From positions 1 to 54,370 of the IMG/VR virus record IMGVR_UViG_3300046167_000449: a DNA stretch of 54,370 bases; one strand, given 5' to 3'. Both the position numbers and the translations under genes were made by a program. Positions within the stretch are counted from its first letter, which is position 1, and each line of letters begins with the position of its first letter. The notes beneath the pieces were generated by a model. That model did not search any database. It was not told the origin of the DNA and saw only the letters and a list, made by a program, of their open reading frames with translations. Shown piece by piece: positions 1 to 54,370 of the stretch. Source of the DNA: a virus (Duplodnaviria; Caudoviricetes).

Positions 1-448
1 TTAGGTGGTAGATCTTGTGGGGCGTTCTTATATATGAATCCAATTAATATGGAGGCCTTAAAAGTTGGAGGGCGATACTAGAAGAAGTAAAAAAGAAATA
101 AACCCTAAAAAAGATAATGAATCTAACGCAGTTTCTGTTGAGGTTGTATTCCAATATAGAATGACAGATTATTTTGGTAATAACCCAGATATAGATACTG
201 GTAGAATTGGAGGATTTGCTAGATTAGCCTACAACAATTTAACTTATACTAAGAAAATAGGTTTTGACATTTTCGATAAATATGGTGAACAGTTTTCTTT
301 TGACTTAGAAGTGTTTGCTAAATATAGTCCTAAAGGTAAAAACTTAAACTCGATTAGAGCTGCGAGAATTACAAGAGACTCAGGTCCAAGTAACCCAATC
401 TCTACGTGGTATCAAGTTCAAAACGGTAGAAACATTCTGCAACAATAA
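1..448 (+). CDS. 3' end of a large virion structural gene (partial, runs in from the left edge)
   Basis: Coding-like sequence from base 1. The ORF-track start at 65 is a TTG next to a probable frameshift. Stop TAA at 446-448. Confidence 0.5.
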
Positions 449-475
449 TCCTTCATTTAGTTAGATAATAATCTT

Positions 476-483
476 GATATATA
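476..483 (+). promoter_or_regulatory. Late promoter GATATATA
   Basis: The same octamer recurs just upstream of structural genes throughout the window; analogous to T4 TATAAATA. Confidence 0.65.
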
Positions 484-523
484 ATAGAGACGGAAATATC
501 TCTATAATAAGATTTAAAACTAA

Positions 524-3500
524 ATGGCACAAATTACTAATTTTACAGTAACATCATGGGCCTCTGAGCAAGATGCATGGACAAATGGACCAGCGCTCGT
601 ATCAGGAGGTGGTGTAAATATACAAACAGTTCATTTTAATGAAAATGCAAATGGCGGATCTTTATCACTAGAGGCTGGTGACATATTGTATGTTGACGCT
701 GGCATTTGTTGGCCTTCTTGATGGAGGTGATAATTATTACTATTATGAAGTATCATCTGTCGGATATGTAGTACAAGTTGCTACAAACGGTGTTGTAGGT
801 GCTCCTGCAACTACAACCACAACAACTGCGCCAGTTTATACTTATACAATTTCTATAGAAGATGGAAATGGTGCTACTATTAGTTCTATTAATGAGGGTT
901 CTACATTTAACGTTGTAGTTACAGTAGATCAAGCTGGGCAAAATGAAACCCTTACAGCCACAGGAGCTGCAGACGAGTCAGATTTTACAACATGGCCTTT
1001 TGGTGCTGGAAACACTTCACAAGTTTTAGATTTTTCATCATTAACTACACAGACTTTAACGTTTGTTATTGATAACGATACAACTACTGAAGGCAATCAA
1101 GATATTATTTTTACTTTAGATGACGGGACGACTCAAACTCTAACTATTATTGATTCGAGTGTAACTAACCAGCCACCTGCATTAGGTAGCGGTTCGTTTA
1201 GTGTAACTCAAAACAATAATGACGATTTTGTTGATATAGACCTGTCAGATCCTTCATTAGCAAACGATCCGGAATCAGATCCAATGACATGGACTATTGT
1301 AAGCGGTCCTAATAATGGGTATTTAATAGACCCTAATGCTCCGTCAACTCAAATTGCAAATTATCCGCATGTTATTGCTAATTCAGCTGCTACTATTAGA
1401 TATTACCCAGATAATACTGGTGCTCCATCGTCTACTACATTTGTCTTTAAAGCAGAAGATCAATTTAGTACTCAAACTAATACTGCTACAATTACAGTAT
1501 CGATAGACCCGCCTAGTAATCAACCCCCGGCGTTTGTTACGGGTTTACCAAACCAATTAACTACACAGGCAACTGGTGCTGGGAGTGTACTTACTTTTAC
1601 AAGAAATTTTACTGATGAAGATGCCTTCAACATGTGTATTAGAATGGCTTGATGAAGATGGCAATGTTCTAACAACTGTTGCAGGGGTAAATGTAGAATT
1701 AAATTATGGTGTCCTTTCAGGTTCTGATGCAACCGGCTTGGATCATACACAACAAACGCGCAGTCTACACGTAATCCTGGAGATCCGGATTTAGTAGATA
1801 CTATTTACTTTAGAGTAACCGACTCCGACGGTGAGTCTGATTCACATACTATTGATTTTAGACATACTGCGCCTGGAAATAATGCTTCCAACATGGAATG
1901 TTACTCCACCATCAACTCCTCAGGAAATTACAGCAGGGGTACAATTTAATGTCACTGGAATAACTGCTTCTGACCCGGATGCATCTCAAACATTAGTATA
2001 CTCTCTTGCTCTTGCAGGAAGTGATCAAAATGCATCTGGTAATTTTAATGAACAAACAGGTACTTTATCTATAACAGGAGCTGCTACAGGTAGTGTTGAG
2101 GCAACACTAACGGTTAGTGATGGTATTGGTCAAGATCAAATTGTATATAATTTTAGTACTGTAGAAGTTGCATATAGAGGTGTTAACTATTCTTCATTTG
2201 CAAACTCTGAAACAGTAGCATGTGGATTAACAAGATCGACTGGCTCTGATCTCTATTATTATAGCACAAATGGAGGAGGGACATTTTTATCAAACCTACC
2301 ACTTGGCGCGAAACTATATTCAGATTTTGGATTAACTCTTCCGGTAACTCCTTCTTCTGCTAGTAATGCGTGGATTTCTTTAGAAGAACCTACATACCAA
2401 ACAGTAAAGGCTGTTAGATTAGATAGTGATGGTACTATTCTAGAGATTTTAAATTGTACGGTTTCAAGTGGTAACGCATGGCCGTTATATCTTAGATATT
2501 CTCAAGAAGGAGAGTCTGGATCTATTGAAGAAAATTACTGTAACGATATTTATGAAGAAGGTGAGGCGTGGCAAAATGCTATAGATCCGGCGGGCAACGG
2601 TGGTACTGTAACTTTAGCTGATGTTGTAGCTGCAGGTGGACAACTGTTTTCATCGGAATACTCTGCCAATCAATATTCAGGTCAAACAGCACCAACTGGT
2701 GTTGTACTTGCAGATGGTTTATATTCTGAACCAGGAGTAACACCAGATGGATCTTATTATTACTATAATGCTTCACAATGGCAGAGTAGTAATGGCAATA
2801 CTTTATTTGAGTGTCCACCTCCAATAGTTTATGGTACAAAAAATATTAGTGTTTACTTTTACGCTCCTAATCCAACTGATATTGGTGATGTATGTAATGC
2901 AAACATTGGTCCAACATGGGCTGATTCGATTGGGAATTTCACCCAAATAACTCTTTATTATAGACAAGATGTTAATGATAATAATAATTGGAATCTATTA
3001 GACTTAGCTAAAAACCAAGTACAAGTTTTCTTATCACAGGCTGCGGCTGACTCTCAAAATTACACTTTATTATCATCTAGTGCAATATTATTAGATGGTA
3101 TAACTGGTGGTTTTGTAATATGGGATAATAATGAGTATACTGGATATGATGGCTCTTATGCTTGGTATGCTGTTAGTGATGATTTTAATTCAGGTACACA
3201 AGATAATATATTAGAATTAGCAGATGTGGATTCAGTTTTAGGCATCTGTGGAGATGGTATAACTGGCGCAGATTTAGATTATATTAGACCTCCGCTTTTT
3301 GATGCTTTACAGGTTCAAGTAGGTAATTCCTACTGGATCTAGAACTTCTGTTTATTATGCATTTTATGCATGTAATGCTAAATTAGACCCTGGTATGCCA
3401 GGTGGAAATTCATATTATCCAATGTATATTGTAGATGGTATGGTGGATGTTGCTCAAATGTCTGATAGTGGAATATCATATATTAATGATTTTGTAAAGC

Positions 3501-6500
3501 AAATTTCAAATCGTGGTGTTGATGTTGCCAATCCTGAAGAAAGAGCTCAAATCAAAGTAGGAGGTGAATGTCTAACTTACATAAGCTATATAGTTGCTAC
3601 TAATATAGAAGATGCGGTTGCTCAAATGAAATCACAGATAGAGCAAGTAGAGTCAAATATTTCATTTCAACACGGTGGGCTTGCAATTCCAGTAAGACCT
3701 GTTTCTATTAATGCAATTGATTTAGGATTAGGTAGTCAGGCAGAAGTATCATGGAGAAACTTTACTGATTTAGAAAGAGATAGAATATGTTATGAATGTT
3801 CTATACAAGTAAATGGTACTCAACATGCATGGGCAAATTATGTATTTCCAGCAATGGATAATAACCTAGTTTTAGATAGAACTATACCTAATTTTAACCT
3901 AGAAGAAAATTATACATTAGATAATGTATCTAAGCCGTTATTAAGAACAAACCCAAAATTAACAACTAATGCTAAAATTGTTGCTAATATTTCAGATGAA
4001 ATATTCTTAGAATCTATTGACGCAACTAAAGATTTAGCATCAGTTGAATATAAGAGATGGGCTCTTAATCCAAACGGTGATTACTCACAAGACTTATATA
4101 AGTTCTATAAAAGTAGTTCCACTCCAGCTGATGTAATGTATGCTGTTAGATCTGATTATTCAGACTTTACAGTACAAGATAGCTTTAGTAAACAAATTGA
4201 AGAGGTTTATCATTATGGCACTACATATAATTATTCTAAGTTACATGACGAAGACTTTAGAATGTTTGCTCCTATTTGGTTAGATAAAGATATTCCTAAA
4301 AAGTTTGTTGTATTTAGAGTTAACGATCCTGTTGGTGAAATAGACTTTGATGTAAATAGTAACCTACAAAATATACAAGATATTTTAAAGAACTCTGAAA
4401 TTATTAAGACCTTTGATTTAACAAATGATTCTTCATTAGGTAAATACATTAGAGGTCATGTAAATTCTGAGTCTTTCCCTAAAACACCAGTTCAATTTAA
4501 TTTTGAAAGAAGAGAGAAAAGTAATTTTAAAGGGATTGATTTAGGCAAGGGTGGATTTGCAACTAAAGGTGAATATCTATATAAAGATTTCGTGAGAGCT
4601 GATAGCCCTCTAATAGCCCAGAACTCGATGATTACAGACGGGTTTGAAAGAAATAAATTAGCATGTGCAAATTTACTTAATTTAGAATTCCTATTTAATG
4701 ATAACGATGCTTCTGATTATACCATTAACAGATATTTTGGCTTATATGTAAATGATATTGATTCAGGTTATGGTAATATTAGCTCTGCTGATAATGGTAA
4801 TATCATATTTAAAAACTTAAATTCATATATTAATGAGTCTCCGGAGTCTGCAATCCCTGCGTTTAAACAAATATCGGGAACACCAACTTTAGGCTATCTT
4901 AATATAAGTGATGAATTCTATAAAATATCCTCTAAAGCAAAATATGACGTTAATAAATTAAACGTAATTGTAGAGGATGGTAAAAACCAAATTCCATCAG
5001 AAGTTAAAACAGCGCCAAATGGTAACTCGGTAGATATTGTGAAAGATGATAAACCTGGTTTTGATTTTGTTAAGTTTTCAGTTGTTGATACTCCAGCTAT
5101 AAATGATAAGTTCATAGTATTTGAGTCTAGGGAATCTGTTTATTCACTTAAGTTTTTAAGACATATTCCAAATGAGGCATGGAAATTAAATATTAATAAT
5201 GGTGGTACTCTAATTCAAGAAGATATTTTAACACAGAATAGTATTTACTCTACATTCCAAGTTATTGAAAACGCATTAGGAGCTTTTGATAATATAAAGG
5301 TTGAATTTGATGGCGATAAAACTATATTTATACAAGAGGTTAATGCTACGCTCGGGGATTTAGATGTTTATATATGGGCTCCAGTACCTAGTGCTGTTAG
5401 TAGTATTATTAAGGTAACACAAATGCAATCTTCTGTAAACTTAGATAACTCTACATTTTTCGCATCATCAGCCAATCCAGTAGATCCATCATATTTAGCT
5501 CCTGGTGAATTTATTGGAAATTCATTCTCAGCAGCTGGCTCTACTTTAGATATTGCAAATGCAATTGTTGCTTGTATTAATAGTAGCCCTATTAATTTTG
5601 ATGCTGTATTACAGGAGGGGACTTCTAATTTCTACATTAAGAATAGAGTTAGCGGATATAAGCTTTTACAATCAGGGATTTTAGTTCCTACTGGTAATTC
5701 TATTGCATTTTTATCAATAGAGAATAGAGATATAAAAACAGTAAACAACCCACATGGTGTGCTTAAGCTATCAGATGCGGTACTTGATAATAATTTTGTA
5801 CACTATATGAAAGGTGGTAACTCTTCTGGTAAATCAGTTTTAGTAACTCAAGATTCTGTTGCTGATATTGTTGTCGGAGATATGATACCTACTACTTCGA
5901 TTGGAGTGTATAATGAAGTTATAGATATTGTAGATGATATTGAAAATACTGGATCAATTTATAGAAAATTAATTTTAGATAAAAAGAATTCTCTTGAAAG
6001 TGGAGAACATAAAGTGTATGCTGAAAATGTGGCTAGATTAGGTTTGTTGTCAGCTTATGATATTCACGATATGAACTTTGACTTTTATGATATAGATAAT
6101 TCTGAGTTAAAAGAATTAGAATTAGAAACTCCGGCAAATATTAATTATGAGCCTGAAAGGAGTGCTTCTAACTCGCTTACAGTGTTTAGTAGCGATTATG
6201 ATATAGCAGATCCATACAGTTACTTTAGTGGTATTAGTGCTACATTAGGTGAAGAAACATTAGATGAATATAATGAAATTAAATTATTTAGTGAGTATGA
6301 TAGGTTACAAGAAAATAGTTTAAAGGAATTTGCAGTAGATTCTAGAGTAGTTCCTAATATAAATAAATGGGTACTTAAAGATAGTTTAACTGTAAGAGAA
6401 CAGCCTTATTATCTTAACTCTAATGAAGCTTTTGGTAGAACTAATTTCTCACCAGATTTTGATGCTGTAGGTAGAGATAGATTAGGAATGACACATGAGT

Positions 6501-8729
6501 GGTTCTATATGGATAATTTACCAAAATACATAACTAACGATAAACTTAATAGTACGTTTAGCTATATTAATTTTGTAGACGGTTTTGAATTAAAACCATC
6601 ACACTTTAAAAGCACTTCATATAATTACTTTGATAAATTTATGGTTACTGATGGTTTTGAAGTAAAAGACCAATATGGTATAAAGTCTTTTATTAAAACA
6701 AACCTACAAAAGAAATACTCTTTAGTTTCAGGTGGTAATAATGTTTCTTTTGCTGATACTATTTTTAAAGGTATTAAAGTAGGATTTAAGAACCGAAAAG
6801 AATTTGAAAATAATAAATCTAATGAGTTTGTAAAAACTTCTGAATTTAATGGCTACAAGTTTAGTACATTATTATTAGTAAGGGGTGGTGGTAATACAAA
6901 CGACATAGAGTATGAAGTAATACAAAACAAAAAATTTAAGTTTGTTATATTTTTAATTACAGTATCTATTGATGACTTATGGATTGATGGTGCTTTAAAT
7001 AGAAAACTTCTATATGAAATGAACCATAGTTTTGTTTGGAATAACGAAACTAGAAGTTTTAAATATTCTGATGTTGAATTATCAGGTGCAATTAACCTAA
7101 ACGATATTAATTTTAATGACCCTAATGCTGATGATTATCGAGTTGCTTTTGGAATTAACCATGTAAATGGATCCAAACCTCAGTTTTTAGATCAGATTAA
7201 CTCAGACGATGATGATAACTTTGGCGATATTGAAATTACAGTTACTGACTCTAGTGGTTCAGTTACGTTTAAGTTAGGGGATAGAATCTGTAGACGACCA
7301 GGGACAAATAACTTTATCCGGTGAACCTACTGATTTAAACGGCAACCCAGTAAACGTTTCTAATATAGCTGGTTATATTCAAAACAGTGCAGAATATGTA
7401 TACAAACAGGGTGGTAAGAATGCGTTTACGTCGATCTTAGACCAATTAGCGGTCGGATCGGTTGCACAATTATTAGAATTAAACGATGGTAGTATTACTT
7501 ATACTACAATCGAAGAAGATGGTACATCTTTAAATAACAGGTTTGAATTAGAATTTGAAAATGGAGTAGAAATAATTAAAGATGCAAATTTAGTTACAGT
7601 ACCTGATCAGGATAAACCTAAAACGTTTAAACTAAAACAGGGTACAATAGGATTTAATCTTTATGGAAGTGATACTTATTATCCATTCTTAGTTAGACAT
7701 AATGGTAACTACACTGTAGATACTAGACCTGTTGTAACATTTACAGATACTTATTCTCACTTTAAAACAAACACGTTACAAACAACAACAAACGCGTTTG
7801 AATTAAATATTGAAGAACCTATGTATAAGCACTCTTTAACTAGCGCTGAAGAAATTAAATTAGCTAGAGATTACTATAAGAAATATAATAGATGTGGAAC
7901 TTCATTTAACCTAGGATTTATACAAGACAATACACATGATAGCCATTGGGGTATAATTAAAAACCACTTCTATAGAAAAGTAAATGAGTCTAATGCATCT
8001 GGTGTAACTAAACTATCTACATCTACGGATAAACTGCCTCTTTACCCATTAATTGGTGAGGTTGCAATAGATAAAAAAGATGTAAATGTGTTTAAATCTT
8101 CATGGGATAAAAACTATTATACTAGGTCTTTATCAGGTGGAGTTACTGAAAATGTTCCAGGTACTTTTGAAACTAAAGAAGAAAGATCTTACTTAGGTTC
8201 TACTATTATGAAAGTAAAAGATTCATACAATATACTTCAATTTAGCTCAAAACAAGTATTTAGCCAGGAGGAGCAAGACTCTATTTTAGCTAATGATAAT
8301 AATACTACAGATGTTGTAATATTTGAAGATAAAAAATATGTATACATTGATTTTTATATTTCAACAACACTTAATCGCTTATTAAGTGAAGATGGTGTAT
8401 TAAACTCTATTAATAAATTTGTTAATCCTGTAGACTCTGCTGGTGATAAAACCACCACAGTTGATGATGCAATACTTTATGTTGAAAATAATTTAGCTAA
8501 TGCATTTAATTTAAACATGATAAAAATATACACAAGTAGAATAAAGGGTAAATATTCTGAAATACTTTCTACTGAAAATATTGAAAGTTTAGATGATGCT
8601 GGGTTTACAAACGATACAAACTTTACTTTTAAGGCGCACGAACAAAAGCCCCTTAATTTTAGATTGATATATAATAAAAGATTAGGTTACTCCTATAAGA
8701 TTAGACCTATGATAAAAATAAAGTCATAA
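524..8729 (+). CDS. Giant virion/baseplate protein (about 2,700 aa) with N-terminal Ig/cadherin-like adhesin modules, reconstructed across about 6 frameshifts
   Basis: ORFs 524-721, 678-1652, 1576-1794, 1831-3342, 3395-7324 and 7821-8729 overlap or abut and continue each other after 1-nt shifts (e.g. near 3328, aattcctactgga gives NSTGSRT..., in frame with 3395). NQPP...DPESDPMTWTI and ASDPDASQTLVYSL are cadherin-like motifs; DNDTTTEGNQ is Calx-beta-like. Confidence 0.65.
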
Positions 8730-8732
8730 GAA

Positions 8733-11411
8733 ATGGCCATTAATATTCAAGAAATACTACACCCTAGTGACTCTGATGCTATTAAGTTCGCAAAGATTAA
8801 CTATAACTTTGACCAACTCGTAGTCAATGGCGGTGGACCTAGAGGTCCAAAAGGAGATCAGGGTAATCAAGGGGTTACCGGTTCTACAGGTGCTGTAGGT
8901 GACACAGGTCCAAAAGGTGACAAGGGAGATTCAGGCGAAACTACTAGCCCTTGGAAATCAATTGTAATAGATTCAAACATTAACGATAACCAAGATAACG
9001 TTACAATTTTAAAACCTAAACCAGATACTGATAAAGAAACTCCGGTTATTTGGCTTGGGGATGCTTCTTTTATTAATAGTGGTAATAATGCTAGTGATGG
9101 AGATTTAACTTTAAGGTCTACTTTGAATATTGGTAGACACTATAATTTTGAAAATAACATAATAGAGGCAGAGTATGTAACTTTTTGGCATGATGCTAGT
9201 AATAAACTTAAAATAGATTCTGAAAACGTTACAACTGGTAGTGGCTTTGTTAGATATAACATTTCTCCGGTAATTCCAATATCGGGACAGTCACCAGATG
9301 TTAGACTTCAGATTAATACACATACAATACACACTGAACATTTTCAACTAAATAATTCTGGAGCTTCAGGAACACCTGAATCTGGTATGATTAGATATAA
9401 TGCTGGTGGTAATAAATTTGAAGGGTATATCGGTGGTAACTGGGTAGATTTCTGTATGGAGCCTTGTGGCTCTGGAGGCGGAGGTACTATTAGTATATCA
9501 GGAGGTGATTTAGACCTTAATCCTGATGGAAGTTTAGTTAGTACTAGTGCTCCAGCCCCTCAATATACATATAATATATGGACTGGTTCAGGTGGTACAG
9601 TTTCAGTTGACGCGGGAGGTACTATTACTATTAATGATGGTAATTCAACTCAAGTGGTACCAACACCTGCTTTATTCCCTGCAAATGATGATGCTGGCGT
9701 TGAAATGGTAAGCGTTGATCTTGAGATAACAATCCCAGGCGGTTATCAAAATGCTGGAGGAACAATTACAGAAAGTGCTATTATTTTATCACAACCAACT
9801 AGTTATGTTGCACCTAGCTTAAACACATACGATTTAACATTAACTACAGCAGGTTCGTATTGGTCTATATCTGATGCGACTATAATAACTAGTAATTCTT
9901 CATCTGGTACAACTGCCGGAACATATAGTGGAGGTGTTTTACAATTCCAAGCTTATGATGATGCGACCGTTCAAGTTCGTATAGATGCAGACACTAATCA
10001 AGGTTATGAGTTTGATGCTAATGGTGGTGCCGGAGCATTTAGTACAAATGGTGGTGCTAATGAACAATCAGATATAACTACTAACACTAGTCAGGCAACA
10101 TATTCATTTAATCTTAATACAGGAAATGCTCAAAACGGATTTGGATTAGCAGATGGTGCACATACAGTTCAAGTAAATGCTGATACTACACAGATACTAA
10201 TACCGATATTAACAGGTTCATATAACTATTCGTTTGGTGCTAATGCCTATGACGCATGTAATGATGCTGCAGGTGGAAATACTGGTATGGCGGTTTCTGT
10301 TCCAGCAAGTCCAGCACCTACAAACCAAACATGGCATGATGCTGCACTTGTAGCAGCAGGAATACACCATGCTAGTGGACCGGTACATGGAGCTAATGGA
10401 TGGGTAACTATTACTCAACTTAGGGATGAAAATAATAATATTTTACCAACAGCTGATACAGTAGTTGATACAAACCAAGCTGGAGGATTTATCGGTAGCC
10501 CACAATCTTGTGCACCGGCAACAACACAACCATTACCGCAATTTAATTGGACTAACTCGTCGTCACAATCCAGTCCAATAACACTGGGTTGGGGTACGAC
10601 TTCCGGTGAAAACACACAACCATTTACATGGAACGGCGGTACAATCGCAAGCGGTAACGCAGCTATCAGTCACTTTAATTGGATTGCGTGGGACAGCTTA
10701 TTGCCTAGTGCTAGTGTTACTGTTAGAAACGCATCCGATACTGGTCCTCATGCTGGTGGTGATGGTATTGCTAAATTCTTCTTTGACTTTGACACGAGTG
10801 ACCCGCAAGGAGTCCAAGGCCCATATGAGAATGGTTTGGTATTTAACGGCTCCTCTACCATGTTTAATCCTATACCGTATGATGGTGTAAATTCAACTGA
10901 TGGGTTATGGGCAAGGATAGAGGCAACATGTCACGTTGCAGGTACTGTAATAAATCTAGCTGATGGAACAACTAAACTAGTTGAAGACTTAGAAGTTGGA
11001 GATGTATTAGCATCATATAGCATTACAGGTCTTGGAACTGATGAAAATGAACAGCCATGGGAGACTTACTCAGTAGACGCAACCGGATGGTCTGCTACTC
11101 AGAGTACAACTACAGTAACGTTTGTAACAGAAGGTTTATTTGACGAGTATTACAACTTTAATAACGATTTAACTAAAGTTACACGTGAGCACCCAGTTCT
11201 AGTAAAAGCTGGTGATAACATTTCATTCAAAAGAGCTGATGCTGTAGTTGAGGGAGATTCATTCTATATCAACGGCGCATGGGTTGAAATTACTAGCATT
11301 GAGCTTGTAACTGCTGACCCAAAAGTTATGACATATACAATAGGTGTTGAAGAAGAAGATGTTTATCTAGCAGATGGTATCTTATGGCACAATACCATTA
11401 CTGGTAAATAA
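8733..11411 (+). CDS. Tail fibre / adhesin with collagen G-X-Y repeat and C-terminal Hint domain
   Basis: GPRGPKGDQGNQG collagen repeat; GMIRYNAGGNKFEGY fibre motif; CHVAGT...TREHP...ILWHN Hint blocks; GATATATA at 8666. Confidence 0.75.
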   Translation: MAINIQEILHPSDSDAIKFAKINYNFDQLVVNGGGPRGPKGDQGNQGVTGSTGAVGDTGPKGDKGDSGETTSPWKSIVIDSNINDNQDNVTILKPKPDTDKETPVIWLGDASFINSGNNASDGDLTLRSTLNIGRHYNFENNIIEAEYVTFWHDASNKLKIDSENVTTGSGFVRYNISPVIPISGQSPDVRLQINTHTIHTEHFQLNNSGASGTPESGMIRYNAGGNKFEGYIGGNWVDFCMEPCGSGGGGTISISGGDLDLNPDGSLVSTSAPAPQYTYNIWTGSGGTVSVDAGGTITINDGNSTQVVPTPALFPANDDAGVEMVSVDLEITIPGGYQNAGGTITESAIILSQPTSYVAPSLNTYDLTLTTAGSYWSISDATIITSNSSSGTTAGTYSGGVLQFQAYDDATVQVRIDADTNQGYEFDANGGAGAFSTNGGANEQSDITTNTSQATYSFNLNTGNAQNGFGLADGAHTVQVNADTTQILIPILTGSYNYSFGANAYDACNDAAGGNTGMAVSVPASPAPTNQTWHDAALVAAGIHHASGPVHGANGWVTITQLRDENNNILPTADTVVDTNQAGGFIGSPQSCAPATTQPLPQFNWTNSSSQSSPITLGWGTTSGENTQPFTWNGGTIASGNAAISHFNWIAWDSLLPSASVTVRNASDTGPHAGGDGIAKFFFDFDTSDPQGVQGPYENGLVFNGSSTMFNPIPYDGVNSTDGLWARIEATCHVAGTVINLADGTTKLVEDLEVGDVLASYSITGLGTDENEQPWETYSVDATGWSATQSTTTVTFVTEGLFDEYYNFNNDLTKVTREHPVLVKAGDNISFKRADAVVEGDSFYINGAWVEITSIELVTADPKVMTYTIGVEEEDVYLADGILWHNTITGK
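10929..11393 (+). other. Hint (mini-intein/BIL-like) autoprocessing domain, 155 aa
   Basis: Block A C-H-V-A-G-T...L-EVGD, block B TREH, block F YTIGVE, block G WHN followed by Thr. No homing endonuclease. Confidence 0.85.
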
Positions 11412-11417
11412 TAAATT

Positions 11418-12224
11418 ATGAAAGACAAAATAAAAAACATATTAGCAAATAGGACTCTGGTAACTTTCGTTGCGGGAGCCCTTCTATGTTTATTGTTTCT
11501 TAAACAATGTAACAGTATTGAGAACTTAAAACAAGATGTTAAATTAGCACAAGAAGATGCTGGTAGACAACTTAATAACTTTAAGGCTGCTCAAGACTCT
11601 GTTACAATACTAAGAAACGATAATGGAGATCAGCTTGCTCAGATTAGATCCTATGAATTTGATTTATCAAATCTAGAATCTAGCCAAGCCAAGTTGACTA
11701 AAAAGTATAAGAAAGCGTTAGCACTTAATGATGACTTAAAAGAAGTTAACTCATTAATTTCCGCTAACTTAGAAATTACAGATAGTTTAGATGTAACTAC
11801 TACAACTGAAACTATTGATACGACAACTACTAAAGTTACGTTTGCATCATCAGAAGATTTCGGTGATGGTAACTCTAGAAAACTAACAGGGTTTTCTACC
11901 TTTAAATATGAATTTGAAAAATTTAAAGTATTAGAAACTAAGTTTGAATTGACACAAACTTTAAGCTTAATGGCTGCGATTGAGAATGTAGACGGAGCGG
12001 ATAGATTAAAGTTATCAACAAGCTACCCTGGGTTAGAGATTAAAGATATTGAAAATATAAACTTAGTTAATAGTAGATTAAATAGAAAAGACCAAAAGAA
12101 ATCTAGATGGCTAGTTGGTTTTGGAGTTGGATATGGTATTAACTTAAATAATAACCAGGTAATTAGTACTGGTCCTTCAATTGGTGTTGGACTTTACTGG
12201 TCACCTAAATTTTTACAATTTTAA
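11418..12224 (+). CDS. Membrane-anchored coiled-coil protein, possible spanin-like lysis protein
   Basis: N-terminal TM helix ending LKQC, a coiled coil, and a C-terminal GFGVGYG...IGVGLYW beta-hairpin. Confidence 0.5.
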   Translation: MKDKIKNILANRTLVTFVAGALLCLLFLKQCNSIENLKQDVKLAQEDAGRQLNNFKAAQDSVTILRNDNGDQLAQIRSYEFDLSNLESSQAKLTKKYKKALALNDDLKEVNSLISANLEITDSLDVTTTTETIDTTTTKVTFASSEDFGDGNSRKLTGFSTFKYEFEKFKVLETKFELTQTLSLMAAIENVDGADRLKLSTSYPGLEIKDIENINLVNSRLNRKDQKKSRWLVGFGVGYGINLNNNQVISTGPSIGVGLYWSPKFLQF

Positions 12225-12227
12225 AAC

Positions 12228-14300
12228 ATGGCGCAATCAAGTAGATATTTTAGGATAGACGAAGACATTCTGTTAGAGTTTATTTACCATGACCAAGGAG
12301 ATGCAGAGAAGTATCGAATTGAGGTAGATGACAATGGTAGCGAAGTAATGTTCTTAGATACTGTAGATCAGAATCCATATCAGCCTAGACACTTAATAAA
12401 TGAATTAGGTTCAGCTGTTGTGAATTTTGATGTAACAATTATTAGTGGTTACCTTGCAGTAGAGAACTTCGCAGCTAGAACTTTACTTTTACAAAATGGT
12501 AAGACATATAAATTTGATTTAAGTGCATTAACTAACCCAGCTGATTTTACAATCTCTGGAGCTTTAGGTATTTACAACTATTCAGCTACTACACAAATTG
12601 GAACTTTTACTCCAACAATAAACGGTAAGATAGAATATACATACCCTGATTTAATAGGAGGTGTAATTTATGTAGATACTAGAGCTAACCCTTTATTCTC
12701 ATCACCAGACGAAGCGACTGGAAATGATATTAACCAGACAATCGGAAGATACCATGCAGTTAAAACTCCTGGTCTAACAGATACGACAAAGTATGCACTA
12801 TTAGGCTATGATTCTACTGGTGATTATGATATGCATAATTATATTAATAATAGTTTAGAGTGGCAAGGTGGTAATGAAGCAGATCTTTTAAACTATCAAT
12901 CTGAAGCAACTCAAAATATTAACTATATCTTATATGATAGTATTAGACTTCACTTAAAGTCTGGTTTTAGTTTTGCTGCAAGAGGTTATGAGGGCTTTCT
13001 ATTTGAAGTAACTGCTGAGAGAATGAGTGGCGAAGAAAACTTCTTAACTCAATTAGTTTATTTAAACCACAGTAACTATGAGTTCTCAAATCCTAAACCG
13101 TTTATTTTAGGTGAGACTCTTTGGTCTAAGTTTATTAACCTAAAAGTACCTACTCTTGTTGGACAAAATGCAGAGTTTAATGATAGATTTTATGGTAATG
13201 GCTCTTTAGGTTCTAGTGATTTAGATCCTACGTCTAATTATGGGATTAGATTTGCTTTATTAGATACTTTAAAAACTATTGAAGGATTTGATTATGTTTA
13301 TACTGGAGAAGAGAATAAGTTTACAGTTTCAAGAGAAGATGAATTTGCTGATTTTACAGTTGTAGTTGAAGATGCTACAGATGGAGATTACTTTAATATT
13401 TACGGAGAGAAAGATAATTCGTTAGCAAACTTCGAGGGACATATTATGGATAGGATTAGAACTTCATCTGATGATATTGTTGTTATATTTGACGTAGATG
13501 TTTTTGAACAGATAGGTACAGCTCAAGTTAAATCATATACTACTACGTTTACACAATATGAAGATTTTAATACACCAATAAAGTTTAGACCTGTAATTAA
13601 TAAGGCTAATGTTGCTGTTAATTTCTCGATTGAAGTTACGATGAGAATTTACAATCAAACAGATAATACTCAAATCGTAAAGAGAGCTAGTTTAACAGTA
13701 GATCAAGCTGCTAGATATGGTAAGAAGTTATCGTCTTTAAAGATTGATAATCCAAATATATTAACTGAGGTTTACAATGTTTTACCTAGTCTAGCTGCTA
13801 ATAAAATTATTTCAGGTTTTATTACTGACAATTTACCAAGATCAGTAAAAACAGTACCCGCATTTGTTGAAAGGCATAATGTAATTGCTAGTTCTGCAAA
13901 AGTAAATTTAGTCGGTACTGGTGATAATCCAATTACAAAAGAGGTTGAAGAATTTGATACAACTGATTTTGTAAATGAAGGTGATTTATCTATTAGTATT
14001 CCTCCTTTTGCGTCTTACTATAAATTTGCTATTGCTAAGAAAAGAGGAGATGATTTTGATATGATTTCATTTGAGAATGCAGAAAGAGTTATACTTACAT
14101 TTAGTGATGGTAAACAAAAATTAAAATTTAACCATGTCTATAATAAAGATGTTGATATGGGCTTAGGTGAAGTTTTGTTTAAAATTAACGAGGCTAATGC
14201 AACTAGTATTAGAGGTATGCAAACTAACACTTTCTATATTAGTATTGATAATGGAACAGAAGAGACTATGATTACTAAAGGTAAATTTACTATTGGATAA
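12228..14300 (+). CDS. Putative virion structural (baseplate/tail) protein
   Basis: 690-aa beta-rich ORF in the structural operon. Confidence 0.5.
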   Translation: MAQSSRYFRIDEDILLEFIYHDQGDAEKYRIEVDDNGSEVMFLDTVDQNPYQPRHLINELGSAVVNFDVTIISGYLAVENFAARTLLLQNGKTYKFDLSALTNPADFTISGALGIYNYSATTQIGTFTPTINGKIEYTYPDLIGGVIYVDTRANPLFSSPDEATGNDINQTIGRYHAVKTPGLTDTTKYALLGYDSTGDYDMHNYINNSLEWQGGNEADLLNYQSEATQNINYILYDSIRLHLKSGFSFAARGYEGFLFEVTAERMSGEENFLTQLVYLNHSNYEFSNPKPFILGETLWSKFINLKVPTLVGQNAEFNDRFYGNGSLGSSDLDPTSNYGIRFALLDTLKTIEGFDYVYTGEENKFTVSREDEFADFTVVVEDATDGDYFNIYGEKDNSLANFEGHIMDRIRTSSDDIVVIFDVDVFEQIGTAQVKSYTTTFTQYEDFNTPIKFRPVINKANVAVNFSIEVTMRIYNQTDNTQIVKRASLTVDQAARYGKKLSSLKIDNPNILTEVYNVLPSLAANKIISGFITDNLPRSVKTVPAFVERHNVIASSAKVNLVGTGDNPITKEVEEFDTTDFVNEGDLSISIPPFASYYKFAIAKKRGDDFDMISFENAERVILTFSDGKQKLKFNHVYNKDVDMGLGEVLFKINEANATSIRGMQTNTFYISIDNGTEETMITKGKFTIG

Positions 14301-14851
14301 TGATTTTAAATAGCAGAAATAACGCATACGATTTTAGATTCCCAAGAAGGTTTATCCCTGAGGAAGTAGCTGAGAAATACAAGAAGTATCTGAATAGAGT
14401 TCCTGGTGGACTTTTAGCAGAACCAATTGATTTTGTTAACTATTCTATCCAAGGTCTTAATATTCCAGGTGTAGCTTTCGAACCAATTACTCAATCAGAT
14501 AATGATGGTACTGTAAGAAGCCATAGAGGTGCAGTGCCAATTCAAAATACAATTACTAGAGAATTCACAGTTACATTCCAGCTATTAGATGGTTTTATCA
14601 ATTACTGGATTATGATGGACACTCTATTATATTACTATGCTAGATCGACAAAACAGGCTTATATTGAACCTATGACTCTAAGAATTTTAGATGCCGAGGG
14701 AGCTTCAGTAGCCTATATGGAATTCAACGGTATTATTCTGAGCTCTATAAATGAGTTAAATCTAAATATGGCAGAAAACGTATCTGATTTCAGTACATTT
14801 GAATGTAATTTTGTTTACAATAAACTAGATCTGAGATTAGAAATAGATTAA
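14300..14851 (+). CDS. Tail tube-like protein (gp19/gp54/gp3 fold)
   Basis: IQGLNIPGV...FTVTFQL...ILSSINELNL...FECNFVY pattern typical of tube-fold proteins. Confidence 0.55.
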   Translation: MILNSRNNAYDFRFPRRFIPEEVAEKYKKYLNRVPGGLLAEPIDFVNYSIQGLNIPGVAFEPITQSDNDGTVRSHRGAVPIQNTITREFTVTFQLLDGFINYWIMMDTLLYYYARSTKQAYIEPMTLRILDAEGASVAYMEFNGIILSSINELNLNMAENVSDFSTFECNFVYNKLDLRLEID

Positions 14852-14865
14852 AAGATATATAAACT

Positions 14866-15243
14866 ATGAAAGATACTAAAACATTTAACGAATACTTAGT
14901 TGAGCAAAAGCTAACTGAGACTGATATGACACTATTACAAGAGTCCCTACAATCAGAGTGGACTCCTGAATTAGAAGAAAAAGTTGACTTTGCGCTAGAG
15001 CAATTTGTACAACAATTTCAGAATGAAGATGGTTCTTTTGATTTAGACAGATTAGAAGAAGGCATTGTTAACGAAGGACTTTTAGGTTCTATCTTTGGTG
15101 GTCTTGCAGGATTTGCATTAGGTAAATCTGTTGGTAAGATGATTGCTAAAGTACTTGGTATTCAAAAAGGTATTTTCTACGATTTATTAACTTCCCGTTT
15201 AGTTGGCGCTGCCCTAGGTGCTGCAATGGGTAAAAGAATCTAA
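14866..15243 (+). CDS. Head-packaged protein with capsid-targeting-like N-terminus and Gly-zipper hydrophobic C-terminus
   Basis: MKDTKTFNEYLVE resembles the T4 CTS MKTYQEFIAE; IVNE precedes GLLGSIFGGLAGFALG; late promoter at 14854. Confidence 0.55.
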   Translation: MKDTKTFNEYLVEQKLTETDMTLLQESLQSEWTPELEEKVDFALEQFVQQFQNEDGSFDLDRLEEGIVNEGLLGSIFGGLAGFALGKSVGKMIAKVLGIQKGIFYDLLTSRLVGAALGAAMGKRI

Positions 15244-15244
15244 T

Positions 15245-15916
15245 TTGAATTTAGTTACAGTTGACTTCTCGCTTAATTCCCCTGGTATATGTGTCTGGCA
15301 ATCTGACACGAATGAATATCAATTTATCTCATATATTAAAGCTGGCTCTGGCACAAAGGCCGAACAGAAACGTCAAGAAGAAATAAGTACTTTTTCTGAT
15401 GTGACTCTAGTACATCAACCAGATTGGAAATCTTCAGTTGGAGATTACTCTAAGAACGAGTTCGCAAAAATCAAGAGATACATTAAGACAGCCGATGATA
15501 TTATTAACCTAATCGTCAATATAACTCAGACGAAACAAGATTATCATATTGCATTCGAAGGTACGTCGTATGGTTCTAAGATGGGAACTAATAATATGAT
15601 TGACATGGCCGCAGGAGCTGCAATCCTTAAAGAACAAATGATAAATCAACTCGAGGTCAAAAATTTAATGACCGTTGCACCTACTACAATTAAGAAACAT
15701 GCTGGTAAAGGGAATATGAATAAGTTAGCTCTTTGGAATGCATTCTTAAATAATATTTGTGAGTCTCCTGAGTTAGCTAACAGTCCTTTATATAAATATT
15801 GTGTCTCTGAAATTGGTGAGGTGAAAAAAGTGCCGAAGCCTTTTGATGACCTAGTCGACGCTTGGTTCCTAAATCATTATCTTTACACTAAACTTGGGGA
15901 AAATTTGCCAGACTAA
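15245..15916 (+). CDS. RuvC-like Holliday junction resolvase
   Basis: VDFSLNSPG, IAFEG, PTTIKKHAGKGNMNK and DDLVDAW motifs. Probable TTG start at 15245. Confidence 0.75.
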   Translation: MNLVTVDFSLNSPGICVWQSDTNEYQFISYIKAGSGTKAEQKRQEEISTFSDVTLVHQPDWKSSVGDYSKNEFAKIKRYIKTADDIINLIVNITQTKQDYHIAFEGTSYGSKMGTNNMIDMAAGAAILKEQMINQLEVKNLMTVAPTTIKKHAGKGNMNKLALWNAFLNNICESPELANSPLYKYCVSEIGEVKKVPKPFDDLVDAWFLNHYLYTKLGENLPD

Positions 15917-15988
15917 CCAAATCTCTGCTTTCAAGCCTCTTCTGGCTAGTCTCTGCTTCCGGTACTACTCTTCCCCTGAGGTTAAATA
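15890..15988 (-). ncRNA. Candidate structured small RNA (long irregular hairpin)
   Basis: Minus-strand GGGGAAGA/UUUUCCCC and GACUAGCCAG/UUGGUUAGUC helices with G-U pairs that are A-C mismatches on the plus strand. It has its own GAAAC-N18-TATAA promoter and no ORF. Confidence 0.55.
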
Positions 15989-15994
15989 CATAAC

Positions 15995-16022
15995 TTATAT
16001 GCTAGTTCCCAGAAAAGGTTTC
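15995..16022 (-). promoter_or_regulatory. GAAAC-N18-TATAA promoter on the minus strand
   Basis: The reverse complement reads GAAACcttttctgggaactagcaTATAA. Confidence 0.65.
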
Positions 16023-16045
16023 AAAAAACTTCAACAAATCTCAAA

Positions 16046-16204
16046 TTATTTCTGATAGCCTAGCATTAGGTTAATTCTGGTAGGGATAACTACTTTAGTA
16101 TTACAGCTATCACAACACTTTCCTTTATTGACAACAGGAGCTGGATTATTACCGTATTGCTCTTTAATAGTCTTCTTGCAAATTACACATTTAAAATCTT
16201 CCAT
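16046..16204 (-). CDS. Small Zn-finger-like protein, 52 aa (missing from ORF track)
   Basis: MEDFKCVICKK...YGNNPAPV...KCCDSCNTKVVIPTR; the CxxC / GNNPxP / CCDxCN pattern is common in phages; abuts the upstream minus-strand gene. Confidence 0.75.
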   Translation of the reverse strand: MEDFKCVICKKTIKEQYGNNPAPVVNKGKCCDSCNTKVVIPTRINLMLGYQK

Positions 16205-16205
16205 A

Positions 16206-16538
16206 TTAGCAGTATGATTTAATTTTGTCCATTTCTTTTTTAATTTCGACGCATGCTTCAGAATACCTATCTACTTCAGGATATTTAAACCCTAACCAGA
16301 GCATATCAATATTTGCTGGACCTGCGCCACCGATGTGGTCGTCAATCCACGTACAGAACGAATGGAGCGAGGCAGCCTCATTGATGTATAAACTTTCTTC
16401 TATATAATAATAACCCTCTAGAAAGCTTCCAGTGGTCTTAGCCCCCATCAAAAGAAGCGTTTTGTTTCTCGACGACAATTTAGTATGTTTCTTCATAGCG
16501 TCTAATTTTAATTGGTACTCGTAGTGTGGATTACTCAT
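16206..16538 (-). CDS. Hypothetical early protein
   Basis: 110-aa ORF directly downstream of the conserved early-promoter element. Confidence 0.7.
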   Translation of the reverse strand: MSNPHYEYQLKLDAMKKHTKLSSRNKTLLLMGAKTTGSFLEGYYYIEESLYINEAASLHSFCTWIDDHIGGAGPANIDMLWLGFKYPEVDRYSEACVEIKKEMDKIKSYC

Positions 16539-16550
16539 GTTTATTAGTTT

Positions 16551-16620
16551 TTAATTACAGTACTAATATACGAAAAATATCTGACATAAAAAAATTCTGA
16601 GGCAATTATTTTGCAAAAAA
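16551..16620 (-). promoter_or_regulatory. Early promoter element, copy 1
   Basis: 65/70 nt identical to 40572-40641; core TTTTTCGTATATTAGTACTGT also at 30588-30608 on the plus strand. Confidence 0.8.
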
Positions 16621-16650
16621 GTTATTAACAATTTAAAGGTACTCTATCAA

Positions 16651-16677
16651 GAAACAAATTAAAAAAGAGATATATAA
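16651..16677 (+). promoter_or_regulatory. GAAAC-N17-TATAA promoter overlapping a GATATATA
   Basis: Direct motif match. Confidence 0.6.
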
Positions 16678-16678
16678 T

Positions 16679-16900
16679 ATGTATAATAAACAAAAGAACA
16701 GTGATATGTTGATAACAGCGGATTACTTTCGTCTCAGCGGAATCCTAAAACAAATGGTGGCAGCGAACCAGATCACGTCAGAAGAACGTGAAGAGTTACT
16801 ACACAAATCAGGGCTGATTAAGCAAGAGGACGGCAGATGGAAGGAAATACCTACAGACCCAAGGTCTGGGATCTCTCCAGCTATTTTGACATTGGACTGA
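16679..16900 (+). CDS. Hypothetical protein
   Basis: Short ORF behind its own promoter; the true start may be the second Met. Confidence 0.55.
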   Translation: MYNKQKNSDMLITADYFRLSGILKQMVAANQITSEEREELLHKSGLIKQEDGRWKEIPTDPRSGISPAILTLD

Positions 16901-16926
16901 AACTATTGTATATTGTACAACTATAA
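16899..16926 (+). promoter_or_regulatory. GAAAC-N18-TATAA promoter for the gp32 operon
   Basis: Direct motif match upstream of gp32. Confidence 0.65.
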
Positions 16927-16989
16927 GGAACTGAAAGAACATTAACGTAATTTCGAGTATTAACAATTTATTAAACAATTTTAAGTATT

Positions 16990-17913
16990 ATGAGTGATTC
17001 ATTTGACATTTTTAATCTTGGCGTAGAAGACGTAGAAACGCATCAGCCAGAAAGAACTTCAACTAATGAAGTTTACAAACCAACTGCCGACGACGGCAAA
17101 GACGGAACGTACAAAGCATTAATTAGATTTGTACCTAACCCTGAGAATCCGAGAAAATCTCTGATTCAAAAATACGTACACTGGTTAACTAACTCCAGTG
17201 GTGACGGAAAACTAGTTGACTCTCCACAAACAATCGGTGAGCACTGTCCAATTGCAGATGTATTCTGGAAACTAAGAAAATCAGATTCTGCAGTAGATAG
17301 AAAAGCTTCTGAAAAATTAAAGAGACGTCAACAGTATTATTCTCTTGTAAAAATCGTAAAAGATCCACAAAACCCAGAATTGGAGGGTACTTACAAAGTA
17401 TTCAAATTTGGATATAAGATTAAAGAGAAGATTGACTCTGAATTGAAGCCAGACTTCGGTGAGCCAACACAAGTATTTGACCTATTCGAAGGTAAGAACT
17501 TCGAGCTTGTTATTACAAGACAAGGTGAGTACAATAACTACGACAAATCTAAATTCTCTTCTAACAAATCTGCAGTAATTATGGGCGATGCTCCAGCAGA
17601 AAGAACGAAAGAGACTATGGGCGCTATCAAAGAAGAATTAGAGAATTCACCATCTTTAGCACAATACGACTACAAAGCTTGGGACGAAGATACAAGAGCT
17701 TTCGTAAACAACGTATTGAGAATGTACCTTAATCCAGGTGATGATATTGCAGCAGTAACTTCTGCTCCAAAATCTGCTCCAGCTCCAAAGGCAAAAGTAA
17801 CTGAAACTGCAACTGCAGGATCTGCTGCGCCAACAAAGGCTGAAGCACCAGCTGAAAGTAAGGTAACTACAGATGATGATTTAGATTCTTTCCTAGATGA
17901 CCTCAACATCTAA
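16990..17913 (+). CDS. gp32: Single-stranded DNA-binding protein (T4 gp32-like)
   Basis: ALIRFVP, CPI, KVFKFGYKI, FDLFEGKNF, YNNYDKSKF and acidic tail DDDLDSFLDDL. Confidence 0.92.
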   Translation: MSDSFDIFNLGVEDVETHQPERTSTNEVYKPTADDGKDGTYKALIRFVPNPENPRKSLIQKYVHWLTNSSGDGKLVDSPQTIGEHCPIADVFWKLRKSDSAVDRKASEKLKRRQQYYSLVKIVKDPQNPELEGTYKVFKFGYKIKEKIDSELKPDFGEPTQVFDLFEGKNFELVITRQGEYNNYDKSKFSSNKSAVIMGDAPAERTKETMGAIKEELENSPSLAQYDYKAWDEDTRAFVNNVLRMYLNPGDDIAAVTSAPKSAPAPKAKVTETATAGSAAPTKAEAPAESKVTTDDDLDSFLDDLNI

Positions 17914-18977
17914 TAACATACAATTAACTGAAGAGCTTAAGAGTAGAATAAAAGTTGCACTAAAACAAGTTTGTGTAGAGCATCATTCCACTCCTAACAA
18001 GCAGCTGCTTAAAGACATGCCAGGGCGAATAACCTTGGCATGTCCTTATTGCGGTGACTCTCATGAAGATGATACCAAGAAAAGAGGTAACATGTATTGG
18101 GACACACTTCAGTATCATTGTTACAATTGTTCTCACCATACTAATCTTCATACGTTCTTAAAAGACCATGAGGTTAGAATGCCTAATACAGGCGACTCAT
18201 TTACGATTATTGACTATATCAAAGAGAACAAACAACAGGTTAGTCAAGAACAAGTATTACAAAACCAGTCACTTGCAAGCGTCCAAGAACTGGCATTAAC
18301 CGTAGATGAATTTAAACAAGTATTCGGCGCTAAAGAAATTGAGCCTGGAGAATGGATTTGGTTTCAGTTAAAAGAGAGGCTATTACATAATAAGTCTAGC
18401 GAGTTTCTTTTTTCCCAAAAAGGTAATCGACTTTGGATTTTAAATAAAGGTTTAAACGGGAAGATTATCGGCGCACAATCCAGAAGAATGAAAGGCTATG
18501 GGTCTAGGTATTTAACTTATGACCTACCAAAAATATATGAAGAGTGGAAGAAGCCGTTAGAGTTAGAACCAGAGGTAATGACTAAACTGGCAAAGGCTTC
18601 TACTTTATTTGGAATTATGCAGGTTAATTTCCAACAGCCAGGTCACTTTATTTGAGGGACCGATTGATGCGAAGTTTATGCATAACTCTATTGCCCTAGC
18701 AACAGCAGGTAGATCGACAGAAGAATTTGACGAAATGGCGACAGTCAGGTATATGTTTGATAACGATGCAACAGGTAAAAAGAAAATGATTGAAAAGCTT
18801 AAGAAGGGAAGACCTGTATTTATGTGGTCTAAATTTCTAGACGATTTTAAGCTAGATACATATAATATCAAAGATTTAAACGACTTGATAAAAGTATGTT
18901 ACCAGCAAAAATCTACAGCTTGGAAACAAATAGAAAATTATTTCACATCAAGCGATTTAGATTTATGGTACGTATAG
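17897..18977 (+). CDS. gp61: DNA primase (T4 gp61-like), frameshift near 18640
   Basis: Zn ribbon CPYCGDS...CYNC; TOPRIM FEGPIDA, FDND and KDLND in the second frame. Confidence 0.88.
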
Positions 18978-19174
18978 AAGAAATGGAAGATACATTAGAG
19001 GATTTTTTTAAGGACAGCGACCGCTTTAAGAAGATGCGTATGCTAATTGATTTCGAGATGCCAGAATTTAAGACTGATAATCCCGATATGAAATTTAGTA
19101 AACCTAAACTTAAGAAAGGTGAAAAGGCTTCTAAGTTTATTAAGCCGGATAGGAACAAATCGTCGCTATTTTAA
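18965..19174 (+). CDS. Hypothetical protein ending in -SSLF
   Basis: In-operon ORF between primase and UvsY. Confidence 0.55.
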   Translation: MVRIEEMEDTLEDFFKDSDRFKKMRMLIDFEMPEFKTDNPDMKFSKPKLKKGEKASKFIKPDRNKSSLF

Positions 19175-19185
19175 TATAAAGATAA

Positions 19186-19608
19186 ATGAGTAAAGATAAA
19201 ATATTAGCACTAGATCAAAAATTGAGTGCACAAAGAAACGAATGGTCAGCTACTATTAGAAGTCTTGCACAAAGCCTTCGTAATCTAAATACGATGGAGG
19301 TTACAATAGCAGATGTATTATCTTCTAGACAGACGCTCGTAGATCAAATGGCATATATAAATGTCAAAATTAAACAACAAAAGAAAACAATTTCTGCAAG
19401 ATATAGAGAAGCCTATATTAGATACTATAATTATGACTATAAATTAGGTGAAAAGCAGAAAGAGAAATTCTTAGAGAATGACCTAGCAGATGACAATATG
19501 ATTTTGTCACATTTAGAAAATCAAATGGATTGGCTAAGGGATTCCGTAAAAACATTAGATAATATGGGCTTTGCTATTAGAAATAGACTGGCTCTAAAAG
19601 ATCTATAA
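19186..19608 (+). CDS. uvsY: Recombination mediator UvsY-like
   Basis: 140-aa helical protein ending VKTLDNMGFAIRNRL, directly before UvsW. Confidence 0.72.
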   Translation: MSKDKILALDQKLSAQRNEWSATIRSLAQSLRNLNTMEVTIADVLSSRQTLVDQMAYINVKIKQQKKTISARYREAYIRYYNYDYKLGEKQKEKFLENDLADDNMILSHLENQMDWLRDSVKTLDNMGFAIRNRLALKDL

Positions 19609-19614
19609 TAAACA

Positions 19615-21123
19615 GTGGAATTAACGTTAACAGATAATAAGCAGTTCTTGCGTGTGGATGAGGCGTCCGAAATGGAAGTTGAACAACTCAATATCACACT
19701 AAATAGACGTATTGAATCTTGGAGATTTCATCCCCTGGTTAAGAAGGGTTTATGGGATGGTTACATCTCATATATCAAAGATGATAAATGGATTCCATCT
19801 GGTCTTTGGCGAGAAGTAATGAATATGTGTAAGCAGTATAAATATGAGCTTAAACTAAATGGCATTACAAGACTATTTGATACTAATATAAAAGCTGCAG
19901 ACTTTGAAGCATGGGCAATGGATTTCTTTGATGGTTCAGAGATACAACCTAGAGATTATCAAATTGAAGCTGCATATAATATCCTTAAATTTAGAAATTG
20001 TCTAAGTGAGTTGGCTACATCAGCTGGTAAAACTCTTATTTCATTTATGGTAATATCTTACCTATTAGAAAAACAAAAGGCTGGTAGAATTCTTTTTATT
20101 GTACCTAATGTCTCACTTGTTGTTCAGGGTTCAGAAGATTTCCAAGACTATAACTGGAGAAACCAAGCCAATATAAAAGTACAACAGATTTATTCAGGTC
20201 AAAAGATTAGACCAGGTAGAAATGTAGTAATTGGAACATATCAATCACTAGTTAAAAAGGATAAAGAATATTTCCAACAATTTGATGCAGTACTTATTGA
20301 TGAAACACATAAGGCTAAATCACAATCTATTAAAACTATCCTACAAAAATGTACAGCAGCTAATTATAGGTTTGGACTTTCGGGTACAATTCCAAAAGCT
20401 GGTAGTTTAGATAGATTAACACTTATGGCTTATACTGGTCCTGTAATTACAGAGGTTAGTGCAAATTTCCTACAAGAAGAGGGACATATTGCAGGCTGTA
20501 AAGTAAAAGTAATAAAAATGGACTATGCTGCTGAAAGTACTAAGAATGCTTTTAGAGAAATGTCCCAAAATAGATATGAAAGTAAAGACGTCTATAAATT
20601 TGAAAGCAATTATGTTATACAGTCGCCAGGTCGGCTTGCATTTATTTGTAGCATTATTTCCAGAGTTAAAGGCAATGGTCTTGTCTTGTTCCATAGGATT
20701 GAACATGGTAAAAAGATTTATGAGAAATTGCGCCAAGAGTCTGAAAAGAATGTTTACTATGTAGACGGAAATACAGACAAAGATATTAGAGAAGAGTATA
20801 AAAAGAAAATGGAAGCGGGTGCTGAGATTATCATTGTAGCATCCTATGGTACATTTTCAACTGGTATATCAATTAATAAGATACACAATATATTCTTTAC
20901 AGAGTCCTTTAAATCCGAAGTTATTATTAGACAATCAATAGGTAGGGGACTAAGAAAACACAAGTCTAAAACTGATGTAAATATCATTGACTTTGTAGAC
21001 GATCTATCCTCCCCGGATTGGGATAACTACTTAATTAGACATGCTAAAGCTAGGCAGAAGATCTATAGAGAACAGAAGTTCCCGTTTGAGGTAAAAAATG
21101 TGACATTTGAAGGGGATATATAA
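19615..21123 (+). CDS. uvsW: UvsW SF2 helicase
   Basis: PRDYQ, ATSAGKT, IDETH, GLSGT, FSTGISI and QSIGRGLR. Confidence 0.93.
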   Translation: MELTLTDNKQFLRVDEASEMEVEQLNITLNRRIESWRFHPLVKKGLWDGYISYIKDDKWIPSGLWREVMNMCKQYKYELKLNGITRLFDTNIKAADFEAWAMDFFDGSEIQPRDYQIEAAYNILKFRNCLSELATSAGKTLISFMVISYLLEKQKAGRILFIVPNVSLVVQGSEDFQDYNWRNQANIKVQQIYSGQKIRPGRNVVIGTYQSLVKKDKEYFQQFDAVLIDETHKAKSQSIKTILQKCTAANYRFGLSGTIPKAGSLDRLTLMAYTGPVITEVSANFLQEEGHIAGCKVKVIKMDYAAESTKNAFREMSQNRYESKDVYKFESNYVIQSPGRLAFICSIISRVKGNGLVLFHRIEHGKKIYEKLRQESEKNVYYVDGNTDKDIREEYKKKMEAGAEIIIVASYGTFSTGISINKIHNIFFTESFKSEVIIRQSIGRGLRKHKSKTDVNIIDFVDDLSSPDWDNYLIRHAKARQKIYREQKFPFEVKNVTFEGDI

Positions 21124-21159
21124 TACAATACTAAAGTAATAAAAAATAAATCTAAAATA

Positions 21160-23191
21160 ATGGGTTCATTAAAACTACAGTCTTTTGATGATTTTGCTAA
21201 TGCTACTGCTAAAGCAGCAAAGCTAAAATTAGAAGAAGAACAATCAGCAGCAAGAGACGCAGCTGCATACGAATTTAAAACACTACTATCTAAGTTTGGA
21301 GTAACAAAAATTAAAGACCTTAACGAAGAGGACAGAAATAAGTTCTTTAGAAAGTTAGGTGCTACAGAGATTAGCGAATCAGTTGCTATCATTGAAGAAG
21401 GTACACGTTCTCAAATCGGCCTTATTAACAAGAGAGGAAAAATCAAATCAGTGTATATGCACTACGATGGTTATCCAGACCACATGTTACCTACAATTAA
21501 AAAAGGTAAATACGATGCTGGAACAGTTAAGACTTTACTAGGTAAAGGAGGTGGTTCATACTTAGAGCCAGACTGGAGAAATATCAACTTCTATGGAGAT
21601 AAAACTACACTAGATGGTGACGTTAATAAAATTAACAAATTTATTAGAGATGCATCGAACGATGCAGGCGCAGAATTCGTTTACTTATTTGACGAAAGAG
21701 ATGGTAAGTGGTATATGGCAGATGTTTATGCTGAGACTGGTTTACAGAAAGCTTTTGAATCTATGGTAATTAATGAAGCATTTACACCAAGTAAAGGTAA
21801 TTTAAGAGATGCTAAGAAAGTAAAGAAAGCACTAGAGCAATTCTTTACTAACCACAACGCGTTAATGGATAAATCTATTTTTTTAGGAGTATGTAAATAC
21901 TTATTAGCAGAATCTTTAACAGATGCTAATTTCCATTCTTATAGAGAGCCTGTAAGTAAAGTACTTAAAGGTAAATTAAGTACAGTATTTGTAGAGATCG
22001 ATGGATTAAACAATATGAAAGTTCCAATCGGTAAGAAATCAATTATTACTTTATTAGATGAAGTTGGTCCATTTATGGCATCAGCTGCTGGATGGTCAGG
22101 TATTGGTATCGTTGAAGGTATGGCATTATTCTTAGATAGCTTCGGTAATTCTGATCTAGCTCAGAAAATTGTAGATGAATTTAATCTAATTTTCCAAAAC
22201 GAATCTGTAGTAAATGAAGGTAACGCTTTCTTAGCTGCAAGAGCTAAAGCAATCGAAGAAGATGCTGAAGAATTTGAATTTAACGGTAAGAAATTTCCAG
22301 TAATTAAAGAAGAAGAGGAAGTAACTGAAGAAGTAAACGAAGGTTTACACCCTAAATTAAAGAAAGCTATGAAAGCTGTTGAGAAAGGTGAAACAGTTTA
22401 CGGAGAAAACGTTAGGTTCCCTGGAAGATTTAAAATTATAGAAATGGGAGAACTGTTCGCAACAGTAGACTATGAAGATGGTACAGAGCCAATGGAAATG
22501 GCTTCAATGAATATCAGAATTGATTCTTTACAATTTGAATCAGTAGAAATTGAAGAAGGTAATGAATTCGGTGCTGCTAAGAGCAGAAGCAATTGCAAAA
22601 GGCGAAAAAACTTTTAAAGTTGGTGACGAAGAATATCCAGTAGAAGATGTTTCTAAGGAAGATGAAGAGAACGCAGAAGAATATGCTGAAGAAGAAGGTA
22701 TTGAAGTAAAAGAAGAGGAAGAAGCTGAAGTTACTGAAGCTAGATTTGTAAAGGATTACGAAGGTGATGTTTTAAACGCTGAAACTGAAGAAGAAATTCT
22801 AGAAGTTTATCCTGACGCAAAATTCTATGTTGGTAAAATGTCACACTTTTTTGGTGAGTTAATGCCTAATCTTTTCTTTAAAGCTTATTATGCTAAATAC
22901 TATAAAGAAGATACTGGTAAATCAATTAAAGGTGATTTTAAAATTACTTCAATATATTCACAAAAAGGTAGCAACTATCAATATTTATTTAATGAGTCTG
23001 CACAACCTACTAATGAAGCTGAAGTAAAATCAGATGAAGAGTTTAAAGAGTATGCATTCTCAGTTTTGGGACAAGCATTCGGTGATAAATTCGACGAAGA
23101 AAAAGCTCAAGAAGTAGTAGACGGTTTATTAGACAAACACGGCGATGACTATGGTGCAGCAGTTGGCGCATTACAATCATCACTAGGATAA
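21160..23191 (+). CDS. Head-packaged modular polyprotein 1 (frameshift near 22580)
   Basis: CTS-like LQSFDDF; repeated ESxx(xx)(I/V/T)(N/E)E linkers separating distinct domains; late promoter at 21115. Confidence 0.7.
22219..22642 (+). repeat. Duplicated 28-aa module GN(A/E)FxAARAxAI...FxxxGxx(F/Y)PV
   Basis: Copies at 22219-22302 and 22558-22642, each starting right after a linker Glu. Confidence 0.75.
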
Positions 23192-23210
23192 AAACAATCT
23201 AAAACTTCTT

Positions 23211-24484
23211 ATGAAGATATACACAAATTTTACAGAATTCTTAAACGAGAAAGCTCCAGGTAAACAACTTGGAGAGTTTCGTATTTGAAGGTGGGGCCGC
23301 TGGCCACATGATGCACCCATTCGATGACCATTCATTAACATTTGCTGATTTCAAAACTATTGTAAGATCTGCACTACAAGGAGGTCTTGATTTTGAAGAG
23401 ACACCAACTGAAAAGACAGATGGTCAGAATGTATTTGCAACTGTAAAGGATGGTAAAGCAATGTTCGCTAGAAATAAGGGACAATTAGCAAATCCACTAG
23501 ACCTAAATGGTATCATTAAGATGTTCACTGGCCACGCTTCAAAGCTGGTTGAAGAAACATTCATCTTTGCTGCTAAAGATCTAGCAGAAGCGCTCCCAAA
23601 GCTTAAGGACCAGTCTATATTTATGGACGGCCAGTCTTTTATTAATATGGAGCTCATTTATTCTAAAAACCCTAATGTAATCTATTACGATAGAGATGTT
23701 ATTCAATTCCATGGTATGAAAGTTACTGATGGCAATGGTAATATTATTGGTGAAGAGAATATTGCAGGTGAAATAGTTAAAGCACTTAAAGAATTAAAAG
23801 CGGATGTGCAAAAGACCTTTACAATAATTCCCCCTCAAATTTTAAAGTTAGGAAAAGATATTAACTTTGATGATAGAGTCGGCTATTACGAAAAGGCGAT
23901 AAATAAACTAAGAGATACTTATGGTTTATCAGATCAAGATGAAGTCAAAATGTATCACGAAGCTTGGTGGAGAAATGAAATCGAAAAGTATTTTGGAGAT
24001 TTAGACCCAGCATTAAAAGAAGGTCTTTTATTAAGATGGGCATACCTAGACAAGAAGACTCTAAATATGAGAGAGTTAAAGAAGGCAGTTACTCCAGATC
24101 AAGCAAAAGCCGTTAAAGAATATGACGGTCAAAGAAATAAGAAGTATAAAGAAAATATACTACCTTTTGAAAACCTATTTTTAGAATTAGGTGCAGATGT
24201 TTTAAAGAACGTTTCTAATTTTGTTGCTGCTAATCCAGAAGCTGAGAAAGCTAGATTACATAAGCAAATCAGAACTGAGGCTGACAAAGTTAAAAAGAAC
24301 GGCGATCTAAAACAAATCGAGAAGGTAGAAAAAGAATTAAAGAGACTAGAAGGGTATCGGTGGTATCGAGTCAATTATTCCAACTGAAGGCCTAGTCTTT
24401 AAATATAATGGTAAAACATTTAAACTAACGGGTACCTTTGCTGCAATTAACCAGCTAATGGGTATCATTAAATATGGTAGATAA
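23211..24484 (+). CDS. Covalent nucleotidyltransferase (RNA/DNA ligase-like) with CTS; frameshifts near 23255 and 24352
   Basis: MKIYTNFTEFLNE; motif I TEKTDG, III INMEL, IIIa IQFH, IV PTEGLVF, V FKLTG. Confidence 0.7.
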
Positions 24485-26343
24485 TGGCACTAAATAATTT
24501 AAAAACATATTTCGAAGGCGCTAACTCAAATGAGTTTATGGATTTACTTAATAACAAATGTATTGTTACTGAGAAAATTGATGGCTCATCTTTTCATGTA
24601 AAGAGAAATAAAACAGATTTCTCTTACTATAAGTCTGGTTCAAAGACTGAGATGAATGTTATAGATCGTACAATCGTTAGATATTACGAGAACGCGATTA
24701 GACATTTTAAAACAGTTACTGAAGAGAACAAGTTAGATATGCCTTTTGATTGGAAATTTGGTTTTGAATATTTAGGAGATAATAAGACTATTGATATTGA
24801 ATATGATGTATTACCAAAGTCTAATTTAGTTTTAACGCATATACAAGTACTACAACCTTCTAATCCAAATAAAGTTAGAAAGGTAATTAGAGATACTAAG
24901 ATTCTAAATAAATGGGCAGATAAATTAGATGTTAATAGACCTCCAGTTCTTTTTGAAGGTCTTTTACATTCTGGTCAAAAATCTGCAATCGTTGATGTTT
25001 TAGAAACGAGTATAAATGAATTTGAAGAGAGATTTGAAAATCCTGATAGACCTTCTTTTACTAGAGTAGTTTATAGTATCTTTAATGAAAATCAAAAAGC
25101 ATCAGCTTTAATGCACGATCTTTCTAAAGATGTTTCTGGTTTTATAGTTAACTTTCATGATGGAAAGGGACTTAAATCTTTTGTCTTAGAAAAGTTTAAT
25201 AAACAACCAAGACCAGAAAGAAAACCATCTGACATGTATCAGATTTCTATTTTAGACATCGTTGAACATTTTATGCAATTTGATATTGATTCAATAGAAT
25301 TAAAAGAAGAAACATCTGACAAAAGATATTTAGAATTAATGTCAGAGATGTTTAATAGTTATATTGACGCAAATGCTACAAAATATATTGGAGCTAAATT
25401 TGACTCTGCAGATTTTGCAGAATCTCCTATGTTTGAATTAAACCATAAATTCTTACAAAACGAAAAGACATTAACTTTAGTACAGGATAAAATTTTAGCG
25501 GAACTATTTAAAATTACTTTAGGTTCTTTTAGAAGAAAGAGAAGTAAGGAGACTGATATTATTTCTGGAGATGTGTTAACAGGATTAAATGAGCTTATTG
25601 AAAAGGTTGAAAATAAAATATTAGCTAAAGCAAATGAAGATAGCGTAATGAACTTTAAACAGTATTTAGTAAATCAAAGAATATCTGCTGAAGTATCACC
25701 TGTTATGGAGGCTTTAAAAGTAGACTATCCAGAAAAAGGTAAACAATTAGTAAATATGTTTGTTGGTAGATTCCAACCATTTACATTAGGACATGCTAAA
25801 GTTGTAGAAACAATTCATAAGCAAAATGGCTATCCTGTAGTTATTCTATTAGTTAAAGCTAAGAATAAGAAAAAGGAAGATGCATTTAAGAGACCTTATG
25901 ATGAGGCAACTCAAGTGGCTATGATAAACAGATTAAAGGGTAAATTACCTATTGAAGATATTTTCGTAATTCCAACTGGAGGTATTGATACTATGTTTAA
26001 TGCAATGAGACCTAAATACGAACCTGTATTATGGGGAACTGGAAGTGATAGAATGAGAACTTATGGTTTTCAAGTAGATAAGCAGGAATATAGAGATGCT
26101 CTAGATGTTAGAGATGATTTTGGTTTATTTGAAATCCCTAGAACAGGAAAGAATATATCAGCAACTCAAGTAAGAAATGCAATGCTAGATGGCGATGAGA
26201 AGCTATTTAAGAAACTAACTCCTAAGCCATTACATAACATGTATGCCGAGTTAAAACAAAAATTAGAAGACTCGATGGGAGTTATGGCAGAATCTACAGA
26301 TGTAGAGTTCTTAACCTTCGATGATTTTATTAAGAATATATAA
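24484..26343 (+). CDS. Fusion of a ligase-like domain and a HIGH-class nucleotidyltransferase (cytidylyl/NMN-adenylyltransferase-like)
   Basis: VTEKIDGSS at the N-terminus; GRFQPFTLGH, GSDR and ISATQVR at the C-terminus. Confidence 0.8.
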   Translation: MALNNLKTYFEGANSNEFMDLLNNKCIVTEKIDGSSFHVKRNKTDFSYYKSGSKTEMNVIDRTIVRYYENAIRHFKTVTEENKLDMPFDWKFGFEYLGDNKTIDIEYDVLPKSNLVLTHIQVLQPSNPNKVRKVIRDTKILNKWADKLDVNRPPVLFEGLLHSGQKSAIVDVLETSINEFEERFENPDRPSFTRVVYSIFNENQKASALMHDLSKDVSGFIVNFHDGKGLKSFVLEKFNKQPRPERKPSDMYQISILDIVEHFMQFDIDSIELKEETSDKRYLELMSEMFNSYIDANATKYIGAKFDSADFAESPMFELNHKFLQNEKTLTLVQDKILAELFKITLGSFRRKRSKETDIISGDVLTGLNELIEKVENKILAKANEDSVMNFKQYLVNQRISAEVSPVMEALKVDYPEKGKQLVNMFVGRFQPFTLGHAKVVETIHKQNGYPVVILLVKAKNKKKEDAFKRPYDEATQVAMINRLKGKLPIEDIFVIPTGGIDTMFNAMRPKYEPVLWGTGSDRMRTYGFQVDKQEYRDALDVRDDFGLFEIPRTGKNISATQVRNAMLDGDEKLFKKLTPKPLHNMYAELKQKLEDSMGVMAESTDVEFLTFDDFIKNI

Positions 26344-26363
26344 AACAAATATAGTATAATAAC

Positions 26364-26777
26364 ATGAATAACATAAAGACATTTGAAGGTTTCAGAGAAG
26401 ACGGTTACAAACCAGTAAATGAGTCTATTCCATTTGGATCTTACTACTATAATGATAGAACATCATTTGGAGAGCATGGTGATAACCTTCCAGAAAAAGG
26501 TGAAACTAAATACCTAGTATTTGCTCATAATAGCGCAGACCTTAATGGTCAAACTATTAGATTAGAAGGTGAGGTTAGATTTGGATCTACAACTTCAAAA
26601 AGATACATTGGAATTTTTGAAGACGAAGCATCTGCAACAGATGCATATAGTGCTTCTATGAAAAAGCCAGAAGGAACATTTGTTTCTTTCTCAATGGGAA
26701 CTCTTTATGCAAAGTCTAAGTTTTCATTTCAATATGAAGAGACTAAAGGTTATTTAGCAAAAATTAAAGTAAGATAA
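26364..26777 (+). CDS. Internal head protein with CTS
   Basis: MNNIKTFEGFRE...PVNE then a 115-aa domain; AATATATA upstream. Confidence 0.65.
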   Translation: MNNIKTFEGFREDGYKPVNESIPFGSYYYNDRTSFGEHGDNLPEKGETKYLVFAHNSADLNGQTIRLEGEVRFGSTTSKRYIGIFEDEASATDAYSASMKKPEGTFVSFSMGTLYAKSKFSFQYEETKGYLAKIKVR

Positions 26778-26779
26778 TT

Positions 26780-28878
26780 ATGGCAACATTCGAAGACTTT
26801 TTATCAGAAGGTAAGAAAATACAAATTAAAAGAAGGTATACTGAGAACCACCCTGCTTCAACAGTAGGTAAAACTGCTAGCGTAAGAAACGCAGTACTTA
26901 AAGCAGTTAAAGATGGTGTAATCACAGAAGAAGAGTTTACTAAAATACTTTCTGAATTATCCTGGTGACCATAGACAATGGAGAACTAGAAATACAAAAT
27001 ATTTTAATGTTTCTGAAGAGGGTATTAAACTTTCAAAGTGGGGTCTTAGAATTTTAGCTGAATTAGATGAAGAACCTAAAGCTGCTGGGGTATTTCGAAG
27101 CTACAGTAGAGATGGATGCAATTAACCCTGATGATAAAGACTTCCTAAAATTCTTAAAGAAGAATAAAGTTAAGATTATCAATAAAGAAATGGACGGTCC
27201 AGGTGGAGGCTACCCAGTTATCACAATGCAGGGTAAAAGAAAAGACCTTGAAAAAGTATTAGCAGATTCAGAGCTTGGATGGGACGATCCAGATTTAGCT
27301 GAGTATATCGAAGAGTCAGTAAACGAAAAGATTAAAGTTACTAAAGACGAATGGCCTTATATTGAATTCAAAGATGGTGGTAAAAAGCACAAAGTAGAAT
27401 TTGATTATGAGGATATTATTGACGACCACGGTAACGAGGGCCAAGATCAATACTGGATTGGTAAAGATGAAGATGGTCAAGAGTGGCAAATAGATGTTTA
27501 TGCTGATTACAGAGGTGAAGTAGAAGAAGTACACTATGATACTTTAATGGTAGCAGAGAATAAATCAGTAAATGAAAAAGACGACGCCGGTGACCACTTA
27601 GACAAGCTTGCTGAATTAGTAGGTAAAGCAAAAGACTTTATGTCAGTTGGCAAAGAATTAAAAAAAGGTAAGTACAAATATGACTTTGGTACTGGTATGA
27701 TGCCACACTATCAAGTAGAAGCAGACGGATTTACTTTTATGATTCTTAATAAAAGATATGTTGACAAAGGCGATAGAGAAGTTGGCGATATTGCAATCGG
27801 ACTATTAGAAAATATGAACACAAATATGACAAACACAAACGAAATTAACTTATTTGAATCATTCGGAGCATTCTTAAACTCTGAGGGTATTCTTAACGAA
27901 GCAATTAGCTCTTCTATATTAAGATCAGTTCTATCGAACGGTAGAGAAGGTAAACAAGCTAAGAAAAATCTTTCTCAATTAGCTAAAGGTTTTTATGGGC
28001 TATCTAAAGTAGCTCTTGATAAAATTCAAGATGAAGATTTTATTATTAGCAATGACGTATCAAAAGTATTTAAGAACTATGGTGGTTCAAGCCACGTACT
28101 TTTCTTTATCTCAGATAACGAGAAAGAAAATCCATACTATGACCATAATAACGGATCTTGGAATGACTATAAAGTAGTTCCAGGTGGAGGTATTGTATTA
28201 GCAGCTATGTCTGGTGACAGACAATTCTATGCTAACGAATGGTCAAGATGGGCAGGTGAAAGAGCTTGGTCTAAGAATAAAAAAGGTGATGTAGACCAAA
28301 TAGGTATCAACCACAAATACAGAGGTTGGGGCGCATCAGGTCTTAATAATGGTAAGAGAATTTCAGAGATGTCTGATAGAGTTATTGTTATCAACCTAGA
28401 ACTAATTAGACAAAAGTATTCTACTGAAAATCTTAGAAATGCAAGAAAAGAAGCTAGAGCAGGTGCAACAGCATTCAAATCTGATAAAGACTTTAGAGAT
28501 GCTAACAGAAATAGATACCACAAGATCTTAGCTGATAAAGCAGCAAGCTTACCACTAGATAAAATGGTATCAGATGCTATCGATAAACTTGCTAAACAAA
28601 TCTCAGACGGTTTAAAGAAAGGTGAGAAGACTAGATACCAAGAAATTAAAATTGGTGAATCTCCAAAAGGTAAAGAAGTAAAAGCAAAAGATGCATCTCA
28701 ACACATGTCAAATATCTTAGATGACTATTCTAGGTATGTAGATTACATTAGACAGGCAGAAGAATCTGAAGCTAGATATGGTGAAAGAGAATCTTACTAC
28801 GAAAGAGAATCTAAGAACTATGCAAAAAACATTAAAGAAAGAATAAACAAGATTGATAGTTTCGACTACGCTTGGTAA
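26780..28878 (+). CDS. Head-packaged modular polyprotein 2 (frameshifts near 26962 and 27092)
   Basis: MATFEDFLSE; linkers GVFE, EESVNE, NKSVNE, NLFE and GILNE. Confidence 0.68.
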
Positions 28879-28890
28879 TATAATAGAGAT

Positions 28891-30536
28891 ATGCCTTCTG
28901 TAAGTAAGTCACAACAAAGATTAATGGGAATGGCATACGCTGTTAAATCCGGCGACATGGAAATCTCAGACATCGACCCAGCTTACAGAGACAAAGTAAA
29001 ATCATTATCAGACGGAATGACAAAGAAAGATCTAAAGAAATACGCTTCAACAAAACACGAAGATTTACCAGAGACGGTAGATGAAGATTTTGCTCAAGCA
29101 CAACAACATATTACTCCTAGTGCAAACATTGGAGGTATGGGTCCTGTAATTTTACCATCTGATGGTGGCGTTGGTTCCGGTGATGTTCCTTCAGTTGCAG
29201 ATATAGATGATGACGAAGAGGAAGCTAAGAAAGATAAAACAAAAAAGAAATTAGAAATGGAAGGATTTAAACTATTTACACAATTTAGTAACTTTATTAA
29301 TGAGGGTTTAGCTGAGTCCGATAAAGTATACGAAGAGGCTATACTTGAAAATGCGGTTAGAGATTTACATTTTGAAACTGATCCAAAGAGAGCTGAAGAA
29401 TTAAAAATAGAAATCGGTACATCTCAAGGTGAAGTTACAAGAAGAAAACAAATTGAAGGCGGTGAATATTCACTAAGAAGATTTAGAAAAGAGATTAAAT
29501 ACGATGAGACCTGGAGAAGATCTTGGTGTATTTAAACCTGGTAGTTATATGGCTGCTACTTCTACATTAGGTGATGGTCCACATAAGAAAGTGGTTAAGA
29601 AGAGGAGATGGAACCAGAAAATGTATAACCAATGGATTGAGGATGTAGCTTCTAACGGTGGCTGGGAACATGCATTCGATATGGCCCAAAATGCTAAACA
29701 TGAACATGGGCTTATTGATTGGGTAAAGAAAAACTATAGAGATGACGATCCAATGCAAAGAATTCAATGGGATATTGAAGCATTTCGCAGAATCTGTAGT
29801 TATTGAAGCTGAAAGTGTAAAGGTAGGAGAATATATCAAAACCCAATACGGTTATTTCTATAAAAGAGTCGACGGTAAAGTTGGAGGACAAGAAGCTTTC
29901 GTTGAAATAAAGAAAGGAAAAGAAGGAAAGAGAAAAACAAGTATTCATGATACAGTTAGCTTTGAAATAGTTGATAAAGATGCTGCATTCGAATCATTGG
30001 TTACTGAAAAAAGTTGGAATGACGTTGCAAAAGTAATGGATGCTGGATTAAAGAAGGCTATAAAGAAAGGTATAACTACTTTAAGGTATGCTAAAGATTA
30101 CGTTAAATCATTAGAAAGAATGGCAAATAAAGAGGCTAAAAAATTCTTTGACGAGTATGGAGATTTTACCGAAGATGATTGGATTGAGGATGTAAGATAT
30201 AATATGGCTAATGAAAAAGTTAAAGACTATTTTTCTGAATGGGTAGCACTTAATGAGAAGAAAGAAGAAGATAGAGACGGTATGATGAAGTTTATTAAAA
30301 AGCACATGAGCTTTGTAGGTACTTCTGAAGATTTCAACGGCTCTGAAGGAGGTATTCATGTTTCCGGAGAAAATTGGGAAGATGAATTTAAAGGTCAAAC
30401 AATATATGACTACTACTCAGAAGATTACAAGAATAGAGAATTTGGTGTACTTAACTCATGGGAAAAGGAACTAAATAAAAGAGGATGGTATAGTGAGTGG
30501 TACGATGCAGGCACGGTCATGATATGGCCACTATAA
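28891..30536 (+). CDS. Head-packaged modular polyprotein 3 with DUF3008-like N-terminus (frameshifts near 29508 and 29785)
   Basis: MPSVSKSQQRLMGMA...KYASTKHEDLPE; internal FTQFSNFINE; linkers ESVVIE, ESLVTE and ALNE. Confidence 0.65.
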
Positions 30537-30545
30537 AAGACAAAG

Positions 30546-30608
30546 TTTTTACAAAATAATTAGCCTGATATTTTTTTATGTCAGGCTTTTTTCGTATATT
30601 AGTACTGT
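30546..30608 (+). promoter_or_regulatory. Early promoter element, copy 2
   Basis: Matches the reverse complement of 16551-16620 (CAAAATAATT...TTTTTTTATGTCAG...TTTTTCGTATATTAGTACTGT). Confidence 0.78.
30562..30592 (+). terminator. Intrinsic terminator of the internal-protein operon
   Basis: AGCCTGATA...TGTCAGGCT stem followed by a T run. Confidence 0.7.
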
Positions 30609-30609
30609 G

Positions 30610-30771
30610 ATGAACAAGAAAAAGAAACATGATGACAAATTAGACTTCAACGGAGGATGGTCTCCGGGTGAGGCTGCGCATCATATTTCTAAGAAGATGA
30701 CACAACAAACAGTATCAGATAAAACTAAGTACTCAAGAAAGAAGAAACATAAAAATAAAGACGATGAGTAA
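30610..30771 (+). CDS. Small basic protein, 53 aa, with KxKYSRKxKHK motif (missing from ORF track)
   Basis: MNKKKKHDDK...DKTKYSRKKKHKNKDDE; overlaps the next start codon. Confidence 0.65.
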   Translation: MNKKKKHDDKLDFNGGWSPGEAAHHISKKMTQQTVSDKTKYSRKKKHKNKDDE

Positions 30772-31441
30772 AATAGTAGTAATAGGAGACATTCACGGAC
30801 ACGTGAGTTGGAAGAAGATTATCGAGCTGAATCCTGATGCTACTGAGTTTGTATTCATTGGAGACTATTTTGATTCATTCTCAGTTTCACATGTAGAACA
30901 AATCTATAATTACAAAGAGATTATTGCATGGAAGGAATCTACTGATGTTAAGGTAACTATGCTGATCGGTAATCATGACTTTCACTATATGTCAGATTGT
31001 GGTGGAAGATATGGTGGATATAATGTATGGCACGCACCGGAAATTGGTGAACTCTTAAAAGAAACTAAAGAACATTTACAAGTAGCATATCAGGTAGATA
31101 AGTTTTTATTTACGCATGCCGGCGTTTCGAAAGAATGGTATGAGGCCAATTTCCCAGAAGGTGGTAATATCCCAGAACAAATTAATGATCTATGGTCTTA
31201 TGATAAGAGATCGTTTAATCATAGTGGTATGGAAATGTATGGTAATTATGATGGTGAAGGTCCAATGTGGATTAGACCTCAAGCCCTAAGACGTAATCCT
31301 CTTAACGATACTATTATACAAGTCGTTGGGCATACTAATATGAAAGTGATCGACTATGATGATAATCACTATTTTGTTGACTCACTCCCGCATGAGTATC
31401 TTTGTATTGAAAATGGAGTCCCAGTTATCTACGAACTTTAG
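30764..31441 (+). CDS. Calcineurin-like metallophosphoesterase
   Basis: GDIHG, GDYFD, GNHD, THAG and VGHT. Confidence 0.92.
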   Translation: MSKIVVIGDIHGHVSWKKIIELNPDATEFVFIGDYFDSFSVSHVEQIYNYKEIIAWKESTDVKVTMLIGNHDFHYMSDCGGRYGGYNVWHAPEIGELLKETKEHLQVAYQVDKFLFTHAGVSKEWYEANFPEGGNIPEQINDLWSYDKRSFNHSGMEMYGNYDGEGPMWIRPQALRRNPLNDTIIQVVGHTNMKVIDYDDNHYFVDSLPHEYLCIENGVPVIYEL

Positions 31442-31442
31442 T

Positions 31443-31469
31443 GAAACAAACTAGCATTCTTCTCTATAA
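31443..31469 (+). promoter_or_regulatory. GAAAC-N17-TATAA promoter for the modification operon
   Basis: Direct motif match. Confidence 0.65.
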
Positions 31470-31494
31470 TAATTAAGATTTAATTAGTTATTTT

Positions 31495-31831
31495 ATGAGC
31501 AAGAACATTCTAAAAGACAGCAGACGAAATTATTAACAACAGATCCGAAGAGAAAGAACGTATGTACGGTCCTTTCGAAGAAGGCATGAGACGTGCCGCA
31601 ATGATCTGTGCAGGTATGACCGGTAAAGAATGGTCAGGATCTGATATGTATGCCGCGCTAGTCGCACTTAAATTAAGCAGACATTCTTACAACTACAAAG
31701 AAGATAACCTATTAGATGCAGTAGCATATATTGGCGGTCTTGATAATTACATTAAGAAGTATGGATATGGTCCAACTGAGAAGCCTATTAATTTAACTGA
31801 CGCAGACGCTGGATATGGAGACAAACAGTAA
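31495..31831 (+). CDS. DUF6378-like protein (frameshift near 31515)
   Basis: ILKTADEIINNR...YGP...LKLSR...DNLLDAVAY. Confidence 0.72.
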
Positions 31832-32888
31832 CCTAGTCTATTTCACAGACTTAGAGAAAGATAAATCACTTAAAATTGGTATTGCCGCACTTGTAGGTAA
31901 ACTCAGTCCAAAATTAAGTTCACACAAATCTGGATGGGCATTCCATCTAGCTAATCAACTAACACATGCAGGCTACACAGACGTGCAAGTCATTACAGAC
32001 ACAGAGACCGATTGGTCTACATTTGATGTAATGTTACTTGAGCACGGTATGGAGTTTAAGGGTAATTTTAATATCTTTGGTGGAGCGAACGATGACTTGT
32101 ACCAACAAATCACTAGAATGTTCGCTCAAGGTGTCAAGCTATATTCGCTTCACCACGATATGCCCTGTGTAGGAACTCTAATTGAAAAGAGATTAAAAAC
32201 AGGTTCAGAGCTATTTAAAACTCTAGAATCTAGAATCGATGAGGCTAAGAAAATTTGTTCCCAAATCCCCCGCGTGGACAGAATAGAAAATACAAACGCG
32301 CTTTGCTTTGGTGACTCGCATTCTTTTAGTCAATATAGCCCAGGATTTCAAACAGACAGAAATGATGGTCTAACACTTTTTGGAACTTTAAGAAGAGGTA
32401 TTAGAACTTATGTCCCAGAAAATATTGAGTCATTACGTATTTATGTAGGTAATATAGATATTAGACATCACTTAATGAGACAAGACAATCCATCGAAGTC
32501 TTTAAAAATAATGATGGAAAATTACGAACAACAATTAATTGATTTAGAGATTAATGAAATAGAAGTTGTTCAAGCACTACCAATTGAGAACGAATCTAGA
32601 CCATTACCAAAAACTGGCTACTATAAAGATACTCCATTTGCTGGTACTTGGGCAGAAAGAACTGCATTAGTTAAAGAATTTAATCAATTAGTAGAAGCAA
32701 TGTGTAATAGAAATGGTTGGAAGACTTGGAAACATTCAGATGTTTTCTTAAACTCTTTTGGCGAGTTAACATTTGATGTTATGGAAAAGCCTAAGTCAGT
32801 TCATATTGCACGAGAATATTATCGTTGGGATCTAGTTAAGAACGAACCTAACACAAAATTAACTAAAGTAACACAAGCACTATTTTAA
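31815..32888 (+). CDS. Uncharacterised enzyme with SGNH/GDSL-like C-terminal domain
   Basis: FGDSHS, VGNIDIR, FN..V...C...GW and SVH motifs. Confidence 0.55.
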   Translation: METNSNLVYFTDLEKDKSLKIGIAALVGKLSPKLSSHKSGWAFHLANQLTHAGYTDVQVITDTETDWSTFDVMLLEHGMEFKGNFNIFGGANDDLYQQITRMFAQGVKLYSLHHDMPCVGTLIEKRLKTGSELFKTLESRIDEAKKICSQIPRVDRIENTNALCFGDSHSFSQYSPGFQTDRNDGLTLFGTLRRGIRTYVPENIESLRIYVGNIDIRHHLMRQDNPSKSLKIMMENYEQQLIDLEINEIEVVQALPIENESRPLPKTGYYKDTPFAGTWAERTALVKEFNQLVEAMCNRNGWKTWKHSDVFLNSFGELTFDVMEKPKSVHIAREYYRWDLVKNEPNTKLTKVTQALF

Positions 32889-32889
32889 T

Positions 32890-33081
32890 ATGGCACTAAC
32901 AGAATCTAAAATTAACGACATTAAGTTCAGCGTAGACACTGCGCATGGATCATTAAAAGCATTTGGTACTCCGGATATTTCGGACTCATTGTTAAAACAC
33001 CAATTAATGCACTTATTAAGTGCTGCAAATGAAATTAGTAAAGAGTTAAACGAAAGACAACTACTTGGAACACAAATATGA
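32890..33081 (+). CDS. Hypothetical protein
   Basis: 63-aa in-operon ORF. Confidence 0.55.
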   Translation: MALTESKINDIKFSVDTAHGSLKAFGTPDISDSLLKHQLMHLLSAANEISKELNERQLLGTQI

Positions 33082-33251
33082 AAAAATATACCATTTTAAT
33101 AACACCATTAACAAAAACCGGAGGGAGAGTAGATGCTCCATATACCATCATTATCGAATCCGATAGAATTGATTGGTCCATGGAACAGTATCAAAGAAAC
33201 AGAGATGCTTTCAACTGGGAAATCAAAGAAGTGAATGAGTACGACGTGTAA
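33078..33251 (+). CDS. Hypothetical protein, 57 aa (missing from ORF track)
   Basis: MKKYTILITP...IDWSMEQYQRNRDAFNWEI; ATGA overlap with the previous gene. Confidence 0.65.
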   Translation: MKKYTILITPLTKTGGRVDAPYTIIIESDRIDWSMEQYQRNRDAFNWEIKEVNEYDV

Positions 33252-34464
33252 AATTAAGACTACTAGATACTATGATGAGTTTATCAGGTATTATGAGTTA
33301 GCCTTAGACCAGCAGAAAAAGAGTAACCTAGGCCACATTCCACATGCCGAGTCCAAGTTGGACGATCCGCTGATGGAACATATCGAATTGTATGATGTGG
33401 TAGAAAGGAAGTATGCTGGATTTAGTCAAATCGTAAATGATGCTTTTTATGGTTGGACTGAAGCACATCCCTACTGGTCAAGAATGCAGGCCGGACTCTA
33501 TACGGATCAGCGCAAGGAAGTCGCTACCAATTGGACCGGTAAACAAGAAGTCTTTGGCCTACCAGAATGGCTCTACATATTCATCCTGCACAGAGTATGT
33601 GGATCTGCAATTAACTATGCTACCAAACCAAGTGGCTATCACAACACGCTACTATTCGACTTGTGGCAATCTGATTCTATAGAACAAATGTGTGAGCAAG
33701 TTAAGGACAGAACCACACCATTCTACACTTCAGTTGGGTATCAATTCCCAGCATTCCCAAAACCCCCGATTCCACAGCAAAACGAAGAAGTCTTTGTTGG
33801 GATGACGGGGTTTGAAGGCCCTCAGTTTACTTACAAGAGAGGTGGCGACTATTTCCTATGTGAATTTGCACCACGCTTAGCTAGAGAGATGGCAACATGG
33901 TTAGAGGCTGGTGGTAAAAGAGATCTTAGAGAAATAGGTGAATGGATGTTTCAATGGAATGCTGATAATGGCTTAAGAGCTTATAGATTCCAGTATGCAG
34001 CAGTCTTAGCAGATATTGCAGATTGGTTTCCACAGTATGTCAATAAAGAATCAATGTTTTATTATGGGACAAATGCAGTAGAATGTATTGGTTATCTTGC
34101 AGATCCTGTAGAAGGCAAAGGTAAAAAATCAGAACCATTCCTAGATGCAGTAATGACAAAGATCTATGAGCAAACAGGCTCTCTTCCGTATAACGCAGAG
34201 GATGTAGCATGTGACTTTATTAGATGGATTGAAAATTATATGAGACCAGGAAAAGATTATGCTCATATTGATTTAGATAATACATTTAATAGTTCAACAA
34301 TTATCGATCACCCTTATGGTAGACAAAGAGCTATGGTAGATTTAGGGTTGGTAGAAACATTTAACGGAATGAAACATCATCCGAGTGATGATAAAGTAAT
34401 TGCAGCTGCCGGTATTACACCAGAAGCATATAAGAAAAAAGTAAAAGAATTTTATGGCGCATAA
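33235..34464 (+). CDS. Putative amino acid:DNA transferase / aGPT-pyrophosphorylase-like helical DNA-modifying enzyme
   Basis: YDVVER...ILHR...F..A.VLAD..D...YGTNA...AEDVACDFIRW resembles the helical glycosylase-like aGPT-Pplase fold; adjacent to a PLP enzyme. Confidence 0.55.
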   Translation: MSTTCKIKTTRYYDEFIRYYELALDQQKKSNLGHIPHAESKLDDPLMEHIELYDVVERKYAGFSQIVNDAFYGWTEAHPYWSRMQAGLYTDQRKEVATNWTGKQEVFGLPEWLYIFILHRVCGSAINYATKPSGYHNTLLFDLWQSDSIEQMCEQVKDRTTPFYTSVGYQFPAFPKPPIPQQNEEVFVGMTGFEGPQFTYKRGGDYFLCEFAPRLAREMATWLEAGGKRDLREIGEWMFQWNADNGLRAYRFQYAAVLADIADWFPQYVNKESMFYYGTNAVECIGYLADPVEGKGKKSEPFLDAVMTKIYEQTGSLPYNAEDVACDFIRWIENYMRPGKDYAHIDLDNTFNSSTIIDHPYGRQRAMVDLGLVETFNGMKHHPSDDKVIAAAGITPEAYKKKVKEFYGA

Positions 34465-35350
34465 TAAACACACCGATGTATTAATGAACCAGGATCTAAA
34501 TCTAATGATGCCGAATAAACAGGCATGGTTGGATTTAGCAGGTGACTGGCAAGATCCATTCGAGGCTCCACAATTAGTAGACCATGATGGATTTAAAGTA
34601 GTCAGAGAAGATCTAATGGGATTTGGTTCTAAATGTAGATTTGGAGATATTCTAGTTAGTACTTGTAGACAAGATACTCTAGTATATGTTCAACCCAGAT
34701 ATGGATTTGCAGGTATCTCACTTGCGTATCTAGCAAAGAAGTATAATAAGAAACTTGTACTATTTAGTCCAAGTCAAAAAGAGATTTCAGACCACCAAGC
34801 TATTTGTGTTGAGATGGGAGCTGAAATGAAATTTAAAAGAATTGCAGCAATGCCAGTTTTAAATGCTCACGCTAAGAAATGGGCAGAAGATAATGGAGCA
34901 TTTTTTATTCCTTTAGGACTTCGCCATGAATTGGTTACAGCAGCCGCTGTGAAGGTCGCGCATGACCTTGCAGAGAAACATGGCTATCCAGAAGAAGTAT
35001 GGTCAGCAATATCCACTGGCGTTCTACAACGCTCTTTACAAATAGCTTGGCCTGATGCTAAGTTTAATGGAGTTGCAGTAGCAAGAAATATTAAGAAGGG
35101 TGAAAGAGGTATTGCAACTATTTGGTCACATCCAAAGGCATTTACACAAGATGTAGACCCACAATATAATCCACCATTCCCATCGGCTATGAATTACGAT
35201 GCGAAGGCTTGGGAGTTCATGACAAAGCATGGAAATCCTGGTGCCTGGTTTTGGAATGTTGGTGGAGATCCTAAACCAAAAGATATTAACACAAAATCTT
35301 TAACAAAGTCCGAAAGAGCTTGGGGCGAAATACTTGAAACAGATAAGTAA
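34454..35350 (+). CDS. Fold-type II PLP-dependent enzyme
   Basis: VVREDL...GSKCR (PLP Lys), GFAGISLA, STGVL, YDAKAW and FWNVG. Confidence 0.8.
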   Translation: MAHNKHTDVLMNQDLNLMMPNKQAWLDLAGDWQDPFEAPQLVDHDGFKVVREDLMGFGSKCRFGDILVSTCRQDTLVYVQPRYGFAGISLAYLAKKYNKKLVLFSPSQKEISDHQAICVEMGAEMKFKRIAAMPVLNAHAKKWAEDNGAFFIPLGLRHELVTAAAVKVAHDLAEKHGYPEEVWSAISTGVLQRSLQIAWPDAKFNGVAVARNIKKGERGIATIWSHPKAFTQDVDPQYNPPFPSAMNYDAKAWEFMTKHGNPGAWFWNVGGDPKPKDINTKSLTKSERAWGEILETDK

Positions 35351-35362
35351 ATCTAACTATAA
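35336..35362 (+). promoter_or_regulatory. GAAAC-N17-TATAA promoter
   Basis: Direct motif match upstream of the dUTPase and polymerase N-half. Confidence 0.65.
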
Positions 35363-35379
35363 CAATTAAATAAAAATAT

Positions 35380-35844
35380 ATGGCGAACGCAGATAACAAA
35401 TGTGCAGATTTGGAAGTCCAAGACTTTCATTCAGAAGCAGAAGACACATTGGGTCTTATTTACAACAAACAAGTAGAATTACAAAAGCGTTTAGGCTTCG
35501 ACTTTACAGGTTGGAACTTAAAGCAAATTGCAGATTTCTGGTGTGTAAATAAACACGCAATGTCAGATGAATTAAATGAAATGTTTGATGCCCTTGGAGG
35601 TATTAACGACGGTATTGCCTCAGGTGCATGGAAATACTGGAAGAGTACTAATGCTCAAGCAGCTGATATGAAGATTGAAGATCTTTCTAAAGCTGATAAA
35701 TTAGAATTATTTTATGAATGGATTGATGGATTGCATTTCTATATGAACTTTGCAATTTCTATTGGTATGACGAGTAAGGATATTGTTAACCTGTACATGG
35801 CGAAGAACGCAGAGAACCATGACCGTCAAAACCGAGGATATTAA
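35380..35844 (+). CDS. All-alpha dimeric dUTPase/dCTPase (T4 gp56-like)
   Basis: DELNEM, WKYWK, EWIDGLHF and YMAKNAENHDRQNRGY. Confidence 0.85.
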   Translation: MANADNKCADLEVQDFHSEAEDTLGLIYNKQVELQKRLGFDFTGWNLKQIADFWCVNKHAMSDELNEMFDALGGINDGIASGAWKYWKSTNAQAADMKIEDLSKADKLELFYEWIDGLHFYMNFAISIGMTSKDIVNLYMAKNAENHDRQNRGY

Positions 35845-37256
35845 TGCTATTAGATATTGAACAAAAAGAGAATGAGTTAATTGTATCTTACTTTAATAAA
35901 GAAGGTACAGTATCATTTAAACGCTATCCAGTAAAGCAGTTTCAAAATTGGGTCGTAACGAAAGATGATGACAAGTGGAGAGACCCTAATATTAAAAACT
36001 GGGATGGTAGAACCTTAAAGAAGTCTAGATCCAAGACCTTTAATAAGTTTTCATTACTTTATTTTATGGATTCACTATCACAAGAAGATAGAGATGAAAT
36101 ATATGAGTTCAATATGCCTCGCACTTATTTTGTTGATATTGAGACTGAGATTGTAGATGGTTTTCCAAAACCTGAAGAAGCCAAGTCTCGTATATTAACA
36201 TTTTCAATTATCACCCCAGAGCGAAAGGCTATCGTTCTTGGTCTAGAAGATTTGTCTGCAGAACAAATTAAAAAGATCGAAGATGATACTAATGCTCATT
36301 TTAAAACAGGTGATTATGACCAGGACTGGGAATTTAGTTATTACAAGTTCAAAGATGAGTACAATATGTTGTACACATTCTTGCACAAGTTTTTACCTAA
36401 GTTTCCTATGATGACTGGTTGGAACTTTATCAACTATGACTGGCAATACATTGTCAATAGATGTAAAAGACTACAAATCGATTTAACCGATGTTGCTATC
36501 ACTGGCTCATTAGATAAAAAAGATTCTAGACCTTTACACATGGGTATTTTAGACTACATGCAATTGTACGATAAATATGATAGATCTGGACACGTAAAAG
36601 AATCAAACGCATTAGCATTTGTATCTGGCGCAGTCTTAGATGGTATAAGTAAGATTAATTATAGTGGTTCGTTACAAGACTTATATGAAAATGATTTTCA
36701 AAAATATGTTTTCTATAATGTAATTGACTCGGTATTGGTTTACTATATAGATCAAAAGCTAAGATCTATGGAAGTCCTGCTAACATTAGCAACCATTACT
36801 AAAATGCCACTATATAAAGCTGCCTCACCGGTGGCTATTACTGAATCTCTAATCGCTCGTAAATTAGCCGAACAAGATAAACGTATCGGTACTGAGTGGG
36901 ACAGAGAAGATGGTAAAAAAGATGCAAAGTATGCCGGAGCCTTTGTTAAAGAACCTATAACCGGATATTATAGTGGAGTAAGTGCATTTGACTTTGCATC
37001 ACTATATCCATCCGTAATGAGGCAATTTAATATTTCACCGGATTCGTTCATCGAAATTGTTCCTGAAGCAGAAGTCAAGGAACGTAGAAAAGACCAAGAT
37101 GTTATAGTTTGTCAGAATGGAGTTGTTTATTCAAAAGAAGAAAGCGTTCTTAAAAAAATCTTAGGAGATTTATATGCTCAAAGAAAAGATTACAAGAAAA
37201 CTTCTTATGATTATTACACAAAAGCTGACGAACTACAAAAAAAATTTAGTCTTTAA
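35844..37256 (+). CDS. gp43A: DNA polymerase B, N-terminal subunit (exonuclease plus motif A)
   Basis: DIETE, GWNFINYD, YNVIDS, YAGAFVKEP and FDFASLYPS; ends shortly after RKDYKK. Confidence 0.92.
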   Translation: MLLDIEQKENELIVSYFNKEGTVSFKRYPVKQFQNWVVTKDDDKWRDPNIKNWDGRTLKKSRSKTFNKFSLLYFMDSLSQEDRDEIYEFNMPRTYFVDIETEIVDGFPKPEEAKSRILTFSIITPERKAIVLGLEDLSAEQIKKIEDDTNAHFKTGDYDQDWEFSYYKFKDEYNMLYTFLHKFLPKFPMMTGWNFINYDWQYIVNRCKRLQIDLTDVAITGSLDKKDSRPLHMGILDYMQLYDKYDRSGHVKESNALAFVSGAVLDGISKINYSGSLQDLYENDFQKYVFYNVIDSVLVYYIDQKLRSMEVLLTLATITKMPLYKAASPVAITESLIARKLAEQDKRIGTEWDREDGKKDAKYAGAFVKEPITGYYSGVSAFDFASLYPSVMRQFNISPDSFIEIVPEAEVKERRKDQDVIVCQNGVVYSKEESVLKKILGDLYAQRKDYKKTSYDYYTKADELQKKFSL

Positions 37257-37281
37257 ATAAGAAGTTTATTAGCACTTGCGG

Positions 37282-37289
37282 GATATATA
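37282..37289 (+). promoter_or_regulatory. Late promoter GATATATA
   Basis: Motif match in the intergenic region after gp43A. Confidence 0.5.
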
Positions 37290-37333
37290 AATCACTAGCA
37301 GCGCTGCTAATAATTCATATTAAAGATTAGATT

Positions 37334-37360
37334 AAGAGAGGTCTCAACAAGACCTTTTTT
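37334..37360 (+). terminator. Intrinsic terminator
   Basis: AGAGGTCT-caaca-AGACCTTT hairpin with T run. Confidence 0.7.
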
Positions 37361-37413
37361 GGCCTTTATTATTTTAAAACTTAAATAACTAAAAAAAACA
37401 ACTTATTAGCAAT

Positions 37414-38418
37414 ATGTCATCATTATTTACTGAAAGAATTCCCTTTAAGCCTTTTGAATATCCAGAATACTATACAGAAGGTTGGTTAAAACAAGCACAA
37501 GCCTTTTGGCTACATACAGAAATTTCAATGCAAGGTGATGTAAAGGATTGGAATGAAAATCTTTTACCACACGAAAAACATTTAGTAGGAAACATCCTCC
37601 TAGGATTTGCACAAACAGAATGTGCAGTATCTGATTATTGGACAACGATGGTGACGAAATGGTTTCCTAAACACGAAATCAAACAAATGGCTATGATGTT
37701 TGGTTCACAAGAGACAATACACGCAACAGCTTATTCATACTTAAATGAAACTTTAGGTTTAGAAGACTTCGAAGCATTTTTACATGAACCTACAATGGCT
37801 GATAAATTTGACTTATTAACTTCAACTTCTGCAGATTATACACATGAAGACCTAGCAGAAAATGCTACCGCAAGAAAAGAGGTTGCAAGATCTTTAGCAA
37901 TTTTTTCTGCTTTTGCAGAAGGAGTTAGCCTCTACAGTTCTTTTGCAGTTTTATACTCTTTCCAAATGAGAAATTTATTGAAAGGTATTGGTCAACAAAT
38001 GAAATGGTCAGTAAGAGACGAGTCTCTACATTCTAGAATGGGATGTCAATTATTTAAACACATGTGTCAGGAATATCCTGAACTGAAACAAGAGGTTTAT
38101 GCTGACGTATTACAAGCAGCAGACTTAATGCGCCAAATGGAGCATAAGTTTATTGATAAAATATTTGAGCAAGGCGATTTAGATAATTTAAAAGCTCAAG
38201 ATTTAAAAGAATTTATTAACAAGAGAACTAATGAGAAATTAGTTGAATTAGGATACGAATCTGAATTCGAGTTTAATGAAGAACAAGCAGGAGAATTAGA
38301 CTGGTTCTATCATTTAACAGGTGGACATACTCACACAGATTTTTTCGCAGTTAGACCAACTGACTACGCAAAAGCTGGTGAAGGTGAAAACTGGGACGAA
38401 GACGATTTATTTGATTAA
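37414..38418 (+). CDS. nrdB: Ribonucleotide reductase class Ia beta subunit
   Basis: QETIHATAY, AEGVSLYSSF, RDESLH and TDFF. Confidence 0.95.
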   Translation: MSSLFTERIPFKPFEYPEYYTEGWLKQAQAFWLHTEISMQGDVKDWNENLLPHEKHLVGNILLGFAQTECAVSDYWTTMVTKWFPKHEIKQMAMMFGSQETIHATAYSYLNETLGLEDFEAFLHEPTMADKFDLLTSTSADYTHEDLAENATARKEVARSLAIFSAFAEGVSLYSSFAVLYSFQMRNLLKGIGQQMKWSVRDESLHSRMGCQLFKHMCQEYPELKQEVYADVLQAADLMRQMEHKFIDKIFEQGDLDNLKAQDLKEFINKRTNEKLVELGYESEFEFNEEQAGELDWFYHLTGGHTHTDFFAVRPTDYAKAGEGENWDEDDLFD

Positions 38419-38426
38419 ATATTAAT

Positions 38427-40252
38427 ATGAAAGACAATAATAAAACAGTAAACCACGCAGAATACTTAGGCTGGAAATTAGGAGTTGATTTTCCAGAATG
38501 GGCAAACACTGAGGTTTATATTAAAACAATATCAGCAGGTTACTTATTTAATGGTGAAAAACCAAAAGACGCATATTGGAGAGTTTCGACTACAGTAGCA
38601 AGACGTTTAGGTAAACCTGAAATGGCAAGCAAATTTTTTGATTATATATGGAAAGGCTGGTTAAACCTAGCCTCTCCAGTTTTATCTAATACAGGATTAG
38701 AAAGAGGTCTACCTATTTCTTGTTTTGGTATCGATGTTGCGGATTCTATCCATGACATTGGTTCTAAAAACCTGGAGATGATGCTACTCGCAAAACATGG
38801 CGGTGGAGTAGGCATTGGAGTAAATCAAATCAGACCCGCTGGAAGTAACATAGCAGGTAATGGAACAAGTGATGGTGTTGTACCGTTTTGTAAAATATAC
38901 GACAGTACAATATTGGCAACCAATCAGGGCTCTGTTCGTAGAGGAGCAGCAAGTGTTAATATTGACATTGAACACGGTGACTTCTGGGAATGGCTGGAAA
39001 TTAGAGAACCTAAAGGAGATGTTAACAGACAATCTCTTAATATGCATCAATGTGTTGTAGTACCAGATGGTTTTATGCAGAAAGTGCAAATGGGAGACCC
39101 TGAAGCGCGTAAGAGATGGATTGGTGTACTAAGAAAGAGAAAAGCAACAGGAGAACCTTATGTAATGTTTAAGGGCAATATTAATAGAGCAAACCCTGAA
39201 GCTTACAAACAAAACGGATTAAAAGTTTATATGACTAATATCTGTTCTGAAATTACGCTACACACTGATGAGTCTCACTCTTTTGTATGTTGTTTATCTT
39301 CTGTTAACTTAGCAAAATATGATGAGTGGAAGAATACAGATCTAGTTTATACAGCAACTTGGTTTCTTGATGGAGTCTTAGATGAATTTATTCAAAAGGC
39401 TAAATTTATGAGAGGCTTTGAGAATTCAGTAAGATCTGCAGAAAAAGGTAGAGCATTAGGACTTGGAGTTCTTGGATGGCATACTTATTTACAAGAAAGA
39501 GGTATTCCATTTGAAGGCTTATCAGCTCAATTTGAGACTCGCAAGATTTTTTCGCAGTTAAAGACGGAAAGTGAAAAGGCATCTAGAGATATGGCACATG
39601 AATATGGCGAACCTCTATGGTGTGTTAATACAGGAATGAGAAACACTCACCTGAGAGCCGTGGCACCAACTGTAAGCAACTCAAAACTAGCAGGTAATGT
39701 ATCTGCAGGTATTGAGCCTTGGGCTGCTAACGTGTTCACAGAACAAACAGCAAAGGGTACTTTTATTAGAAAGAATCCAGTATTAGAGCAATTCTTAAAA
39801 TTAATCAATAGAAACTCTAAGAAAACTTGGGATAAAATTTTAGAAGACGGAGGTTCTGTACAAGGACTAGACTTTATTGAAGACTATTATGTAAAACTAG
39901 CCACTTCTATTTTAGATAAAGATAATATAATTACTCTGACTAAATTTGATAATTTAGAAGAGAAAGATAAAGATCTTTAATTCCAGTAAAAGATATATTT
40001 AAAACTTTTAAAGAGATAAACCAATTAGATCTAGTTAAACAAGCAGGTGTTAGACAACAATATGTTGACCAGGCTGTAAGTTTAAACCTAGCATTCCCAA
40101 CAGAAGCAGATACTAAGTTTATTAATAAAGTACACTTAGAAGCTTTTAAAGAGGGTGTAAAGACTTTGTATTATATGCGAACTGAATCGGTGCTAAGAGG
40201 AGACATTGCAAAAGCAGCAACAGATCCAGATTGCGTTGCATGTGATGGATAA
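38427..40252 (+). CDS. nrdA: Ribonucleotide reductase class Ia alpha subunit (frameshift near 39975)
   Basis: PISCF, TNICSE, CCLSS and APTVSNS; second frame QQYVDQAVSLN...KTLYYMR...CVACDG. Confidence 0.93.
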
Positions 40253-40253
40253 A

Positions 40254-40339
40254 GGTGTGGTTTAAAGACCACGTCTTAGGACCGGGATAGTTCTCGGAAA
40301 AAGAGGGCCGGAGTTCGCTACTACCGGCCCTTACTTTTT
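40254..40339 (+). ncRNA. Three-hairpin GC-rich element after nrdA, ending in a bidirectional terminator
   Basis: Stems at 40254-40275, 40282-40297 and 40304-40331. Confidence 0.45.
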
Positions 40340-40565
40340 AAAGATTATCTCTTACTGAGTTTTTAAGTAACATTTGAGAAGTAGGAGCGATTCCAAAACT
40401 AACCCAATTGTCAGAGTTATTAAATTGTTTTCTACAGTGGTCCATGATGTCCTCGGACCAGTCTAAATGGTCTCCTGTAACATTGGTTACTGGATGCCAA
40501 ACGCTTTCCCAACCGTCATTTAAGAAGGTTACCCAAGCTTTTTCTACGTTTAAATTTAGTTTCAT
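40338..40565 (-). CDS. Hypothetical early protein
   Basis: 75-aa ORF between early promoter copy 3 and the terminator. Confidence 0.7.
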   Translation of the reverse strand: MKLNLNVEKAWVTFLNDGWESVWHPVTNVTGDHLDWSEDIMDHCRKQFNNSDNWVSFGIAPTSQMLLKNSVRDNL

Positions 40566-40571
40566 ATTGTT

Positions 40572-40641
40572 TTAATTACAGTACTAATATACGAAAAATA
40601 ATTGACATAAAAAAATCTAGAGGCAATTATTTTGCAAAAAA
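40572..40641 (-). promoter_or_regulatory. Early promoter element, copy 3
   Basis: 65/70 identity to 16551-16620. Confidence 0.8.
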
Positions 40642-40655
40642 GATGGTTTATATTT

Positions 40656-40682
40656 GGAACAAAACAAAAGATGTTACTATAA
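40656..40682 (+). promoter_or_regulatory. GGAAC-N17-TATAA promoter variant
   Basis: One mismatch to the consensus; precedes the OMP leader. Confidence 0.55.
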
Positions 40683-40838
40683 TAGCCCACAAAGAGAAAA
40701 AGAAATGAACGATTATTCGTTAACAACTACAAAGATATTAAGAAAAACCTCCGACTCCGACTCGGTGGCTAATGCTGACCAATTAATTCCTAGAGTGGAT
40801 TAGCATTTAAAACAATCAATAAACCAAATTAATTAATT

Positions 40839-41255
40839 ATGAAAAATTTTATTTTAACAATGGCACTTGCAGTATTTACTGCCTTCGGTGCAAACGCGCA
40901 AAACGCAAAAGGTGACTGGTACGTAGGTACTGGCGATATTACTAACACGGCTTGGACTGAGTTATCAATCCAACCAACAATTGGCTATGCTTTTTCTGAC
41001 AACTATATGGTTGGAATGAATTTGACACAAGCAGACTCAACAGAAGACATGGTCTTAGGTCTTGAAGGAAGATATTTCCATAAAGGCTTTTTTGGCTACG
41101 TTGCATTGAATGACTTTGATTTCGATCAAGCTCAATTAGGTGTAGGTAAAATGTTTGAGTTTCACAAAGGAGCAATGTTTGTAGACCCAAAGATCGTTTA
41201 CGATTTAGGAGCTGAAACAACTAACCTTCAAATCGGATTTGGCTTAAAGTTCTAA
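40839..41255 (+). CDS. Outer-membrane beta-barrel protein (Bacteroidota-type, about 8 strands)
   Basis: Signal peptide ending ANA-Q, alternating amphipathic strands and C-terminal BAM signal GFGLKF. Confidence 0.8.
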   Translation: MKNFILTMALAVFTAFGANAQNAKGDWYVGTGDITNTAWTELSIQPTIGYAFSDNYMVGMNLTQADSTEDMVLGLEGRYFHKGFFGYVALNDFDFDQAQLGVGKMFEFHKGAMFVDPKIVYDLGAETTNLQIGFGLKF

Positions 41256-41277
41256 GCTAATCGGATTTGGTTTTGAA

Positions 41278-41310
41278 ATACCCAGGGTTTCTAGGATCCT
41301 GGGTTTTTTA
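41278..41310 (+). terminator. Intrinsic terminator
   Basis: ACCCAGGGT...ATCCTGGGT followed by a T run. Confidence 0.75.
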
Positions 41311-41312
41311 TT

Positions 41313-41339
41313 GAAACTAACTAGTACTTTACTATATAA
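41313..41339 (+). promoter_or_regulatory. GAAAC-N17-TATAA promoter
   Basis: Direct motif match. Confidence 0.65.
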
Positions 41340-41363
41340 TTATCAAACAAAAAATATACTTAG

Positions 41364-42107
41364 ATGAAATTACAAATTGATCGAATTGACCAACACGAGC
41401 TTACAGGTTTTATTAATCGTGTAAAGCTTATTGACTCATTTGTCTACATGAAAATCAAAGATGGACAAATACACTCTGCAGTTTATTTACCGCAAAGAGA
41501 CGCAGTAAAATCACATACTGTAAACTGTGATAAAATCTTCCAAATCAGTGAATTTCCAGATACTGACAAGGAAATGAAAGTTGCTTTCTTTGAAGGAGCT
41601 AAAGTAATTGATGCAATTAAACACTTTGAGCACGATGCTATCAAAGGTGAAATTGAGTTCTTAGAAAACGAAAATGAGTTCGTTGCATCTACACTTAGAA
41701 TCTTTAACGATGAGCTAGAAATTACTTTATCTTGTTCAGAGCCTTCATTAGGATTTAAAGACCTAACACCGGATCAACAAGCAGCTATTTTCGCAACTGA
41801 TGATACTAACTTCAGTTTTACAATGGACACTCACACAATCAATAAAGTTAAAAACTTATTTGGACTTGATAAAGATGAGACGTTTAGTGTAAAAGCTAAT
41901 GGCACAGGAGTCGCTGTTAGTGGTAAATCATTTAACGCTACAATTAATCCAGAATCAAATGGAAGTGGCGCAGTAACGGTTTACAAAAAGTATTTAAACC
42001 TGTTAGACAAAGAAGAACAAACTGTACATATTTCAGATTCTAAAATCGTATTCGAATCTACAGAATCTAGTACACTACTTACTGTATCAACTTGTCAAAC
42101 AGCTTAA
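41364..42107 (+). CDS. Probable sliding clamp (gp45-like)
   Basis: 247 aa, acidic, two alpha/beta repeats, directly before the polymerase subunit; no diagnostic motif. Confidence 0.5.
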   Translation: MKLQIDRIDQHELTGFINRVKLIDSFVYMKIKDGQIHSAVYLPQRDAVKSHTVNCDKIFQISEFPDTDKEMKVAFFEGAKVIDAIKHFEHDAIKGEIEFLENENEFVASTLRIFNDELEITLSCSEPSLGFKDLTPDQQAAIFATDDTNFSFTMDTHTINKVKNLFGLDKDETFSVKANGTGVAVSGKSFNATINPESNGSGAVTVYKKYLNLLDKEEQTVHISDSKIVFESTESSTLLTVSTCQTA

Positions 42108-42110
42108 TAG

Positions 42111-43319
42111 ATGGATATAACTGCATTAGAAAATAAACCAACCGATCAACTAAGTAAAGAAGAGGCTGAGTTGCTTGTAAAACACTACAAGCAACTCTCC
42201 GCTAAGTATACTGCTTATGAACAAGCTGTAAAACTTACTCTTAACTCTATTTATGGTGCATTCGGTAATAAGTGGTTTCACTTTTTTAATATTGATATTG
42301 CAGAGTCCATTACTAAACAAGGTAAAGATGCTATTCTTTATTCCGAAACAATACTTAACAAATACGTTAATGATTTTTGGCATAAAGATACTAAAGTACA
42401 CGAACAATTCAATATTAAAGTAAAGGGTAAAATTGAAAAACCTGCAGTAATTTATATTGACACAGATTCATGTTACGTTCAGTTTCAAGACCTTTATGAA
42501 TCTATTATCTGGGAAGATGAAGATAATGTTTTACCTATTGATGAATTTATCCTAGCGTTCTATGCATTTAGACTTCAAGACTATATTACTAAATGTATGC
42601 AAAAATATGCTGATGTATCTAATACTGATAACTTCTTATTCTTTGAACTAGAATCTCTTGCCTATAATGGTATTTGGATGTCAAAGAAAAAGTATATTCA
42701 AAATATTGCATGGGATGATAAACTAGAAACTACTGATAGACATCCATCGCTTAAGAAAGTAAAGACAATCGGCTTTGATACTATTCAATCTTCTACGCCA
42801 AAGTTTGCAAGAGAGAAATTAGTAGAAGCACTTAGAATTTTATTTAGGTCACAGAAAACACCTGGCGCTGAAGAGCTACAACAATTAGTTAGCTTTATGA
42901 AAGAGACTAAAAAAGAATTTGCATTAGCAAATATTGACGACATCTCATTTAATAGAAGAACTAATAATATTGAAAAGTATATTGTAGATGACCAAATTGA
43001 ATTTCAAGTAGGACTAAAATGTCCAGCTAACGTAAAGGCAGCAGGTTACTATAACTATAACTTGAATAACAATTCTAAATATAAAAACAAATATAAATTG
43101 ATTGGTAACGGTGAGAAGCTTAAGATTTACAATTGTAAAACTCCAATCTCTGAAGTATTTGCTTATTTACCAGGTGAACATCCTTATGAGATCGCACCTA
43201 AAGTAGACTATGATACACAATTTGAAAAGTGTATGATTGACCCACTTAATAGAGTATTGAAAGCTATTAAATTACAGACATTAGACACTAACCTGATCTA
43301 CGCATCAGCATTATTTTAA
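42111..43319 (+). CDS. gp43B: DNA polymerase B, C-terminal subunit (motifs B and C, thumb)
   Basis: QAVKLTLNSIYGAFGN, YIDTDS, KKKY and QSSTP. Confidence 0.92.
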   Translation: MDITALENKPTDQLSKEEAELLVKHYKQLSAKYTAYEQAVKLTLNSIYGAFGNKWFHFFNIDIAESITKQGKDAILYSETILNKYVNDFWHKDTKVHEQFNIKVKGKIEKPAVIYIDTDSCYVQFQDLYESIIWEDEDNVLPIDEFILAFYAFRLQDYITKCMQKYADVSNTDNFLFFELESLAYNGIWMSKKKYIQNIAWDDKLETTDRHPSLKKVKTIGFDTIQSSTPKFAREKLVEALRILFRSQKTPGAEELQQLVSFMKETKKEFALANIDDISFNRRTNNIEKYIVDDQIEFQVGLKCPANVKAAGYYNYNLNNNSKYKNKYKLIGNGEKLKIYNCKTPISEVFAYLPGEHPYEIAPKVDYDTQFEKCMIDPLNRVLKAIKLQTLDTNLIYASALF

Positions 43320-43323
43320 AATT

Positions 43324-43500
43324 ATGACAATAGAACAAATTAACCAACTAGTAGAAAAGTTTCCAAACGATATGCAATTAGGTGAAGCAGTTAGAAGAGC
43401 CTATTGGGAAGCTAAAAAATCGAAGGAAGTAAAAAACCCATCTCAGTTAAACATATTTGACGATGATGATAGAGATGATGTAATACTAGGTTACGACTAA
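43324..43500 (+). CDS. Small protein, 58 aa, with QLNIF motif (missing from ORF track)
   Basis: MTIEQINQLVEKFPNDMQLGEAVR...PSQLNIFDDDD; TAATG overlap with the next gene. Confidence 0.65.
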   Translation: MTIEQINQLVEKFPNDMQLGEAVRRAYWEAKKSKEVKNPSQLNIFDDDDRDDVILGYD

Positions 43501-43709
43501 TGGAAAATTCAATTAACATAGAAGACCTTCCTGTAAAACAACAGATTTATGTTAGAGAATATCAAAGAATCTTACATGGTTTAGCAGATATTCAACTAGG
43601 CATAGAGAATCTTTCTGATAGAGCTAAAGAGCTTACAAAGGAGCTTAATGAACTTAGAGCTAAAGAGAAAGAGGAATTTGGAGACGATAACGTATTAGAT
43701 AATGTGTAG
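43500..43709 (+). CDS. Small coiled-coil protein
   Basis: 69-aa heptad-rich ORF. Confidence 0.6.
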   Translation: MENSINIEDLPVKQQIYVREYQRILHGLADIQLGIENLSDRAKELTKELNELRAKEKEEFGDDNVLDNV

Positions 43710-43736
43710 GAAACTATATCGGACTCTACCATATAA
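43710..43736 (+). promoter_or_regulatory. GAAAC-N17-TATAA promoter
   Basis: Direct motif match upstream of uvsX. Confidence 0.65.
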
Positions 43737-43761
43737 CATTTAACGAAATAAAAGTAATAAA

Positions 43762-44874
43762 ATGGCAAAAAAGAAAACATTTAGTTTTGATGACATTAAT
43801 AAAGAATTAGCGGACCTTAATCCGCTAGGTTCCGTTATGGAACATTCTAATTTTAGTGAGGTTACAGAATGGATTGACACTGGTAACTATCACTTAAACG
43901 CATGTGTCAGTGGCTCACTTTTTAGAGGTTGGCCTAATAATAGATCTTGTTCAATTGCAGGTCCTTCTGGAACTGGTAAAACATATTTAATTTTAAACTC
44001 TATTGCAAGAGCAATTGACATGGGATATAGTGTTATCTTCTATGATTCAGAAGCAGCGGTTGATAGAGAACTAATGAAGAAGTTTGGTATTGATACTACT
44101 AAAGTCAATTACCAACCATGTAATACTGTACAAGAGTTTAGAACTTCTGTAACATCTATTACTTCAAAAATGCAAGAGGTAAAAAGAGCTGGTGGTGAAG
44201 TACCTAAGATTATGATTATCTTAGATTCTGCTGGTAACTTAGCAACAATGAAAGAGATTGAAGATGCTAAGTCTGGTTCTGAGAAATCAGATATGACTAG
44301 ATCGAAAGTTCTTAAATCTATCTTTAGAATTATTATGACGCCACTTGCAGATCTTAAGATCCCATTCTTGTTTACTAACCATACATATCAAACACAGTCA
44401 TTTATTTCCCAGACTGTAGCAGGTGGTGGTACTGGACCAGAATATGCAGCTTCAATAGTTTTATTCTTAGGTAAAGCTCAGTTGAAAGAAGGTGGCGAAA
44501 AGACTGGTATTATTGTAACAGCTAAACCAAATAAAAATAGATTTGCAAAACCACATCCAATTAAATTCCACTTACACTTTACAGAGGGTATGAACAGATA
44601 TGTTGGCTTAGAGCAATATATTGATTGGGAAGAAATCGGTATTGCAAAAGGTAGTATTGAAAAGGGAGTTAAAACTCCTAAGGCTACAGCAAGGGGTTGG
44701 ATTTGTAAACACTTAGATGAAGCAGTACCTAATGCAGAGTTCTTTACAGATAAAGTATTTACAGAAGAGATTCTACAAAAGATTGAAAAGAAGATTCAGC
44801 CAATATTCAATTATAGCACTGAACACAGAGAGCTAAACGTAGATGAGTTACTAGAAGTAGAAGATGAAGATTAA
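43762..44874 (+). CDS. uvsX: RecA-like recombinase UvsX
   Basis: GPSGTGKT, YDSEAA, ILDSAGNL, TNHTY and GGGTG. Confidence 0.92.
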   Translation: MAKKKTFSFDDINKELADLNPLGSVMEHSNFSEVTEWIDTGNYHLNACVSGSLFRGWPNNRSCSIAGPSGTGKTYLILNSIARAIDMGYSVIFYDSEAAVDRELMKKFGIDTTKVNYQPCNTVQEFRTSVTSITSKMQEVKRAGGEVPKIMIILDSAGNLATMKEIEDAKSGSEKSDMTRSKVLKSIFRIIMTPLADLKIPFLFTNHTYQTQSFISQTVAGGGTGPEYAASIVLFLGKAQLKEGGEKTGIIVTAKPNKNRFAKPHPIKFHLHFTEGMNRYVGLEQYIDWEEIGIAKGSIEKGVKTPKATARGWICKHLDEAVPNAEFFTDKVFTEEILQKIEKKIQPIFNYSTEHRELNVDELLEVEDED

Positions 44875-45163
44875 TAAGGATAAGCTACCGATCAAGTATA
44901 TCCTAGGGATAGAAAAAGATCTACCAGATTATCCAACCGCTCTAGATGTTTTACAAGCTGAAGTAAAACTGTGTAATAGAAACCCAGACAGATATAAAGG
45001 TAGCTTTACCTACCATGCATTAAAAACTTATAGATTCCCAGAATCTGAACCAGATAAAATTTTAGAATCTGCAAAAGAATTGGTAATATTAGGTTTATGT
45101 GAACAAACAAACGAAGAGCCCGGTAAAGAGGCTTTTAAAATTTTAATAAACCCATTCGAATGA
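44864..45163 (+). CDS. Hypothetical protein
   Basis: 99-aa in-operon ORF. Confidence 0.6.
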   Translation: MKINKDKLPIKYILGIEKDLPDYPTALDVLQAEVKLCNRNPDRYKGSFTYHALKTYRFPESEPDKILESAKELVILGLCEQTNEEPGKEAFKILINPFE

Positions 45164-45739
45164 TAGCAGTATTTGACAATTTCATAAAAGATCCGACTCT
45201 ATTGAAAGAGATCGAGATAAACTATAAACATATTTTTAGAGATCCAGGTAAGTATAAGTACTGGAATGGTTGGTGGAATACTCCAGCAAATAATACAACT
45301 AAAAAAGTAATTCAATATGTATGGGGAGAGAATTGCCCTATTTCACAAGGCTATAGTATTGATGGCTTTGAGTATTGGACTGGTATTCAAACAGCAGCAA
45401 ATATTGAAGATGGCTGGAGTGATAACCTAAATACATTTTGATAAAGATGAAGCCTGGTTTGAAAAAACTGAAGAAGTTGTAAGCCCAATTATAGGTAGTG
45501 TATATTATCCAGCAGGACAAGATTTTGATGGAGGTGATCTTGCAATATACACAGAAGGCCGAGATTCGACACCAGAGGTCATCAAAGCAAAACCTAATAG
45601 ATTTATCATCTTTAAAGCTGGGAACGATCTACACACAGTCCAGCAAGTTACACGAGGTATTAGAAATGCTATTGCAATTAACTTATGGGAAGATGAACCT
45701 TATTCTAAACAAAAAGGACATTTAGTCATAGAACAATAA
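45160..45739 (+). CDS. 2OG-Fe(II) oxygenase (frameshift near 45430)
   Basis: HFDKDE, SVYYP, DGGDL, PNRFIIF, LHTV and R-NAIAINLW. Confidence 0.8.
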
Positions 45740-45746
45740 AAATAAT

Positions 45747-47063
45747 ATGCAGTTCGGACAAGACTTTGAAAAAATATTCTTTAGACTCTCATTAGAGAAG
45801 CCAAAATACTTACAGGCAATTAAATTTAACTTCTATACTTCAGAAGAAATTGATGCCTTAAGTTTTTTAGCTAATAAGTTCTATGCTAAATTTAATGAGA
45901 CTCCAACTAGAGAGAATTTAAAGTTATTAGTTCAAAATCATCCTAAGTCTAAGGAGAGAGTTTCAGATGGTATCTTAGATATGATCTTTGATGTAGACCT
46001 AGACAAATACGATGAGGAGTGGCTAACTAATACTGCAGAAGCTTGGATTAAGTGGAGAACATTTAATAACTCATTAACAGATACAATTGAGTATATTAAA
46101 ACCACTGATGTTAATCCAGAAAACGTAGAAGCTATCGTAACCAAAGTAAAGGGTTTAATTAACGATAGAAATAACTTAACATTTAATTCTGATCTTGGTC
46201 TTAACTTCTTTGATTTTGATGCACACGACCAGAAAGAATCTGAGAAAGTTAGTACAGGTTACAATTTCTTAGACCGAATGTTAGGTGGTGGTTATGACAA
46301 AGGTGGTAACCTTGTAGTTTATGCTGGTGAACAGAATATCGGTAAATCTATTTACTTAGCAAATGATGCAGCTAACTTTGTCAAGATGGGAACTAATACT
46401 GTAGTAATTACTGCGGAAATGGCAGCACATAAATTCGTAAAAAGAATTGGTGCTAATCTACTTTCAGTTAACATTAATGAGTATGCAGAGAAAGCTAAGA
46501 ATAAAGAACATATTAAACGTAGGTTAGAAACTGTCGGTGATGGATTTACTCCTCCCGGTAACCTATATGTAAAACAGTTTCCTACATCACAAGCTACAGT
46601 ACTAGATATTGAAGCTTATGTAAATCAAATTGAAGAAGAAAGACAAATTAAAGTGGGCGCAGTTGTAATTGACTATATTAATATCTTAGCCAATTATCGT
46701 AACCAAAATACGGAGAATACATATATGAAGATCAAGCAAATTGCAGAGGACCTTCGTGCTATGGGAATTCGTAATGACTGGTTGATTGTAACAGCAACCC
46801 AAATTACAAGATCAGGCTATAATGCATCGGACATAACTATGACTGACATCGCAGAATCCGCGGGACTTTCTCATACCGCAGATGTAATGCTTGGTATTAT
46901 TCAAGATGATTTAATGCGTGCTAATCAAGAGTATTGGTTAAAGGTACTTAAGATTAGAGATGGTGAAGGTAAAGGAACAAAGTGTAAACTAAATATTGAT
47001 TGGAATTATATGAGGTTACAAGAAACACATGAGATGTCTAACTCAAATATTCATTCAATATAA
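45747..47063 (+). CDS. gp41: Replicative helicase (T4 gp41/DnaB-like)
   Basis: GEQNIGKS, TAEM, VIDYINI, TATQITR, AESAGL and KIRDG. Confidence 0.93.
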   Translation: MQFGQDFEKIFFRLSLEKPKYLQAIKFNFYTSEEIDALSFLANKFYAKFNETPTRENLKLLVQNHPKSKERVSDGILDMIFDVDLDKYDEEWLTNTAEAWIKWRTFNNSLTDTIEYIKTTDVNPENVEAIVTKVKGLINDRNNLTFNSDLGLNFFDFDAHDQKESEKVSTGYNFLDRMLGGGYDKGGNLVVYAGEQNIGKSIYLANDAANFVKMGTNTVVITAEMAAHKFVKRIGANLLSVNINEYAEKAKNKEHIKRRLETVGDGFTPPGNLYVKQFPTSQATVLDIEAYVNQIEEERQIKVGAVVIDYINILANYRNQNTENTYMKIKQIAEDLRAMGIRNDWLIVTATQITRSGYNASDITMTDIAESAGLSHTADVMLGIIQDDLMRANQEYWLKVLKIRDGEGKGTKCKLNIDWNYMRLQETHEMSNSNIHSI

Positions 47064-47078
47064 AAACAATAAAACCAC

Positions 47079-47516
47079 ATGGCAAAAAATGATAAAATTT
47101 TTAATAATAATTTTGACACTCCAGAATTTGAATTAGGTAATATTAGTTTTGAATTAGATCCTTCTATTAAGGATAATCAAGATGAAGAAGAAAGAATCCA
47201 TTTTGATATGATCGCTAGACAGATTCATGAATTAATTGGATTATCTAGATTTAAAGTATTTAATGAAGTAGATGAACTAGGTAAATGTAATAAACTTAGA
47301 AAAAACGACATTAATGAAGTTTATGGATATATCATAGATGAAATGGCAGCTAAATTTAGCCGTATTGATATATTCAGTGAAATGTGTGTATATTTCGATA
47401 TTAAACCAGTGAAATTTTATAGTTCACTTTCAAATGTATATAAAGAAGATCTAATCCAAGAATTAGATTTAAGAACCGGTATTTTAGAAAAGAAGAACAT
47501 TAAAAAGTTATTTTAA
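47079..47516 (+). CDS. Hypothetical protein (position and size compatible with a gp33-like co-activator; unconfirmed)
   Basis: Helical acidic ORF ending IKKLF. Confidence 0.5.
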   Translation: MAKNDKIFNNNFDTPEFELGNISFELDPSIKDNQDEEERIHFDMIARQIHELIGLSRFKVFNEVDELGKCNKLRKNDINEVYGYIIDEMAAKFSRIDIFSEMCVYFDIKPVKFYSSLSNVYKEDLIQELDLRTGILEKKNIKKLF

Positions 47517-48632
47517 ATGATTGAACCTAAGGTAATTAAACAAGGAGCCAAAAGAGTATGGGTCCTTGGAGACTTACACTTTGGTGTAAGAGCAAACTCG
47601 GTCGAGTGGCTAAATATTCAAAAAGACTTCTTCGAGAACATGTTTATCCCAACATTGAAGAAGCATGTGCAACCGGGTGATGTCCTAGTACAAGTAGGAG
47701 ATACCTTTGATAATAGACAGTCTATTAATATTAAGGTATTAAGCTATGCCGTGGATCTATTTGAAAGACTAGGTCAAATTCTACCATGTTATGTAATCTG
47801 CGGTAACCATGATATTTGGGCTAAGAAGTCAAATGATATTTCATCAATCGATAGTTTAAAATGGATTCCTAATGTACAGGTTTACAAAGAGCCAGAACTT
47901 TTAAATTGGTCTGGTAAGAATGTATTATTAATGCCGTGGAGAAGAGATGCAGAACATGAAGCAGAAACTCTAGCAGATTATCCACAAGCAGATATTGTAT
48001 ATTGTCACTCAGAAGTTAGAGGTATTTACCTTAATGCTAAAGTTAAGAATGAGCATGGTACAGATTCTAATATCTATGACAAATATACAAGAGTTTACTC
48101 TGGTCATATCCACTTCAGACAGGAAAGAGGTAAACTATTAATGGTCGGTGTGCCATATCAATTAACAAGATCCGATAGAGATAATCCGAAAGGATTTGAT
48201 TTAGTCAATTTAGAAAATATGGAAGAGACTTTCTTTGAGAATCATATTTCCCCTAAATTTCTAAGATATAACATTAAAGCGCTATATGATATGCCTCTCG
48301 GCAAGTTTAAGGAACAAATAGAAAATAACTTTGTAGATCTATTCGTACCTTCACAAATCGCCACAACCAATGCATTGAGCCAGTTGGTTAATGAGATACA
48401 ACATATATCAAGAAAATTAGAGCCTAATATTTACGAAGAAGATTCATATATCGATAAAGACTTTTATGATATAGATGAAATTGAAGAGATGTATAAGAAT
48501 TACAATATTCTTAATCTTTGTAATATGTATATTGATGGTATGAAACAAGACGAGGATTTAGCTCTAAAACTAAAGAGCAAGTTAAAACAATTGTATACAC
48601 AATGTGCTTACAATTATGACACCGACAAATAA
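47517..48632 (+). CDS. gp47: Recombination nuclease subunit (Mre11/SbcD-like)
   Basis: GDLHFG, GDTFDNR, GNHD and SGHIH. Confidence 0.92.
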   Translation: MIEPKVIKQGAKRVWVLGDLHFGVRANSVEWLNIQKDFFENMFIPTLKKHVQPGDVLVQVGDTFDNRQSINIKVLSYAVDLFERLGQILPCYVICGNHDIWAKKSNDISSIDSLKWIPNVQVYKEPELLNWSGKNVLLMPWRRDAEHEAETLADYPQADIVYCHSEVRGIYLNAKVKNEHGTDSNIYDKYTRVYSGHIHFRQERGKLLMVGVPYQLTRSDRDNPKGFDLVNLENMEETFFENHISPKFLRYNIKALYDMPLGKFKEQIENNFVDLFVPSQIATTNALSQLVNEIQHISRKLEPNIYEEDSYIDKDFYDIDEIEEMYKNYNILNLCNMYIDGMKQDEDLALKLKSKLKQLYTQCAYNYDTDK

Positions 48633-50303
48633 TGAGAATAGACTATATTGAGTTTAAGAACTTTGCTTCTTACGGAAATCAAGTACAGCGGATAGAATTT
48701 AGAAAGGATGCATCAGAGTTATTTTTAACTTTAGGTAAAAATGGTCATGGTAAAACTACTATTGCTAATGCAATTATATACGGTCTATATGGTAAAGTTG
48801 AAGGTGTAAAATTAGCAGATCTACCTAATCGTATTAATAAAGAACTTCATGTAAAGATTGGTTTACAATGTGGTACTATGGCTATAGAAATAGAGCGAGG
48901 TATTGCACCAAATAGATTTAGCGTCTTAATTAATGGAGTTGAGTTTGATAAAGCAGGTAAGAAATCTGTACAAGAGTATTTAGAAGATGAAGTATTCGGT
49001 ATTCCATATCATGTATTTAAAAATATAATTATTCTATCAGTAAATGATTTTAAATCATTTTTAACTATGTCTAATCAAGACAAGAAGCAGATTATCGATA
49101 GAATGTTTGGCTTCTCTATTCTTAATGATATGCAAAGGCAAATCAAAGACGAACGTAGAGATATTAAATATGATATTGATGCTTATGATGCTGAGTTAAA
49201 TGAAATAATGAATTCAATCGGATCAGTTAAAGGTAAATTAAATACTTTACTTGCAGAATCTAAAACTGCAAATAAATCTAAGATCCAAGAATTAAAAGAC
49301 CAATTAGTTACTCTACATGAAACTGTATTAGATATTGAAGCTAATCGTACGAAGGAAGAAGATGCGATGAATAAGTTCAATAAAGAATATAATGAAAAGA
49401 GAACTGAGGCTGGGGATATTAAAAGAGAGATTGATTATCTAAATAAGAAGTTAAAGTTATATGAAAGTGGACATTGTCCCAACTTGTGAAACTAAGTTAA
49501 CTTCTGATTGGCACGTAAAACAAAAAGATTCTTTTACTGAAAAGATTGATACCAGTACAAATGATATTAAGTCTATTAAAACAGAGATGGATGCTCTACA
49601 AGATAAAGTTTTAAAGGCTAGAACTGCTAAACTAGATTTAGAAGGTCAGATCTCAGATAATAAGGTAACGATGCGAGGTCTTAAAGGAGAACTATTAAAA
49701 TTAAAAGATACTCCAGAGGGTGCAGACTTCGATCACTTAAGAGGTCTTATTACAGAGTTTGAAGAGAAAGAAGCTGAAAAATCTGCAAATAAAGATCAGT
49801 TAAATGGTGACTATAACTTTATGGAAATAGTAGAGAATATTTTAGGTGAAGATGGCGTAAAGAATTTAGCAGTTAAAACTATTCTACCAGGACTTAATAG
49901 CAATATTGCAGCCATGGCACAAACCATGCACTTACAATTCCATATTAGATTTGATGAGAAGTTCAATTGTATTATTAATCACTTAGGTGAAGATATTAAT
50001 CCAATGACACTTTCAACTGGTGAGCGTAAGAAAGCAGACTTTATTGTTATTATTGCAATTATTAAAATCTTAAAATTAAGATTCCCACAATTAAACCTTC
50101 TTTTCTTAGATGAGTTATTATCTTCAGTAGACCATGATGGTGTTTACAATATATTGAAGATTTTAAATCAAGTAATTAAAGAACATGAAATAAACACATT
50201 CGTAATTAATCACTCGGTACTACCACATGAGATTTTTGACAAGAAAATTGAAATTTACCGAGAAAATGGATTCTCTAAATTTACAATAGAGAACATAGAT
50301 TAA
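48632..50303 (+). CDS. gp46: Recombination ATPase subunit (Rad50/SbcC-like), frameshift near 49478
   Basis: GKNGHGKT, Zn hook CPTC restored across the shift, LSTGERKK and LFLDE. Confidence 0.92.
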
Positions 50304-50321
50304 TGGAGTGATATATACTCT

Positions 50322-51398
50322 ATGGCAACATACAATCTTAAATTTAATAAAGACGATTCAGTTATTAGACACGTAGTTGTTGGTCTATTAGCAGACCTCA
50401 ATAGTAAACTGAGTTTTTGGAGACAAATTAGCAACGACGAGAGAGTGGTTGTTGATGTCCCTTTCTTTTATGCAGTCTCAGGAGATGAGAACTTTTTAAA
50501 AGATGCATTCCTATTTTCAAATGTTAATGGACCAGGTTGTGACCCTGATGGTCAGTATGCAGATGGTAATTATGATAAAGTACCAAGAGGTATTGTAAAT
50601 TTAACTTCATTTGCAGTAGATCCTGCAAAATTAGTTAATAAAAGAAATATGGGCCAATATTCAATGATGAATGAAGAAGGCCTAATGGAAGGTTATGTTG
50701 CTGAATTCGAAATGATTCCATGTGTTATTGGAGTTGATGTAGAAATACTTGTATCAAGTCAATTAGACTTATTTAAAGTTACAGAAGCTATTGTAAAGAA
50801 AATGTACAAGGCTAATTTCTATAATGTAGATGCAGGACATTTAGAAGAGGGAACTTACAGAATCTCATCTGAGTATATGATGCCAGATGATTATACACAG
50901 GAAAAACCTGTGGAATATAGCTTTGATGATAAAGCAAATCATAAAATTACATTTAGTCTAGAGATTAATTCATTTATCCCATCATTTGATTTTGAAGAAG
51001 ATACTTATAGAAAATTCACTAGAACTACTTATGCTAATGCAATAACAGGAGACTATGACGATCCAAATGGATTCTTAGATCCTAATATGTCCCCTAATGT
51101 TTATTATGATTGTAACCAAGGTACCAAGTGGGAATCTAATGGACTACAATGGGTTATGACAGGAGGTGGATTCTCATGTACAGATCTTTCATTAGTAGCT
51201 ACATTTGGTGAAGAACAAAATACAGAATCTCAAATTAAAAGAGTTTCTAGAAGAAGAAAACAGTCTAATAGAATGTTTACAATTAAGAACGGACCAGGTC
51301 CTAATGTAGCTACTTCAGAGGATGCTAAACCAATACTTGGAGACAATTATTCAGTCACCGGAAGGGACTATCCGTTTGGAGGTAAAATAGACGAATAA
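50322..51398 (+). CDS. Tail terminator / sheath stabiliser gp15-like
   Basis: IRHVVVG...VDVPFFY...VPRG pattern; late promoter at 50310. Confidence 0.55.
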   Translation: MATYNLKFNKDDSVIRHVVVGLLADLNSKLSFWRQISNDERVVVDVPFFYAVSGDENFLKDAFLFSNVNGPGCDPDGQYADGNYDKVPRGIVNLTSFAVDPAKLVNKRNMGQYSMMNEEGLMEGYVAEFEMIPCVIGVDVEILVSSQLDLFKVTEAIVKKMYKANFYNVDAGHLEEGTYRISSEYMMPDDYTQEKPVEYSFDDKANHKITFSLEINSFIPSFDFEEDTYRKFTRTTYANAITGDYDDPNGFLDPNMSPNVYYDCNQGTKWESNGLQWVMTGGGFSCTDLSLVATFGEEQNTESQIKRVSRRRKQSNRMFTIKNGPGPNVATSEDAKPILGDNYSVTGRDYPFGGKIDE

Positions 51399-51437
51399 TT
51401 TGACGATATATACTTAATAGAAAATAAAATACGAAAA

Positions 51438-52628
51438 ATGGCAAATCAAGAAAACAATAAAGTTATTTCACCAGTTATTGAAAGTGGCCATGGTCACATT
51501 TTTCATGTTAATGGTGCAAACTTTAAAGTGACTGGATCTCATATAGAACCAGTAGCTGAAACTAACGATGTATTTAATACACTAGTTAGTGCTAATAATT
51601 TATTTACAATCAATGAGAATGGAATTTCATTCTACTACGATTACAACAATAAGCAAGCTATTTCTAAAATCGAAGAAAATGCAGATGTAAACTTCGATAA
51701 GATGAATGACTTAAACGATAAGATTAGTTTCTTAAATGAGTCAATTAAAGAACTTAGATTAGCTGGTAAAAAAGGAAAAGCTTTAGAGACTGCTACTAAA
51801 GAGTTAGAAACTACTCAAGAAGAATTAAACGAAACTAAAAGATCTTCAATTGCAATTCAATTTACTTATATAAAAGAATCAAATAAATTCTTTGCAGGTA
51901 AAATGGAAATCACTTTAGGTGGTGAAGAGAGACTTGCAGAAAGATTCTTTACCGTAGGTTATATCAAAGTTGAAGACAAACCTATCTTAGAAGCATTCCA
52001 AGTTGCTGCAGAAAACTTTGATACTTACAAAGTTTTAGATTTTGTAGAAGAGTCTACTAAAGATCAAATCACTGTAGTTTCTATGAAAGCAGAAAATAAT
52101 GCTTTTATTTACAGAAAGAATAATGATACTAAAATTGTAGAATTCAAAAAATTATTAGCTGATGCTGCTATAGAATATGTAGCAGAACAAACAGGAGCTG
52201 ATGTTACTGAATTATATGCTGAAGTTTTAGAATCTCTAGTAGAAAGAAGAAAAGCTAAGAATGAAAAGATTAATCTTTACAATGAGATGTTATCATTCTT
52301 ACATGACCAAGTAGGTAGATTAGCAGAAGCTGATAGAAATCTACCAGATATTAAAGCAGCAGATAATTTATTAAAAACTGAAATTAAAAGAATTTCAGAA
52401 GAATTAGCTGGTGTGCAAAATGAAGATATTTTAGATATTGAAGATGGATATGTCTCTGCTCAATTAAAAGTAGAATCTGATGGTTATCCAAAAGACCAGG
52501 TAATGAGAGTAGACGCTCTTGAATATACTAATGCAGGAAAGAATGATATACTTACAGTATTCATAAAAGATGAGCCTGCAAGAATTGAAAAGTTTAAAAT
52601 TGCTTTAGATTCTAAAGATGCAGTTTAA
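51438..52628 (+). CDS. Late acidic coiled-coil protein (putative virion/head component)
   Basis: Late promoter at 51405; terminator downstream. Confidence 0.5.
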   Translation: MANQENNKVISPVIESGHGHIFHVNGANFKVTGSHIEPVAETNDVFNTLVSANNLFTINENGISFYYDYNNKQAISKIEENADVNFDKMNDLNDKISFLNESIKELRLAGKKGKALETATKELETTQEELNETKRSSIAIQFTYIKESNKFFAGKMEITLGGEERLAERFFTVGYIKVEDKPILEAFQVAAENFDTYKVLDFVEESTKDQITVVSMKAENNAFIYRKNNDTKIVEFKKLLADAAIEYVAEQTGADVTELYAEVLESLVERRKAKNEKINLYNEMLSFLHDQVGRLAEADRNLPDIKAADNLLKTEIKRISEELAGVQNEDILDIEDGYVSAQLKVESDGYPKDQVMRVDALEYTNAGKNDILTVFIKDEPARIEKFKIALDSKDAV

Positions 52629-52653
52629 TTAAACTTTCTTCCTAAATCCCACT

Positions 52654-52694
52654 AAAAGCCCGTTTCGAAACATTCGGGCTTTTTTTTCATATAA
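52654..52694 (+). terminator. Terminator hairpin overlapping a GAAAC-N18-TATAA promoter
   Basis: AGCCCG/CGGGCT stem plus T7; GAAAC at 52667 in the loop, TATAA at 52690. Confidence 0.75.
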
Positions 52695-52716
52695 TAGTAA
52701 ATTAAACAAAGCAAAC

Positions 52717-53095
52717 GTGCCAAGAAAAAAGAATTATCTAAATAATAAAGATCTATACAATCAGATTGTGCAGTCTTTAGAGGATGATAAGTTAACTAGG
52801 GATGCTGAAAAGATGTTAATTCTTTTAGCAGAGAGGGCAATAAGAAAACTAGTTTATGTAAATAATGATGATAGAAATGATTGTCTACAATTTGCAATAC
52901 TAGACCTCTTAAAATACTGGCGTAACTTTAATCCCAAATATACCAACGCGTTTGCTTATTTCACAGAGATAGCAAAAGAGAGGGTATGCGAAAGGTTGGA
53001 ATAAAATCCACCCACAAAAATATAAGAACACAATGTCGATGGATAAGATTAATACCAATAATGGTAGTTCAGAAGGCGGAATGTTTAATATATAA
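52717..53095 (+). CDS. gp55: Late-transcription sigma factor (T4 gp55-like), frameshift near 52980
   Basis: YLNNKDL, NFNP and NAFAYFTEIA. Confidence 0.85.
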
Positions 53096-53572
53096 ATGTC
53101 AATAAAGAACTTAAAACCCAGAGGGAATTCAGGTTTTGTACAAGGCTATTACGAGCCACAAAATCCAGACAAATACATCGGTCCAACGCCGATCATTTAT
53201 CGTTCCTCATGGGAAAGAAAGTTTTGTATTATGTGTGATACTAAAGATAACGTATTAAAGTGGTCAAGCGAACCTGTGGAAATTGCTTATATTTCTAGAA
53301 TTGATAATAAAAAGCGAAAGTACTATCCGGACTTCTATATGAAGACCAAGAATGAAGAGGGTATTGAAGAAGAGTTTATAGTTGAAATCAAACCAGAAGC
53401 TCAAATTAAAAAACCTAGACCACCTCTTAAGAAATCAAAGAAGGCTTTAGAATCGTATAAGTTTTTAGCAGAGCAATATGTTAAGAACACTGACAAATAT
53501 AAATATGCGCAAGCATGGTGTGAAAGTCGTAACATGAGATTTATCGTGTTAACGGAAAAGACACTTAAATAA
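53096..53572 (+). CDS. gp4: Head completion nuclease (T4 gp4, TnsA-like)
   Basis: YRSSWE, WSSEP, YYPDF, EIKP and FIVLTE. Confidence 0.9.
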   Translation: MSIKNLKPRGNSGFVQGYYEPQNPDKYIGPTPIIYRSSWERKFCIMCDTKDNVLKWSSEPVEIAYISRIDNKKRKYYPDFYMKTKNEEGIEEEFIVEIKPEAQIKKPRPPLKKSKKALESYKFLAEQYVKNTDKYKYAQAWCESRNMRFIVLTEKTLK

Positions 53573-54153
53573 TGGGACAAGTTAAAAAGAACATAAAAGA
53601 ATTAGCTAAAGATGCCGGCGGTAGAGGCGGAGCAAAATCTGCTGCTGAAGCCTGGTTCGTAGATTCTAAGAAGTCTATTAGAGAAGGTGCAGTACAGAGT
53701 ACGGCAAGAAGATTTAGACCAGGACAGGTCTATGTGTTTAGATACGACGATCCTAAATATGCAACAGAGTGGGATAGAAATCCATGTGTATTAGCATTGG
53801 ACCCAGCAGGTAATAATGACTGTGGCATTAATCTAAACTTATTACCACCTAATATTAAAGAAGAACTACTAGATGTAGTTTACGAAAGATTCAAAGGTTA
53901 CTTAAAGGGACAAGAGGGAAAGCCGGCTAAAAACCAGGCTCCGCTATCATTAAGTTATGATGGTGCAAAGGGCTTTTTAGGTAAATTTGGATTTGATTTT
54001 GCGATTAGACAATATATCCCTAGTCGTAAATCACAACAAGCAGTAGTAGGATATGAACACTGGGCCAGAATCGCACTTGCTGATTTTCTACAGTTAGAAG
54101 GCATGGGAGTTGGTGCTATCAGGGCAATGTTCAGAAACCACTTAAATAAATGA
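53572..54153 (+). CDS. gp2: DNA end protector (T4 gp2-like)
   Basis: YVFRYDDPK...WDRNP...GINLNLLP...IRQY. Confidence 0.8.
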   Translation: MGQVKKNIKELAKDAGGRGGAKSAAEAWFVDSKKSIREGAVQSTARRFRPGQVYVFRYDDPKYATEWDRNPCVLALDPAGNNDCGINLNLLPPNIKEELLDVVYERFKGYLKGQEGKPAKNQAPLSLSYDGAKGFLGKFGFDFAIRQYIPSRKSQQAVVGYEHWARIALADFLQLEGMGVGAIRAMFRNHLNK

Positions 54154-54182
54154 GATATATAAAACAGAAATAATACTATATT

Positions 54183-54370
54183 ATGGCAGGATTTACCGAA
54201 AAAAGAAACGGACCATTCAGTTCTAACACAAGACCATTTAGCCTTTCAAATGCTTTGAAAACGCTAAGTTCTTTTGGTATGCGTTATGACGACATGGTAC
54301 TTAGACAATCTCAAGCAATTGGTCCAATGGAAGACCAGTTTGGCTATAGAGAGATGAACCCGTTTGGCCT
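54183..54370 (+). CDS. 5' part of a late gene, probably portal (gp20-like); truncated by the window edge
   Basis: GATATATA at 54154; open frame MAGFTEKRNGPF...LSSFGMRYDDMVLR. Identity inferred from context only. Confidence 0.4.
   Translation, partial: MAGFTEKRNGPFSSNTRPFSLSNALKTLSSFGMRYDDMVLRQSQAIGPMEDQFGYREMNPFG

Follow-up and report, generated by a model that had tools for sequence, protein, structure and literature searches.

Three long genes of the window, the 54,370-base stretch of viral DNA analysed here, encode strings of small modules and are probably capsid-targeted polyprotein cargo which is diced by the prohead protease. The genes, called A, C and D, were recognised from the list of open reading frames (ORFs) and by reading the junctions between modules.
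21160..23191, + strand: polyprotein A, about 677 aa with the extra base 22578 ignored; 8 modules
26780..28878, + strand: polyprotein C, about 699 aa with the extra bases near 26961 and 27094 ignored
28891..30536, + strand: polyprotein D, about 547 aa with the extra bases near 29510 and 29783 ignored
The chains of modules with recurring Glu-terminated linkers, proposed in the original prediction, were confirmed in all three genes when the ORFs were re-read, and every junction of A, C and D ends in hydrophobic-x-Glu. The genes are situated among replication genes. The pattern extends beyond the window to a group of uncultured marine T4-like phages, and a polyprotein ORF of the window or of its relatives contains 4 to about 14 modules. 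No description of such linker-joined phage polyproteins was found in print.

In this record the three genes are split. Gene A is listed as ORFs 21160-22617 and 22550-23191, gene C as 26780-26968 and 27067-28878, and gene D as 28891-29535, 29504-29806 and 29742-30536. Comparison with the 95%-identical relative L002, in which gene A is one ORF of 646 aa and gene D one ORF of 479 aa, showed that the breaks are single-base insertions at 22578, 23249, 24351, 26342, 26961, 29510 and 29783; a further one lies near 27094, and at least eight fall within 9.4 kb of this record. In contigs from four public runs, belonging to four studies, the extra letters were absent at 22578, 23253, 24350/52, 26963, 27093/96, 29510-12 and 29786. 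Since the inserted letters are missing from four independent assemblies, it was concluded that genes A, C and D are whole in nature, as had been assumed at the outset. The density of insertions could suggest that faulty assembly, or translation across sequencing errors, has produced the long ORFs. However, errors break ORFs and do not create them, the four assemblies lack the insertions, and intact homologous polyproteins are present on dozens of independent contigs; this explanation is refuted. The listed start of ORF C at 27067 was rejected as an out-of-frame artefact, the true start being at 26780 with the leader MATFEDFLSE.

Polyprotein A consists, in order, of an N-terminal helical propeptide-like module, GTRSQ (phrog_1987), AFTPS, two GNAF/GNEF repeats bearing acidic tails, GLHPK, ARFVK and AEVKS. 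Its linkers are as follows.
21376..21399, + strand: linker ESVAIIEE, A residues 73-80; pLDDT below 50 at 72-80
21757..21777, + strand: linker ESMVINE, A residues 200-206; pLDDT below 50 at 200-206
22201..22218, + strand: linker ESVVNE, A residues 348-353; pLDDT below 50 at 348-354
22327..22341, + strand: linker EEVNE, closing an acidic spacer at the left edge of GLHPK; pLDDT below 50 at 384-397
22537..22557, + strand: linker ESVEIEE, right edge of GLHPK
22721..22738, + strand: linker EAEVTE, preceding module ARFVK
22991..23014, + strand: linker ESAQPTNE, preceding the conserved C-terminal module AEVKS
The GTRSQIG module matched phrog_1987 (residues 81-189 to profile positions 2-117 of 128, E 4.5e-14). 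It is, as had been proposed, an otherwise free-standing protein whose first residue directly follows the linker Glu, and in 12 relatives the module after ESVAIIEE begins at G81. The GLHPK module is missing from L002, where the replacement lies exactly between two linkers.

Polyprotein C begins with the leader MATFEDFLSE, which is followed by the GKKIQIKR module, GVFE, the ATVEMDA module, ESVNE, the KIKVT module, KSVNE, the KDDAG module, a fossil leader ending in ILNE and a C-terminal module of 325 aa.
26780..26809, + strand: 10-residue N-terminal leader of C; aromatic at 4 and 7, Leu at 8, Glu at 10
27313..27327, + strand: linker ESVNE, ORF C residues 83-87; pLDDT below 50 at 85-87
27559..27576, + strand: linker NKSVNE, ORF C residues 165-170; pLDDT below 50 at 165-171
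27811..27900, + strand: fossil N-terminal leader inside C (…NLFESFGAFLNSEGILNE); pLDDT below 50 at 249-270

Polyprotein D contains, in order, a DUF3008 N-terminus, a GGMG-x-V-x-LP...GSGD stretch, a fossil leader ending in FINE, the HFETDPK module, ESVVIE, the GEYIK module, ESLVTE, the KSWND module, ALNE and a C-terminal module.
29790..29807, + strand: linker ESVVIE, 18-mer copy with 2 mismatches
29991..30008, + strand: linker ESLVTE, 18-mer copy with 2 mismatches
30246..30257, + strand: junction ALNE, preceding the conserved C-terminal module of D; ESVVNE, ESTVNE or ATLNE in relatives
Fourteen of the 15 linkers listed in the original prediction lie at junctions backed by homology or fold models. 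The remaining one, 'ILE' in D, was rejected as a junction and lies within a module that is continuous in the relatives L024, L128 and L132. The junction FINE/G (D1 residues 135-138), at the end of the fossil leader, had been overlooked.

The linker of relatives hardly varies and is the hexapeptide ES-V-V-(T/N)-E. Among 360 non-redundant + strand ORFs of relatives, ESVVNE (19 copies) and ESVVTE (18) were the two most frequent hexapeptides, and the next had 12. For 10 module families, a Glu was found within 2 residues of the junction at all 84 projected starts and exactly at P1 in 59 of them; P3 was Leu, Ile or Val in 57 of these 59 (background frequencies: E 8%, VILMFYC 33%), which departs from the phiKZ-like motif S/A/G-x-Glu. 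Val occupies P3 more often than under the T4 rule. The P1' residue is small (Ala 90, Gly 22 and Ser 16 among 177).

Of 56 strict linker sites, 51 coincided with a homology break; among 276 control sites, 134 did so. Collinear subject pairs amounted to 311 of 497 at linkers versus 2187 of 2554 at controls. In two AlphaFold models, every linker in the modelled parts of ORFs A and C lies in a stretch of pLDDT below 50; these stretches are 1-8, 72-80, 131-137, 200-206, 348-354, 384-397 and 410-472 in A, and 1-8, 85-87, 165-171, 231-239, 249-270 and 466-469 in C (pLDDT of the C model, 81.9). Thus, the linkers coincide with homology boundaries and with low-confidence inter-domain stretches; a mismatch here had been named in advance as grounds for abandoning the prediction. 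Furthermore, the same modules were found behind different neighbours, or free-standing behind a leader of 10-13 residues. The first and last modules of A and C are conserved among relatives, module content differs even among 95%-identical genomes, and module order is freely shuffled. No module matched a family of known function or a solved fold (Pfam, PHROGs, NCBIfam, PDB).

According to PMC9026906, the T4 capsid-targeting sequence (CTS) has 10 residues; positions 4 and 7 are important in targeting, positions 8 and 10 in processing, and gp21 cuts after L/I-x-E. The leader of C, with F4, F7, L8 and E10, follows this rule. It is also followed by B1, in a 13-residue form, and by ORF 14866; the start of A agrees with it only loosely.
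14854..15243, + strand: GATATATA box, then a 125-aa gene (ORF 14866) with the CTS-like leader MKDTKTFNEYLVE
21115..21122, + strand: promoter-like box GATATATA, about 40 nt upstream of gene A
23212..24484, + strand: B1, conserved single protein with leader MKIYTNFTEFLNE; broken by inserted bases near 23249 and 24351
24484..26343, + strand: B2, conserved 619-aa protein, non-modular
26364..26777, + strand: B3, 137 aa, leader MNNIKTFEGFRE...PVNE
54183..54370, + strand: first part of the portal gene, truncated where the window ends
B1 carries a KxDG nucleotidyltransferase-like motif and had no match in Pfam, PDB or NCBIfam; the C-terminal domain of B2 is cytidylyl/NMN-adenylyltransferase-like. Leaders and linkers replace each other. 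The GKKIQIKR module is preceded by M-x-x-F-E/N-D/E-F-L-x-E at N-termini and by ESVVTE, ESVTNE or ANVNE internally, and the B3 module sits internally in a polyprotein of L024. Free-standing homologues of the 325-aa module open with a leader that the polyproteins retain internally, Met included. The related genome G001 has such a leader on 8 of 278 genes, whereas 0.45 would be expected, and these 8 are concentrated near the polyprotein genes.

The prohead protease gene (S77) is not within the window, which stops at the portal start; gene order there is as in relatives, where the S77 protease-scaffold gene and a gp23-like capsid gene follow. A search of 10 related records revealed PF03420 (S77) in 5 of them, as a fusion with an acidic scaffold and beside the portal and gp23-like capsid genes. 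Neither G006 (66% complete, with a 3-linker ORF) nor G007 (estimated complete, with only one 18-mer) yielded a match. A small gene at the gp67/68 position of relatives, between portal and protease, has a similar leader. In addition, all 7 head-region genes of L040 are preceded by the GATATATA box at a distance of 12-111 nt. For gene A this distance is about 40 nt, both in the window and in at least 10 relatives, and of the copies in G001, 38 are on the + strand and 2 on the opposite one.

The idea of prohead loading fits the CTS-like leaders of C, B1 and ORF 14866, the interchange of leaders and linkers, the S77 protease of syntenic relatives and the shared box. Several observations count against capsid cargo, among them the position of the genes amid replication genes, the outcome for the protease gene in the window, G006 and G007, the lack of modules with a recognisable function and the synonymous-site conservation of the linker described below. 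The leader of A (MGSLKLQSFDDF...) has no Glu among positions 10-13. The N-terminus of D (MPSVSK...) is DUF3008-like and departs from the CTS-like leader rule. The predicted capsid maturation site of relatives is about KLYE/D, an L-x-E site and not ES-V-V-T/N-E. Finally, free-standing look-alikes of one module map to the frd-gp32 region of classical T4-like phages, which is an early region.

A standard linker that resembles a capsid-protease site suggests that many small proteins are packed into the head together. In the scheme that we favour, each module, of about 40 to 325 residues, would fold on its own and be joined to the next by a linker ending in (Val/Ile/Leu)-x-Glu, and the polyprotein genes would be co-transcribed with structural genes. 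A short T4-type capsid-targeting leader would carry the entire string into the prohead core, so that a single leader could load many cargo proteins. There, a T4-type S77 prohead protease, cutting after Glu in L/I-x-Glu, would cleave the leader and each linker, and the released small proteins would remain in the head and exit with the DNA at infection. The arrays may have arisen by in-frame fusion of adjacent leader-bearing genes, followed by reshuffling at the linkers. By analogy with T4 internal proteins, it may be guessed that the modules act early in infection, for instance in counter-defence.

The linkers are also conserved at the nucleotide level, which had been overlooked and adds either a DNA-level role or a rival explanation. 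With up to 3 mismatches, the window contains 5 copies of the linker 18-mer against 0.28 expected, a number reached in 0 of 100 shuffles; each of the five lies within A or D on the + strand, and the A linker ESVVNE (22201..22218) is the consensus with 2 mismatches. Linker codons are nearly fixed (V = GTA in 41 of 45, V = GTT in 43 of 45, T = ACT in 23 of 23), above the major-codon share of about 0.6 at invariant residues of orthologues used as control, and synonymous-site conservation stops sharply at the 18-mer edges. Because of this synonymous conservation, a protease site alone is insufficient as an explanation.

It could be supposed that the proteins stay whole and that the linker is a spacer acting as an 18-base DNA joint for in-frame domain swaps, the Glu peptide being a by-product. 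The fixed synonymous sites with their sharp limits favour this view, as do the swaps of modules exactly at linkers between near-identical genomes and the in-frame deletions and duplications between repeats that occur in natural populations. However, junctions unlike the 18-mer in DNA (GVFE, ICE, LCE, ILNE, IIEE, FLSE) keep hydrophobic-x-Glu at P3-P1, N-terminal leaders, which are impossible as recombination joints, share this ending and replace the linker before the same module, and the small P1' residue is what a cleavage site predicts. We consider it rather unlikely that the linker is a DNA joint and nothing else. The two roles are not mutually exclusive, and it is probable that recombination in frame makes use of the near-identical 18-base linker as a joint. 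Combining both, one may tentatively envisage a cassette system in which the 18-base element is at once the code of a prohead-protease site and a fixed DNA joint; effector genes would be fused, swapped, duplicated and deleted in frame, giving single-leader arsenals that are diced in the head and injected.

Cleavage could also take place elsewhere, if another Glu-specific protease, of phage or host, cut the linkers in the cytoplasm and yielded equal amounts of small proteins with no capsid link. The position among replication genes, the absence of a CTS-like leader from D and the resemblance of one module to proteins of the frd-gp32 region would agree with this, but Pfam, PHROGs and NCBIfam searches revealed no peptidase domain in or beside the polyproteins, the leaders follow T4 capsid-targeting logic and recur on a gene in core position between portal and protease, and gene A has the promoter-like box of the head genes. 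This makes a purely cytoplasmic fate improbable. It is likewise improbable that the polyproteins are loaded and cut, not as effectors, but as core, scaffold or inner-body material that shapes a large head or the packed DNA. Such material has precedents, since multiple cuts by the prohead protease are described for T4 core proteins and for inner proteins of phiKZ and SPN3US (PMC9026906, PMC5694885). CheckV puts the window at 20% of the genome, hence roughly 270 kb and a large head, and the conserved first and last modules of A and C would suit a structural part. Against this, variation of module content between 95%-identical genomes and shuffling of module order are unusual for parts that must fit a structure, and the AlphaFold models show compact folded domains, unlike acidic or coiled-coil scaffolds.

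Taken as capsid cargo, the polyproteins resemble T4 IPI, IPII, IPIII and Alt in having a short N-terminal leader ending in aliphatic-x-Glu and an S77 protease in the lineage, in that small diverse cargo genes are scattered away from the head genes, and in their expected fate of packaging and ejection (described for T4 in PMC9026906 and PMC3012670). None of the modules showed sequence similarity to T4 internal proteins. In T4, every internal protein is encoded separately and has a leader of its own and a single cut; here, as many as about 14 unrelated modules occupy one frame, and the putative cut site is a standardised hexapeptide that is fixed also at the nucleotide level.

Polyvalent proteins, as presented by Iyer et al. 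2017 (PMC5512222), unite 2 to 15 unrelated domains in one phage or plasmid polypeptide, comparable to the 4 to about 14 found here; their delivery together with the DNA and their proteolytic release have been proposed. However, they are described as carrying an embedded peptidase (MPTase) and enzymatic domains (ART, ParB-like), while release here would be due to the head protease at a repeated linker. No peptidase family was found in the window's island ORFs (Pfam, PHROGs), in 7 + 3 polyproteins of relatives or in 8 proteins compared with NCBIfam. Polyvalent conflict domains (ART, DdrB-ParB, SNF2, methylases, LPD) were not found, the only matches being DUF3008, DUF5824 and sub-threshold ones. 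The words 'linker' and 'DUF3008' are absent from the main text of PMC5512222. From the published descriptions, a gp21-related protease likewise cleaves many inner-body and ejection proteins of phiKZ, 201phi2-1 and SPN3US behind a Glu, frequently more than once per protein; there, cuts at S/A-x-E remove long propeptides from single proteins, whereas here cuts with V/I/L at P3 would separate folded modules.

Similarly, RNA-virus polyproteins are single translation products diced at repeated short sites into many functional proteins, but in the phage case the protease would be outside the polyprotein and processing is proposed within the assembling capsid. Short conserved sequences flank interchangeable units in integron cassettes, polymorphic toxin tips and the module-border linkers of lambdoid phages. 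Unlike in these systems, the joint described here is internal to an ORF, leaves it in frame and encodes a probable protease site. If the cassette reading outlined above is true, marine T4-like phages would carry fast-changing 'beads on a string' arsenals, in pieces small enough for the tail channel, and the cargo would be injected ahead of gene expression.

The linker 18-mer was found in at least 120 IMG/VR stretches, often as arrays. In the 80 of these that were analysed, 107 of 116 copies sit in the linker frame of ORFs of at least 150 aa (median 648 aa); a single ORF contains as many as 10 strict linkers. By comparison, 596 Gb of cellular genomes gave 52 matches, all of them singletons in ordinary proteins, which are due to chance.

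In the ORF list of the window, the three long genes of the region 21160-30536 that code for multi-module polyproteins (A, C and D) appear in pieces. When the region was compared with L002, a 95%-identical IMG/VR relative, the breaks corresponded to single-base insertions in the window, located at 22578, 23249, 24351, 26342, 26961, 29510 and 29783, with one more near 27094. Seven of these eight inserted bases were missing from contigs of four public runs belonging to four studies (26342 was not among the listed positions), and in L002 gene A is one ORF of 646 residues and gene D one ORF of 479 residues. Since neither L002 nor the contigs of the four runs contain the inserted bases, programmed frameshifting and true gene ends at the frame breaks were ruled out, and the region was read as listed below. 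All large genes of the window are carried by the + strand.

Genes read in the region 21160-30536 (window positions)
21160-23191: gene A, polyprotein gene
23212-24484: gene B1, conserved, non-modular
24484-26343: gene B2, conserved, non-modular
26364-26777: gene B3, between A and C
26780-28878: gene C, polyprotein gene
28891-30536: gene D, polyprotein gene

A start of ORF C at 27067 was rejected as an out-of-frame reading, the true gene start being at 26780, and the peptide MKNLKLLGYFE, considered as the leader of ORF C, was discarded as an out-of-frame artefact. Elsewhere in the window, a pair of gp46-like ORFs overlapping at 49461-49489 may reflect another insertion error.

The long genes with a recurring linker ending in Glu, on which the original prediction was built, proved to be real. 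The linkers, coded by a near-fixed 18-mer, are somewhat degenerate in the window and nearly uniform among its relatives. In 360 non-redundant + strand ORFs of the related loci L002-L035 (86,423 residues), the two commonest hexapeptides were ESVVNE (19 copies) and ESVVTE (18 copies), ahead of the motifs conserved in orthologous enzymes (up to 11-12 copies). Strict sites numbered 56 in 25 of these 360 ORFs and, once the loci found by DNA pattern were added, 177 in 76 non-redundant polyprotein ORFs, one of which holds ten strict linkers and another nine. The residue directly after the linker was Ala at 90 of the 177 sites, Gly at 22 and Ser at 16. Furthermore, L, V or I stood two places before the first Glu of the linker in 98 of the 177 sites, so that the linker offers two tandem hydrophobic-x-Glu sites.

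The linkers had also been expected to coincide with homology and domain boundaries, and both expectations were borne out. When the modules of the window were compared with those of relatives by BLAST, the alignments began and ended at linkers, and comparison of module order showed the same module recurring in other proteins and at other positions. For 11 module families, the residues preceding the module copies differ, yet end in hydrophobic-x-Glu. A Glu was found at most two residues from the projected module start in 84 of 84 cases and exactly at P1 in 59, with L, I or V at P3 in 57 of these 59 junctions; the remaining 25 starts are displaced by one or two residues, owing to the way in which the query modules were cut. 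A homology break in at least one relative was observed at 51 of the 56 strict sites versus 134 of 276 control positions, a contrast to be taken as indicative and not as a probability, since the controls include degenerate junctions and the related sequences are not independent. This break test replaced a cruder and weaker one that measured how far the ends of BLAST segments lay from strict linkers and in which 52 of 355 starts and 66 of 346 ends fell within 10 residues of a strict linker, versus 568 of 7100 random positions. When gene A of the window was aligned with that of L002, a single DNA segment (22342-22544) could not be matched; it corresponds to the module GLHPK, swapped between two linkers, EEVNE and ESVEIEE.

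Among the repeated GNAF modules of A (22311-22710), in-frame deletions of 89 and 132 codons (corrected for the base inserted at 22578) were seen in contigs of the public runs X7 and X11. Contigs of X2, X7 and X11 contain a 19-codon duplication between these modules.

ORF C and part of gene A were modelled with AlphaFold2. For ORF C, a 40-row alignment yielded a mean pLDDT of 81.9 and a pTM of 0.44, with pLDDT below 50 at residues 1-8, 85-87, 165-171, 231-239, 249-270 and 466-469; two short linkers and the fossil leader, a leader kept inside the polyprotein, fall within these stretches. For residues 1-472 of gene A (15 rows, the last module lying outside the model), the mean pLDDT was 64.2, with values below 50 at residues 1-8, 72-80, 131-137, 200-206, 348-354, 384-397 and 410-472, where all four linkers of the modelled part are found. 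The low pTM fits beads without fixed mutual orientation.

As described in PMC9026906, the capsid targeting sequence (CTS) of T4 consists of IPIII residues 1-10, with residues 4 and 7 important for targeting and residues 8 and 10 for processing, and gp21 cleaves after L/I-x-E. In the leader of gene C these positions are occupied by Phe 4, Phe 7, Leu 8 and Glu 10. Within the window, such a leader is present on C, B1 and ORF 14866 and is less clear on B3, B2 and A; D has no CTS-like leader. In G001, a related virus record of 212 kb, 8 of 278 genes bear a CTS-like leader, versus 0.45 expected from shuffled N-termini, and these genes cluster round its two polyprotein genes. In addition, the same module occurs either at the N-terminus after a short leader or internally after a linker. 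In seven non-redundant proteins, the GKKIQIKR module is preceded by M-x-x-F-(E/N)-(D/E)-F-L-x-E, and in four others by ESVVTE, ESVTNE, ESIQE or ANVNE. Free-standing homologues of the 325-residue C-terminal module of C (330-347 residues) start with the leader M-K-x-x-F-I-F-E-S-F-x-E-F-x-x-S-L-N-E, which is kept, Met included, before the module inside polyproteins.

B1 also contains a KxDG motif; it gave no database match and nothing against PDB sequences. B2 has an NMN-adenylyltransferase-like C-terminal domain, for which PDB sequences gave weak NMN-adenylyltransferase matches only. Placed between polyproteins (23212-26343), B1 and B2 may be packaged enzymes. The C-terminus of B2 (…LTFDDFIKNI) resembles a leader.

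An 11-residue stretch, NIGGMG-x-V-x-LP, followed by GSGD, is found both in D-type proteins and in the N-terminal arm of the G001 capsid protein, which is gp23-like. It lies at 29125-29157 in the window (residues 79-89 of D) and at 9905-9937 in the related locus L041 (residues 60-70 of the capsid protein). Nine of the 11 residues are identical between D and the G001 arm (pairwise E 0.002), and the motif was found in 8 non-redundant D-type proteins. This stretch of D may represent a second way of addressing the capsid interior.

The prohead protease family of T4 gp21 (PF03420, Peptidase_S77) was detected in two of five related virus records searched (G001 and G002) and in three of five further linker-bearing records (G008, G009 and G010). 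It was not detected in three fragments (27-32% complete), in G006 (66%) and in G007 (estimated complete), the last of which has a single 18-mer that may be due to chance. In G001 and G002, the protease forms the N-terminal part of a protein of 728 or 820 residues with a long acidic scaffold-like tail, and its gene is located downstream of the portal gene, flanked by a small acidic gene that bears a CTS-like leader and by the gp23-like capsid gene. The same gene order is found in the window up to the portal gene, whose first residues form the end of the window. In the loci L040 (6743-8929) and L041 (7161-9623), an S77 protease and a highly acidic, repeat-rich scaffold-like tail make up one ORF.

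The box GATATATA occurs nine times on the + strand of the window (476, 8666, 14854, 16669, 21115, 37282, 50310, 51405 and 54154) versus 5.0 expected, and 6 of 100 shuffles reach nine. All of these copies lie 3-125 nt upstream of an ORF start, measured from box end to ATG, and they precede gene A, a tail-fibre-like gene and the portal gene, among others. In L040, 7 of 7 copies are situated 12-111 nt upstream of head-region genes, and in at least ten relatives the box stands about 40 nt upstream of gene A. On the + strand of G001 there are 38 copies, compared with 2 on the - strand, and a box lies at most 120 nt upstream of 32 of the 278 genes, including the portal, protease-scaffold and capsid genes, one A-type polyprotein gene and five leader-bearing genes. 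The T4 late promoter TATAAATA was not enriched (5 matches versus 11 expected). Judging from the genes downstream, GATATATA is probably the late promoter of this clade, replacing the T4 box.

The best-supported account of these genes, and one that we consider moderately probable, is that of a capsid-targeted polyprotein that would be cut by the prohead protease; the logic of the sequence, its comparative anatomy, the fold models and the gene context all point in this direction. The concepts closest to it are those of T4 internal proteins and of polyvalent proteins (Iyer et al.), from both of which the polyprotein arrays differ. In the searchable main texts on prohead protease, polyproteins, internal proteins and capsid targeting, no description of such arrays was found; ESVVTE, ESVVNE, ESLVTE and DUF3008 are likewise absent from that literature. 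If cut in the head, the polyproteins would constitute a natural multi-cargo delivery design, in which a single short leader, together with a standard linker, suffices to bring any chosen set of small proteins into a capsid and to release each of them separately. The idea of T4 internal proteins would thereby be widened from individual genes to arrays that are shuffled. Leader and linker would then provide a sequence rule for hundreds of candidate injected proteins of uncultured marine phages, all of them currently unannotated sequence, as well as ready-made building blocks with which phage capsids could be engineered into carriers of proteins.

The GTRSQIG module could be recognised, as proposed, as a normally free-standing phage protein: it matches phrog_1987 and, in the ESM Atlas, clusters made up solely of viral hypothetical proteins of 109-146 residues. 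The ATVEMDA module matches phrog_5922 and proteins of about 75 residues encoded in the frd-gp32 region of T4-like phages. With Foldseek against BFVD, one module retrieved about a dozen small free-standing phage proteins (probability 1.00, target TM 0.5-0.7), with no match at E ≤ 0.001; against PDB, the whole multi-domain models of ORF C and gene A likewise gave no match at E ≤ 0.001. Searches of Pfam, PHROGs, NCBIfam and PADLOC returned only DUF3008, DUF5824, phrog_1987, phrog_5922 and sub-threshold matches, and neither there nor with Foldseek against PDB was any module matched to a solved fold or to a family whose function is known. No named protein was found among 86 relatives of the 325-residue module.

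At the DNA level, the 56 strict sites use one 18-mer far beyond what codon usage predicts.

Codon use in the linker (count in linker; background share)
Val, third residue: GTA, 41 of 45; 0.46
Val, fourth residue: GTT, 43 of 45; 0.42
Thr: ACT, 23 of 23; 0.45
Ser: TCA, 39 of 56; 0.32

At amino-acid-invariant columns of orthologous B2 proteins, the share of the major codon is about 0.6. Nucleotide conservation ends at the edges of the 18-mer, whose consensus has stops in both other frames (TAG in one, TAA-TGA or TGA in the other). At least 120 IMG/VR stretches contain the exact 18-mer, many of them in 2-5 copies, and in the 80 stretches analysed (L053-L132), 107 of 116 copies were in the linker frame of ORFs of at least 150 residues. 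In cellular genomes (596 Gb) it was encountered 52 times, with a single copy per stretch in every case, in ordinary proteins and unrelated taxa; as these singletons are at chance level, they give no clue to the host. Codon fixation and distribution are evidence for a putative spreading or homogenisation of the 18-mer by recombination, and it probably serves as an in-frame joint. Its DNA-level conservation shows the linker to be more than a protease site. If the polyproteins are cut in the head, such fixation would be a rare example of a short element under selection at the peptide and the DNA level alike. The consensus linker DNA also contains an out-of-frame ATG, for example at 22201-22218 of the window and in loci L013, L022 and L024.

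The 54,370-base virus record is about 20% complete according to CheckV. With PHROGs, a T4-like replication and recombination set was identified in the window (gp32-like SSB, primase, UvsW-like helicase, DNA polymerase in two pieces, ribonucleotide reductase, UvsX, gp41-like helicase and gp46/47), together with a gp4-like head completion protein and gp2. The closest phage-collection records are uncultured huge phages with 48-49% protein identity, and the runs containing the window stretch are marine or seawater metagenomes. As regards cultured relatives, A, C and the polyprotein of locus L128 had no match by tblastn in 50,697 phage records, and megablast likewise gave none. LR756500.1, the closest record by polymerase and capsid protein, contains four scattered near-matches to the 18-mer and no array.

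Two separate genes (35844-37256 and 42111-43319) code for the DNA polymerase, and the roughly 5 kb that separate them contain the ribonucleotide reductase genes. A 138-residue ORF at 40839-41255 starts with a putative signal peptide (MKNFILTMALAVFTAFGANAQ) and is the sole such gene noticed among the replication genes.
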